NCBI RefSeq assembly: GCF_001194135.2
Contig: NC_068989.1
Location: 10,438,565 to 10,502,564, forward strand
DNA length: 64,000 nucleotides
Direction: 5' to 3'
Source: Octopus bimaculoides
Lineage: Eukaryota
Numbering within the stretch: the first letter of the stretch is position 1; each line of letters starts with the position of its first letter. The notes beneath the pieces are model-generated. The model saw only the letters and a program-made list of their open reading frames with translations, was not told the origin of the DNA and searched no databases. The position numbers and the translations under genes are program-made. Shown piece after piece: positions 1 through 64,000 of the stretch.

Positions 1-1117
1 TAAATGAAAGTTAAGAAATATTAGCTTAAAATTTGAAAGAAACATTGAAGAAACAAATTTTTTTAATTAGGCAAGGCATGATTGTTTAATAATTTTCAGC
101 ATTTCACCAGATTAAACTATTTTTGTAAAATTTCTGATTCATTGGCTTATAAATCAATCCAGTTCTTAATGCCAAATGTTCAGAATATAAATGGTAAATA
201 CTAATTTCACTACATAAAAGTAGTAGACTGAGCAAAGTTGAGCCGTATCCCTCTCTCAAGGTATTATTGATTTCTAATCTAGGCTCAAGTATTCATTTTC
301 AGGAGGGGGGGCAGAAGAAGAGGGCTATAGTCAATTTAATCGATTCCACCCCCTTCTCTCTTCATCATTTGACTGATTCTTATTTTATTAACTTTGGAAG
401 GATGAAAGGCAAAATTGACCCCTAACCTCCCACCTCTGTAGGATTAAACCTCATTAATTTCTCTTTTTAGCATTTAATTGACTAAATCCAGTTACGACAG
501 CAATGAGGTTAACACAAAGTTAGATTTTTAGTGAGTGAAAAATGAAACCTCCCCATCATATTCCACAGACCATATTTTCCAGTTTCTCTAATCATCTCCT
601 TTTGATATGAATACATCACCACCACCACCACCATGATGATGTTATTTCTCTTCTTCCTTTTTGACAATCACCTTTCTATGCTTGCATGGGTCAGATGGAA
701 TTGGTTGAGACAGATTTTCTATGCTCTTGCTGTTGCCAACCTTCACCTGTTCCCAAACCAGATAGTATTTTCCTGTAGTTGTTAGACAGGTTTTTCATGG
801 AAGAGTGGAAACAAACAGCATCGCTTGTTTGACGATGATGTCCATTTTCAACAATCACAATATGTCTAAACAAAGGTACACGCACACACACACACATGAT
901 AGGCTTCTTTCAGTTCTTGTCTACCAAATCCAATCACAAGGCTTTGTTTCACCAGAGATTGTAGTAGAAAACAGACTGTTTTCACTGCAAGACATGTTGT
1001 ACCCATTCTAATTTGTTAGTGACCATATTTTAAGCAGTAATAGGTTCTTTTATTTAACTTTTCTTTGGTTATATTAAAGCTTATGCTTGAGACAGATATT
1101 TACCTCTTAAAATCTCG

Positions 1118-1736
1118 TGTTACCTCTCATGTTATAAGAACTGCATTAAGATTATAAATTTTGGATCTTTTTTAAAACGGGGGCCACATTTTTCATTAAC
1201 GAAACACTTTGAAACTTGGAACACTGGTAGAATGTGTCGTATAAAACAACTTTTTCTCTTAGTCTTCTTAAAAAAAAAAGAAATCCATAAGTTATTCCAT
1301 GTTAAAGTTGTCGTATTTCTGTAATTTCAACCAATCACTGACGTTCATTCAGCCGATATACATTAAGTGCCGACTACATAAACAAACAATTAACCCTAAC
1401 CTTAGGGTTAGGGTTAAAGCAAATTTAAAATGAAAAAAGCAAATAAAACGAAGGTATGGAGATTAAATACGCTTTACATCGCTTAATCAGCCAAAGGAGT
1501 AAATGTAAACAACTGAATACTTGTCAGTGATTGGTTGAAATTATTGAAATAAGACAATTTTTTACATGAAATAAATTCGAATACAAAAATATTTTTCTGT
1601 TCTATAACACAAAATAGATAAGTATACGAAGTTTGAAAGTCTTTCCGTACCAAAAACACTACGTAAAACATTAATGAAAAATGTGGCCCCCGTTTTAAAA
1701 TAGATCCTAAATTTTAATTTAAACATTAGAGGTAAT
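1118..1736. mobile_element. Non-autonomous TIR element (MITE), superfamily unassigned
   Basis: Long imperfect inverted arms: GGATCTTTTTTAAAACGGGGGCCACATTTTTCATTAA near 1163-1199 versus TTAATGAAAAATGTGGCCCCCGTTTTAAAATAGATCC near 1671-1707. A second pair is AATTTCAACCAATCACTGAC / GTCAGTGATTGGTTGAAATT. No ORF; ends approximate. Confidence 0.7.
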
Positions 1737-4239
1737 CACAGACTGGCTGAGGGGGACGAAGAGGCTTAAGATGATAAGATTCTTTTTTAAAGGAAGATTT
1801 GGCTGTTATGTTGAACAGACTATAAAAAAACATGTTGAAGCTTTGAAGTTTGTTAAATTTTTGTTTATTAGTATTATTATTATTATTATTACTTTGTATT
1901 GCTCTCAGGGCAGGAGCATTTAAAGTTAATGCTAGTTGGTTTTACAACTTCACTGTTAAACCTTTTGGTAGACTTATCCTAAGTTTTTCTGCTTTGCAGT
2001 CATTGCATCACAGTCACCTAACTTCACGTTCATTTTGTAAATATTCCATAACTATTTACTGCCTTACGTTGTAAATTCAAGAAATTTATAGCATCCTCCA
2101 AGACGATGCTGGTAGTAGTTCAGTTACTATTTCATTGGCTAAGCATAAAGTATTCATTCATTGTAGAGTAGGTAAATGCTTAACCAATTAAATTTAGTTG
2201 AAATTTTTTTTTCTTCTTCTTCTTTCAAATAAAACTGATTTTAAGAGAAATTAAAGAAAAAGAAACACATTGCCTTAAATCTTTTGTAAAATGCACCAGC
2301 ATTTTAGTTGGTGCAAGAATTACTTGTAGGGCTAACTTGGTGCAAGAAGCACAAATATAACCGAATTCATCAACTTGGTTGTTTGTGACATCTCATGAAC
2401 ATGACGGAGCTGGGAAAGTTACTCAGATTCTTATTGTTTTGTACATTTCCCCGCCCCCCATTACAAAACTCATTTGTCAAATTGATTGACAATTGTAAAT
2501 AAAGGTTTTACTAATTTGAATTATTATATTGAAAAAGCTGATTCTTTGTACAAATCTAACACACCCCTCCCCCCACCCATCCTTTTTTTTTGTGCATCCT
2601 TGACTTAAATAACTGTATATATTTTCAGAATAAATCTAGATTATATTTTTTTGTTGTGTGAGTTTATTTTATGAATGCACATCCCCACCGAAGCACAAAC
2701 ACCATTGCAAATTTTCCCTCCTCTGCAAGGCCAAAAGGTATTTCAGTCCTCCCCATGCAGAGCCCCCATTCTGCTAAATCCCTAAAAAGTTCAGGCTTAC
2801 AATGGAGTACTACTCTTACATCCTTGCTATACATACAGACGTTTTAGACTGCCTCAAAAAAGTAATTTTTTTTTTAAAAGGCATGGCTATATGTTAAGAA
2901 GTCTGTTTCCCAACTAAATGGTTCCAGGTTCAATTCTACCCTGGGCAGATGTCTTCTACTATTGTATCAGACTGACCAAGGCCTTGTGAGTGGACATGTG
3001 TGTCTCTGTTTGTCTTCCGCTACTGCTTGACAACTGGTATTGGTCTGTTTACATCCCTGTAACTTAGCAGTTCGGTGAAAGAGACCAATGCAATAAGTAC
3101 CGGGCTTTAAAACGAAAAAGGCCAGCTTTGTCACAGTGTCATGCTGAATCTTACCGAGAATTATGTTAAGGGTATGTGTGTCTGTAGAGTACTCAGCCAC
3201 TTGCACTTGAACATATAACTGGAATACCAGTTATATATTTTTTAAAGCCTGATACTTATTCTATTGTTCTCCTTTGCTGAACTGCTATGTTATGGGGGTG
3301 TAAATAAACTGAAACTGTTTGTCCCCAGCCACAGACATGCACTTACAAAGCATTGGTGGGCCCAGGGCTATAGTAGAACATATTTTCCTAAGATACTGTG
3401 CTGTGAAATAACTTGAAACCACGTAGTTACAAAGTCAGCTGCTTGACTATGTAACCATGCAAAGTTTTTCAGCTTTATAAAGTCAACAAGATATGTAGTT
3501 TAACAAAGAAATTTTATTTCATTTCAGCTCAAATGACATAGCTTGTTTTAAGTTTAAAAAAAAAAAAAAAATTCTAATCAAGAACAAATACATCTACATG
3601 AATGTCTCTGCATGAAACAAAGACATGGAAAATAAAGGTAAAAAAAAAATAATAATAATAAAGAGAGGCAAGGAAGTTTAGATCATTTTGGAAGCATTAT
3701 CATGCTGTCACAGCCATAACCTAGAGACATTATTTATATAAACAGTTGGAAACAAGGGGTTCATATCAGAACATAATGATTTGTCAAAACTGACCAAATA
3801 GCTTTTAAAAGTTATTTTGATTATGTAACATCTGTATTTCGTAGTAGCTGCAATATTTAACACATGACCCATGTGGAGGTATCTCATATTTCTCAAGTGC
3901 AATATAGAAAATGTTTTGACTCCATTTTAAAATTTTTGCCTTTTTTTTTTCTTTGGTTTTTTTTTTGTTTAATCGTTTAGGAACAATATAGATGTGTTGG
4001 ATGAGAACGTCAACCTTTAGAGTTCTCGGTGGTAGGTAATAAGCAGAGAACTGTAGGATTTGACGAGTGAAATGGTTTGACGATAAGATAGGTAACATTT
4101 TGGAAGTAACAATCGAAATGAAATGTCTACTAAATGAGTGTTATTGGTAAGTTTAGCACATGTCGGAAATGTGTACAAATGAGCAATATAAAAAGACTTG
4201 GGATTCAGAAGAGAAGAGCAAAAATTATCCATGTTTGCT

Positions 4240-4485
4240 ATATATATACACATACATCACCATACATATACATATCTACATATACATATTTACATACACA
4301 TATATATACATAATACACACATGCATACGTATATACATATATATATATAGACATACATACACACACACATTGTATACATACATGCATACACACATAAATA
4401 CATATACATATGCATACATAAACATAAACATATATACACACATATATATATACACATGCATACACAGACACATATATACATAATA
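4240..4485. repeat. Compound (TA)n/(CA)n/(TACA)n microsatellite
   Basis: Visible in sequence. It explains the Y/I/T/H and C/V/M/Y-rich ORFs at 4160-4549. Confidence 0.95.
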
Positions 4486-6537
4486 TACAAATAAAACCAA
4501 AAAAAAAAAAAAAACTTTTTTCTTCTTCAGAACAGCAGTTTACTTTCAAGGATGGGTGTTGTTGGACTGATGAAATATTTAGAAGCTGGACCTCCTAATT
4601 TCAGGAAGACTGAATTTATATTTTCTTCATATTTTTTTTTTTTCATGGAAAGTCAAAAAGGAAAAAAAAAAAGTGTTAACCTTGTCTTATTCCCCTTCAT
4701 TTAACATGATATTGAAGTAAGATGAAACGTGAACATTCAGATCTGTAATTGCTCTCAAACATAGTTCATCATATCAAATTTTCTTTAAAATTAGAAAATC
4801 TTTAATTCTTCCAAATTAACACTTTAAAAACTTGTAATCAGTGAATTCAAAATTATTTACTGTATTTCAGAAAGATTAGTGATGAAGAATTAAGTTCATG
4901 ATTAATTAACTTTAGTTTTTTTGTTTGACATAATTTAAGTTACAATTCTATTAAGTACATGATCTGCTGGAAAAAATAAACTTTCTCCCCTTCTTTACTT
5001 AACTCTCTTATTAGCATATTTCTAATGAAATACACTCCCTTCGTTTAATTAATTTTTCAAAATTATTAGGCTGGCAGAATCAGAATGTGTCGGATAAAAT
5101 ATTTAGCAACATTTCTTTACATTCTGAGTTCGAACCCCACTGAGGTCATCTTTGCCTTTCAGAGTTAATAAAATCAAGTACCAGTCAAATACTAATAAAA
5201 TAAAGTACTGGTCAAATACTAGGTTGATGGTATTGACTTATCCTATAATCCTAAAATTGCTGGTCTTATGCCAAAATTTGAAATGATTATTATAGTAGAA
5301 CATGTATGGCACCTTGGGCAAGTGTCTTCTACTACATCACCGGGCTGACCAATGCCTTGTGAGTATGTCATTGTGTCTGTGTTTACCACCCCATCATTGC
5401 TCGATAACTAGTGCCGGTTTGTTTTACATTCCCAAAACTTAGAGGCTCGGCAAAAGAGACTGATGGAATAAGTAACAGACATTAAAAAAAAAAAAAACAT
5501 AAGTAAGGGTGTTGATTTATTCAACTAAAAACCTTCAAGATGGTTTTTATTCTAGCATGGCCACACTTCAATAACTGAAACAAATAAAAAAAATTTTTTT
5601 AAGTATTATCCTGAATTAGTAAATCTCAGCTTCCTACCTGTATCATGACTCTAGACATTGCTGTACCCTAACCCTAACAAAAATCCAGATCACCCTCCCC
5701 CCAAAAAATCTCTCTCCTCAACAATCCATGCACAGCTTTTAAGCAGTCAGTACCTCACCCTGGGCTATATGTCGGTTTTTAAACCATAAGAGATAAACGA
5801 ATCCGTCAGAGTTGATAGCATCATTCTAACAGAAGTGTATTGTCTGATATTAAGTAAATGGCATCACGATGAAATTATGAATGAGACAAGATGGAAACAA
5901 GACAAGGTTAGCAGTGGCCCTTACCACAACACTGAAGTGCTGTAATAACGGCCCCACACGATAGATCGATGATAATTCCTCAATATCTGTAAGAGTAAAT
6001 AACAAAAATATATGTAACGAGATTCTCCTCCCCACTAAGTATCTAGCAGAGGATGGTGATGGTGAACGTAGGTGGTGAAGACTGGCAGGTATCATGAGAC
6101 GTTTGAAAAAGAGACATTAAAGGTTACAGACACGACAGTCTGATACCATCTCTGCAAAGTTCAAATGGTTGTCAAGGTTTTCCTTATAAAGTTAGATGGT
6201 GCTTTTGAAAGGGATGAAGTGTACATGGGATTTTTGATTGTCTGTGTGTATAGATTATATGTGTGTGCCTGTGTCTAAAGAGATATATATTTCTGTATAT
6301 GTATGTGTGTGCTTTTGTATGATTACATACATTCATTACATATGTATGTACGTGTTTGTGTGTATGTATAACTGAAGAACATGCAGAGTCTGGATATTCG
6401 ACACGTTGTTTGCCTGGGTTATTAAAAATATGTGTAGAGTAAGTGTATATATATGTACACAGTGTAAAGGAATGTGTATTTGTTTCTATTAAAGGAATGT
6501 GTATACTGTAGTGATTGATGGTAGATAAATAACTTTA

Positions 6538-7035
6538 TTAATTGTGTAAGAAAATATTAGCATCTTTCCAGGTAAAATTATTACCATTATCTATAGAGTG
6601 TCTCAATTTTTCAGCAATCATCTTTTGATGTTGCCATTCGTATTTCCATTTATCAGAATCAACTCTTTGACTTTGAGCATTAAATTGGATTGGTGCTGGA
6701 CAGCCATAGTGTTCTAACGTAGCCTGGTATACTTTAGGCATTTTCCCTTCTTTTTCCAGTCTCATATTCTTGTGTATCCGTTGGCAAACAAAACACTGAA
6801 AGCCTTCGATGTAGCTAATACCATTGTACTGCATGACCCCTTCATCTGACGAATACCATTCTCGATGAGCCATCAAATCCTTTAGATATTTGTTGGTGAT
6901 ACCAGTCTTCTTCCACTGTAAATATTTCTCATATTCTTCATCATTTCTGTTAAGGTAGAGTAAATATTTAGCCAGACTTTCTGCTGTGTCAAAGTCGTCA
7001 ATGATAATAGCTGACTTTTCATGAGGGAGGAAATC
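6538..7035 (-). CDS. FUT10: FUT10/FUT11-type fucosyltransferase (GT10), last coding exon
   Basis: Acceptor TTTACAG|GAT, phase 0. Encodes DFLPHEKSAIIIDDFDTAESLAKYLLYLNRNDEEYEKYLQWKKTG...GFQCFVCQRI...HYGCPAP, resembling the FUT10/11 C-terminus, and ends in a stop codon. The FUT10 versus FUT11 choice is uncertain. Confidence 0.9.
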   Translation of the reverse strand, partial: DFLPHEKSAIIIDDFDTAESLAKYLLYLNRNDEEYEKYLQWKKTGITNKYLKDLMAHREWYSSDEGVMQYNGISYIEGFQCFVCQRIHKNMRLEKEGKMPKVYQATLEHYGCPAPIQFNAQSQRVDSDKWKYEWQHQKMIAEKLRHSIDNGNNFTWKDANIFLHN

Positions 7036-7329
7036 CTGTAAAGAAAGTGTTACAAAAATATTTACATATTTATTCATTTCTTCATTTTTTGATTGGTTAA
7101 AACAGAAGCTTAACCCAGATTACATTTTATGAAGCAGATGAGAAATAACTTTCTTTTACTTTGAACAGGCTGCTGATTCAAGGCAGTTCTGAGTACAATT
7201 TAAACCCAAATCTCTGCATCAACCAGTTGCTAAATCAACTCTGGATAACTTTATACCTGACATAGTAGTAGTAGTAGCATTAAGCAGTGATGAGAAATAA
7301 AAAAAAAAACTTTAAATTAGTTCAAATAT

Positions 7330-7550
7330 GTTTGTGACATTATTTACATCTGACGGATATTTGTCGTCATCTTGTTTGTTAACACGTTTCGGCTGATATA
7401 CCCTCCAGCCTTCATCAGGTGTCTTGGGGAAATTTCGAACCTGGCTTCTCATTCCTAAGGTATTTTTCAATGTTATCATCATCATCATCATTATCATTAT
7501 TATTCAGGTCACTGCCTGGAATCGAACTCAGAATCTTGGGGTTAGTAGCT
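7330..7550 (-). mobile_element. Repeat with a tRNA-like (B-box) head, ATG/ATA microsatellite and hammerhead-like tail
   Basis: On the minus strand: GAGTTCGATTCCAGGC (B-box-like), then (ATA/ATG)n, then GACAC-CTGATGA-A-GGCTG(10 nt)CAGCC-GAAAC-GTGTT. Confidence 0.5.
7381..7423 (-). ncRNA. Degenerate minimal type I hammerhead ribozyme motif
   Basis: CUGAUGA core at 7418-7412, 5-bp stem II GGCUG/CAGCC, then GAAAC. The cleavage triplet appears damaged (G at the H17 position). Confidence 0.5.
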
Positions 7551-7656
7551 TAGTGGTTTGTGACATATTTTAACTTCTAAAGGTAATTTCACTGCAGTCT
7601 TCTGAAAAAAAAAACTCTCACTGATGATAAAAGGTGTAAAAACATCATATCTATCT

Positions 7657-7697
7657 TCCTACTGATGAAGCCTAAGGAGCCAGAAATGCATCTAGGA
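7657..7697 (+). ncRNA. Degenerate minimal type I hammerhead ribozyme motif
   Basis: TCCTA-CTGATGA-AGCCTAAGGAGCCA-GAAA-TGCA-TC-TAGGA: 5-bp stem I, palindromic stem III (ATGCAT) and UC cleavage site. Stem II is degraded. Confidence 0.5.
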
Positions 7698-8253
7698 CTC
7701 CAATAGAGGATGATACTGAGAAGATAAGGTGTTCTTTACATTTTTTACCATAAGCAAGAATCTTTTTTTTCTCTACAGTGAAATTTCCCTTAGAAGTTAA
7801 AACATATTAAAAAACATATTTGAACTAAGCTAAAGTTTGTTTACATCTGATATGTTTCAACTTTTACTATGCAAGTGTCAATTTTAAAGTTATATAAGCA
7901 TCTAATCTAAATGTTCTTGGCACAGAAATGTTGACTCTTTGCTTCAAATTTGTCGTTTTATTATTAATTTATTACAGAAATGAGGCATTGTGTTGCATAT
8001 AAATCACTACATTAATGAGGAATGTATCACAAAAGCTTGAGATTTATATAGGAAGATATATTGTACCCAGGATATTTTAGCTGCATCATTGGATAAAACA
8101 GCTAACCATATTAGGCAGAGTTTAGCTGATTAAGAAACGAGACAACTGTGCCCAACATGTTTAGTGTAGTACAAGGTAGCAAAGGGACTTTCTTCTCTTA
8201 CATCTGCTTTACATAATGTAAACAAATCTATTTTTGAATAGTGAGAGACTTAC

Positions 8254-8428
8254 TCTAACTTTGCTGGAGCCAAGAATTACCGGTACAGTTCCAACCATAA
8301 GAGGGCGCCACAGTTTCTCAGTCATATAGTCATCACAGATTCCATTTTCCATTGAAAAAGCAAACTTATATTTAGCAATAAGCTTGTAAAAGTCCTTATG
8401 AGACATTCCATTGATTGGGTCAACTAAA
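8254..8428 (-). CDS. FUT10: FUT10/FUT11-type fucosyltransferase, penultimate coding exon
   Basis: Acceptor TTTCAG and donor GTAAGT. Encodes the GT10 motif YKFAFSMENGICDDYMTEKLWRPLMVGTVPVILGS and joins in phase 0 to the 6538-7035 exon. Confidence 0.92.
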
Positions 8429-9551
8429 CTGAAATTGTAAACAAAGAAATAATTAAGAAAGAAACCAGATAGAATTGTAATTATTATAAACACAAACAAA
8501 CAAACTGCCCAACATGATCCATACTCTTGATATCAAGAAATGGAATATGGAGTGAAACTAAATTATTTTTGAAGCCAAAATTACAGAAATTTTTTTCGCT
8601 TTTATTCTTAGGCGCAGGAGTGGCTGTGTGGTAAGTAGCTTGCTTACCAACCACATGGTTCTGGGTTCAGTCCCACTGCATGGCACCTTGGGCAAGTGTC
8701 TTCTACTATAGTCTCGGGCCGACCAAAGCCTTGTGAGTGGATTTGGTAGACGGAAACTGAAAGAATTAAGAGGATATTTTCATCAGTGTCACTGTTGGAC
8801 AAGGTGAAAGTTCATTGATGCTCACCTGGAACACAAAGTAAAAAAAAAAAAAGAAATCAATGTAAAATCACAGTATATAGCAAACTATCATGGAAGCCAC
8901 CCTTAAAAGGTCCAATCTAATTGGCTGGNNNNNNNNNNNNNNNNNNNNNNNNNNNNNNNNNNNNNNNNNNNNNNNNNNNNNNNNNNNNNNNNNNNNNNNN
9001 NNNNNNNNNNNNNNNNNNNNNNNNNNNNNNNNNNNNNNNNNNNNNNNNNNNNNNNNNNNNNNNNNNNNNNNNNNNNNNNNNNNNNNNNNNNNNNNNNNNN
9101 NNNNNNNNNNNNNNNNNNNNNNNNNNNNNNNNNNNNNNNNNNNNNNNNNNNNNNNNNNNNNNNNNNNNNNNNNNNNNNNNNNNNNNNNNNNNNNNNNNNN
9201 NNNNNNNNNNNNNNNNNNNNNNNNNNNNNNNNNNNNNNNNNNNNNNNNNNNNNNNNNNNNNNNNNNNNNNNNNNNNNNNNNNNNNNNNNNNNNNNNNNNN
9301 NNNNNNNNNNNNNNNNNNNNNNNNNNNNNNNNNNNNNNNNNNNNNNNNNNNNNNNNNNNNNNNNNNNNNNNNNNNNNNNNNNNNNNNNNNNNNNNNNNNN
9401 NNNNNNNNNNNNNNNNNNNNNNNNNNNNNNNNNNNNNNNNNNNNNNNNNNNNNNNNNNNNNNNNNNNNNNNNNNNNNNNNNNNNNNNNNNNNNNNNNNNN
9501 NNNNNNNNNNNNNNNNNNNNNNNNNNNNNNNNNNNNNNNNNNNNNATTCTT

Positions 9552-9952
9552 AGGCGCAGGAGTGGCTGTGTGGTAAGTAGCTTGCTTACCAACCACATGG
9601 TTCTGGGTTCAGTCCCACTGCGTGCCACCTTGGGTATGTGTCTTCTACTATAGCCTCAGGCCGACCAAAGCCTTGTGAGTGGATTTGGTAGACGGAAACT
9701 GAAAGAAGCCCGTTGTATGTATGTATGTATGCATGTGTATATGTTTGTGTGTCTGTGTTTGCCCTCCCAACATCGAGTGACAACCGATGGTGGTATGTTT
9801 ACGTCCCCTGGAACTTAGTGGTTCAGCAAAAAGGACCGATAGAATAAGTACTAGGCTTACAAAGAATAAGTCCTAGGGTTGATTTGCTCCACTAAAGGCG
9901 GTGCTCCAGCATGGTCACAGTCAAATGACTGAAACAAGTAAAAGAGTAAAGA
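9552..9952 (+). mobile_element. tRNA-derived SINE, family A (head GGCGCAGGAGTGGCTGTGTGG, tail GAAACAAGTAAAAGA)
   Basis: Full-length copy. Many near-identical copies are visible in the window, e.g. 8610-8765+, 18807-19200-, 30822-31221-, 38703-39121-, 43008-43340-, 51730-51940+, 54167-54596+ and 58866-59032-. Confidence 0.85.
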
Positions 9953-10087
9953 GATATCCTTTGTTTAAATACAAGATAATTTTGGGGTTATTGCAAAAGG
10001 TACTTACTCATAGAACCATGTAGTGAGACCAAACTCAAAACCATGTGTTTGGGAAGCAAACTTCTTAACCACACAGCCACACTTTAT

Positions 10088-10640
10088 ATCATCATCATCA
10101 TCATCATCGTTTAACGTCCACTTTCCATGCTAGCATTGGTTGGACGGTTTGACTGAGGACTGCTGAACCAGATGGCTGCACCAGGCTCCAATCTGATCGA
10201 GCAGAGTTTCTACAGTTGGATGCCCTTCCTAATGCCAACCACTCCAAGAGTGTAGTGGGTGCTTTTACATGCCACCGGCACGAGGACCAGTCAGGCGGTA
10301 CTGGCAACGGTCACGCACAAATGGTATTTTTTACGTGCCACCAGCATAGGAGTCAGTCCAGCGGCACTGGCAACAACCTTGCTTGAATGTTTTTTCATGT
10401 GCTACCGGCACAAGTGCCAGTAAGGCAACGCTGGTTACGTTCATGCTCAAATGGTGCTTTTTACATGCCACCGGCACAGAAGCCAGACAGCTGCTTTGGT
10501 AATGATCCTACTCGGATGGTGCTGTTAGTGCTCCACTGGCACGGGTGCCAGTCATCGAATTTGGTTCAATTTCGATTTCACCTGCCCCAACAGGTCTTCG
10601 CAAGCAGAGTTTAGTGTCCAATGAAGGAAGGTTGGTATGG
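10088..10640 (-). mobile_element. Retroposon family C (GGAAGGGCATCCAGCTGTAGAAAC domain, (GAT)n tail, internal GC-rich tandem units)
   Basis: The same sequence recurs at 19455-19590+, 25165-25575-, 31810-32180+ and 38003-38200-. It terminates in (GAT)n. Confidence 0.75.
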
Positions 10641-10931
10641 GTGCCAGTCGTCGAATTTGGTTCAATATATATATAGTACCTGTAAATAGCATAGTATGTA
10701 TGTGTATATACATATATATATATATTTAGTATACACACGATCTATATCTATAAGATTCACTGCGTATGTGTGTGTTTTCATACATGTTTAGAACTTTACA
10801 GCACTTGCAGATTAGTAAAGTCTTTGGATTATAAAGACAGGGTGACATGGAGAGTTGTGTCATGTATATAAAGTTAATTAAATTGAAAGGAGATCATGAA
10901 TGAACAGAAGAAAATGATTCGGTCCACTTAC

Positions 10932-11074
10932 CTTTGTGTTTGGGTGATTTTTATAATGTCTGTCTTCAGTGAACACACAAGTGACATTCTTGCACTTGAA
11001 AACATTGAACTGTTCCCCAGTGAATTTAGTCCACCACAGTATAATTGGGTGAGCAATGTTTTCTTGAAGAGCAT
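10932..11074 (-). CDS. FUT10: FUT10/FUT11-type fucosyltransferase, coding exon 3
   Basis: Hand translation: (D)ALQENIAHPIILWWTKFTGEQFNVFKCKNVTCVFTEDRHYKNHPNTK, matching the PIxLWW...C...C motif at the start of the FUT10/11 catalytic region. Acceptor CTGCAG, donor GTAAGT. Confidence 0.85.
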
Positions 11075-11463
11075 CTGCAGAGCCTAATTTATGATGGTCA
11101 ACTTCTGGAATTTAATACAAGCCAAGCATGTTTAGAACTAAACAAATTCTTTCAAAAATATATGATACTTTTAATGAGAAGTTACAAATCTGACTGAACT
11201 TTAAAAGGTGGGGAAAACTCCAAACAGGCTGTTTTATATCATAGATGATAAAGGGATATGGGCAGTAGGGGTAACTTAAAGATGATTTTGGAAGAATAAA
11301 AGAAATGAAATCTGAGTCTAGGAGGCTTTATAGATGAATCAATTCAGTGTTAGGATAGTTCAAAATTTGTATTATAGGTATTTCCAAACAATCCCGACAT
11401 GGAAAAGTAGTTGGACAAGGATAATGGAAAATGCCTGATAAAAGAAAAGGTGAAAATTCATAC

Positions 11464-11518
11464 CTTTGAAAACCATGGGTTCATTGATGAAGACCTTCTC
11501 CTCTCCAGTGATAAGCAT
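11464..11518 (-). CDS. FUT10: FUT10/FUT11-type fucosyltransferase, short stem exon 2
   Basis: TTTCAG|ATGCTTATC...TTCAAAG|GTATGA, 55 nt. It starts in phase 0 and ends in phase 1, exactly bridging exons 1 and 3 (MLITGEEKVFINEPMVFK). Confidence 0.65.
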
Positions 11519-11594
11519 CTGAAATATTTAAATGAAATGTTTTATAACATATTTAAATAAATGATAATGAAGGAAGTAATATTTTTCTCTTATA

Positions 11595-12316
11595 GGGCTT
11601 TCCTATAAGGTTGTTATCCACCCCTGATTGGAACTCTCCCGTATGACATGTACGCATGCTCAGTGACTTGCTTTAACAGTTGCAATCAGCTGAATGCACA
11701 TTGACAGTGACATTTGACATAATTACCCACACTCTGTGGTCAGGATTCTTTTTTTGGTTTGATGTCGGTATCGAAGGGATTACCAGACACTGGACAATAC
11801 AGTGAGAGCAGCTTTCACTCACATCGTGGTATTCGATGCTGTGTACGTGTCTGTCGTGGTAAAATATGCCACTCCTTAACTGTTGCTTTACTTTCATCCG
11901 TAGCACGAGGTAATTATGTCATTATCTGTGAAATTCGGCAACTTACAAAGATCTTTAGATCAGGCTATACTTCACCGAGAGGAGATATAAGCTTCTGCTT
12001 ATTCCTGTCTGAAGTATCGTCTGATACTTCAGACTTATCGTCCGATGAATTTACTTTGTTGATATAGACAGAATTTTTATACTTTTCAACCTTTCAATCA
12101 AGTCCGCCTTTCTTCCAGTAACATACTGTCCATATAATCTTAAATATTTCTGTAACTCAGGCACAGTAAGTACTTCGATAGCTGAATCATCAAGCTGCTT
12201 TATATCCATGATAAGATGTAAAACAATAACAATAGCGTGGGTTAGCCTCCGGAAGTTTAATTATCTACATGGAGCGCCGCCTAGCCAAGGGAGATAACCT
12301 ACTTATAGGAAAGCCC
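11595..12316 (-). mobile_element. Internally deleted DNA transposon with a decayed SAP plus partial SWIM ORF (ISL2EU/IS4EU-like or KDZ-like)
   Basis: Perfect 15-bp TIR GGGCTTTCCTATAAG (11595-11609 / 12302-12316), with TATA on both flanks. The minus-strand ORF 12051-12209 contains the SAP motif LTVPELQKYLRLYGQYVTGRKADLIERL. A frameshifted continuation ends ...DHRVWVIMSNVTVNVHSADCNC. Confidence 0.75.
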
Positions 12317-13619
12317 TATAACAAAGAGGACATTGGCTTTCTTCTATAAAGTTCTTGATGCAGTTTAATGCTTGAAGATTTTCCTTGAATTCTAGAGGTT
12401 GTTAACTCTTTAGCATTTAAAGTGGCCATATCCAATTCAAATATTACATCTGTTTTATATGACTGACCATATTCAGTCTTTCACACTTACCCTACAATGT
12501 TAGATTAAAAATAAACAAGCACATCATTGAAACCTCAACAGAGAGAGAGATAATGCATGAGTAATTCAAAACAATGTGAATAAATAAGCATTACATTTAA
12601 CAGAATAATCTGAACGCTAAAGGTTAAAAAAAAAAAGGCTTTATATGAAAAATATCACATCAAGAAAACTTGGCTTTCTATTTAAAATGATTATTTTGTT
12701 TCCCCATTTTGCAAATTTCCTTTAATAAATGTGCCCTGATAACCACAAAATTTGAATTTAGAAACTTTCTTCCTTTTCGTCTGGTGAAAAGCATTGAGAA
12801 ACTCTAGGCTGTACTTCATGAAAAAGAGTGACTCTGTTTCAAATGTCATATTTCCTTTCATTATATGAGAGTCACATATTTATGTAATGTATAATATACA
12901 CCTCGAAAACCGTCTTTGTATTAATTCATCTTCAATACTTTGGTGTTACTGTGCACAAGCTCACAATATCAAGATTCATGAAAATGCTGTGAAAATTTTA
13001 TACAGGCTCAAATGATTCTTGATACGAAGACACAAATCTGCATCCTGTAGCAATGACTAACTTCTTTTTAGGTCTCACATGATTCATTATTGCCTCTGAT
13101 ATTTAGCTGAAACAATCCTCCATCAGTTGTCAAGTGATGGTGTGGGGACAAACACAGACACACACATATATATGCATAAAATGGGCTTCTTTCAGTTTCC
13201 ATCTACCAAATTCACTCACAAGGCTTTGGTCGGCCCGAGGCTGTAGAAGACACTTGTCTAAGGTGCCACACAGTGGGACTGAACCTGGAATCACATGAAC
13301 TGTTAACATCTTCATTATGGCCTCACCACTGGCCTTGGTGAAAAGAAATCTTTCAGCTCATCATCATCATCATGTTTTCCATACTCTAGCCTGTCAGTAC
13401 CTGGTATAAAGCCACCTTCCCTTTCCTGATACTCCCTTCCCCTATTTAGTCACAGGGATTCCTTTCCTTTCTATTGTTCTTTCTCTGTCTTGTTTGGAAA
13501 CCTCACTAATGGACAGTTGTATAAGTTGGACAGTTTCATAGGATTCAGTGAGCTGCCGGGAAGCACCAAGCCCCAGTGTCACCTTTGGCATGGTTTCTAT
13601 GGCTGGATGCCCTTTTAGT

Positions 13620-15485
13620 TTTCATATTTTCCAGTGGTGTTCTCTGCCTATTATTTTAACTTCATCCCACATGTGGAGGTGGTCTCCATTTTTCCATACA
13701 TGATCGGCTATACCTGATTTATCAATATCTCCTCGTGTCACAGCTTTGTGATGTTCCTCTACCCTTATTTTGAGGGGGCGACATGTTTCACCTTTGTATA
13801 ACCTACCACAGCTGCATGGGATGGAGTACACGCAATTCTTGGTCATATTCTCTTCTATTCGAAGGAGATATTTGTGAAGCATTGTATTACTTTTGAATAC
13901 TGTCCTGATGTCATATGGGCTGCATATCTTTTGTATCTTTTCGGAGAGGCCTTTCACATAGGGTAGACAGACTGTGGACAATTTATTGGTTTCCTCCTAT
14001 CTTTTTTCATAACTGGAGTGGAGAGTATGTTTTTGGGGTAGTTGTTGCTTAATAGATTGTTACTGAGCTTGATCATTTCTTTGTGGTGGGTATTACGATC
14101 ACTACTTATATTCATTGCTCGATGTTTCAGGCTCTGAGCAATCCCTCTCTTTACACTGTATGGATGGTGGGAGTTGAAGTTGAGGTATCATCCAGTGAAA
14201 GTCGGCTTGCGGTATATGGATGAACTGAATCCATACTTGGTGGGTGTGTTATTAATATGTCCAGGAATGCTAGCTGATTGTCTTTTTCTTTTTCCATTGT
14301 GAACTGTATGGATGGCTTTATTGAGTTCACATGATCTAACAGCACATGGACATCTTCCTGGTGGGGCCAGAGTATAAAGATGTCATCAACATATCGCAGC
14401 CATAGGATTGGTTTTAGTGGTGTTGATCCTAAAGCCAAATTCTCAAAATATTCCATGTATATATTGGTTATTACCGGTGATAATGGCAAACCCATAGCTA
14501 AACCCTCCTCTAGTCGATATATATCAGTGTCCATACTAAAGTAGGTAGTTTCTACACAGAAGATCAACGTTACCATCAAGTTTCTTATTGGTATACTAGT
14601 GTGTTCTTTTAGATGGGTGTCTGTCACTAGTTTTTCTTGAATCACCGATAGTGCTTCACCAGTTGGGACTTTGGTGAACAGACTTATCACATCTAGACTC
14701 ACCATCTGGTTGGATTCAATGGGGGTATCCATGATCAATTCTGTGAAGCAGATGGAATTCTTCACATACGATGTTGACTTTCCTGCAAATGGACTGATTA
14801 TATCCACAAGGAAGCGGCTCAGTGGACGACATGCTGAACCTCTACAGCTCACTATAGGTCTTAGTGGAATACCTTCCTTGTGAATCTTAGGGAGACCGTA
14901 CATGTGTGGTAGTTTACTGTAGTGTTGAGTCAGTTGTCTGTACTTCATTGGTGTAAAGTGATCCTTGCTCTCGATCAAGATCTGTGACAACTTCCTCTGT
15001 TTTCTTTACTTTGCTGTAGCTACCATTACTTATAAGACTTGCCAGTGTTCATCACCGCTATAGCATTTCCCTTGTCTGCTGGAAGTATTACGATGGAATT
15101 GTCACTCTGTAGTCTTTTCATAGCAAACGTTTCTTCCTTAGTGATGTTTGGTTTGAGAAGTTTCGCTTTTTCTAGTACCTGTCTCACTTTCCACGTTAGT
15201 TTATCTCCTTGAGCTTTTGGTATCTTTATGGCTATCTCTTCAATAGGGGCTATTACGTCCAAGTATGGAATGCGCTTGGTGTTCTCACTACATAAATAAA
15301 TGAAGCTTGTACGAAACGTACGTACTGCTATAACCTAATACATTTTTGTTGCTTTCCTTCAAATTTAATTCACCAAATCTCTTGATTTTATTTTTGGATT
15401 TTACCCTACCAAATTCTGGTGCCACAAACATTTTAAGTACCACATTTAATCTTTTGATTAAATCTATATTATTATTCAAATACAT
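13620..15485 (-). mobile_element. Penelope-like retroelement (RT plus GIY-YIG), frameshifted and 3-prime truncated
   Basis: Motifs ILPADKGNA, YGLPKIHK, SLDVISLFT, GLAMGLPLSP, WLRYVDDIF and AFLDILI, then GIY-YIG VYSIPCSCGRLYKGET, split over four ORFs. There is no Cys-rich RT-EN linker, which favours the Penelope/Poseidon group over Neptune. Confidence 0.92.
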
Positions 15486-17675
15486 ATATATGTATATTTA
15501 CATATATATATACATATATATACACATATATATACATATGTATGTGTCAAGGCCGACAGGAAGCGGTGCAGCTTCCTAGGTCTAAACAACANNNNNNNNN
15601 NNNNNNNNNNNNNNNNNNNNNNNNNNNNNNNNNNNNNNNNNNNNNNNNNNNNNNNNNNNNNNNNNNNNNNNNNNNNNNNNNNNNNNNNNNNACCACCTGT
15701 CCTCGTCTGTTGTTATTTTTTCGTATATTCTCCCACATATATATATATATACATACATACACATACAAACATATACATACATACATATACACACATATAT
15801 ATATATACATAAATATGTGTGCGTGTGTTGAGCGTCGATGTACACCCACACAAAACGCGGAGAATGAAAGAAAGAACAACGAGCTAATATTTCCCATAAG
15901 AAAAGTTGATGGAACGATACAAGTTTTCAGTTCGCATTCAAACCAATCCTACTGGAAAAGAGACATGAAATTCAAATTACCCATTCTCATGCTATCTTAT
16001 ACACAACCCTTTCCTTCGTTGCCACTGTTCAAGACGTTTTCTGTTGTAAAGCCAAAACTGCGTTATCGCTATGACCATCAGATTTATTACACGTATACCA
16101 GACAGAAAAATCAAACCACCGTAAAAGAGAAAAAAAAAAAACAGTATACAGTTAAATAGATAATTATTGGTTATGCCAGTGAAAACAGGGAGAGGTATTA
16201 TCTAAATGGTTTCCGTCGAATGTAGCACTAGACGTAACAAGTACCTACATATGGTCTGTGTGTGTGTGTGTGTGTGTGTGCGCGTGCTTTTTTTTTTCTT
16301 TTTCTTTTTTGATAATTTCAAAACACGTTGGTCTTCAGTTGTCATCGACAGTGATTTCTGCAATCAATGTTTTCATCCGTCTTTTCTGTTTCTTTTTTTT
16401 TTTTTTTTTTTTCAAATATCTTTTGTATACGAGGAAGAGTTAAGATTTTTTTTTTTTTTTGGAATAAATAAAATATAATATATAAACAAGAGACTTAGAT
16501 TTATTTATTCCATTTGTTAAAAGATTTGCAAAGGGAATATTAGGGGAGAAGAGAGAGGAATTGGAAATTATCCGTTTTTTGTTTATTTATTTTTTTAAAG
16601 AATATGCGACACCTTTTCTTTACGTGTTTCGTTGAAAGTATTTAAAAGAATGGAAAATAACAATAAAAATAATCATAAGTAAAAAGAAAATAGACCAAAA
16701 AAATCCATATAAGGATTAATTTGCTGTTTTACTAAGGTCTATCGTCATCAGTTTCAATAGCAACAAAATAAAAGTGGCGATAATAACAAAACAAAAATAA
16801 AGAAATAAAGAAAAGCTAATTAATAAGAGAGAGAACTCCAAATTAAATGTTTAATAGTATTTAGTCTTAGCCATCTAAGTTTGGAGTTGAAGTCATACCA
16901 AGGGTGATTTTTCACATTTTATGACTCTACGCGGTCGCTTAATCAGCTGGAAATAACAGCCAAATCTCTATCACATCACACCGTGCTTTCTTTAAAGAAT
17001 GATGGACTGGATAATGTAGTCTAGGGTATATGCACAACACCTGAAAAACGATCTCACGGCCATGGTTAGAAATGCTTTCATCATGGGTGGACTCCAGGAA
17101 GGACGATCTAAGGCTAATAAAAAAAAAATTACGAGTAATATACAAGATTCCTTTCAACGGATATCACCGTCACACTTACGAAACACAGAGCACATGTCAA
17201 GCTAAACGGAATTAAGGAATCTGTATAATAAATAATATCTTTTGACAAAGTTCAAAGCCAATTTATTTGAATGAAGTTGGGGAAAAGACGACCAACTGAA
17301 AATATAAAATGTATTTCTGTTTCTTGTTTTATCGACCCAGCAGGAATGAAATGTAAAGTTTGATCCTTGCAGAAATTGATTTAAGCAGTCATGTACCAAA
17401 GACTAAACAATAACAAAATATTAGCGAAATATAACGTACGTAAACACGTATATATATATATATATATGCGTGTGTGTGTGTGTGTGTAACTGGTTGTGAT
17501 AAAAAAAAAGAAAATAAACATATATATAATTAAGTATATGAACGACAAATAAATGAAAGGTAATATTGTGACAGATGAAGAGAAGCATAAACATTTGAAT
17601 ATAAATTGGTAAGGAATGGTGAAGGAATGTCTCCATCTAAATGAAAAAAATATATATATTCAAAGAACTACTTAC

Positions 17676-17765
17676 GGTGAATCCTAAAATCATGATGATG
17701 GCAAAGATTATAAGAAAAGCGACGAGAAAATAGCGAAAGAGACATTGTCGGACCACTGGGAACAT
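17676..17765 (-). CDS. FUT10: FUT10/FUT11-type fucosyltransferase, first coding exon (signal anchor)
   Basis: Encodes MFPVVRQCLFRYFLVAFLIIFAIIMILGFT, followed by a GTAAGT donor in phase 0. A short basic N-terminus plus a hydrophobic helix fits a type II glycosyltransferase. Confidence 0.7.
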
Positions 17766-19298
17766 GTTTGGACGTTTCTGCTGTTTCTATTTGAGGACCA
17801 TCAAGTTTCAGCTGGTTTGCGATAGCCGGTGTCATGTAAAATAATGAAACCAGGTATTAAATTTCCACGTGACCCTGCACTGGAACCAATACTTTATTTT
17901 CTTATTCTTTTTTTTTTTTTTTTGACGAAAACTCACACAGCTTGGGAAATAATTGAGTTTTACATTGTATCTACATGGGAGAAGTAAACAAGTTGTGATG
18001 CTTTCACTTTTACCATAAAAGACGCAATTTTTTTCAATGCTAGCCGTATTATTTTCAGGGAGACGGGTTTCAGTACTTTTTGGTTAACCTCGGACGGGAG
18101 GGACCTGCGCGGGTTAAATGTGAGCAAGTGGTTCTGTATTTGATATCAATGCACACTGCTATCTTTTATTTTTTTACTTGTTTCAGTCATTGCACCTTAG
18201 CTAGGCTGATGCACTGCCCTGAATGAGTGAGACTCAATATATAAATTTGTTTAAAAAAATCTGGTGCTTATTCTAGTGATCTTCTAGGTTGCGGGAACGT
18301 CAGCAAGGGATGGTAGGGAGGCGGACAAGCACAAATACACACACACAGCTATATGAGCTTCCACACAGTTTCCGTCTACCAAATTCACTCACAAAGCATT
18401 AGTCAGCCCAGGACTGCAATGATGCTGAAGTACAGTCTTGAAGAATTTTGTAGTTGAATGAATCAACTCCAGAACATACTTTTTAAGCTTGGCATTTATT
18501 CTACCAATCTCTAATGCCACATCACTAAGTTATGGGGACATAAACAAACCAATACTGGTTGACAAATGGTGGTGGTGATGGGGGGACAAACACATACATA
18601 CATACATATCCACTTACAAGGCTTTGTTTGGCCTGGGGCTATAATAGAAGACTGATCATAGAACTGTGATTGGGAAGTAAGCTTCTTACTTCACTAGTAG
18701 CATAGGGGCCAGTGGGGTGGTCCACTCTGGGCAACGTCTTGGCACTTCAAGCATATTAAGTCAGGTCGTTTTTGCCGTTGCTCCCTTCACATAATTGTAT
18801 ACATATACTCTTTTACTTGTTTCAGTCATTTGACTGCGGCCATGCTGGAGCACCACCTTTTAGTCGAGCAAATCGACCCCGGGACTCATTCTTTGTAAGC
18901 CTAGTACTTATTCTATCGGTCTCTTTTTGCCAAACCGCTAAGTGACGGGGACGTAAACACACCAGCATCGGTTGTCAAGCAATGCTTGGGGGACAAATAC
19001 AGACACAAAAAAACACACACACACATACATATATATACGATGGGCTTCTTTCAGTTTCCGCCTACCAAATCCACTCACAAGGCTCTGGTCGGCCCAAGGC
19101 TGTAGTAGGAGACAATTGCCCAAGATGCCACGCAGTGGGACTGAACCCGGAACCATGTGGTTGGTAAGCAAGCTACTTACCACATAGCCACTCCTGCACC
19201 ATAATAATAATATGTATATATATTATATATACCGGAGTAAGCACATGAAATGTGCAACAAGGTGGAAAAAAGAGTACTCAAATACCAGAGGTAGAGTA

Positions 19299-19440
19299 AT
19301 ATGCTTTATTTAAAAGCAGCAGAAATATAACAAAAAAACCGTTACTCTGAGTTTCACGTTCCCATTCATCGGAACGGGAACGTGAAACTCAGAGTAACGT
19401 TTTTTTTGTTATATTTCTGCTGCTTTTAAATAAAGTATAT
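19299..19440. repeat. Near-perfect hairpin (65-bp arms, 12-nt loop)
   Basis: Arms 19299-19363 and 19376-19440 are reverse complements with 2 mismatches. Confidence 0.9.
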
Positions 19441-21112
19441 ATTATATATATATGGCATTAGGAAGGGCATCCAGCTGTAGAAACTCTGCCAAATTAGATT
19501 GGAGCCTGGTGTTGCCATCCAGTTTCACCAGTCCTCAGTCAAATCGTCCAACCCATGCTAGCAATGAAGGCGGACGTTAAACGATGATGATGATATATTA
19601 TATGATAAGCTTCTACAAAATCCACTCAAGAGGCTTTGGTCAGCCCAAGGCTATAGTGGAAGACAGTGGTAGTTGGACTGAATCTGGAAACAAACTCCTT
19701 GCCACACAGCCATGCCTGTGCCTACGAAGAAAGATTTTGCTGCTGAAATTTGTCAGTCTCTTCAGTTACAACAGTTTTACTCATATCCCCTCTGGAATTA
19801 TATTCCTAATCTTTAACACCCCATAGTTATATTATACTTCATTAAGATTAAGGTAGCAAGCTGGCAGAAACGTTAGGATTCTGGATGAAATGCTTAGCGG
19901 TATTTCATGTGTCTTTACGTTCTGAGTTCAAATTCACCTCACCAAAAAATTTCAGGCCTTGTGCCTAGAGTAGGAAAGAATAATGAGTAAAGATTGATAC
20001 TAGATTTCATAAGTCTTTTCTTCAATGCCTCACAGGATTTTTTATTTCAGCCTTTTTTGGTTGCCCTTACAGTCTGCACAAATTCCATTTCTGATGTAAT
20101 ATTTCCAAAGTTGTTCAAATTAAATTGTCACAGGATACCAGCAACATATTGTTTTTGTCTCGTAACATGATGAGACTTTAAAATTCTATTATTTGTTGTA
20201 ATTCACAAAACACTGCATAAACCTTCATGTGGGGAGCTAATTATTTCATAATGATCTTTTAGATATGCTTTAATGTATAGTTTATTTGGAGTTATAGTTA
20301 ATTACTAAATGGAGTAATAGACATGGTGGTATTAACATGGCATTAATAATAGCAAATAAATCTGGTACACTTAATGTCAAATTAAATCAGTTGATAAAGG
20401 CAACAGGTTTTAATATGTGTGTGTATGTACATACACATACATACATATTAGGTTGTCAGATAAATTTGTTTTGTTTCTGTACCCAAACCATTTGTTTTAA
20501 CCCTTACCAACGTTATTTTTAAAATATTTTTATCATAGTGTCTTATGTTTTCTTTTATAGCCCTATTCTTCATCAATAACTTTTATTCATTGTTTTTGAA
20601 ATTTACTGTACTTATTTGTGAATTTTGTTTGTCTCAGTCTTGTTATTTTGAATTGTCCTTCATTCTAGTAAAATAAAAAGTGTTTGTGGATTCATAGATT
20701 GTTGAGATTACATACACTGTTGCTACTGGTTGTTTTTCTTCTGAGACAGTCTTATTAAGCTTAGATAGCACCTTAGATAATGCTTAGATATCAGTGTTTA
20801 GTTTTGGGAAGTTCTGTATATATATATATATATATGAAGGAATATTCCAAGTGGCTTTCCGTTTTCCTATGTGTTCGTTCCGTTGTCTGTAGTTCATTGT
20901 TCTAACATCCTGTACCCTGATATGCATATATATACACATGTAGATGTATGTACATATATGTGTGTATACATGTATATATATTCTTTGTATTATAGATATA
21001 TATATGAAAATGTTTTTTTGTAATTCTTCCTTTCTACTTGGAGAGTTTAAATGTAGCTATAAAAATATGTCCATCTGTTGAAATGTAATTTCAGTAAATT
21101 TCTATATTTTTG

Positions 21113-21200
21113 TGCAGCTGAGGATTGCTCTGCATTTTACATTTGATGTAATGTTCACATTGCTTAAATAAATGGAGTTGCATGAAACGATCATACTGCA
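21113..21200 (+). ncRNA. Degenerate type I hammerhead ribozyme motif with a long stem-loop II
   Basis: TGCAG-CTGAGGA-(about 60 nt)-GAAAC-GATC-ATA-CTGCA: 5-bp stem I, near-palindromic stem III (ACGATCAT) and UA cleavage site. Confidence 0.5.
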
Positions 21201-21443
21201 TTGACTTTGAATATCCTTGTTGCTTATTTTGATATATATATATATATNNNNNNNNNNNNNNNNNNNNNNNNNNNNNNNNNNNNNNNNNNNNNNNNNNNNN
21301 NNNNNNNNNNNNNNNNNNNNNNNNNNNNNNNNNNNNNNNNNNNNNNNNNNNNNNNNNNNNNNNNNNNNNNNNNNNNNNNNNNNNNNNNNNNNNNNNNNNN
21401 NNNNNNNNNNNNNNNNNNNNNNNNNNNNNNNNNNNNNNNNNNN

Positions 21444-21478
<35 letters not shown>

Positions 21479-21740
21479 CTGTGTGGTGGTAAAAAGCTTC
21501 CTGACCACATGGTTCTGGGTTTAGTCCCACTGCATGGCACCTTGGGTAAGTGTCTTCTATTATAGCCTCAGGCCAACCAAAGCATTGAGTGGATTTGGTA
21601 GACAGTAGCCTATTGTGTGTGTGTGCATGCGTGTGTGTGTCCTTCTGTCTGTATTTGTTCCCCCCCATCACTGGTTGACAACTGGTGTTGGTGAGTTTAC
21701 ATCCCCATAACTTACTGGTTTGACAAGAGAGACCTATAGA

Positions 21741-21960
21741 AGGCGGCGAGCTGGCAGAAACGTTAGCATGCCGGATGAAATGCTTAGCGGTATTTCGTCT
21801 GCCATTACGTTCTGAGTTCAAATTCCGCTGAGGTCGACTTTGCCTTTCATCCTTTCAGGGTCGATAAATTATGCACTGGGGTCGATGTAATCAACTTAAT
21901 CCCTTTGTCTATCCTTGTTTGTCCCCTCTATGTTTAGCCCCTTGTGGGCAATAAAGAAAT
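21741..21960 (+). mobile_element. tRNA-derived SINE, family B (head GGCGGCGAGCTGGCAGAAACGTTAG), nested in a family A copy
   Basis: Flanked by a 16-bp TSD, AAGAGAGAC(C/A)TATAGA (21725-21740 / 21961-21976). Other copies: 28720-28925-, 29600-29830-, 31621-31790+, 45505-45905- (dimer) and 57551-57765+ (TSD GATATCTATATA). Confidence 0.85.
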
Positions 21961-22953
21961 AAGAGAGACATATAGAATAAGTTCTAGGCTTATGAAATAA
22001 GTCCTGGTGTCAATTTGTTCACCTAAAACCCTTCTAGATGGTGCTCCAGCATAGGCACAGTCAACTGACTGAAACAAGTAAAATATTAAAAGAATAGATA
22101 TATATATGTGTGTGAGTGTGTGTGTGTGTGTATTTGAAATGAATACAAGTTAATGATATTTCAAACTGTTCGTTACAAACATTTCAATAATATTTTGAAG
22201 ATCTTCATTTTTCACCACCACCACCACCACTGCCGCCGCCGCCGCCACCACCACCACTGCCATCATTCTCACTATCATCACCGTCATCATCATCATCATC
22301 ATCATCATCATCTGATCTATACAGTATAATTGAAACGTATGCAATGAATTGTTTTGAAATAACCATCAACTTGTTTTCACTCTTCATTTCAACTATGTGT
22401 GGCTATGTATCACGCTATAACCCGATTCTTTTTTTTTTAATGCTATTTTAACATAGTATTTAACATGGCATCTATACTGAGCCCCATTCGTATAGTAACT
22501 CACATATTTTGACACTTTACTGTGTATATGGGTGTATGTATGTATTTGTATATACAGGTACAACGCAGAATTTCCGGAGACTGATGGTCCAGAACCTCTT
22601 ATAATCTACACTAATTTTCAAACGAGAACTTCAAATTCCAGTGGCTGCCAGACTATTTTACTAGTAGGTTGCACAAACTAGTACCTTGCACATTACAGTA
22701 TTAATAAACTTGCATAATCTATACCATTGTACTATTGTATCTGTATTTCATTTAATTATTTAAGCAAACTTAATATTTGTTTAATTTAGAATGTTAGCCA
22801 GGGTGACCACCACTGGCTAACAGTAATCCAGAAAGGCTTTGGACCCTAAGGTTCCAGAAAATTCATGTTGTACCTGTATGTGTATTTATGTGTACATGTG
22901 TGTAAACATATATACCTATATGTGTTTGTGTGTGTATGCACGCACGTGCACAG

Positions 22954-23001
<48 letters not shown>

Positions 23002-24334
23002 CAGTGAGTTTGTAGGGATATATTATCTATTATCCAGGTGAATACCATGTTAGCTCTCTGTTTTGGTTCCAGATGCTGGCTCACCACAACGGTCAGTATC
23101 CAATACTAGTGCTTACAGTGAGTTGTTAGTCACTGGTAAATTCTCCAGTTGAGTAATTCTGTGTGTCCTACTCAGGACTGTGAAGGTTCCCTAGAGCAGT
23201 GCTTCTCAAACTATCTGATGTTGCGTACCGGTAGTTTTTTTCCAATGTGCCAGGGACCAGTAATATTTCTTAGTAATATTAACCTTCCCAACAACACAGA
23301 AATCCATTGAAATATGTCACTACACAATTTGAAAGAACGATTTTCTTTCTTAAAAAATTACTCATGTGTTTACAATAGAATTATGTGTAATGTTTGTAGA
23401 TATTTGTGACTAATCCCTGCAGTTTATTACTTTGTAGTACAGGATCTGAAAATGACAGGTTGTTGACTTATCATTTTTTAATATTTTCTTCTCTACAGGA
23501 CATTTTAAAAATGTTTAACACTTTCATAGGTTTTACATGCAGTTCATGGATTAAAAATTCTTTCTACTATAGGCACAAGGTCTGAAATTCTTTCTGTTGG
23601 GATTCGTGAATTGATTACATCAATCCCAGTTCTTGACTGGTTACCAGCCCTCAAAAGGATGAAAGGAAAAGTCGACCGTGGAATTCTAACGCAGAAAAGT
23701 AAAGCTTGAAGAAATACTGCTAAACATTTAGTCCAACTTGCTAATGATTCCGCCAATGAACCACTTTTGAATTATGGGTTTAATAATAAAAAGTGAAGGC
23801 TTTTTTCTTAAATTTATTTCCTGTAGAAATTAGAATTTTGAGTACTCCAAATTTAAAGTATATATTTAATATTTTACTGAATTTAATCAAATGTCTTGCA
23901 TAGTTGTATTTCAATCACTTAAACTTCCATTTCACTAGCTTGTATCAAGGCTTTTGACCTTATATTGTGAACATTCAATGAAGTTAGTTAACTGTGGAAT
24001 TTCATTCAATTAGCCACTTGAGATATATTCGAATGATGATCTATTTTCAGAATTTTATGAAATTCTTTAAATTAAAAAAAAAAATTAGTTGGCATTGTTA
24101 TGTTGCTTTTCCAGAATTACTCGACATTTCCAAAGGAAGCAAAATAAATCAAAATAAAATAAATCTGAAATATATATATATTTATCATAAAAAAAATATT
24201 CAAGTTCATCTTTTATTCATGAAATACAATTTTCATGTATAAATTTGAGACAGTTTAGATGTTTTCACACAAGGATATTATAATTGTATTTGCAAAATAT
24301 TTTCCACTTGATTCAGTGAGTTACTTTTTTTTAT

Positions 24335-25055
24335 TAATGAAAACCATGACCTCCAGAATCTCCTGCATCTCTTCTGGACAGTCTCCTTGTTTAAGTTGGT
24401 GACTGCTGCCATAATCCTTGCATTCAGTTCATCTTTGGTTTTACAAGGAGTTTTGTTGGTCTCTCGTTCAACTGCACCCCACACATAATAATCAAGAGGA
24501 TTGCAGACTGGGGAGTTAGGTGGCCAGATATTAGGATTGATGTAGTTGCAGAAATTGTCTGAGAGCCATGACTGGGTTCTCCTGCTTGTGTGACATGGTG
24601 CAGAGTCCTGTTTCCAGACGTAGGGTCTTCCAGCAGCCAACGTCTTGACCCAGGGCAGGACTATCTCCTGCAGGCGCTTGATGTAGGCCTCTGTGTTGAG
24701 TCTTAGGCCATGTGGGAAGATGAATGGAGGCATAATGTCACCATCACTAGAAATCACTCCAAACACCATGATGTTGACCGGATGTTTGATTTTTATCACT
24801 CTCGGTACATGTCCTCAGATTGACACCCAAACACTCTGAAATGTTTGTATTGGAGCTTCCGGTGCAAATGCCAAGCAGTACAGCATGTCGTTTCCAAATT
24901 TCTGGCAGAGTGAAATGTGTCATAATGCTGTTTTTCTCACAGATGGTGTCCAACTGACCCTATTATTTTGTAGTTGACAAAATCAAAAACAAACAATGTG
25001 CACGTGTGAAATTAAAAATATAAAATGGCGACAATTTACCCACTGCACCCTGATT
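24335..25055 (-). mobile_element. Tc1/mariner transposon remnant, DD37D (maT/Bmmar1-like), internally deleted
   Basis: In VWKQDSAPCH...WPPNSPVCNPLDYYVW, 37 residues separate the two aspartates. The 5-prime end reads CAGGGTGCAGTGGGTAAATTGTCGCC. The N-terminus and first D are deleted. Confidence 0.85.
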
Positions 25056-27479
25056 ATATAGACTGGGCATAACTATCTTTATCTATTTACTCTACCGCTC
25101 TATAACTTAGTGTGTGTTTCTCTTTCACATTTATGATTTACTGACTATATATATATATATAAATCATCATCATCATCATCATCGTTTAACGTCCGCTTTC
25201 CATGCTAGCATGGGTTGGACGATTTGACTGAGGACTGGTGAAACCGGATGGCAACACCAGGCTCCAGTCTGATTTGGCAGAGTTTCTACAGCTGGATGCC
25301 CTTCCTAACGCCAACCACTCAGAGAGTGTAGTGGGTGCTTTTACGTGTCACCCGCACGAAAACGGCCACGCTCGAAATGGTGTCTTTTATGTGCCACCCG
25401 CACAAGCCAGTCCAGGGGCACTGGCAACGATCTCGCTCGAAAATCCTACAGGAGCCAGTCAGGCGGTACTGGCAACGGCCACGCTCAAAATGGTGCATCT
25501 CATGTGCCACCCGCACAAGAACCAGTCCAGGGGCACTGGCAACGATCTTACTTGGCTTGCCGGGTCTTCTCACGCACACACCTTTATTAAAGCTGGCAAA
25601 AATCTTCACAAACTGAAAATTTTTGAAGCTTTAATAAAAGCATATTACTCAATCTTCAGTATTCGAGTACTATTTTCTCACCTTGTTTTGCATTTATGTT
25701 CTTACTCATGTGTGTGTGTGTGTGTGTTTTTCTAAGTTGATTGTTACGACTGGTCAGAAAGTGATCATTAGTCTTCCACCTACGAAGCAATTAACTTTAT
25801 ACTCCAGGATGCTTTCAGCTGATTTGATTAGCTAAGATATTTCATATTTATTCATATATCTTGCTCTGTAGTCTTTAAAAATATACTTTTAACCTTGATG
25901 ACCTGCAGAAAATGCAGCATTTTAAAAATTACATAATAACTTTCAAACAATTAGGTTTTGTTTCTTCAAGGAAATTATGTTTATTTACCTTCAAACTTTG
26001 AGCCATTTTATTCTATTAATGCATTCATTGCACTATTTTCCCACATGAAAAGTAAAAATACAGGTTTTACAAGTAGAATCAATCTGCTGGTCTGTGTATG
26101 CATTGATACACAAGTAAGGATTTTATTATGTTGATATTTCTTTACAGAAATATTCTACCATTTCAGTACATCAGAAGGAACATAGGGACTGTAGCAGCAT
26201 TGTACACTATTTATAAACCAAACTATTCGGTTCTTTAACAAATTCCAATTGCACTCTGAGCCATCTTAGTTTTTTAAGTGTATGACTGAAAAATTTAGCC
26301 TGCAAAATGCTGTTGAGAAGACAAGAACTTGGTTATCTTGAAGCAAAAAGCTGTCATATTGCTTACATGGCCATTGAGTCACTCCATTACCTTGTATGAT
26401 TGACAAATAAAGGAAATAAAACACCTGTAAGTTTTGATGGAATGTGTCACATTTAGTGAAATTTACACTGGAAACATTGCGTAAACATCCTTAACTACTT
26501 ATCTACAAAAGTGTAGCCATTGTCAATTACTGCAGGTAAAATCTAATTAAAACTTACAACTTTTTTTTCTCTCACAAAAACAATAATCCAATAAAACATC
26601 AAAATCAAAGAAACTTCTAAAACAACGTCTTTATATAACATTGTTATCTGTCGGACGGAAATTAAATTTAACAGCTTTAAGAAGACTTTGAAAACAGATC
26701 TGAAACAAACTTGTTCCCGCGTTTTCTTTTTTCTTCCTTTTAAAATTATTTGTAGAATATGGGAGAAGGGGAAGAGGAAACTGCTGATGTCACTCATTTG
26801 TAGTTAACTGGGTAGCAAGATTCTGTTCTAGCTAGATTCCTCTGTGTGTGCATGTGCATGTGCACATGCGCGTGCACACACGCACACATGACTGAAGTGC
26901 ATATTTTACATGCATCAGTCCATGATATATAGATTTTTCCTCAGGTTATCCACCATTACAAAAATAATCAGCATTATGACTTTGTGCTCTGGAAAATGTC
27001 AGGATAGGATTCCATTTTACTCTCCTAAATAAAAAAAAAAGTGATTTATTAAAAGCCTCTTTCTTAAAGACGAAGACATTTTTCAATGTCACTGTGAAAT
27101 TAGCTATTTAATGAATATATAAGGTTAAACTGTGAGTATGAAATGTTTATTGGATTTCACTGTCTTAAAATCAAGCCATGATGTCTTTCTTTTTAAATCA
27201 ATTCACATCTTGTGAGCTTATACTGGTTGTGAATTTATCAAATATCATTCTTGTGAAAGGACTTTTATATATATATATATCTGTTGCTTATAGATCTATA
27301 GAGCACTTGATATCTGCAGATATATAGCATCTGATGTATTTGGCCAATGGTTTTTTTTTAGCTTAACAGTTTAATTGTTGGCACCAACTATAATGAATAA
27401 TAATTTTTACACTACTACATACAGACTAACACACACACACAAAACAACACATACACTCTTCAATTTATTTGTATCAAGT

Positions 27480-28200
27480 GAGACCATATGTTTTTTTTTT
27501 CGCAAGCCCCTTGTTCCTTTCAGAGCAGAGGCCATCAAAGAGTTTTCTCCACTGCCCTTGGCTCTGGGCTGTCTTTTCTGATTCTCACCTTCAACCCCTG
27601 CTTTTTCAGCTCTACCTCAGTATCCCACCTCCAGCTATTTTTAGGCTGCTGTCTCTTTTACATCCTTGTGAGTTCCAAGTCAGGGCCTGACAAGTAATGC
27701 AGGAGGTTTTTTTTCCTTTCGAATTTTGCTGCACGATATCATAAATTTCCCTATGTTAAAGCCTTCCTCTCCCAAGTCTTGTTGGTTTTGAATTGTTATC
27801 GATGTTTCTGTAACTTTGTTTTTTCTCCTAGGTAGGGTTTTTGATCTTACACAAACCATTTTAACTGGGAAGTGGTGGTCCATATTAAACTGGCCTCTAT
27901 CCTTCTGCACGAAAGGCCCAACCACATACATACTAGACTTCCTGTATTGTCACCATTCCTAAGGTGTTGTTAGTTAACAAATCTACCAATGGGAGATTGC
28001 TGTTTAAATATAAATGCTTGTCCAAATATTTAGTATTGATTTTGCTAGGTCAAAGCTCTCGTTTCAGAGCCATTATTGATGCCTAAGGATCATATTTAAT
28101 CAAAATCACAAATACCGGATGAGTATTTGACCATTTCAATGGATAACTTTGAAGATTATTTCCTTATAGTTGATTTTTGTCAAATTTTATTGATCAAATA
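27480..28200 (-). mobile_element. Highly degenerate LINE (RTE-like) 3-prime fragment
   Basis: A minus-strand frame reads NGSETRALT, resembling the YGSETWxLT motif C-terminal to RTE RT. Many stop codons. Confidence 0.3.
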
Positions 28201-29239
28201 TTTAGCTCAAACATCTGGTCTAATCAATCTAGTCATTTGTACATAGCAAAAATATTTCCTTTTTAACCCTAAATGGAAAGAAATTCTGAATAGACTAAAA
28301 TTTTCTTGTATTTTTTGATATTATTATATGAGTGAAGGTGTGCAGCCTAATATAGATTTAATGGCTTACTCTAAAACCATTTTGGTTTTTAAAAGCAAAA
28401 TGATTATATAAGTTTTTAAAAGCTCGTTTTTTGAATTTAAAATTATTTGGTACTTATTAGAACTTTTACTTTTGTGCTTGCTCCCTGCTAATTTAAGAAC
28501 CTGGCTCTATCCCTGGTTTCAAATTTTGGCACTAGGTCAGCAATTTTGTGGGAGGGGCTGAATCCATTAAATTGATTCCAGTGTTCAACTGCTACTTATT
28601 TAATTGACCCTGAAAGGATGAAAGGCAAAGTCGACCTTCTGGAGTTTGAACTCAGAACACAAAGATGGACAAAATACTGCTTAGCATTTTGCTCAGCATG
28701 CCACTTTATTTGGTATGTATATTCTTTTCTACTCTAGGCACAAGGCCCAAAATTTTTGGAGGGGGAGCCAGTCGATTAGATCATCCTCAGTACGCAACTG
28801 GTACTTAATTTATCAACCTCAAAAGGATGAAAGGCAAAGTCAACCTCAGTGGAATTTGAACTCAGGATGTAAAGACCACTAAGCATTTCGCCTGGCATGC
28901 TAACGTTTCTGCCAGCTGATCGCTATTTGGTACATATATTGGAACCTTTTCTGTTGTGCTTGTTCCCTTTAACTTAATAACCAGATTCTTTCCCTGGCCC
29001 ACTGTATAATATTAATATATATATATTCCATTTCCAAAGAGTTAAAATATTTCAGTACCAAATCTTAATCAAGACCTGAATTGATTTATATTTTTATAAT
29101 GCGACCAAAATGTGAATGGAAATGGAATTATAATAGAGCCACAATAATTGCATATTGAATTTCATATTTTCCAGAAACACTTTGGGAAATGGTTCAGATA
29201 TTGATTGTTTCTATATGGACATGAACCAATTTTACAACA

Positions 29240-29290
29240 ATGGAATCTAAATTCAGTGACAGCACTTGTTTGGAAAAAGAATTTTCTCAG
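29240..29290 (+). CDS. Type II membrane SEA/mucin-like protein, coding exon 1 (exon 29175-29290)
   Basis: Acceptor TTTTCCAG at 29174. ACAATGG start with an in-frame upstream TGA at 29222. Encodes MESKFSDSTCLEKEFSQ; GTGAGT donor in phase 0. Confidence 0.65.
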
Positions 29291-30481
29291 GTGAGTAGAT
29301 CTTTCATTTTCTTTAAATTGTACATTCTTAGCTTTTCCAATTGAAACATTTTTTTTTTTCCATTTAAGTTTTCAAGAAGTTTGTAAGTGTCATGTGTTAA
29401 AAATAGTTTGTGAGAAAGAGGAAAGAAGATGTGACATTTTCAGTTTTTCTCAAAGGTATAAGGGATGTGAGGCGATATTAGGTCAATTGAGAATCTTGGT
29501 CTTGACTTACTGTAAAAACAAGACATAAATATTGGTTCCACATTTGAACTCAGAACATAAAGACAGACAAAAGGATGCCAAGTAATTTGCCTGGTTTGCT
29601 AATGATTCTTATTTCTTTATTGCCCACAAGGGGTTACACACAGAGGGGACAAACGGATTAAGTTGATTATATCGATCCCAGTGCATAACTGGTACTTATT
29701 TAATCGACCCCAAAAGGATGAAAGGCAAAGTCGACCTCGGCGGAATTTGAACTCAGAACGTAGCGGCAGATGAAATACCGCTAAGCATTTCGCCTGGCAT
29801 GCTAATGATTCTGCCAGCTTGTCACCTTAAGCACGGCATAAATATTGGTTTGAAATTTTTGCACAAGGCCAGCAATTTAGGGGGAGAGGCAATTTGATTA
29901 TATTGACCCAGTGCTCAACAGGTACTCCTTTTATTAACCCTAAAAGGATGAAAGGTAAAGTTGATCTTGGAATTCGAATTCAGAACATTAAGATGGATGA
30001 AATGCCACTAAGCATTATGTCTGGCATGCTAACAATTGTGCCAGTTCACTCCCTAAGAATTTCAGGCTTTGTGACTAGAGTAGAAAAGAATATTTTTTTT
30101 TTCATATTCAAATGGAAGAGAGAGCTGACCAAGGGAATTTTGCTGAAGTTCAATCATCTTTTACTTGTTTCAGTCATTGGACTGCGACCATGCTGGGGCA
30201 CTGTCTTGAAGAGTTTAGTCAGACAAATCAACCCCAATATTCATTTGTAAGCCTAGTACCTATTCTATTGGTTCTTCGGTCAAACAGCTAGGTTACAGGG
30301 ATATAAACCAACCAAGACTGGTTGTCAAGGGGTCGGGGATGGAGAGATACAAGCACAAAAGTACACACACATGCACACAGAGTGCAGACAAAACTTAATA
30401 ATGACACAAAACCCCGAAATCCAAACACTATTCAGTTAATGGTTTCATCAAGTCTCTTTTTTTGTTTTTCTCCTCATTTAG

Positions 30482-30734
30482 CAAGACAGTTCCATTGAAT
30501 TCTCTGTCGTCCGCTCCAGTAGTTTGCTTGACTTTCTCAATTATTCCGATTGTATCAGTCGGGCCGAAGGTGAACCAGCAGGATCAAGCCTTACAGAAAC
30601 ATCAGCTCCAATTTCTTCTGAACGTATTTTCCAACAATCCAACCTCCGAAAACAATGGATTGCTTCCGTTTCAATTCTGTCGTTCTCTCTCATAGTTATC
30701 ACAATCACTTTTATCATGGTTTTCCTTACACATG
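30482..30734 (+). CDS. Type II membrane SEA/mucin-like protein, exon 2 (cytoplasmic tail plus TM helix)
   Basis: Acceptor CATTTAG, donor GTAAGT, phase 0 to 1. Ends in the hydrophobic helix WIASVSILSFSLIVITITFIMVFL. Confidence 0.8.
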
Positions 30735-32299
30735 GTAAGTTGCTCCATCAAATAAATCCCTTCTTTATTGCTGTAGCTGCTTTAACCCTTTACCGTTCAA
30801 ATTACTCTAACAAATGTAATACTCTTTTTAACTCTTTTACTTGTTTCAGTCATTTGACTGCGGCCATGCTGGAGCACCGCCTTTAGTCGAGCAAATCGAG
30901 CCCAGAGCTTATTCTTTGTAAGCCTAGTACTTATTCTATCGGTCTCTTTTGCCGAACCGCTAAGTTATGGGGACGTAAACACACCACCATCAGACGTCAA
31001 GCAATGTTGGGGGGACAAACACAGACGCACAAACATATACACACACACACATATATACATATACGACGGGCTTCTTCCAGTTTCCGTCTACCAAATCCAC
31101 TCACAAGGCTTTGGTCGGCCCGAGGCTATAACAGAAGACACTTGCCCAAAGTGCCACGTAGTGGGACTGAACCCGGAACCATGTGATTGGTAAGCAAGCT
31201 ACTTAGCACACAGCCACTCCTAATCATGCATTATCTTGTAGCTTTGAGATTTCAAAACTTCCATGCTTCCCAAAATTCAGTAAGAATACACCTGATACCC
31301 CCACCCTTTTTTAAATAATTTGTTCACCATTCACTTCCTGTGTATTAGTCCAGGTGCTATTCATGCACTTTTGGCTACTTTTTCTAATGAGCTGTAGTTC
31401 ACCTGAGCACTGTATACAATAAGTTCTTTCATCATCATCATGCTCAACATTTAATGTCTGTTTTCCATGCTGTCATGGCTTGGATGGCATAAGAGGAGTT
31501 GGCAAGGCTATGGGCCACATCAAGTTTCATAGTCTGTTTTGGCTTGGTTTCTACAACTGGATGCCTCTCCTAACACCAACCACTCCACAGAATGTACTGG
31601 ATGATATTATTATGTGATGAAGGTGGCGAGCTGGCAGAATCATTAGCACGCCAGGTAAAGTGCTTAGTGGCATTCTGAGTTCAAATTCCACTGAGGTTAA
31701 CTTTGCCGTCCATCATTTCGGGGTAGATAAAATAAGTACCAGTTGAGTACTGGGGTCGATGTAATTGACAATCTCCTCCCCTTTATAGTAGAAAGGATTA
31801 TTATTATAATTGATCTATGGCACCTGTGCCCAGCATCGCCTTCCTGGCACTTGTGCCGGATGGCACGTGTAAAGACATTTGAGCGAGATCGTTGCCAGTG
31901 CCGCCGAACTGGCTCCTGTGCAGGTGGCACGTAAAATACACCATTTTGAGCATGGCTGTTGCCAGTACCACCTGACTGGCCTTCGTGCCGGTGGCACGTA
32001 AGAGCACCCACTACACTGTCAGAGTGGTTGGCATTAGGAAGGGCATCCAGCTGTAGAAACTCTGACAAATCAGATTGGAGCCTGGTGTAGCCATCTGGTT
32101 TCACCAGTCCTCAGTCAAATCGTCCAACCCATGCTAGCATGGAAAGCGGACATTAAACGACGATGATGATGATGATGATGATTTTTACATCCCCTAATTA
32201 TAATTTCACCTCTTTAGTAATTAATACTTTGATTGTTGTTTCTGATAATGTTAAAATATTTCCTTGCTTTGATGGCTTCGTTACATTTTTTTTGCACAG

Positions 32300-32412
32300 G
32301 TGAGGTCATCACATATCTCCACATGAATGTGCTCAATGTACATTATCACCCAGCAATGAAGAATAAAGCATCGAAACAATTCAAAGAAATATCAGTGCCA
32401 TTCTGTCATGAG
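32300..32412 (+). CDS. Type II membrane SEA/mucin-like protein, exon 3 (putative SEA N-terminal part)
   Basis: Polypyrimidine tract plus GCACAG, GT donor, phase 1 to 0. Encodes GEVITYLHMNVLNVHYHPAMKNKASKQFKEISVPFCHE, a SEA-like pattern. Confidence 0.7.
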
Positions 32413-32793
32413 GTTTGTGCCATTGCATCTATCTATAAGAATAAGAAATATTCTGTTACCAATTTAATAAAAAAAGGACGAAGGGTAAGAGTGGGAGTAA
32501 GATGGGTGAATAAGAGACAAGTTGAAGGTTTTGATTCATCAGGTATTTATCTGAAGGAGTAATGGAAAGTTCTTAGTTTGTCGACTGGTTCCATAGAACT
32601 GAACATGAGAGTGGTTGAGTGGTAAGAAGTTTGTTTTCCAATCACATGGTTCCAGGCTCAATCTAGCAGTGTGACACCTTTAGGCAAGTGTCTTCTACTA
32701 CAGCCTTGGGCTGACCAAAGACTTGTGAGTGGGTTTGGTAGATGGAAACTAAAAGAAGCCTGTCATATATATATATATATATANNNNNNNNNN

Positions 32794-32828
<35 letters not shown>

Positions 32829-33299
32829 GTTGAATAAAGTTAAAACATGATCTGTTTTCATGTTTCTTATTATGGTATTTTAACATTAAAAAATATATAT
32901 ATATATAGAGAGAGAGAGAGGAATGTGGGTGTTGTCTATCATAGCTACATAGCCTTTAAGCTACTAGCTTAATTCAGGTCATCCTTCATATTGCAAACTT
33001 CTCATACTTGACAAGACTAATTGTCAAATATTAACTGATGTTGAAAAGAACTTCTTGTGAATGCATAACTTCATTCTGTCCTTTGTTCTCCTGTCAACTC
33101 TGCGTGCAGAATTTTACTGCCTTTATCAGAGACTTTAAATTCAGGTTCATTGATCACAATCAGCAAAGCCTAACTAGTCAGTTTAATGATGACATCATCA
33201 GTTGATCTGATGTGTGACCGTTGAACATCATTGGTTAGTTTTTTGCTGATGTCATTAAATTGATTCTCTTTAAAAATCAAATTTTATAGAGAAAGTAGG

Positions 33300-33720
33300 G
33301 CGTGCGTTAGGGTGAGTGGTGAAGTAAATGAGTGGTTTGATGTGAAGGTGGGGTTAAGACAGGGTTGTGTGATGTCTCTGTGGCTGTTTAATTTATATAT
33401 AAATGGTATGGTGAGAGAGGTAAATGCTAGAACCTTTGGTAGGGGAGCCCAAATGGTGGGAGAAAACAGAGAGAAATGGCAGGTGAGTCAGTTGTTGTTT
33501 GTTGATGATACAACACTGGTAGCGGATTCGGAAGAACAACTGAAGAGACTGGTAGTAGAGTTTGGAAGAGTGTGTGAGAGGAGGAAACTGAAAGTGAATG
33601 TAGCTAAGAGTAATGTGATGAGATGTTCGAGAGATGGAATGGCTGATAGGATGGATGTGAGTATAAATGGTGAGATGTTAGAGGAGGTGAGCGTCTTTAA
33701 GTATCTGGGATCACATGTGT
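33300..33720 (+). mobile_element. RTE-clade LINE reverse transcriptase fragment
   Basis: GLRQGCVMSLWLFNLY...LLFVDDT...KVNVAKSNVM...FKYLGS, truncated at both ends. Confidence 0.9.
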
Positions 33721-33967
33721 TATTTCTTTACTGCCCACAAGGGGTTAGGGTTATAGCCTGTGTCCACAGCTAGCCACCTACACTTTTCTCTGCAAAATAG
33801 GGGTAGTTTATCCTGTTCAGGCTATATTATTAGCATTATTCTGCGATTGAGAATTAAAAAAAAAATCACTTCTTTAACTTTCTAAAAGACATCCCAACAC
33901 TCCTAAAAGCAAACTTCGTTTGTTTATTTATGTTTGTCGTAATTTGAATTTAATATATATGTATATA

Positions 33968-34405
33968 TCTATATATATAAAAATGAGAATGTGTGTCTGT
34001 CTGTCTGTCTGTCTGTCTGTGTGAATCCCTAAAACTCGAGAACTACGCAACCAATTTCATTCAAATTTTACACATGCCTTACTTAGGGTTCCAGTTGTGT
34101 TTTAGTAAAAAAAAATTATTAATTTCTTGCAGAGTTCGAGCACACGGCAACATAATATCTCCTCCACTATTTAAGTATTAGGTGTCAAAAGTGAAACAAA
34201 AACACTCATGTCAAATACTTTCACTTTAAAAATGAAACTATTCCACTAACTGAAACAATCACATTTCGATACTGTAGTGACAGATACTTTCACAGAGAGA
34301 GAAAGAGAGAAAGAGAGAGACAGAAAGATAGAGAGAGAGAGAGAGAGATGTATATGTATACATATATATGTACACCATTTCGATACTGTAATGACAGATA
34401 CTTTC

Positions 34406-34446
<41 letters not shown>

Positions 34447-34453
34447 AAGAGAA

Positions 34454-34484
<31 letters not shown>

Positions 34485-35603
34485 TGTATATGTATATGTA
34501 TACATATAGATGTACACGTATATGTATATATAGATAGATCTATACATACATGTATATGTATACATATGTGTAGATGTATATATATATATATATATAGATG
34601 TACATGTAATATGTACACATATATACATGCATACAGATATCTATACATATATACACCCATCACACACACATACACATGCACACAAACACACACATTAGTC
34701 ATTTGTTTTCTTATNNNNNNNNNNNNNNNNNNNNNNNNNNNNNNNNNNNNNNNNNNNNNNNNNNNNNNNNNNNNNNNNNNNNNNNNNNNNNNNNNNNNNN
34801 NNNNNNNNNNNNNNNNNNNNNNNNNNNNNNNNNNNNNNNNNNNNNNNNNNNNNNNNNNNNNNNNNNNNNNNNNNNNNNNNNNNNNNNNNNNNNNNNNNNN
34901 NNNNNNNNNNNNNNNNNNNNNNNNNNNNNNNNNNNNNNNNNNNNNNNNNNNNNNNNNNNNNNNNNNNNNNNNNNNNNNNNNNNNNNNNNNNNNNNNNNNN
35001 NNNNNNNNNNNNNNNNNNNNNNNNNNNNNNNNNNNNNNNNNNNNNNNNNNNNNNNNNNNNNNNNNNNNNNNNNNNNNNNNNNNNNNNNNNNNNNNNNNNN
35101 NNNNNNNNNNNNNNNNNNNNNNNNNNNNNNNNNNNNNNNNNNNNNNNNNNNNNNNNNNNNNNNNNNNNNNNNNNNNNNNNNNNNNNNNNNNNNNNNNNNN
35201 NNNNNNNNNNNNNNNNNNNNNNACAAATATCAGGGTCAAACACTGTCTGTAGCTGGTCTTCTCTTGGAAGAGCCCTGCTTCTCACATGGACAACTGTATG
35301 TTGGCTGCTCAAGAGTGGGCAGCAACAAAAAACCTATTTGTATATGCTCCACAAGGGAAAACAAGGAACATAGTTTACAATGAGGTGTTATAATCACAAC
35401 AGCAAGAAAGTATGTACATGATCACCTTCTTTTACGAAACTTCATTGACTTTCATATATTTATATTGATATACATATATATACGTGTGTTTGGGTGCGTG
35501 TGTGTATATACATCTCTATATATAAAGATGATGCGTAGTCTAGACGGCGTTTTTAGATTTCATTATTCTCTTTAACCAGGGCAACGCCGGGTATTTCTGC
35601 TAG
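33968..35603 (+). mobile_element. Non-autonomous Helitron-like element (spans an N gap)
   Basis: 5-prime A|TCTATATATATAAA followed by (CTGT)n; 3-prime GGGCAACGCCGGGTATTTCTGCTAG|T. The same 5-prime block occurs inverted at 53870-54165. The two ends may belong to different copies. Confidence 0.65.
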
Positions 35604-35789
35604 TATATATATAAATATATGTATTAACTTGAAAGACTGGTTAAAGACAAGTTAACATTGTTAAAACTTTGTTTCTCTGCATAGTTTTTTCTCATCACAT
35701 TCAATACTATAAAATTATAGGATTGAGTAGTCGGGTGAGTTTTATAGTTGTTTGTTTGGATGTAATACATTTACATAATTCTATTCAAA

Positions 35790-36110
35790 ATAAGAAATTT
35801 CAGGTATGTAAGCAAGGCCTGGAATCAAAGGGTCTTAGTGTTTATTTAGCAAAGACCAAAGTCTTAGTAAGTCAGAAAACAGACAAATCACAAATTCCTT
35901 TGGGGACATGGCCCTGCTCGATATGTAGAAAATTGTAGGTAGAAACTCCATAGGCTGTACCCAGTGCAAGCTACGGACACATATGAGGTGCAGCAGTATC
36001 AGAGGAAGGTTTATAGAGAAAGTAGCCTTTGTGTGTGGCGGGTGTATAGGTATAGTAAACTCTAGAAATGTACAGGAAATAACTCTATCAAATGCCTGGC
36101 TCTGAAACAT
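35790..36110 (+). mobile_element. RTE-like LINE fragment with a Cys-rich segment after the RT core
   Basis: KQGLESKGLSVYLAKTKVLVS...WPCSICRK, then frameshifted CTQCKL and FVCGGC. Confidence 0.7.
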
Positions 36111-36149
36111 AACCCTTCTCTTTAATTATTTATTTATGCATGTTTTCAG

Positions 36150-36217
36150 GTAAATCGCTATATAAAATCAAGTTACCTGTCTGAAATTCAAAAGGGTTGC
36201 ACTCTCAAAAATATAAC
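36150..36217 (+). CDS. Type II membrane SEA/mucin-like protein, exon 4
   Basis: Acceptor TTTTCAG, donor GTAAGT, phase 0 to 2. Encodes VNRYIKSSYLSEIQKGCTLKNI(T). Confidence 0.7.
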
Positions 36218-38325
36218 GTAAGTTTCTTTCTTCTTCAGATTCTTAAGGTTATAAATTCAACTCTTGAGTTCGTATGTTAAAATGCTGCCAACATTTCTTC
36301 ACATCTAAGTCCTCAACTTAAACAAGGAAACAAACAAAGATATATACAGAGGCATTTGTAGAAAATGTGATTTAGCACTTGCTGGGTGCTTCACAATTTC
36401 ATACTTAGTTCATGGAAGGAAAAGGCGAGGACAAGATCTCTCTGAATAAATAATAATAATAATAATTTATTTCTTTGAATAAACGTTCCATCTCAAGTTA
36501 ATGGTAGCCATGAACACCTAGGTGAAGAAACAGCAGGGCTGGTAGTTAGGCACCAAGGCAATAAGGCATTATTACAGACCCGCAGTGCCGCTTGCCATTA
36601 AAGGTCCAATTCTTGATGGAACTGCTCTAAGTTGCGTCCTGCCCAGTCAGAAGCTGTGATCGAAGAAGGTGAATGGGGGTGAACCCTAGCTGCTGCTAAT
36701 GATTGCACATGCGCATAAGGGGCTTCCGTCAGGTCTTCGGAAGGCTCTAATCCTTGCGTATGCATAGATGAATGTTCCAACATGTTGTCTAGAACTATGC
36801 GTCACTACACATTTGTACACAAGTTGAGTAATATAAGAAAATGTAAGACATGTTAAAGTTTAGTATGTGGGACTCTGCTGAGGAGTTAAATTTCCAATGA
36901 GGGAATTGTTTCATGGTCAGGAGCTGGTTCCTTCTTCATTGGAGAAATTTCAAAAACAAAGAACAGAAATGCACACACACACGTGTGCATGTATGCATAC
37001 ATACATACATGCATGCATTGTGGCTGCAACTTGGTTTTGAGCAGTACCATTGCTTGATTGTTCTCCTAAACATGAGCAGCACAGATGTGGCTTTTCTCTT
37101 CTGCTAGAAACCAACACTATTGCACAGATATGGCAATGATGGGTTCCACTTGGAGCTGGTGTTCTGCGACCTTATCACCCTCACTGACACATGCTTTTAT
37201 TCCATCGTGGAATTTTTCATTGAGTGTTTTGTCTTTCTTGGCTACAGCCAGCCATAGTAAAGCAACACATAGATTTATATAATTAGGCTTGTCTCAAGTT
37301 TTGATAAGTGATAAGGAAATGAGACACAAGTCTATTCTCAGAATGAACAGTGATCTATTGTAGATAGCTTTCCTCATAAACAGAACGAAGCTCTGTAATG
37401 CAAACTAATGAAATCATCATCTATGTGAGAATGATGTCACTACTTAAAGTAATGAGTTATTTGTATTCTGATAGAGTGGAATCTTTTAGAGTCAAGTGTT
37501 CTGTCTATTGATATAGAATACTGCAAACAGCTAAACAGACAATTAGCTTACACACATACAACCCAGAAAGAATCGGACACCTATGTAAGCATTCAACATG
37601 CTTTTGAAATTGCTGCCAAATCCTGTTTGCGATGAACAATCTATGTAGTTGTTCAACATGTGAGAAATAGCAGTCAAATCTCTCTCTTGTCATACTCTGC
37701 CATCTTAAATAAAGAAGAACTTGATGGACAATGTAGTTCTAAATAAACAAAAGAGATGGCCACAGATCTCCATAAACAGCACTGAGCTGCAATTAAAAAA
37801 ACATACATATTATTGGTGTTGGTTAGATCCAGGTGAAATTTGGTCAAGCAGGCATACAATAAAAGACATTCCAACCTTACCGTTGCAAGTTTTTTAGTGT
37901 GTACCTAGGACCTTATTTTCTTATATGCTTTTTCCTTATTTAAGAGAATAGAATGTGATTTGAGAAAGAATTGACTGTTATTTCCATGTAAAGTTCTTAT
38001 TCATCATCATCATCATTGTTTAACGTCTGCTTTCCATGCTAGCATGGGTTGGACGATTTGACTGAGGACTGGTAAACCAGATGGCTACACCAGGCTCCAA
38101 TCTGATTTGGCAGAGTTTCTACAGCTGGATGCCCTTCCTAACGCCAACCACTCCGAGAGTGTAGTGAGTGCTTTTACGTGCCACCGGCACGAAGGCTACT
38201 CACATTTAGAAACGAGGTTGAGAATGATCAGTAGGAGCTATGTACAGTGAACATGAACATGAACATGGTTTCAATTACTCTTTATAATGGCCCATATTTC
38301 TTCTCCTTTTGGTTTTCCCTTTCAG

Positions 38326-38549
38326 AAAATCTCACAGCTACATTGGATTGGGTGTCCTCCTTGCTTTCAAGAACAGCAACAAGTTGTCCAGCCCTGATCA
38401 AATTCGTGATATTATTATATCTAAATCAAATTTGCAGCTGGTCAATCAGAAAATTTATATCAAGATAGATCGTTTCTTGATACCTTACAAATCGTTAAGG
38501 GTGCATCTTATCAAAGCAGTATCTTCTGCAGCCCCTTTCTTTATTAAAG
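38326..38549 (+). CDS. Type II membrane SEA/mucin-like protein, exon 5
   Basis: Acceptor TTTCCCTTTCAG, donor GTAATC, phase 2 to 1. Encodes KSHSYIGLGVLLAFKNSNKLSSPDQIRDIII...FFIK. Confidence 0.7.
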
Positions 38550-39384
38550 GTAATCAACTTTCACCATTTTCCTCTTTCATTGTTTGAAGAAGCTAAATTA
38601 AAGGCATTTTTATTCATTCAACTTATGACACTCATTCATTTTATGTCCATTTTTAATGCTGGCATGGGTCGGGTGAATACTTACTAAAGCATTGTTTAAC
38701 AGATATTCTTTTACTCTTTTACTTGTTTCAGTCATTCGACTGTGGCCATGCTGGAGCACCGCCTTTAGTCGAGCAAATCGACCCCAGGACTTATTCTTTG
38801 GATGCCTAGTACTTATTCTATCGGTCTCTTTTGCCGAACCGCCAAGTTACGGGGACGTAAACACACCACCATCAGTTGTCAAGCGATGTTGGGGGGGACA
38901 AACACAGACACACAAACATATACACACACATACATATATATATATATACATATATACGACAGGCTTCTTTCACTTTCTGTCTACCAAATCCATTCACAAG
39001 GCTTTGGTTGGCCCGAGGCAATAGTAGAAGACACTTGCCCAAGGTGCCACGCAGTGGGACTGAACCCAGAACCGTGTGGTTGGTAAGCAAGCTACTTACC
39101 ACACAGCCACTCCTGCGCCTAGATGACTTTTCTGACACTAATCATTATCTGTTATGCATGAGTAATTTAGATTGTACATAAAATGGCATTACACACACAC
39201 AAAGTCTTTTGTTTATCATTTTAATCTTCTTCCTGGTTGTATAGTCTCAGATCAATTCTAATCAAGTAGAACTTTGATATGCAGCAAGTATTTATTCTAT
39301 CATGTATAAAAGATGAAAGTCACAATTTTTTATTTTCTTGTGTTAGTTATGAGGCTTCAAAAAAATCAAATTTTTATGTTTCAG

Positions 39385-42300
39385 AGACAGGTAATCACTT
39401 GGACTTTGCCGCACCAAATGATGTAGATGAAAATACTACTTGGAATGACCATTTACATTTAAGTACCAATCAAAATGTTACTGATCAAACCAGTTCTGTG
39501 ACAATGGTCAATACTGAAAGGATAACTGATCCTAACACAAAAACAAATATAAGTCATGATTCCATAAAGAGACAAGAAAATTCACTTAAAGCTGCTGTTA
39601 CTATACCCAGCTGGACAAGTTCTACAGGTGTTTGGGGCTATAGATTCCTTGCAGCAATCACAAGCAATTCCTTTGATCTTCAACACTCAAAAGAATTAAG
39701 TGATGTTTTTAATTTTCTCCACAACAAAACTCTAGTTGAGAAAAGTTCTATCTTTACAAATCTGACTAGAAATATCAGTGAGGACATTACTGGCCTAGAT
39801 GTCGACAAAGGTCACAGTAATCAATCTGAAATCAAACAAGTGAACTTGTCCATAACTACATTGACCCTACATAGAGAAAATAACACTAATCCCAGGACTA
39901 AGCAAGAGAACAATTCGCATGAATCAATCAATGTAAAAACTGGTATTAACATAAAACCTTCTGGTTCTGGTTGGCTGGCCATTCCTTTTCAGTATTTAAC
40001 GAGGGCTTCTTCACAAAACAAACAAAATTCATCAAGCAGCAATCACACGAATAGTAAGCATGAAAAACAAAAATCTCGTAAAGATCTGCCAGCAGAAGTT
40101 GGGATTATAAATTCCAACAAAACTGCAACAGTTCAAAATTATATGGCAAACACTGACATGAATAAAGATAATCCTTTGCAGGGACCCAATAATCTAGTGG
40201 GGATTACAAATAATCCATTTGATCTTTCTGAAAAGAATGACAGTAACATATTTAAGAGCTCACTTACACCTGTTAAAACTGATAAGAGTAGCTACAAAGA
40301 TTATATAGGAAAACAGGGGAATCTTAATTCAGATATCAAGAAAATTCCAGTTGTTACCAATAGTCAAAGAAATGTAACCGACATGTTATCAGATATTATT
40401 ATGGAAGACAACAACTCTACATTGAAGCTTCCAGTTGACACCTTTGATGAGACAACTATTAGAACATCACAACCTGGTTCAGAATCTGGGAATAAAGCCA
40501 TTGTTTCAGATTTGTATCTGCTTTCTTCCTCTGCTAATGTAACTAGGAATCAGCTAGAGATTGAAAAAACATACATAGCCAGTGGATTGAGTCAGGATCA
40601 TCCTAATGCTATAATCTCAAATTCAGGCTCAACCACTAATTCTTTTAAAGATATACTCTCTTCTCTGGTCACTTCTACTTCCAATGACAGGCCAAAGGCC
40701 CCAGGAATGGGAAAAGGAAATTTAACACCAAATCATACCCATATGAGAAATATAGGCCTCAAATCAACAGATGAATCCCATTTCGTGCAAGATGTTTCAA
40801 TAACTCCTTTGATCAACAAATATTTAAACAAAAGTGATTACATTGCTACAACAAGCAGGTCCTCCCCAGACAGGGACCAACAACCTGTTATTTTACAGAA
40901 GGTAACCACAAAAAGAAGCCAACAAGGTTTTATTGCATTAAAAGCATCTACTACAAACAGAATACCACAAGCTGTTGTTATATCAGAGTCAGACAGAAAT
41001 AGCGACCAGCAAAGTATTATTACATCACAGAAGCCTACTACAAACTGGAACCAGCAAATTGTTGGTATACTCCAGTCAAACAGAGACAGGGCTCAACAAA
41101 ATATTGATACACCCCAATCAACTAGAAACAGGGATCAACAAGGTATTGATACAGCACAGAAGCCTACCACAAATGTGAGCCAGCAAGTTGTTGATATATT
41201 CCAGCTCAACAGAGACAGGGGTCAACAAGATGTAGCTAACACAAAGTCAACTAGAAATAGGGACCAGCTAAGTGGTGTTACATTACATGAATTCACCACA
41301 GTTAAAAGCCAGTTAGTTGCTGTTACACAGAAGTCTATCACAGACATGAATCAGCAAGATGCTTCTCTACAAATGTATACTGTCACAGTGACAAGTCCTT
41401 ATCACAGGACATTCACAACAGTTGAACCCCCTCTGCCTCAGCATTCTCAGGGCATTGTGTCCCCAACAATACCTATTACAAAGAGTAACACTGATACCAC
41501 TGTTTGGTCCCAGGATTTGAATTTATTGAAAAACACAGTGAAAGCCGATAATGAAAATTTGACCATCGGAGCTGTCCATCAAGCTGATTTCCAGATTGAC
41601 AATAACATTAAGAAAGAGCATCCAACCGACTCTGAAGAAGATACTGGTGTAACTGCTTTTATGTCTGCAGGATTTGGTTGGGTAAAGATTCCTGTCAATA
41701 AAACTTTACCTGACAATAACATTGGAAATGACACTCATAATGCATTTACCAAAAAGGGTTATAAAAAGCCCACGAAACTCAGTATTGTCACCGAATCTAT
41801 GAAAGGCTCGCTACTAGCTTCTATAATCACAAATATCACCAATAGATTAACAACTAACCAGAATGTAGATGTTACTAATACTAAACCACTACATAGTTTT
41901 CACCCTACACAAAATTCTACTGCAACAAGATTGAATGTAATTAAACCCCTAGATTCTAATGTTTTAGCTTCATTTGCTCCTGAGGAAGTGCTTGTAACTA
42001 GTAAAATAACTGAGAAAAATGTTATATATATGGTGAATCATGATACATCCATAGTAAACCCTCTTGAGATTAATGTGAATACAAATTATAATTCAACAAC
42101 TAATACTCCGAATATTACAACAGCGTTTACACCTAATACCACTCGAAGAAAGGTTCAACATTCTGCCTCAACTGAGAGCTCTCCAAGACCAATATCAACA
42201 GAAATAAAGCATTTACAAAATGTTCCTACTTTTGAGCAAAACAAATCTTTGACACACCTGCTAAATGTAACTTCTGATCTTCTTCATGTGTCAAGCTCTA

Positions 42301-42692
42301 AATGGTCCCATAACCTGACTAAAACACATCCACTACATATCTCTGTTCCTCAGTTTATAAGTAATACAACCCAAGATGTGCCCACTACATCAAACCAATT
42401 TATATCCTCACCAAAATTTATATCAGATCAACAGCAATTCACCAATAATTCTTCCAGTCATGAGGCAGTGACTGTATCTTCTCCAAAGCCTCTCACTTCA
42501 ATTAATGGTTTTACCGCACCAAATCCTCCATATATGGGTTTGGTATCACCTTCAAACCAATCTGTTATGAAATTAAAAGTGACCCCAGATCGTATTTCTG
42601 ACAATATGTTTGCAGTAAAAGCTGCAACTGCAACAGCTTCTAGCTTCACAGCCACAAAGTCTTCATTACAAAAGAAACAAAAAAACAAGTAA
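39385..42692 (+). CDS. Type II membrane SEA/mucin-like protein, 3.3-kb Ser/Thr/Asn-rich exon
   Basis: Uninterrupted frame of about 1100 codons in AT-rich DNA. A phase-1 acceptor (TTTTTATGTTTCAG, ending 39384) matches exon 5. Many N-x-S/T sequons; AATAAA at 42812. Confidence 0.85.
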
Positions 42693-44784
42693 TTAATAGA
42701 AATATTGTCAAATTGTTAAGTTCACAACCAGGGACAGATTAAGATCCACAGAGGCTCTAAGCATCTAAAAGATTTTGGTGCCGCCATTATGTAATTCAAA
42801 ATATAAACAATAATAAACCATAAAATATATCGACAGGAACTGTCAAGGCCAGAGACCACACCAAGCTCCATTGTCCATTTTGGCTTGATTTCTACAGCTG
42901 GATGCCATTCCAAACGCCAACCACTTCACATAGAGTACTGGATGTTTTTTTGTTTTTTACATGACATCGGCACCAACACCAATGATATATATTTTTTTAA
43001 TTCTTTTTCTTTTATTTGTTTCAGTCACCACCTTTTAGTCGAACAAATCGACTCCAGGACTTACTCTTTGTAAGCCTAGTACTTATTCTATCAGTCTCTT
43101 TTGCCAAGCCGCTAAGTTATGGGGACATAAGCACACAAACATCAGTTGTCAAAAGATGGTGGGGGGACAAACACAGACACAAACATATATATACATATAT
43201 ATGACAAACTTCTTTCGGTTTTCATCTACCAAATCCACTCACAAGGCTTTGGTCGGCCCGAGGCTATAGCAGAAGACACTTACCCAAGGTGCCACACAGT
43301 GGGACTGAACCCAGAACCATGTGGTTGGTAAGCAAGCTACAAGGATTATCTAGAAATGATTATCTCCCTTACATTAATTGACCACATGGTTACAACTTGT
43401 TATCTAAAAATAATTTCCATGTTTGCAAAGGCGTTGCTGATCAGAATGGCCAAGCGATACTCGCTGCAACAGCCACCCAACCCCATGAGGCTCATTTCTC
43501 AAACGGGCCACAGTTATCCGGATTCTGCGGAGGAAATCAGTCTGGGATATACAATTCTCCCGCCACCATCTCCTGCTGTTTAACCCTGCATTTTTTCATT
43601 TTCTTTGTTTCCTTTGTGAGGTAGTTCTGATTTTTTTTTTTATACTTCTAATATAGTGACTTTTCTTTTTCTTCCTGCAAAAGTATGTTGCTAAATAAAA
43701 ATCTATTTTATATTAAAAAAAAAAATTAATTTCCATGTTTATTATTCAAGTTCCTGAAAATAAAACAAAGAATGTTAAATTAAAAATGTTTCTAGTAATA
43801 AATATTTCAACTATTAACAAAGAGAAAGAAATTTTAAATATGTTATCTTTTTTGATCGTGGTTACAAATTTGTGGAATACTTTATATATTAGTTATATAT
43901 GTCAAAACTTGGAAATCACAACTAACAGCCAGATGCCATGCATGTGGCCAATCCTTACCTGGTTCCAAGGTGTTGTGGAAAGATCCTGACCACCCCCCCG
44001 TGACCAAAAGTGGACTGACTCATTTCAATAAAATAAAGAAACTGTGTGAACTGTTGACATTTGTGAAAATCGATTTTTGAAACTGTTATTGAAATTGTTG
44101 ATGGATTTGTTGATTGAACTATTGTTGAATTTGTTTTTTCTACCCATTGATGGGCACGGAAGCTGGCAGCTATGCTGCGGTGGCGGGGCAGAAGCCCGGC
44201 ACCCAACATGTTGCAGCTAAGGGAAGTTGAGACGGAAGGGAGAGATTTTAAGGAATACAATTGACTAATTGTGAAGGAGGGAGATTGCCTCCGCTTAACA
44301 CCACCAGCCGACACGTTACAAAGAGCGGAGAAAAAGAGGGTGGACATTGGAATTAGACACTGAGGGAAAATGGCTGTAACTTTTTTATTTTTTAAGTTAG
44401 GCGATTTTCGTGTTCGATAATGTGTTCTATATGTCCCGGTCATGCGATTCCCCCTAAAAAATTTTTTTGCGATTTGGATTGTCCGCGTTTAGCTGTTATT
44501 TCTAGCATATCAAGTTTCGTGGTGGGGACTCCACATGTGATCCTTTTTCTGTTTCAATAGAAATTGAAGCCGTTCATTTTCACATCTAAGTTGCGAGAAG
44601 GCTACTCGTACGACCTGGACATGTAGAACACAATGANNNNNNNNNNCATATCAAGTTTCGTGGTGGGGACTCCACATGTGATCCTTTTTCTGTTTCAATA
44701 GAAATTGAAGCCGTTCATTTTCACATCTAAGTTGCGAGAAGGCTACTCGTACGACCTGGACATGTAGAACACAATGAAAATTAA

Positions 44785-45022
44785 AAATAATAGGATCGAC
44801 CACTCACGACTAGCTAGCGCGGACGCGCGAACTTTCGAGTAATAGATAGATAGATAGAGAGAGAGACAGACAGACATATAGCTCGCTCCGGCCAGTCATG
44901 GTATTAGCTGTCAGTAGCCAAAGAATCGACAGGCCAGCAACAGGCATGCAGGCAGACAGGCTGACAGACAGATGCTTCAGAGAGCACTTTCACTTCTGAC
45001 AGCTAAATAGCATGATAGTGCC
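44785..45022 (+). mobile_element. Partial copy of the Merlin-like family (right end)
   Basis: Shares AATAATAGGATCGACC...(GATA/GACA)n...TCATGGTATTAGCTGTCAG with 49914-50563 and ends in a degenerate TIR, ...GATAGTGCC. Confidence 0.6.
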
Positions 45023-46619
45023 AAGTGGCGTCATGGCTTACCTAAGATATAACAAAATTGTTATTCACCTGAATTTTTGAATTCACAACGTAAAGGGAGA
45101 GCACTCTTCTGATTCAGTTGATTTAGTGCCCTTGAAGAACAATTGCTTTCTATCCAAGGTAAAAAGCCTAACATTTTATGAGAGAGGGTTAGTCAATAGC
45201 ATCAACTCTAGTATTTGGTTGGTACTTTATTTTATCAATTCCAAAAGGATGAGAGGCTAACTGAACTTGACAGGAATTGAACTCAGAATGAATGGAACAA
45301 ATACCACAAGACATTTTGTGGGATACGAACAATTCTGCCCTTAAATAATTATAAAAATTACTTCTCAGACTAAAAGCCTCGGAGGTGGGTGTAAACTATA
45401 AAATTACTTCTGGCACTTCCCTGATATTTTGTTTTATTGACCCTGAGAGGATAAAAACGAAGTCGACTTTGATAGGAATGGAACTCAGAACATAATGACA
45501 ATATTCTTTTCTACTCTAGGCACAAGGCCCGAAATTTTCAGGGAGGGGGCCAGTCGATAAGATCGACCTCAGTATGCAACTGGTACTTAATTTATTGACT
45601 CTGAGAGGATGAAAGGTAAAGCCGACCTTGGCGGAATTTGAACTCAGAACGTAAAGACATGAAATACCGATAAGCATTTCGCCCGGTGCAAACAAGGACA
45701 AACAAGGATGGGGCAAACAAGGACAGACAAAGGGATTAAGTCGATTATATTGACCCCAGTGCGTGACTGGTACTTAATTTATCGACTCTGAAAGGATGAA
45801 AGGCAAAGTCGACCTCGGCGGAATTTGAACTCAGAACGTAGCGGCAGACGAAATACCGCTAAGCATTTCGCCCGGCGTGCTAACGTTTCTGCCAGTTCGC
45901 CACCTTGACAATATTGTTTCAAATTTTGGAATAAGGGCCGCAATTTTAGAGGAAGACCATAGTTGATTACATCAACCCCAGGACTCAACTGGTATTTATT
46001 TTATAAACTTTAAAATGACGAAAGGCAAAGTCAACTTCAGTGGGATTAGAACTTAGATGAAATGCTACTAAACATTTTATCTGGAGATTTGGTTATTATT
46101 TCTAGCTTCCTCTGCCACTGTTTGTTTGAGGGTACAGATGGAACTGATTCTTTAAAGGTGTCTTGCCACCAGTTGGCAGGAGCTCAACTCAGTGAGTAGT
46201 GTTGTCTCAAGAGGCTACCCTATTTCCTAATATTCTCACCTGCAGTCATTGACTTCCAGATGAGATAGGTATGTGGATCAAAGTAAATAGTTAACAGCAA
46301 TCAATAAGCTGTTATTTCAGCCTCCCTTCTTCTTACTTCTCCGGTATTGGAAGTCCAGCAAAGGTCACAGGTACTACCCATTGTCCTTTGACTAAATTAT
46401 AAAATTAAATAAAAGCCTTTTAATAAGTGAGGCTGGAAGGTAAAAAAGAGCAGAATCAATAAACTTTTAACAATTCAACATTTTGACTGGAAACTTTTAA
46501 TACTCTACTAACCCTTTCAAGATAGACTGGCTACTTTTGAGGATGGTGCCATTAAAATTACTGTATATGATGGCAAATAAGACTTTTTTTTTCCCAAGAA
46601 AATGTTTAAAAAAAAAAAT

Positions 46620-46862
46620 TACCATGGGTCCTATATACGATGTTGAGACTACCATAAGCTTTAATGCATAAAACTTTTAGCGGAGGTAAAAAAAAACAAA
46701 AAAACGCACACCACCTGTTTTCGGCGTAACAAAAACCCTAAACACCAGGTGTGTGCTTTCTTTATTTACCTTCGCCAATTTTTTTACTCTCCTGAATATG
46801 CGCTGCTGAAATTGGGAAACTCTTATACGCCCGAGTGTCTTTTATGCCATCAAATACGGTAC
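46620..46862. mobile_element. Degenerate Tc2/pogo-like MITE just downstream of RIOK1
   Basis: The minus strand begins TA|CCGTATTTGATGGCATAAAAGACACTCGGGCGTATAAG, resembling Tc2-type TIRs. The other end is weak. Confidence 0.35.
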
Positions 46863-46966
46863 ATACAGAAGTATACAAACATTAAACTCAACACTAAACA
46901 ACTGGTAAAATCAGTGCTTCATTCAAGAAAAAACGGTGTGTACAATAAACTACAATAATTTTTGAC

Positions 46967-48601
46967 TTAACGTTTTGTCTTCGCTAATTTCTCTTTGCGT
47001 TTTTTCACATGCTTTGGGACTTTTTGACTTCTTGACTTTTGTTTCGCTTCTTTCACTAATTTTTTACGGTTCTTGCGACTATTGGGCGATTCGTTCCTGG
47101 ATCTATGGTGAATATTTTCTTCAACGTTCTTACCACTGTCTTCGTTTTCATCATCACTATCCTGTCCGCTATCATCTGTTTGGTCAGAGTTTTCTGCAGA
47201 CTCCTCTGCAGAACAAGTTTCATCATTTTGTTTTTCAAGTAATAATGGTTCTTTTTGTGGTCCGCTTAAATCTGGTTTTTGACCAACAACTGTCTGATAG
47301 TACACCTGATCTGTGTCTCCTTTCTTAGCATTTAAAATATCACGTTCAAAATTAACAACTTCATCGAGATTTCTTGGGATAAAAATCTTCTTAAACACCT
47401 CCTCGTCTACTTTGTCTTGTTGCGTAATTTCTTCCAAAGTTCTCCCAGCAGTAATGGCCATAGCCTTATCTAGATAATCGTCCACGTTCGTGTCGGTTAT
47501 AGAAGAATCAGTGACAAAATCGAATAGTTCCTTTACAGTTAAACCACAAACAGAATGTTTACGGAAAAAGTCCGTCACATTTGTACAGTCTTTACGTAAG
47601 AAAAACAATGCGTTAGGGTGGTCGTGTTCAACCGATTGAGAAACATCGATCAAATAGATTTTCCCTTCGTGAAACAACATGTTGAATTCACTTAGATCAG
47701 CGTGAACTAACCGACATTCATGATACAAGGTTCTCATCATTAAAATACAATCGAGATACAACACACGAGCTTTTGATTCTGTTAAGACAGCTTCGTGGAG
47801 CAAAGGTGCTGGCCAGCCGTCTTTCCCGATAAACTCCATTAGGAAAACATGACTTCGTAAAAGAATAGGTTTCGGACACAAAATACCAGACTGATGTATT
47901 CTTTGAAGATTTCGCATTTCTTTCTCAGCCCACGTTTTGACCATCTTTCTGGGATTCCGCTTGCAGTATCCATGTCGAAATCTAAATTCACCCGAGACGT
48001 ATTTGTCTCGATCTTTAAAGACCAAAATCGAAGTTTTGTAAATTTTTACAGCGATATCAAAATCATCTTTTCCTGTGGCATGGTAAACATTGGCTTCCTT
48101 GCCAGTGCTAATACAACCGTTTATATTATATATGACACCACGACCTAGTAATTTAAAAATTATCATTCGAGTCCGTGGATCAAGAGCCTGTTCTGAAGTG
48201 GCTCGCTCAGACTTGTCTTTTCCTCGAAGACGTTCCGCTTCGGCTTTCCTTTCCGATTTACTAAAAAAACAATTTGATGGTCCTTCGTATTTCGTGGTTT
48301 TCATCTTCAAATCGAGAACATTTTTAAGAACTTTATCAAGAGGCTGATAAGACTCCTTCGTATTTTTACTTTGTGACGCTGATTGATGTGAATTCGTTGG
48401 TCCGCCTGACATGGCAGTGTTATATCTCTTCGTGAAATTTCCAGACATGTTGGTCCATTCAAAACTCAGGTCATCATCGTAATCATCCGAAGAATCTTCA
48501 ATTTCTTCACTTGAAGAACTGCTGTAAACTTCCTTTTCGATTTTTTCTTGTGGAATAGGCTCTGATGTATCTTCTACGGCATCGTCGAACTGTCCATCCA
48601 T
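46967..48601 (-). CDS. RIOK1: Serine/threonine-protein kinase RIO1, single-exon CDS (544 aa)
   Basis: N-terminal [44 protein letters not shown], catalytic loop [24 protein letters not shown] and C-terminal [10 protein letters not shown]. No stops or introns. Confidence 0.97.
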
Positions 48602-48894
48602 GTTGTCGGATAACAGAAATAAAAATTAAAAGTTTACAGCAACTTGACAAAACAGGCAAGTTCTGGTCAGATATAAATGGACTTATGGGTAATTTTATTT
48701 ATAAAACAAAATAGCTTCTTATGAAACTATTTTGATAATGTTTAGAGCGAAAAAGTTTCATACATAAAATATAACTTTCTTTTTCATTCATAATTATCAT
48801 ACGTGAAACTTTATTAATAGACACAAACCACGAGGGAATAGTTACGAAGTAACTGGAACCGGTGTCAATGCAAATTATGTACCTGTGGTAGAAA

Positions 48895-49273
48895 GAATTG
48901 TTGTTGTTGGCACTCCGTCGCTTACGACGTCGAGGGTTTCAGTTGATCCGATCAACAGAACACCCTGCTCGTGAAATTAACGTGCAAGTGGCTGAGCACT
49001 CCACAGACACGTGTACCCTTAGTGTGGTTCTCGGGGATATTCAACGAGACACAGTGTGACAAGGCTGACCCTTTGAATTACAGGCACAACAGAAACAGGA
49101 AGTAAGAGTGAGAGAAAGTTGTGGTGGAAGAGTACAGCAGGGTTCGCCACCATCCCCTGCCGGAGACTCGTGGAGCTTTAGGTGTTTTCGCTCAATAAAC
49201 ACTCACAACGCCCGGTCTTGGAATCGAAACCGCGAGTCCGCTGCCCTAACCACTGGGCCGTTGCGCCTCCACC
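48895..49273 (-). mobile_element. tRNA-derived SINE, family D (head GGAGGCGCAA(C/T)GGCCCAGTGG)
   Basis: A-box/B-box-like head (GGTTTCGATTCC) and (CAA)n tail. A second copy lies at 55809-56170 on the plus strand. Confidence 0.8.
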
Positions 49274-49913
49274 GGTAGAAAGAATTACACTGATGACTAA
49301 GGCTTGTTGGACCGACATCAAAGAAAAACAGATGACAAAGAATAGGAATACCATTTTCATAATTTATTTGGTTAACAGTTGCATTTGCGTGTTGGATACA
49401 GAAAGCTTGATTTGAAAAACGGACAAATATGCTGCTACATGAAGTTACCAACTTCTTCGAGTCGGCGAAGTAAAAGCGGAGGAAAGAGAATGCTTATGTG
49501 ACGAGATAGTATAAGGCATCTTATGTGTCTGTGTGTGCGTTCGTCATTTGGTCGGGTTGTGTTGTTTTTCTGATTGTGGTATGCAACTGCTAATGTATTG
49601 TGTCGACGGTCACTGCTTGCCCATCTCTGGCTATGTGTCTCACTGCTTGCTGATAACTGGTGTGTGTGTGTACAGAATTCGGTATTTATAATGGCCATCC
49701 TAGCTAGAAGGATGGGTACTTTTTGGTTATTTCACCCCCATTAAAAAATTGGGTTATCTCTCCACGTTTTATGAGAAATATCGGTTACTTTTGGTTATTT
49801 CCCCTCAACTAAAAATATTGTTTAACCCTCAATAAAAAAAAAAAGAAAAAGAAAAAATTAATAAACATGGAAAGTAAAAAGATGAAATGTCTTATTGAAT
49901 CTGATAATATTTT

Positions 49914-50037
49914 GGCACTGTCATGGTATTAGCTGTCAGAAGTGAAAGTAGAAAAATCTGAAGGAACGTTACTGCTGGTTTGAGTTGATTCTTTGGCTAC
50001 TGACAGCTAATACCATGACTGGCCGGAGCGAGCTATA

Positions 50038-50072
<35 letters not shown>

Positions 50073-50563
50073 ATCTATCTATCTATCACTCGAAAGTTAT
50101 TGGAACAAATTTGACACCTATATCCATGCGTTTGAAAACACACAGAGTATAAGGGTACTACTAAAGCAGAGTGGTCCCGAACGCGCAGTCGCGTGTCCGC
50201 GCTAGCTAGTCGTGAATGGTCGATCCTATTATTTTTAAACTTCAAACTTCATTTGTTTTCTATTTTGATAAATTCTCTCTGTTGAAAATTATATTTTTAT
50301 ATTTTAAATAATTTGCAATTTCAGAAAATATATTTTTATATTAAATTTGCGTTTTCTAATTTGATAAATTCTACGGACACAAACAGAGGTGAACGAGTGA
50401 TAGATAGATAGATATATATATATAGAGAGAGAGATAGTGAGATAGACAGAAAGACAGATAGATAGTTCCGGCTAGTCAGTAGCCAAAGAATCAACTCAAA
50501 CCAGCAGTAACGTTCCTTATCAGTTCTACTTTCAATTCTGACAGCTAATACCATGACAGTGCC
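49914..50563. mobile_element. Complete MITE with an 8-bp TSD, Merlin-like
   Basis: Termini GGCACTGTCATGGTATTAGCTGTCAG...CTGACAGCTAATACCATGACAGTGCC. Perfect TSD AATATTTT at 49906-49913 and 50564-50571. Long imperfect TIRs. Confidence 0.75.
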
Positions 50564-52040
50564 AATATTTTTATAACAAATCATACAAAACTGGAAAGAT
50601 TAATAAACGTGAGAGCTGAAAAAAAAATAATAATAATTAGTAGTGGCTGTGTGGTAAATAGCTTGCTTGGTTCCCGGTTCAGTCCCACTTCGTGGCACCT
50701 TGGGCAAGTGTCTTTTACTATAGCCTACATTCCTAAGCTTCTGACCCATATTGGCACTGGATATCTTGCCCTGGCTTGCGTCTGAATCATGTCAGTAGCA
50801 TGGAGAGGGTCTGTGAGGTGCTGTGCAAGCATTGCTACACCTAAAATTTTAGGTTGTGTAATCGCTGACGAGGTGACTATCTGATGCCTGGTCGTGTGGG
50901 AAGGTGTTGTGACAAGCATGAAAGCAGGGGACGCAACAATCTCATGCACAGGCATTGCTAGCATTTTGCTTGGGCGATGGTCAGTTGATGGTCTTCCTTG
51001 GTCACAAGTGGCTAGCCATCATCATCATGTATGTATCTTTATGTATGTATGTGAGTATGTATTTATATATATATATATATATATAAATACATACTCACAT
51101 ACCTACTTTTTAAGTTTGATAGTCATTCTATCAGTCTCAGAAAAGGGAGTGTAAGCATAATGACACACACACATATATATATATATATATATGTAGCAGG
51201 GGGTCAATTTGTTTTATTAAAAACTTTTAAGGCGGTGCTTCAGCATGGCCACAGTCCAATGACAGAAACACGTATAAAAGATAAAAGATATTCTGATCCC
51301 TCACAGACAGAAGTGATAAGGTTGAATGTAGGCATTAAATTAAAGTTACGTGTTTTCCAACTCGTAACGTAACATTTATCTCCCTTTAATCATGTTTTTC
51401 ATTCTTAACTCGCTTTCTGAGTGATTTCTCTTATTCCATATTAACGTCAAGCCAATACCAGATAGATTTCTTTTATTAAGCCACGCAGGGCCGAACACAG
51501 AGGGGACAATACAATGTAGAATTTTTTTTTTCAAAGCTGATCAATAGGGATCGAAAACGTTTTGGGACGTTTACACAAGGAGAAAACAAAGAATCGTTTT
51601 AACAAAACGGGGAGAAAATAAAACACTGACTATGGAATTTGGACATTAAATGATGATGATGATGATGATGATGTAAATCATAATCATCATCATCATCATT
51701 TAATGTCCATTTTCCATGCTGGCATTGGTTGACAACCGATGCTGGTGTGTTTATGTCCCCGTAACTTAGCGGTTTGGCAAAAAAGACCGATAGAATAAGT
51801 ACTAGGCTTACAAAGAATAAGTCCTGGGGNNNNNNNNNNAAGTACTAGGCTTACAAAGAATAAGTCCTGGGGTCGACTTGCTCGACTAAAAGCGGTGCTC
51901 CAGCATGGCCGCAGTCAAATGACTGAAACAAGTAAAAGAATAAGTCTGTCTATGAGTGCTTGTGAATTGGTGATCACATCTACAAGTGATGGTGTGTGTG
52001 AGTCTAGTGTCAGTATGATGCAGAAAACGATTATAATAAT

Positions 52041-52403
52041 AACAAGAGCACTCAGAGAGCGCAAACTACCACCAAAGCAACACCAACGTCCTCTCAACGA
52101 TTAGCCGGAGATGATTTTTAAAATGAGAATATCTGAAATAAACTTGACTGCTCTCACAAATGAGAATACTAAAAATGAACCTGACTGCTCTCAAAAATTA
52201 AGTAAAAAAAAAAACAGGAAAAATAACCCAGAATCCTTGTTTAATCCCAAAATCTAATCAGTTTGTGCTAGTCATGAGGCCAAACATCTCTGAAAGTTTC
52301 ATCCAAATCCATCCAGCGGTTCTTGAGATAACTTGTCCATGGACAAACAAACAAATGAATACAACTGGAAGTAATACCTCTGCCTTTGCCAAGACGGATG
52401 TAA
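52041..52403 (+). mobile_element. Helentron-associated (HINE/DINE-1-like) non-autonomous element
   Basis: 5-prime AACAAGAGCACTCAGAGAGCGCAAAC, internal AAGTTTCATCCAAATCCATCCAGCGG, an (ACAA)n tract and a degenerate 3-prime stem-loop ACCTCTGCCTTTGCCAAGACGGATGT. Confidence 0.55.
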
Positions 52404-53688
52404 TAATATTTTCTATTATAAATGATCTTGGCATTCTTTTCATTTTACATAAAATATTCTTTACAATCTACTGTTGTTTTACTGCCATTTATTTAAAAGT
52501 ATTCTAAATTTTATACGTAAAATATTTTTCTGGAAGTGAATTACGATTTATAACATTGCTACTATGGGAAATTATTGCTCTGCTTTACAAGTTTTCACTT
52601 TATGAGCGGTCTCTGGGAACGAATTAACTCAGTAAATCAAGGCATTACTGTATTCTGTTTTGGTTTCGTAGAATAAAGCCTGGTCACAACTTTTATGCAT
52701 TCAAATGAAGAGGCAATACACTCTAGCTAATGTCAGTGAAATGTGGGGGCTGGATCACTAGTCAGTGTAGGAGAAATTAGTGGTTTATTTGTTCTTCCTA
52801 GACCATCCTATAACCTGATAATTCTCTCATATTTCAGGCCAACACGCCCTGGCTGGTTCTTATTTGCTGGCAGGCCACAAACTCACAGATAAAAATACAA
52901 GGTCTCACTACCCACATTTTCTTGGGTCATATGGAAACACACACACACAAGTGTATGTGAATATATGTGTGTATTATTATTATTATTATTATCATCATCA
53001 CTATTATTATTATTATTATTATCATCATCATCACTATTATTATTATTATTATTATTATTTTCCAGCAGATCAATTCTGTTTCCATTTCTTTCTGAGTGTC
53101 TTCTTGACACCTATCATCATCATCGTCATCGTCATCGTCATCATCAAATGTGTTTTGGAAAAATTTTAATAGATTATGTTATTGTTTAGAATGTATTCAT
53201 GCTTATAGAACAAGCCTGTGTGTGTTTCTTTTTTTTTTTTGTTAGGTAGGTACAAGGTGTGACAATATTAATGTTACTTTTGATCTGACTGGATTTAATC
53301 CTTTTGCTTTGACAACATAAATGTCAAAAGTTCAAAGTTCAGTATTTAAGCTTTTTAGTAATTGGTTGTACCACCTTTTTTTTTTTCGACAATGATAAAA
53401 GGCAATCTAATCCAGAGGGGAGAGAGAGATAGAGAGGAAGAGAGAGAGAGCAATGACAGAGACTCATGATGTATGGGCGAATATCTATCTATCTATCTAT
53501 TTGTTTCTCTATCTATCTATCTATCTATCTATATATATATATTTAATTATATGCGTATATATATATATATATATACATAATAAATTCAATAATGGGATAA
53601 AAATCTTTTACAAGAATTTTATCAGGAAGCTAGTGTGTAAAAAATTCATAAGGGAATTTTCTATTCCCAAGAATATGATCATTCGTTT

Positions 53689-53788
53689 ATATTTATATAA
53701 GGGCTTTACTACAGAATAATGCCACACATGTTTATTTGGGAAATCTAGTGTGTGGCATTATTCTGTAGTAATGCCCTTATATAAATAT
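53689..53788. repeat. Near-perfect hairpin (40-bp arms, 20-nt loop)
   Basis: Arms 53689-53728 and 53749-53788 differ at 1 position. Confidence 0.9.
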
Positions 53789-53869
53789 ATATACATAATA
53801 TATTTATATATTATGTATATGGATGTATTAATATATGTATGTATGCCTGTATATATTTGAGATAATAGT

Positions 53870-54165
53870 TTCACTTTAAATAGTTTCACTTTAAATAGTT
53901 TCAGTATTAAAGTGAAAATATCTGACATTACAATTGAGAGGTGTTATTGTTTCACTTTTGACACGTAATACTGAAATAGTGGAGGAGATATGATATTGCT
54001 CTGGGCTCACACTAGGCAAGAAGTTAAAAGTTTTTTTTTGGCCCATGACACTACATGGACCCTAAGTAAGGCATGTGTAAAATTTGAATGAAATTGGTTG
54101 TGTAGTTCTCAAGTTTTAGGGATTCACACAGACAGATAGACACATCTCATCTTTATATATATAGA
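53870..54165 (-). mobile_element. Helitron-like 5-prime fragment
   Basis: Reverse complement of the 33968-34250 block, starting at TCTATATATATAAAG. Confidence 0.65.
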
Positions 54166-57100
54166 TAGGCGCAGGAGTGGCTGTGTGGTATAGGCGCAGG
54201 AGTGGCTGTGTGGTAAGTAGCTTGCTTACCAACCACATGGTTCCGGGTTCATTTCCACTGCGTGGCACCTTGGGCAAGCGTCTTCTACTATAGCCTCAGG
54301 CCGACCAAAGCCTTGTGAGTGGATTTGGTAGATAGAAACTGAAAGAAGCCTGTCGTATATATGTATATATATATGTGTGTGTGTATATGTTTGTGTGTCT
54401 GTGTTTGTCCCCCCAACATCGCTTGACAACCGATGGTGGTGTGTTTACAACCCCGTAACCTAGCAGTTCAGCAAAAAGAGACCGATAGAATAAGTACTAG
54501 GCTTACAAAGAATAAGTCCTGGGGTCGATTTGCTCGACTAAAGGCGGTGCTCCAGCATGGCCACAGTCAAATGACTGAAAGAAGTAAAAGAGTAAAGATA
54601 CACATATTTATACATAATGATCACCATTGTTTTAATGTCCAGAGTCTCAAATCTGGCCCATGATATGAAATGGTATATGGTATACAAAGTGTGATAGATG
54701 AAAGCATATGACCTTGTGGTTAGGGTGTTGTCCTTGTGATTGTAAGATCATACTTTTGTTTCCTGGACCAGATAGTGGGTTGTGCTTTTGAGCAAGATAT
54801 TTAATCTTATGTTGTTGTAGTCCGCTCAACTGTAAATGAGTAACCTTGTGAAGGATCAGCGTCCCATTCAAAGGGAAATGTGATCTTGGTCATTGATATG
54901 TCATGGAAACTGAGGAATCAGCCTGGTGAGTCAAGAAAAAAACTATGGAATGGTAGGGATATGATGTGGATAGATATCTTTCTCTGTGATATATGGTGAG
55001 ATGTGTGCTGATGTACAGTAATGTCATGATATAGCATAGTATGTGATAATACAATACCATGGTATAGCATGGCTACAATATCATGTGGTGCTATGTTGTT
55101 ATTTAGCTCCAGATTAGATCTGATTATGCAACCCTATGATCAAACACATATTAGCTATGACCATGTTCTCTGGTGGGGTGGCTAAGTGAATCGAGGAAGA
55201 TACGGATGCTATTTCTATTAAGTCAAATGAAGACATTAAGGCTTCTTCATTGGTTCATGCTGTGTGATAGTGTTGTTTAGTTCCAGTTCAGCCTGGATAA
55301 GTAGACTTACAATCAAACGCGTTCCAGCTGTAACCGTCCTGTGATAGTAGTGCAAGTGGGTGGCTTGAGGGAGGTTTTGTTAGTTGGTTCAAGGATCATG
55401 TAAAGCAGGACTTCCCAAGCTTGAGGTGAATTTGATCCCATGAGGTAAATTTAACCTACCCAGGAAATAAATTTGCTGATTCAGAATTTGTACATATTTT
55501 TTATTTTAATTGTAATTTTAAAAACCTGTAGTTGAAAAGAACATTTAAAATGAAATTTTTTTTACTTTCTCTGAGTTTGGATTTAACAATTTGTATTGTA
55601 TATACTTTTTAATTACTGTTATTAATGGTGTAATCTGATTTGAAAGACTATATTTGATCCTGGTATTTGTTCATCATTTCTTTATAAATAAGTGAAATAA
55701 CATAGTCATAGACTACATTTATATATTTGCCAATATATTTGCCTAATCCTTGTTAGCATAGAAAACAGACATAAAAATGAATGAATAGACCTGTATACAA
55801 TATTATACGTGGAGGCACAATGGCCCAGTGGTCAGGGCAGCGGACTTGCGGTCATAGGATCGTGGTTTCGATTCCCAGACCGAGCGTTATGAGTGTTTAT
55901 TGAGCAAAAACACCTAAAAGCTCCACAAGGCTCTGGCAGGGGATGGTGGCAAACCCTGCTGTACTCTTCCACCACAACTTTCTCTCACTCTTACTTCCTA
56001 TTTCTGTTGTGCCTGTAATTCAAAGGGTCAGCCTTGTTACACTGTGTCACGCTGAATATCCTCAAGAACTATGTTAAGGGTACACGTGTCTGTGGAGTGC
56101 TCAGCCACTTGCACGTTAATTTCACGAGCAGGCTGTTCCGTTGATCGGATCAACTGGAACCCTCGATCTCCTGGTAGGGTTTTNNNNNNNNNNNATACAT
56201 CATTAGATGTACACCTGACTTTCCTATATTAAATTAAGAATTGAACAGAACGCTGAACTCCAGACTATCAACACAAACAACATTTATTCAAGGAGGAAAA
56301 TATACATCTTTACTCTTGTTTGTTGAGACGTCTTCGGTGTGTGAGAACATGGTTGTTGGGACGTTGGTATATTGATGTGAGCTGTCTAGCGTGAGTTCGA
56401 AAGATGGAGAGACAGCTAGACACGTCCTTGCTCAATCGCTGGCCAGCAAGAAAGAGGGCGATCAAAGCGGGAAAGCTTGGTTGTTGAATTCCACGCATGC
56501 GCACGGCGTCACTACAGGTTCTTATGCTGGACAGCTCAGAGTAGTGGCCAGACTAACGTGGATTAGCTTTTCTGAGAGGTAAAAACGGGCTTGAGTAGTA
56601 AAAAGCAAAGTTATAGATGCATTGACGACAATTCAAACCCAACAAGACCTAGGAGATGTAGGGCTTCTCACAGGGAAACATAGAGAAACAGAAAAGACGA
56701 TGGAAAGTCGAAAACAATGGAGAAAAATTGTTGATGGTCTACCATAACTTTTCTAAGAATGGTAAAGTTTAGGCTAAGACTAAAACAAGTCCAAAGTTGT
56801 TTCTTGTTGGTATAATTAAAGTGATATTAGTCACTGACTCATATTGTAATTTCCTTATCATATAATTATATATAGATTTTTAATGCTTATTGTCTGAAAT
56901 ATGTTGACACTAACTTAAATATATTCAAATCACTTAGATATTTTATCATTTAGCTGTTATCAAATTTCATCAAGTCATGATGAAATTTATTGTTAGTTTA
57001 TACTGGTGGAGGGCAGAGGGCTGTCTTATCAACATAAATTGATAAAAGATTAAACTACCTTGACAACTCCGGTTCAGTTTTTGGTGTGTAGAAAACCTGG

Positions 57101-58787
57101 GTTGTCACAATTTCTTATCATCATCATCATTTAATGTCTAGGCTTGAGGGCTTGACAGGATCCGGTGTCTGTTTTGGCATGGTTTCTATGCCTAGATGCC
57201 CTTCCTTATGCCAACCACTTTACAGCTAATACTTGTTGTGTTACCAGCACTAGTCAGCTTGGCATGCAATTTGCAAGTGTACAAAACCCTGGGGAACAAC
57301 TTTATGTCTGGAGATTAGGGGTAAAAGGTGGGTAAAAGTATGAAAGAATGGGCCTGACCAGAACAAGTTTCTTGCTGTGGAGGAGCAGCATGGCTACTCA
57401 CATTTTAGAAAAGAGGATGGAAGTGATTGAGGGTGGAAGATTGGAAACGAAGGACACTGATTGTATGATGGTGACACTTTTTTGCAACAATCACATTATA
57501 TCAAGACAAGGAGACCCCAATTCACACACACACACATTGATATCTATATAAAGGCGGTGAGCTGGCAGAAACGTTAGCACGCCGGGCGAAATGCTTAGCA
57601 GTATTTCATCTGTCTTTACATTCTGAGTTCAAATTCCGCCAAGGCCGACTTTGCCTTTCATCCTTTTGGGGTCGATAAATTAAGTACCAGTTGTGCACTG
57701 GGGTTGATCTAATTGACTGACCCCCTCCCCCCAAAATTTCGGGCCTTGTGCCTAGAGTAGAAAAGGATATCTATATATGACCAGCTTCTTTCAGTTTCCA
57801 CCTACTAAATTCACTCACAAAGATTTGGTCAACCTAGATGAAGAGAGGGTGGAAGTGATTGTGCAATGAGAGAGTGGGGAATATATACATAAATATTCTA
57901 TGAATAATTCAATTAACTGATCTTATTGGAAGAGTATATAAAAGCTAAAAACACAAGTGTGATAGGACCTCACATATATAATATAGTAAGCAGAAAAAAT
58001 TTTGATCATCTGAAATTAATGAAGCTAGTTGACAAAACCCCCTTCTAGAGTTTTAAAATCTAGAGCAAGGGAGATAATCCCCTTGCTTGTTAGATTTTAC
58101 ATATCTAAGGAGTTTTTTCTACAAGTTGCATGGATAGCTTCAGTTGGTCAAAGTCTTTCTAGTTGCTATGCTGAAAGAAGTTACTACTTTAAAAAGTTAC
58201 TATATTAAAAATGTGAGGACCTACTGAATTTTGTACTTAGAATGACACAGTTTTGGTCCTATGACTAAGAAATTTGGTTTTCTAACCACATGGTTCTGGG
58301 TTCAGTCCCACTACATGGCACATTGTGCAAATGTCTTCTACTATAGCTTCAAGATGACCAAAGCCTTGTGAGTGGATTTGGTTGACGGAAACTAAAAAAA
58401 GCCTGTCTTATGTGTATATGTGAGTGTGTGTGTGTGTTTGTTTTCCTTTGTTTTGACATTACATGATAGTTTTATTCATTTCCAATCTTCTGCGAGGATA
58501 TGCCTGATCATGGAGAAAATATCACCTTGTTTGGAATTAGGTAAGGTTACTGCCCGACTACTTGGTTCTGGGTTCAGTCCCACTGTTTGACACCTTCGGC
58601 AAGTGTCTTTTATTATAGACCTGGGTTTATAAAATTCTTGTAAGTGAATTTAACAAATGGAAACTGAAAGAAGCTGGTCATATATCATCATCATCATTTA
58701 GCGTCAATTTTCCATGGTGGCATGGCTTGACTGGAACTGAAAATCCACAGAGCTACACACTGCAATGGTGGTAGGGAAAAAACAAAG

Positions 58788-58869
<82 letters not shown>

Positions 58870-60605
58870 GATGGGCTTCTTTCAGTTTCCATCTACCAAA
58901 TCAACTCACAAGGCTTTGGTTGGCCCAAGGCTATAGTAGAAGACATGTGCCCAAGGTGCCACGCAGTGGGACTGAACCCAGAACCATGTGGCTGGTAAGC
59001 AAGCTACTTACCACACAGCCACTCCTGCGCCTATATATATCATCATCATCATCATCATTTAATGTCTGTTTTCCATGCTGGCATGGGTTGGATGACTTAA
59101 CAGGAGTTCACCAGTCAGAGAGCTGCCCAGTCTCTAGTTGTGTGTCTGGCATGGTTTCTATGGCTGGATGCCCTTTTTATTGCCAACCCCTTTTACAAAG
59201 AGCACTGAATGCTTTTTATGTGGCATCTGTATGGTACACACACACACATACTTTCATATGTATGTATGATGAGGTCTAATAAACTTCAAACATGTCCATT
59301 ACTTTTGCCAGTTGTCTTTGAAGATCAGGTTAACTCTGATTTGCATTATCTATATATCTTTGAAAAATGTTTATCTTGATCTTATTGAAATTATCTCCCT
59401 TGCTTGTTGTTTCTAGGTTTTAAACATCAATAGAGGGAGTTTTTGTCCACTCATTGCGTAGATAGTTGATTAAAATTTTTTTTCTATTCACTGCATTCAC
59501 TGCATTACGTTCAGCAAATTTTTTAGCGATGGTATAGCCGGTAAAATCGAATCCAGCTCTTGTACTTATTTTACCGACACCTAGGATGAAATGCTGGTCG
59601 ACTTCGGCGTTATTTGAACTAATAATATGCAACATGAACACAGAATAACAATTTTTTTGTGGGGGAGGGGGCGTTGAGAAATGTGGGTACGGAGGTAGGT
59701 TCACGAACTGGGACTTTAAGATATTGATGGGATCAAATAAAAACAAAAAAACATGCAAACTTGGATGGATTCTAACCGCAGACTAAAAAAAGATTATGTA
59801 ACTAAATGCTGCTAAACAGAACTATTATAAGATGTAATTTCATACATCTAAGTTCAAATACCGCTATGGATGACCTTGCCCTTTATCGTCCCCAGGGGAC
59901 AACGATACAATAAGTACCAAGAATGGTCCGTGTCAATTCAATCGACTATTCATAGCTGTAATCATATTCTTGGCTTTGCGCCAGTACAAGAAACCATTTA
60001 TGTTTTTGCCGATTTGCCTCATCATTAGAATAGGATAAGAGAGAGAGAGAGAGAGAGGGGATAAAATACAGCAGTAGGTCAATGAGTTCTTATTAGTCAC
60101 CGTGTCCACTTTATCAGTAATGTTACTGGTCATTTAATCTTACTGTTGACAAACATATTTAAGTTTAACAGACGTTACTATGGAATAAGATTAAAAAAAA
60201 AAAAGTTGACTGTTTTATCTTAAATCTGGTAATGTTTAGTTCCCAAATGCATGTGTTAAGCCTAAATGTTGCGTAATCAGTACGGATGTATGCATTGTAA
60301 TGCCTCTATGCATATAACTGCTGTTATGTATACATATGTGTTAATTTTAGGAATTATTTTAAAGATATTTTAAGAATAACAACAATATAACATGTTCGTA
60401 ATCAAGATTAAACATACGCACATGTATGTGCGCGCGCGCGTGTATATCTATATACATACACACATACATATATATATATGTATGTATGTATGTATATACT
60501 TGGATAAGATTATCAGTGACATATGATTTCACTTTCTTTAGTACTTAAAACGGTCAATGTCATGCTTTCGGTAATAATCTATGGAGGTTAAGTCAGAATA
60601 GAAAG

Positions 60606-60639
60606 TCTGCTATTGGCTTGAATCTGCTATTGGCTTGAA
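60606..60639 (+). promoter_or_regulatory. Tandem 17-bp repeat with inverted CCAAT boxes upstream of TPP2
   Basis: TCTGCTATTGGCTTGAA occurs twice, plus a partial third unit, about 200 bp upstream of the TPP2 ATG. Confidence 0.45.
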
Positions 60640-60843
60640 TCTACCATTGCAGAAGAAGAAGTAGCTCTTGGCAAAAGACTAGTAGCAGAAAAAGCAAAGC
60701 AAGAACAAGGTGCTTAGTGGTAAGAGGAGGAAGACGGTGGTGGCGGCTGCGGCGGCAGAGAAACATACAACAAGCGAAAACTGCTGCACTCTCTAAAAGA
60801 CGGAGAGTAAGAAAAGAACTTGCTTGGTCACCGGTGCACAAGT

Positions 60844-61005
60844 ATGGCGTCATCGGCAGATACAGTTTTCCCTGTCGAAGGTCTTTTACCAAAAAAAGAA
60901 ACTGGTTCAACTTCATTTCTCGCCAAGTATCCTGACTACGATGGTAGAGGAATCTTAATCGCTGTATTAGATACTGGAGTTGATCCTGGTGCTGCTGGTT
61001 TACAG
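60844..61005 (+). CDS. TPP2: Tripeptidyl-peptidase 2, first coding exon (gene continues beyond the window)
   Basis: [54 protein letters not shown] contains the TPP2 N-terminus and the subtilase catalytic Asp motif DTGVD, followed by CAG|GTAGAG in phase 0. Confidence 0.93.
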
Positions 61006-63179
61006 GTAGAGCTAGATTTTTTTTTCCTCCTTATATGTGTAGGTGTGTATTAGCCATGTGTGGTATCGTTCGTTGCTAAAGCTTTAATTGTCAAAATTAA
61101 AAATGAAATATGTTATATTCTGGTTAATAAAATAGATTTATTATAACCTGAGTGAACCAAACCCAATCACAAATTATTTGCTGACTCAACATTTTATCAA
61201 TTAAGACACCCGTTAAAGTACATGTACCTTTTTTGGTCAAGATCCCTCAATAATGGTTACAAAATGGGGGTTCTATTTATAATTGTGATCAATTATATAT
61301 TTATCCCCTATTTTATAACTATACCTTTTATTTTACAATTCATCATCACCCTTAATGCAGTTTAAAAAAAAAATGAATGGCTATATCTTTTTATTTCTTT
61401 TATTTGTTTATTTTTCTTTTTAATCCTGCTGCAATGATTACGAATTGTCATTAAATAGTTAATTTAGCAACTTGTTCTCTTTTTTCTGATTTCGTCTGTC
61501 TTTATTTTTCGTCAGATGATAATTTTAAAGTACCTTTTAGGGGGTTAGGAAATAGTAATAACTTTCGACATTTTTTTTTTTTTATCTTTACGTACCCTAC
61601 TATATTTCGACAACTTTTTTTAGCGTATTTCACCTGCAGCCTCATCACCATCTTAATGTCTGTGCATGTAGAACAAGAGACCTACATCTATATAAAAGAA
61701 AACTCCCATCACGCACCGATTGTTCAATTAGCGGAAGTAAAGAGGATAACCTTAGGAAAAGTTGTCAAAATACGTAAAGGTAAATGTCGTCATTCTCCAA
61801 GACCGGTCAGGTTTTACCTTCTTGGTTATTAATATGCCATATTGTGTGGCCGTTTATCCTCCCGAATTCCTTCTATATTGTACAAACAAATGGTCTGATT
61901 TCAGATTCCTGTAGTATTTGACTTTATCAGTATCCTACGTGTATGTATAACTATTCACACGTTCACATACACCAGTTACTATATTCTAGGTTAGTTATCC
62001 CGGATGCAATCTCCATTACTAGTTGCAAACTTCTGCCCGTGTAAATATCCATAATTTAAAGTCCCACAGATCTGAAATTGCTTCACGAAACATAACAAAA
62101 TATTCTAAGGTTAATTGTATCTGGTGCTCCTCTCTAAATTTGCTTGTGAATATTGTATACATTTTAGTTGTTAAAATTATTGATTAATCCAGATGTCCAC
62201 GTACATTCAATGTATTCGTATTTTGATTTAAAATCGATTTTGTTTGAAAGTTTAGCATTTAGGCAAAGTTTAATTTCTCATGTCATGAGTAGCGTGAGTC
62301 AAGCAATGACCAGGCATTTCAAAATATTCTTGCCTGAATTATTTGAAGTTGAGAATTAGATACTTTACAAAGTTTTGCGTTGTTGTATATTGATCGCTGT
62401 ATGACACATTCTCGTCAGTCACGGCGACAGAAAGTTCTTATAACCTCTTAAATTCAACGATGATGCAAGACGAGTGAAGAACCCGTGACATAATCATTAC
62501 AAGCTCGTGATGAAAAAAACAAAAAACAAACAAAACTAGTGGGATACAGACGTTGTCAACTAAAGTGCATATCCACCCTACTTTTTATCTGCCGGGGGCA
62601 TTGCTTTTCTCATCGCCTGCATTTAATACACAGTGGTATATGAAAAAAGAAAGAAAGAAAAAATGGGGTATAAAAAACAGTATTGACTCCTTCCAAATTT
62701 GAATTGTCAAGTTGTATTGAAAGGTCTTTTAGTTACTCTCGCAATCTTTGTTCCCAACAGAAGAACTAAACGTTTTGATTTAAAATTTAATTTTTCAATG
62801 GAAGTACAGCCTTTTAAAAATAATTTTTGTTTCTGACAATCTTAAAACTATACCGGGAGACAATTTTACTCGATTAACACAATAAAGGGAGACAGATGTT
62901 GGCAGTTCTAAAGAAAGGTTTTAAGGAGGAAGGATTTGTGCAATTTTGGTTAGTGAGATGTTTCAGAAAAATGAGTTGGATAATTTCCTAATTCATCTTT
63001 AATAAACATCTACAACAAAACTACTTTCTGAGTGAACAAGATTTATGATCAAACTTAGTATATGAAGAAAAAAATGTTATTTATGAGATAACCTGCTTTG
63101 GGCAACAGATTTGACATGTAGCTTGAGCAAAGTCCCAGCCAAACCAAAAGTAACATGTTGGTGAAATGATAAGGTTCCT

Positions 63180-64000
63180 AGGGCAGTTAAGGTTAAGAGA
63201 CAGGCTTGAAAAGACAGGAAGGATGGTGGTGCTAGGGAGCACTACTTAATCACTAGATGGGCATCTAGTTGTTAGGTGTACTTGGCTAAAGGTTAGGCAG
63301 AAAAGAAGAGATTTTCTGATGTCCTGCAATGTGAGGATCAAAGGTGGGAAGTACTCAGGGTTGTAAGGCAGGATTGTGAGAGAGTACCAAGATGTCATAA
63401 GTGAGAAGGCTGTTTGAAATGATGACAGCAAGCTTGCTATTGATATGGAACAAAAGAAACTGGTGTGGAAATGCTATTATGAAAAGCTGCTGAACATGGA
63501 ACAAACAAGGATTACTCCATGCTGACAGAATAGAGGGACCAGTGATTCAAGTCGACAACAGCGTGGTAGATAGTGATTTAGGGTATGAAGAGAAGGTGGG
63601 GGAAGCTGGGGGTCCATCGATGACAGTTGCAGAGATACTTAAAAATATCTGGGAAGTATGATATAAGATTACTACCTGGATAGTTAATCAATTCATTCAG
63701 GAGCGTGTTGTACAGCAGTATCATTGTAGACTGCAGCATGGGCAAAGCTGATACTTTAGAGGGAAGCAACTGTAGGGTAATCAAACTTGGATCAAGTTAC
63801 GAAGGTCACAGAGAAAGTCATAGCCTAATTAATCTGTGATAGAGTAGACCTGGATGAGTTGCAGTTTGGTTTTGTCCCTGGAATATGCAATCTTCCTAGT
63901 GAGGCAATTACTGAAGAAATACCGAGCTAAGAGTAAACTGCAGTACTTGGCTTCTGTTGATTTGGAGAAAGCATTTGACAGGGTAGTATATTCAGTAATC
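63180..64000 (+). mobile_element. Decayed RTE LINE RT region in TPP2 intron 1, running off the window
   Basis: Frameshifted KAGGPS...QFGFVPG...LEKAFDRV motifs. Confidence 0.8.

Follow-up and report, generated by a model that had tools for sequence, protein, structure and literature searches.

A six-exon gene of Octopus bimaculoides for a predicted type II surface glycoprotein with a MUC16-like SEA domain

We found that a 64,000-nucleotide stretch of Octopus bimaculoides DNA (the window) contains an intact, selectively maintained six-exon gene. Its product is probably (we would put the odds at roughly 60%) a type II single-pass, membrane-tethered surface glycoprotein with an SEA stem and a long glycosylated tail, the glycosylation and the topology being predicted. 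A gene model rebuilt independently gives a coding sequence of 4017 nt over six plus-strand exons (1338 codons and a stop; Table 1), with intron phases 0,1,0,2,1 and GT-AG in every intron, and a protein of 1338 aa. The exons, phases and splice sites proposed in a preliminary description of this DNA were thereby reproduced exactly, and the same six exons are present in the gap-free O. vulgaris locus, where the lengths of exons 1 to 5 and the splice-site sequences are identical. That description had placed the start of the gene at 29175; the coding sequence begins instead at an ATG at 29240, which has a good Kozak context (acaATGG) and an in-frame TGA six codons upstream. Position 29175, immediately preceded by AG, could be the start of an exon containing 5' UTR.

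The gene had looked unannotated, but it is in fact already annotated, since the spliced translation is 100% identical, residue for residue, to the O. bimaculoides RefSeq protein XP_052826372.1. The same 1338-aa protein is found in public databases as XP_052826372.1, XP_014778046.1 and UniProt A0A0L8IC40 ("SEA domain-containing protein"). The gene is therefore only modestly new, as the exact protein is annotated and the gene family is an old one in molluscs. Our literature search returned no paper citing the protein by accession and none on SEA-domain mucins in octopus, and no characterised homologue was found from which a function could be transferred. Automatic database names include "uncharacterized membrane protein DDB_G0293934" and "serine-rich adhesin for platelets-like", and these most likely reflect composition only.

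Table 1. Features of the gene and assembly gaps within it (window coordinates)
Feature	Position	Strand	Description
Coding exon 1	29240..29290	+	51 nt, residues 1-17; start of cytoplasmic tail; donor GTGAGT; identical exon in O. vulgaris
Coding exon 2	30482..30734	+	253 nt, residues 18-101 plus 1 nt; remaining cytoplasmic tail and TM helix; followed by phase 1 intron
TM helix codons	30656..30730	+	residues 76-100, WIASVSILSFSLIVITITFIMVFLT; sole transmembrane helix
Coding exon 3	32300..32412	+	113 nt, residues 102-139; SEA beta1 and first half of alpha1, including Cys137
Assembly gap 1	32784..32793		10 N, inside intron 3; coding sequence unaffected
Assembly gap 2	34715..35222		508 N, inside intron 3, beside microsatellite-like sequence; coding sequence unaffected
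Coding exon 4	36150..36217	+	68 nt, residues 140-162; remaining SEA alpha1 and beta2, including Cys156
Coding exon 5	38326..38549	+	224 nt, residues 162-237; SEA beta2-beta3 hairpin (KSHSY), beta3, alpha2 and last strands
Coding exon 6	39385..42692	+	3308 nt, residues 237-1338; TAA stop 42690-42692; cysteine-free, S/T/N-rich
Sole tandem repeat in exon 6	40987..41287	+	129-nt (43-aa) unit, 2.3 copies, 77% matches; QKPTTN...NRDRxQQ units

The gene is coding and under purifying selection, as the pattern of dN/dS and the in-frame indels indicate. The parts encoding the cytoplasmic tail, the TM helix and the SEA domain have dN/dS values of 0.16-0.21, versus 0.53 for the fast-evolving exon 6 (Fisher p = 3.5e-5), and dN/dS is significantly below 1 for both the N-terminal parts and exon 6. 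Within exon 6 the values range from 0.42 to 0.74, above that of the SEA domain, and are highest (0.74) in residues 237-500. This relaxed constraint, together with low complexity and the lack of any known domain, would fit a last exon open merely by chance, in a decaying or non-functional reading frame or an annotation artefact. Such a reading is extremely improbable, given that O. bimaculoides, O. vulgaris and O. sinensis all keep the 3.3-kb frame open while intron lengths differ by kilobases, that all indels across it are in frame, that the O. vulgaris splice sites are identical and that 32 of 39 N-X-S/T sequons (whole protein) are conserved in O. vulgaris. In Argonauta, too, a homologue of exon 6 has an open frame, with 31-36% identity over the alignable parts, and RIOK1 lies downstream there as well. 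As a recognisable sequence, the long tail is confined to octopods.

The predicted order of parts, a short cytoplasmic tail followed by a single TM helix, a globular segment and a very long S/T/N-rich region, agrees with the preliminary description, as does the type II orientation. Hydropathy (KD19) peaks at 2.59 at the TM helix, the next best value in the protein being 0.93, and in a single-sequence AF2 model this segment is the only confident helix. The charge of its flanks shows a positive-inside bias (K+R of 3 on the N-terminal side versus 0 on the C-terminal side), and no signal-like hydrophobic segment was found at the N terminus, where the first 40 aa are hydrophilic (maximum KD9 0.92). 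With a hydrophilic C terminus and no other TM segment, the protein lacks the type I layout of signal peptide, C-terminal TM helix and cytoplasmic tail; it has, by prediction, the N-terminal signal-anchor topology of type II transmembrane serine proteases (TTSPs). We infer that the N terminus, a conserved, acidic, serine-rich stretch of 75 aa, is cytoplasmic and the remainder extracellular; the SEA domain is assigned to the extracellular side because of the charge bias and the sequons beyond the membrane.

By its sequence profile and predicted fold, the globular segment encoded by exons 3 to 5, earlier described as SEA-like, is an SEA domain of MUC16-like subtype. It extends over approximately residues 107-219, starting about 7 residues past the TM helix and ending near residue 219 (38497). 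Pfam PF01390 matches residues 108-194 with 30.2 bits, above its gathering score of 26.4, and scores 27.3 bits on the O. vulgaris orthologue. A profile built from 46 related SEA segments and searched against solved structures matched solved SEA domains with E values of 9.1e-11 to 2.4e-5, led by that of mouse MUC16 (1ivz, 9.1e-11) and including those of TMPRSS11D (5.4e-9), TMPRSS6, agrin and MUC1 as well as further MUC16 domains. The AF2 model (pLDDT 91.5, pTM 0.83) has the beta-alpha-beta-beta-alpha-beta order, and the top seven Foldseek matches to this predicted structure are all SEA domains, from MUC16, TMPRSS6 and the mouse TMPRSS11 family (E = 1.9e-7 to 1.6e-5; TM-scores 0.62-0.72 when query-normalised and up to 0.80 when target-normalised). 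MUC16 SEA domains are the best matches by both sequence and fold. A profile score above threshold, the predicted fold and a position next to the membrane anchor thus point the same way, and the domain carries a conserved cysteine pair, Cys137-Cys156.

The beta2-beta3 hairpin of autoproteolytic SEA domains carries the motif G-S-x-x-V, with V or I at each x (PMC9478142). In the Octopus domain this hairpin reads K-S-H-S-Y, which places it outside the autoproteolytic subclass, and the GS dipeptide is absent from residues 101-236 as well as from the Argonauta orthologue. The absence of the motif, already remarked upon earlier, is confirmed, and the Octopus SEA domain would be expected to stay uncleaved. 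Two gastropod relatives carry GSVMV or GSLLV.

The combination of TM helix and SEA domain in type II orientation is also the stem layout of the HAT/DESC proteases, matriptases and enteropeptidase, and the profile matches to TMPRSS11D and TMPRSS6 could suggest a truncated or mis-terminated TTSP whose catalytic exons lie further downstream or have been lost. In O. sinensis, isoform X2 departs from exon 6 ahead of its end and continues in a distant exon, which would fit such a gene, but the tail of this isoform is only 17 aa long. Moreover, the frame stops inside the 3.3-kb exon in all three Octopus species, and no trypsin domain was found by Pfam in the protein itself, so that the catalytic S1 domain of TTSPs is missing. 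In plus-strand open stretches of at least 30 aa between the stop codon and the convergent RIOK1 gene (46967-48601), Pfam found no domain of any kind, including trypsin, LDLa and CUB, which bears out the earlier statement that no such exon is visible there. Homologues in mussels likewise lack a protease, and the top matches to MUC16 by sequence and fold argue against a protease origin. A protease origin is thus largely refuted and highly improbable.

The preliminary description had called the region encoded by exon 6 a mucin region. By the criterion quoted in PMC9080433, the PTS domain of a membrane-bound mucin has a proline content of about 5% and S+T above 40%. Exon 6 has 23.9% S+T and 5.1% P, S+T peaks at 34% in windows of 100 aa and at 36% in windows of 50 aa, and its single 2.3-copy repeat is not a VNTR organisation. 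On composition, the label "mucin" is overstated, and because classical mucin domains are much richer in S+T, the behaviour of a dense O-glycan brush is not assured. Enrichment is seen in asparagine (10%) and in N-X-S/T sites: the ectodomain has 38 sequons, most of them in exon 6, versus 26.3 +/- 4.4 in shuffled sequences, and N-glycans are indicated for this reason. If exon 6 nevertheless were a densely O-glycosylated PTS domain, the protein would be a true membrane mucin forming a mucin brush, and several observations fit this: membrane mucins have an SEA (or VWD) domain adjoining the membrane anchor, as the SEA domain does here, the region encoded by exon 6 is very long, S/T-rich and free of cysteines (zero in 1101 extracellular residues), PTS content peaks at 42% in one 100-aa window (residues 1140-1239), and NCBI names related gastropod proteins "mucin-16-like". 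Given the S+T and proline content, the single short repeat, the type II orientation without a signal peptide and the signs of N-glycosylation, we consider a true mucin unlikely.

Alternatively, exon 6 might hold modules that fold or bind ligands but have diverged too far for sequence profiles to detect, making the protein an adhesion molecule or receptor in which the SEA domain is a mere stalk. About 30% of its residues are hydrophobic, its charge-hydropathy value is borderline (H 0.423 versus a boundary of 0.416), and some 100-aa windows, such as residues 1037-1136, fall on the folded side; it also holds three G-W-x-x-I-P motifs, aligns in part between Octopus and Argonauta and has dN/dS below 1. 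Exon 6 may thus be more than a passive carrier of glycans, with folded or binding elements in some parts, such as residues 1037-1136 and the G-W-x-x-I-P motifs. Against a receptor as a whole stand the lack of any match of exon 6 to Pfam, NCBIfam or PDB sequences, the absence of cysteines from its extracellular residues, the dN/dS of exon 6 above that of the SEA domain, and mussel proteins in which nothing past the SEA domain aligns, and we regard a receptor as a little less probable still than a true mucin.

We therefore return to the membrane-tethered glycoprotein as the preferred reading. In such a protein, the uncleaved SEA domain would form a rigid juxtamembrane pedestal from which a heavily N-glycosylated, and probably also O-glycosylated, tail would project from the cell surface. 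As part of the glycocalyx, the tail could act on an epithelium as a barrier, a lubricant or an anti-adhesive coat, and the conservation of the cytoplasmic tail suggests that it may mediate sorting or signalling contacts. The predicted geometry would mirror that of type I membrane mucins, MUC1 and MUC16 among them.

The comparison with MUC16 (CA125) is the closest one at the level of the SEA domain (1ivz at 9.1e-11; 7sa9 with TM-scores of 0.71-0.80), and both domains have a conserved cysteine pair about 19 residues apart. Most MUC16 SEA repeats are not known to carry a GSxxV site, and the Octopus domain lacks one too. In MUC1, MUC16 and, by prediction, the Octopus protein the SEA domain lies beside the membrane, and a long glycosylated region extends beyond it. 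In contrast to type I mucins, the Octopus protein has the opposite polarity, with a type II N-terminal anchor and no signal peptide, and a distal region with 24% S+T and almost no tandem repeats that falls short of a PTS domain; unlike MUC16, it has a single SEA domain instead of a tandem array and an unrelated cytoplasmic tail. TTSPs with an SEA stem (TMPRSS11D/HAT, TMPRSS6/matriptase-2 and enteropeptidase) share its order of tail, signal-anchor TM helix and SEA domain as well as its orientation, and their SEA domains are detectably homologous (8vis, 5.4e-9; 2e7v, 6.4e-9; 9nrc, by Foldseek), but in place of trypsin-like, LDLa and CUB domains the Octopus protein has a low-complexity glycoprotein region of 1100 aa. 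Transmembrane agrin is a type II anchored isoform in which the SEA domain is flanked by S/T-rich glycosylated segments. The SEA domain of agrin (8s9p) was matched by our profile at 7.1e-6. In agrin, the SEA domain is far from the membrane and is accompanied by follistatin, laminin-EGF and laminin-G domains, all of which are missing from the Octopus protein.

Contrary to the earlier suggestion of a lineage-specific gene, unionid mussels have the TM-SEA module too, with its exon structure, and the long tail is the one part whose sequence can be traced in octopods only. The SEA subtype is distributed more widely, in gastropods, scallops, oysters and vertebrate MUC16. Uncharacterised type II SEA proteins of Potamilus streckersoni (KAK3594892.1), Sinanodonta woodiana (KAL3846933.1), Crassostrea gigas (XP_034330353.1) and Pecten maximus (XP_033759839.1) resemble the Octopus protein in having a short N-terminal tail, a TM helix and an SEA domain of the same subtype at 25-30% identity. 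Both mussel proteins also have a long tail, in that the SEA domain is followed by >1000 aa of S/T-rich, nearly cysteine-free sequence, and the mussel SEA exons measure 113/68/221 nt with phases 1,0,2,1, versus 113/68/224 nt with identical phases in Octopus. Unlike in Octopus, however, the mussel tails consist of tandem repeats of approximately 64 aa, and no alignment can be made beyond the SEA domain; in oyster and scallop the proteins have EGF domains and additional SEA domains instead. The likeness between octopus and mussel may reflect orthology or a shared exon-shuffled module.

Octopods and freshwater mussels thus share a predicted type II anchor, an apparently non-cleaving MUC16-like SEA domain and a very long, presumably glycosylated tail, along with the sizes and phases of the SEA exons, and this points to an ancient molluscan family of surface glycoproteins. 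We tentatively propose, as an idea somewhat short of even odds, that these proteins form an old, undescribed class of "inverted" membrane glycoproteins that predates the cephalopod-bivalve split. Each would combine a type II anchor, an SEA pedestal of MUC16 type that is not cleaved and is encoded by a conserved phase 1-1 exon module of 113/68/221-224 nt, and a distal part that is hypervariable, free of cysteines and heavily glycosylated. Such proteins would take the role of type I membrane mucins while having the opposite polarity. Such a family could matter for the biology of mucosal and skin barriers in molluscs and bears on the shuffling of SEA modules between mucins and membrane proteases. 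The biological interest is modest but real.

For practical purposes, our results correct the view of this gene: it is not absent from annotation, the "mucin" label is too strong, and the assembly gaps are harmless to it. Both runs of N lie in intron 3 (32413-36149). The O. vulgaris alignment is continuous across the first (aligned span 32181-32893), and both flanks of the second are colinear with the O. vulgaris locus, which contains no N. Exons 3, 4 and 5 alone cover positions 1 to 112 of the SEA profile, and therefore no exon is hidden in a gap.

The gene under study belongs to a molluscan family of SEA proteins; it was correctly recognised, is already annotated, and is experimentally uncharacterised. 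Within its proposed span (29175-42692, in an AT-rich window of ~36% GC with eight N runs) the longest ORF occupies 39279-42692 (1137 aa counted from the first ATG). Several boundaries were read directly from the sequence, namely the initiating ATG with its GTGAGT donor, the exon encoding a hydrophobic helix, and the acceptor ahead of 39385, by which the long ORF is entered in phase 1. A protein database search with the exon pieces found P0001, a 1338-aa protein of Octopus bimaculoides, at 100% identity and its O. vulgaris/O. sinensis orthologue at 88%, and exons 3-5 were then placed by mapping P0001 back onto the window. The resulting coding sequence of 4017 nt, with phases 0,1,0,2,1 and GT-AG at every intron, translates exactly to P0001, so that the exon count, length and phases of the preliminary description prove exactly right. 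Its gene start at 29175 does not; the coding sequence begins instead at the ATG in exon 1, which lies in a favourable Kozak setting, six codons downstream of an in-frame stop.

Coding exons of the SEA gene and other features, in window coordinates
Feature	Position	Strand	Remark
SEA gene coding exon 1	29240-29290	+	spliced translation = P0001
SEA gene coding exon 2	30482-30734	+	spliced translation = P0001
SEA gene coding exon 3	32300-32412	+	spliced translation = P0001
SEA gene coding exon 4	36150-36217	+	spliced translation = P0001
SEA gene coding exon 5	38326-38549	+	spliced translation = P0001
SEA gene coding exon 6	39385-42692	+	spliced translation = P0001
Intron 3	32413-36149	+	
Gap 1 (N run)	32784-32793		within intron 3
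Gap 2 (N run)	34715-35222		within intron 3
Reverse-transcriptase fragment	33264-33770	+	Pfam RVT_1, 60 bits; intron 3
~300-bp repeat copies	about 30858-31190, 38677-39180, 43016-43331, others	both	
RIOK1 CDS	46967-48601	-	single exon
TPP2 exon 1	60844-61017	+	~12 kb past RIOK1

The gene had been taken for unannotated, but P0001 is already present in RefSeq as XP_052826372.1 (formerly XP_014778046.1; "uncharacterized membrane protein DDB_G0293934") and in UniProt as A0A0L8IC40 ("SEA domain-containing protein"). Its orthologues CAI9728029.1 (O. vulgaris) and XP_029641255.2 (O. sinensis) are recorded as "serine-rich adhesin for platelets-like", and most likely composition alone lies behind these database names. 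Literature searches with the accessions of P0001 and its orthologues, and for octopus, SEA domain and mucin together, found no paper in the library covered, and a search on cephalopod/type II proteins returned mammalian mucin papers only.

Both assembly gaps in intron 3 raise the question of a concealed exon. One O. vulgaris alignment (window 32181-32893) bridges gap 1, and the O. vulgaris locus (L001) is free of any N. Gap 2 adjoins microsatellite-like sequence, and its flanking blocks are colinear with O. vulgaris, which has the same six exons, identical lengths and splice-site sequences for exons 1-5, and zero residues inserted between exons 3 and 4. In a six-frame scan, pieces of the SEA profile fell in exons 3, 4 and 5 only, jointly covering profile positions 1-112. 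An exon hidden in gap 2 is ruled out by this colinearity and profile coverage. The reverse-transcriptase fragment in the same intron, which aligns in part with O. vulgaris intron 3, is a non-LTR retroelement remnant. Many copies of a dispersed repeat, recognisable by the recurrent pseudo-translations RLWPCWSTAFSRANRPQDLFF and CPRCHAVGLNPEPCGW, lie in the introns and flanks of the SEA gene and around RIOK1; the element is probably SINE-like, often with a TA/CA microsatellite after it.

The sole Pfam match of the protein is SEA (PF01390; residues 108-194, 30.2 bits, gathering score 26.4), and local iteration places the domain at residues 107-219. Residues 98-243, used as the query of an exhaustive phmmer run, matched 16 proteins. 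One is the orthologue from Argonauta (63% identity), others come from unionid mussels, oyster, scallop and gastropods, and one is a lizard protein with tandem SEA repeats of MUC16-like appearance. Against PDB sequences the SEA segment alone gave zero phmmer matches, and only a profile search succeeded; the profile of a 46-sequence alignment of related SEA segments (A1) matched mouse MUC16 (1ivz, 9.1e-11), TMPRSS11D (5.4e-9) and 2e7v (6.4e-9), further SEA domains of human MUC16, agrin and TMPRSS6, and MUC1 weakly. With A1, AlphaFold gave a model of pLDDT 91.5 and pTM 0.83 in the order beta-alpha-beta-beta-alpha-beta, while a model of residues 1-285 without an alignment (pLDDT 43.5) was discarded. 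SEA domains took the first seven places among the Foldseek matches of the model, human MUC16 SEA5 ranking first (TM-scores 0.71-0.80). Because the Pfam, profile, AlphaFold and Foldseek results all give SEA, the fold proposed for exons 3-5 is upheld. In an ENA assembly (ERZ25073814), a 4.3-Mb eukaryote-like contig of 37% GC (L002) carries at about 7870-10360 a tandem array whose units resemble exon 3 (residues 106-141) at up to 57% amino-acid identity; as its ~107-bp period cannot be divided evenly by three, the array has the look of a satellite derived from the exon, not of a coding repeat.

Autoproteolytic SEA domains are marked by GSxxV in a beta-hairpin (PMC9478142; PMC10556640). The beta2-beta3 turn of our model reads K-S-H-S-Y, and the GS dipeptide is absent from residues 101-236 of the Octopus protein, as the lack of a cleavage motif noted at the outset implied, and from the Argonauta orthologue. 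Judged from these residues, cleavage of the octopus protein appears unlikely. Two gastropod type II multi-SEA relatives of the same subfamily, KAK7480482.1 of Batillaria attramentaria and XP_035828243.1 of Aplysia californica, have GSVMV or GSLLV in the membrane-proximal SEA domain and, unlike the octopus protein, may have retained autocleavage. Both also carry an extra Cys-x-Cys insertion immediately upstream of this motif.

A type II orientation is a well-supported prediction. There is a single hydrophobic segment (residues 76-100, KD19 2.59; second best elsewhere 0.93), with three K+R in its N-terminal flank versus none in its C-terminal flank, and the N terminus is hydrophilic. SEA domains are extracellular. 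The predicted ectodomain holds 38 N-X-S/T sites, compared with 26.3 +/- 4.4 in shuffles, and 32 of the 39 sequons of the whole protein are kept in O. vulgaris.

The exon 6 product of 1101 residues contains zero cysteine and is rich in T (12.1%), S (11.8%) and N (10.3%), with 5.1% P. The name "mucin" given to this region is not borne out by the usual criteria for mucin domains, as S+T peaks at 34% over 100 aa and 36% over 50 aa, below the >40% of mucin-type (PTS) domains (PMC9080433), and TRF detected one tandem array only (129 nt x 2.3 copies). A blastp self-comparison printed zero internal repeats, and searches against Pfam, NCBIfam and PDB sequences (the last with phmmer) gave zero matches. 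Since charge-hydropathy is borderline, full disorder is not established. By its sequence, exon 6 is best described as encoding a fast-evolving, putatively N-glycan-rich, mucin-like low-complexity ectodomain. Three short hydrophobic motifs that fit the pattern G-(x)-W-x-x-(x)-[IF]-[PL], also visible in O. vulgaris, interrupt this region at residues about 331, 445 and 1013 (TGVWGYRFL, SGWLAIPF and FGWVKIPV).

In the comparison of O. bimaculoides with O. vulgaris (dS about 0.10), dN/dS was 0.20 for the cytoplasmic tail, 0.16 for the transmembrane helix, 0.21 for the SEA segment and 0.53 for exon 6 (sub-regions 0.42-0.74), and was significantly below 1 in the N-terminal part (Fisher p = 2e-4) and in exon 6 (Fisher p = 3.5e-5). 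Indels in the 3.3-kb exon 6 frame are all in-frame, while intron lengths diverge by up to several kilobases. Exons 2-5 are present in Argonauta hians at 54-70% identity, and an exon 6 homologue lies there in a 1933-codon open stretch (31-36% identity across residues 355-786 and 912-1284). Microsatellite-encoded low-complexity runs break up this stretch. In the Argonauta locus (L004, 56350-62148) the annotated fused gene stops at 58486, yet the exon 6 homologue runs on to 62148, and the gene model is probably truncated.

The long tail is alignable within octopods only, but the description "lineage-specific" has to be given up, as mussels have the same layout. Two mussel proteins, KAK3594892.1 (1282 aa) and KAL3846933.1 (1506 aa), likewise combine a short N-terminal tail and a transmembrane helix with the same SEA subtype and more than 1000 aa of sequence that is S/T-rich and almost devoid of cysteine. 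In Potamilus the transmembrane exon ends in phase 1, and the three SEA exons that follow measure 113, 68 and 221 nt (phases 0, 2 and 1), as against 113, 68 and 224 nt, with equal phases, in Octopus. In other molluscs the TM-SEA module is joined to EGF repeats or additional SEA domains. Neither RIOK1 nor TPP2 was found within 10 kb either side of the mussel locus, and synteny is therefore unusable as an orthology test with mussel.

A transmembrane helix followed by SEA might alternatively be the remnant of some type II transmembrane serine protease (TTSP). Forward-strand open stretches of at least 30 aa from the stop codon to 46969 gave zero Pfam matches, which rules out this alternative, and the convergent neighbour is indeed RIOK1 (RIO1 domain, 240 bits). 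A predicted O. sinensis isoform X2 (XP_036362495.1, 1023 aa) uses a weak GTCAAT donor (~ window 41693) to exit exon 6 early, following ...GFGWVKIP, and acquires a tail of only 17 aa, QYYCILTCIRNPLILGA, whose exon was not found across the window or in 10 kb downstream in O. vulgaris.

Our results confirm the observation and support its interpretation in part, with SEA domain, type II topology, and absence of protease and cleavage motif retained, and "unannotated", "mucin" and "lineage-specific" dropped. The protein is best supported as a type II membrane-tethered surface glycoprotein, and membership criteria place it outside both the mucins and the TTSPs. An uncleaved, MUC16-type SEA domain would form a pedestal, with a long glycosylated projection beyond, making the protein a possible mirror-image functional analogue of membrane mucins, a function that we infer from architecture alone.

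The gene order in the window is SEA gene (+), RIOK1 (-), tripeptidyl-peptidase 2 (TPP2, +). The RIOK1 coding region is an intronless, uninterrupted 544-aa ORF, and Argonauta hians also has single-ORF RIO1 genes (548-aa, two copies inside 68 kb). As RIOK1 is multi-exon in most animals, the intronless octopod gene may be a retrogene replacing or supplementing its parent. In L004 (10001-58486), the annotated Argonauta proteins GAB1601216.1 and GAB1601225.1 combine exons of TPP2 with exon 2 from the orthologue of the SEA gene, with RIOK1 copies on either side, which looks like a gene-prediction fusion spanning a tandemly duplicated SEA-RIOK1-TPP2 unit.
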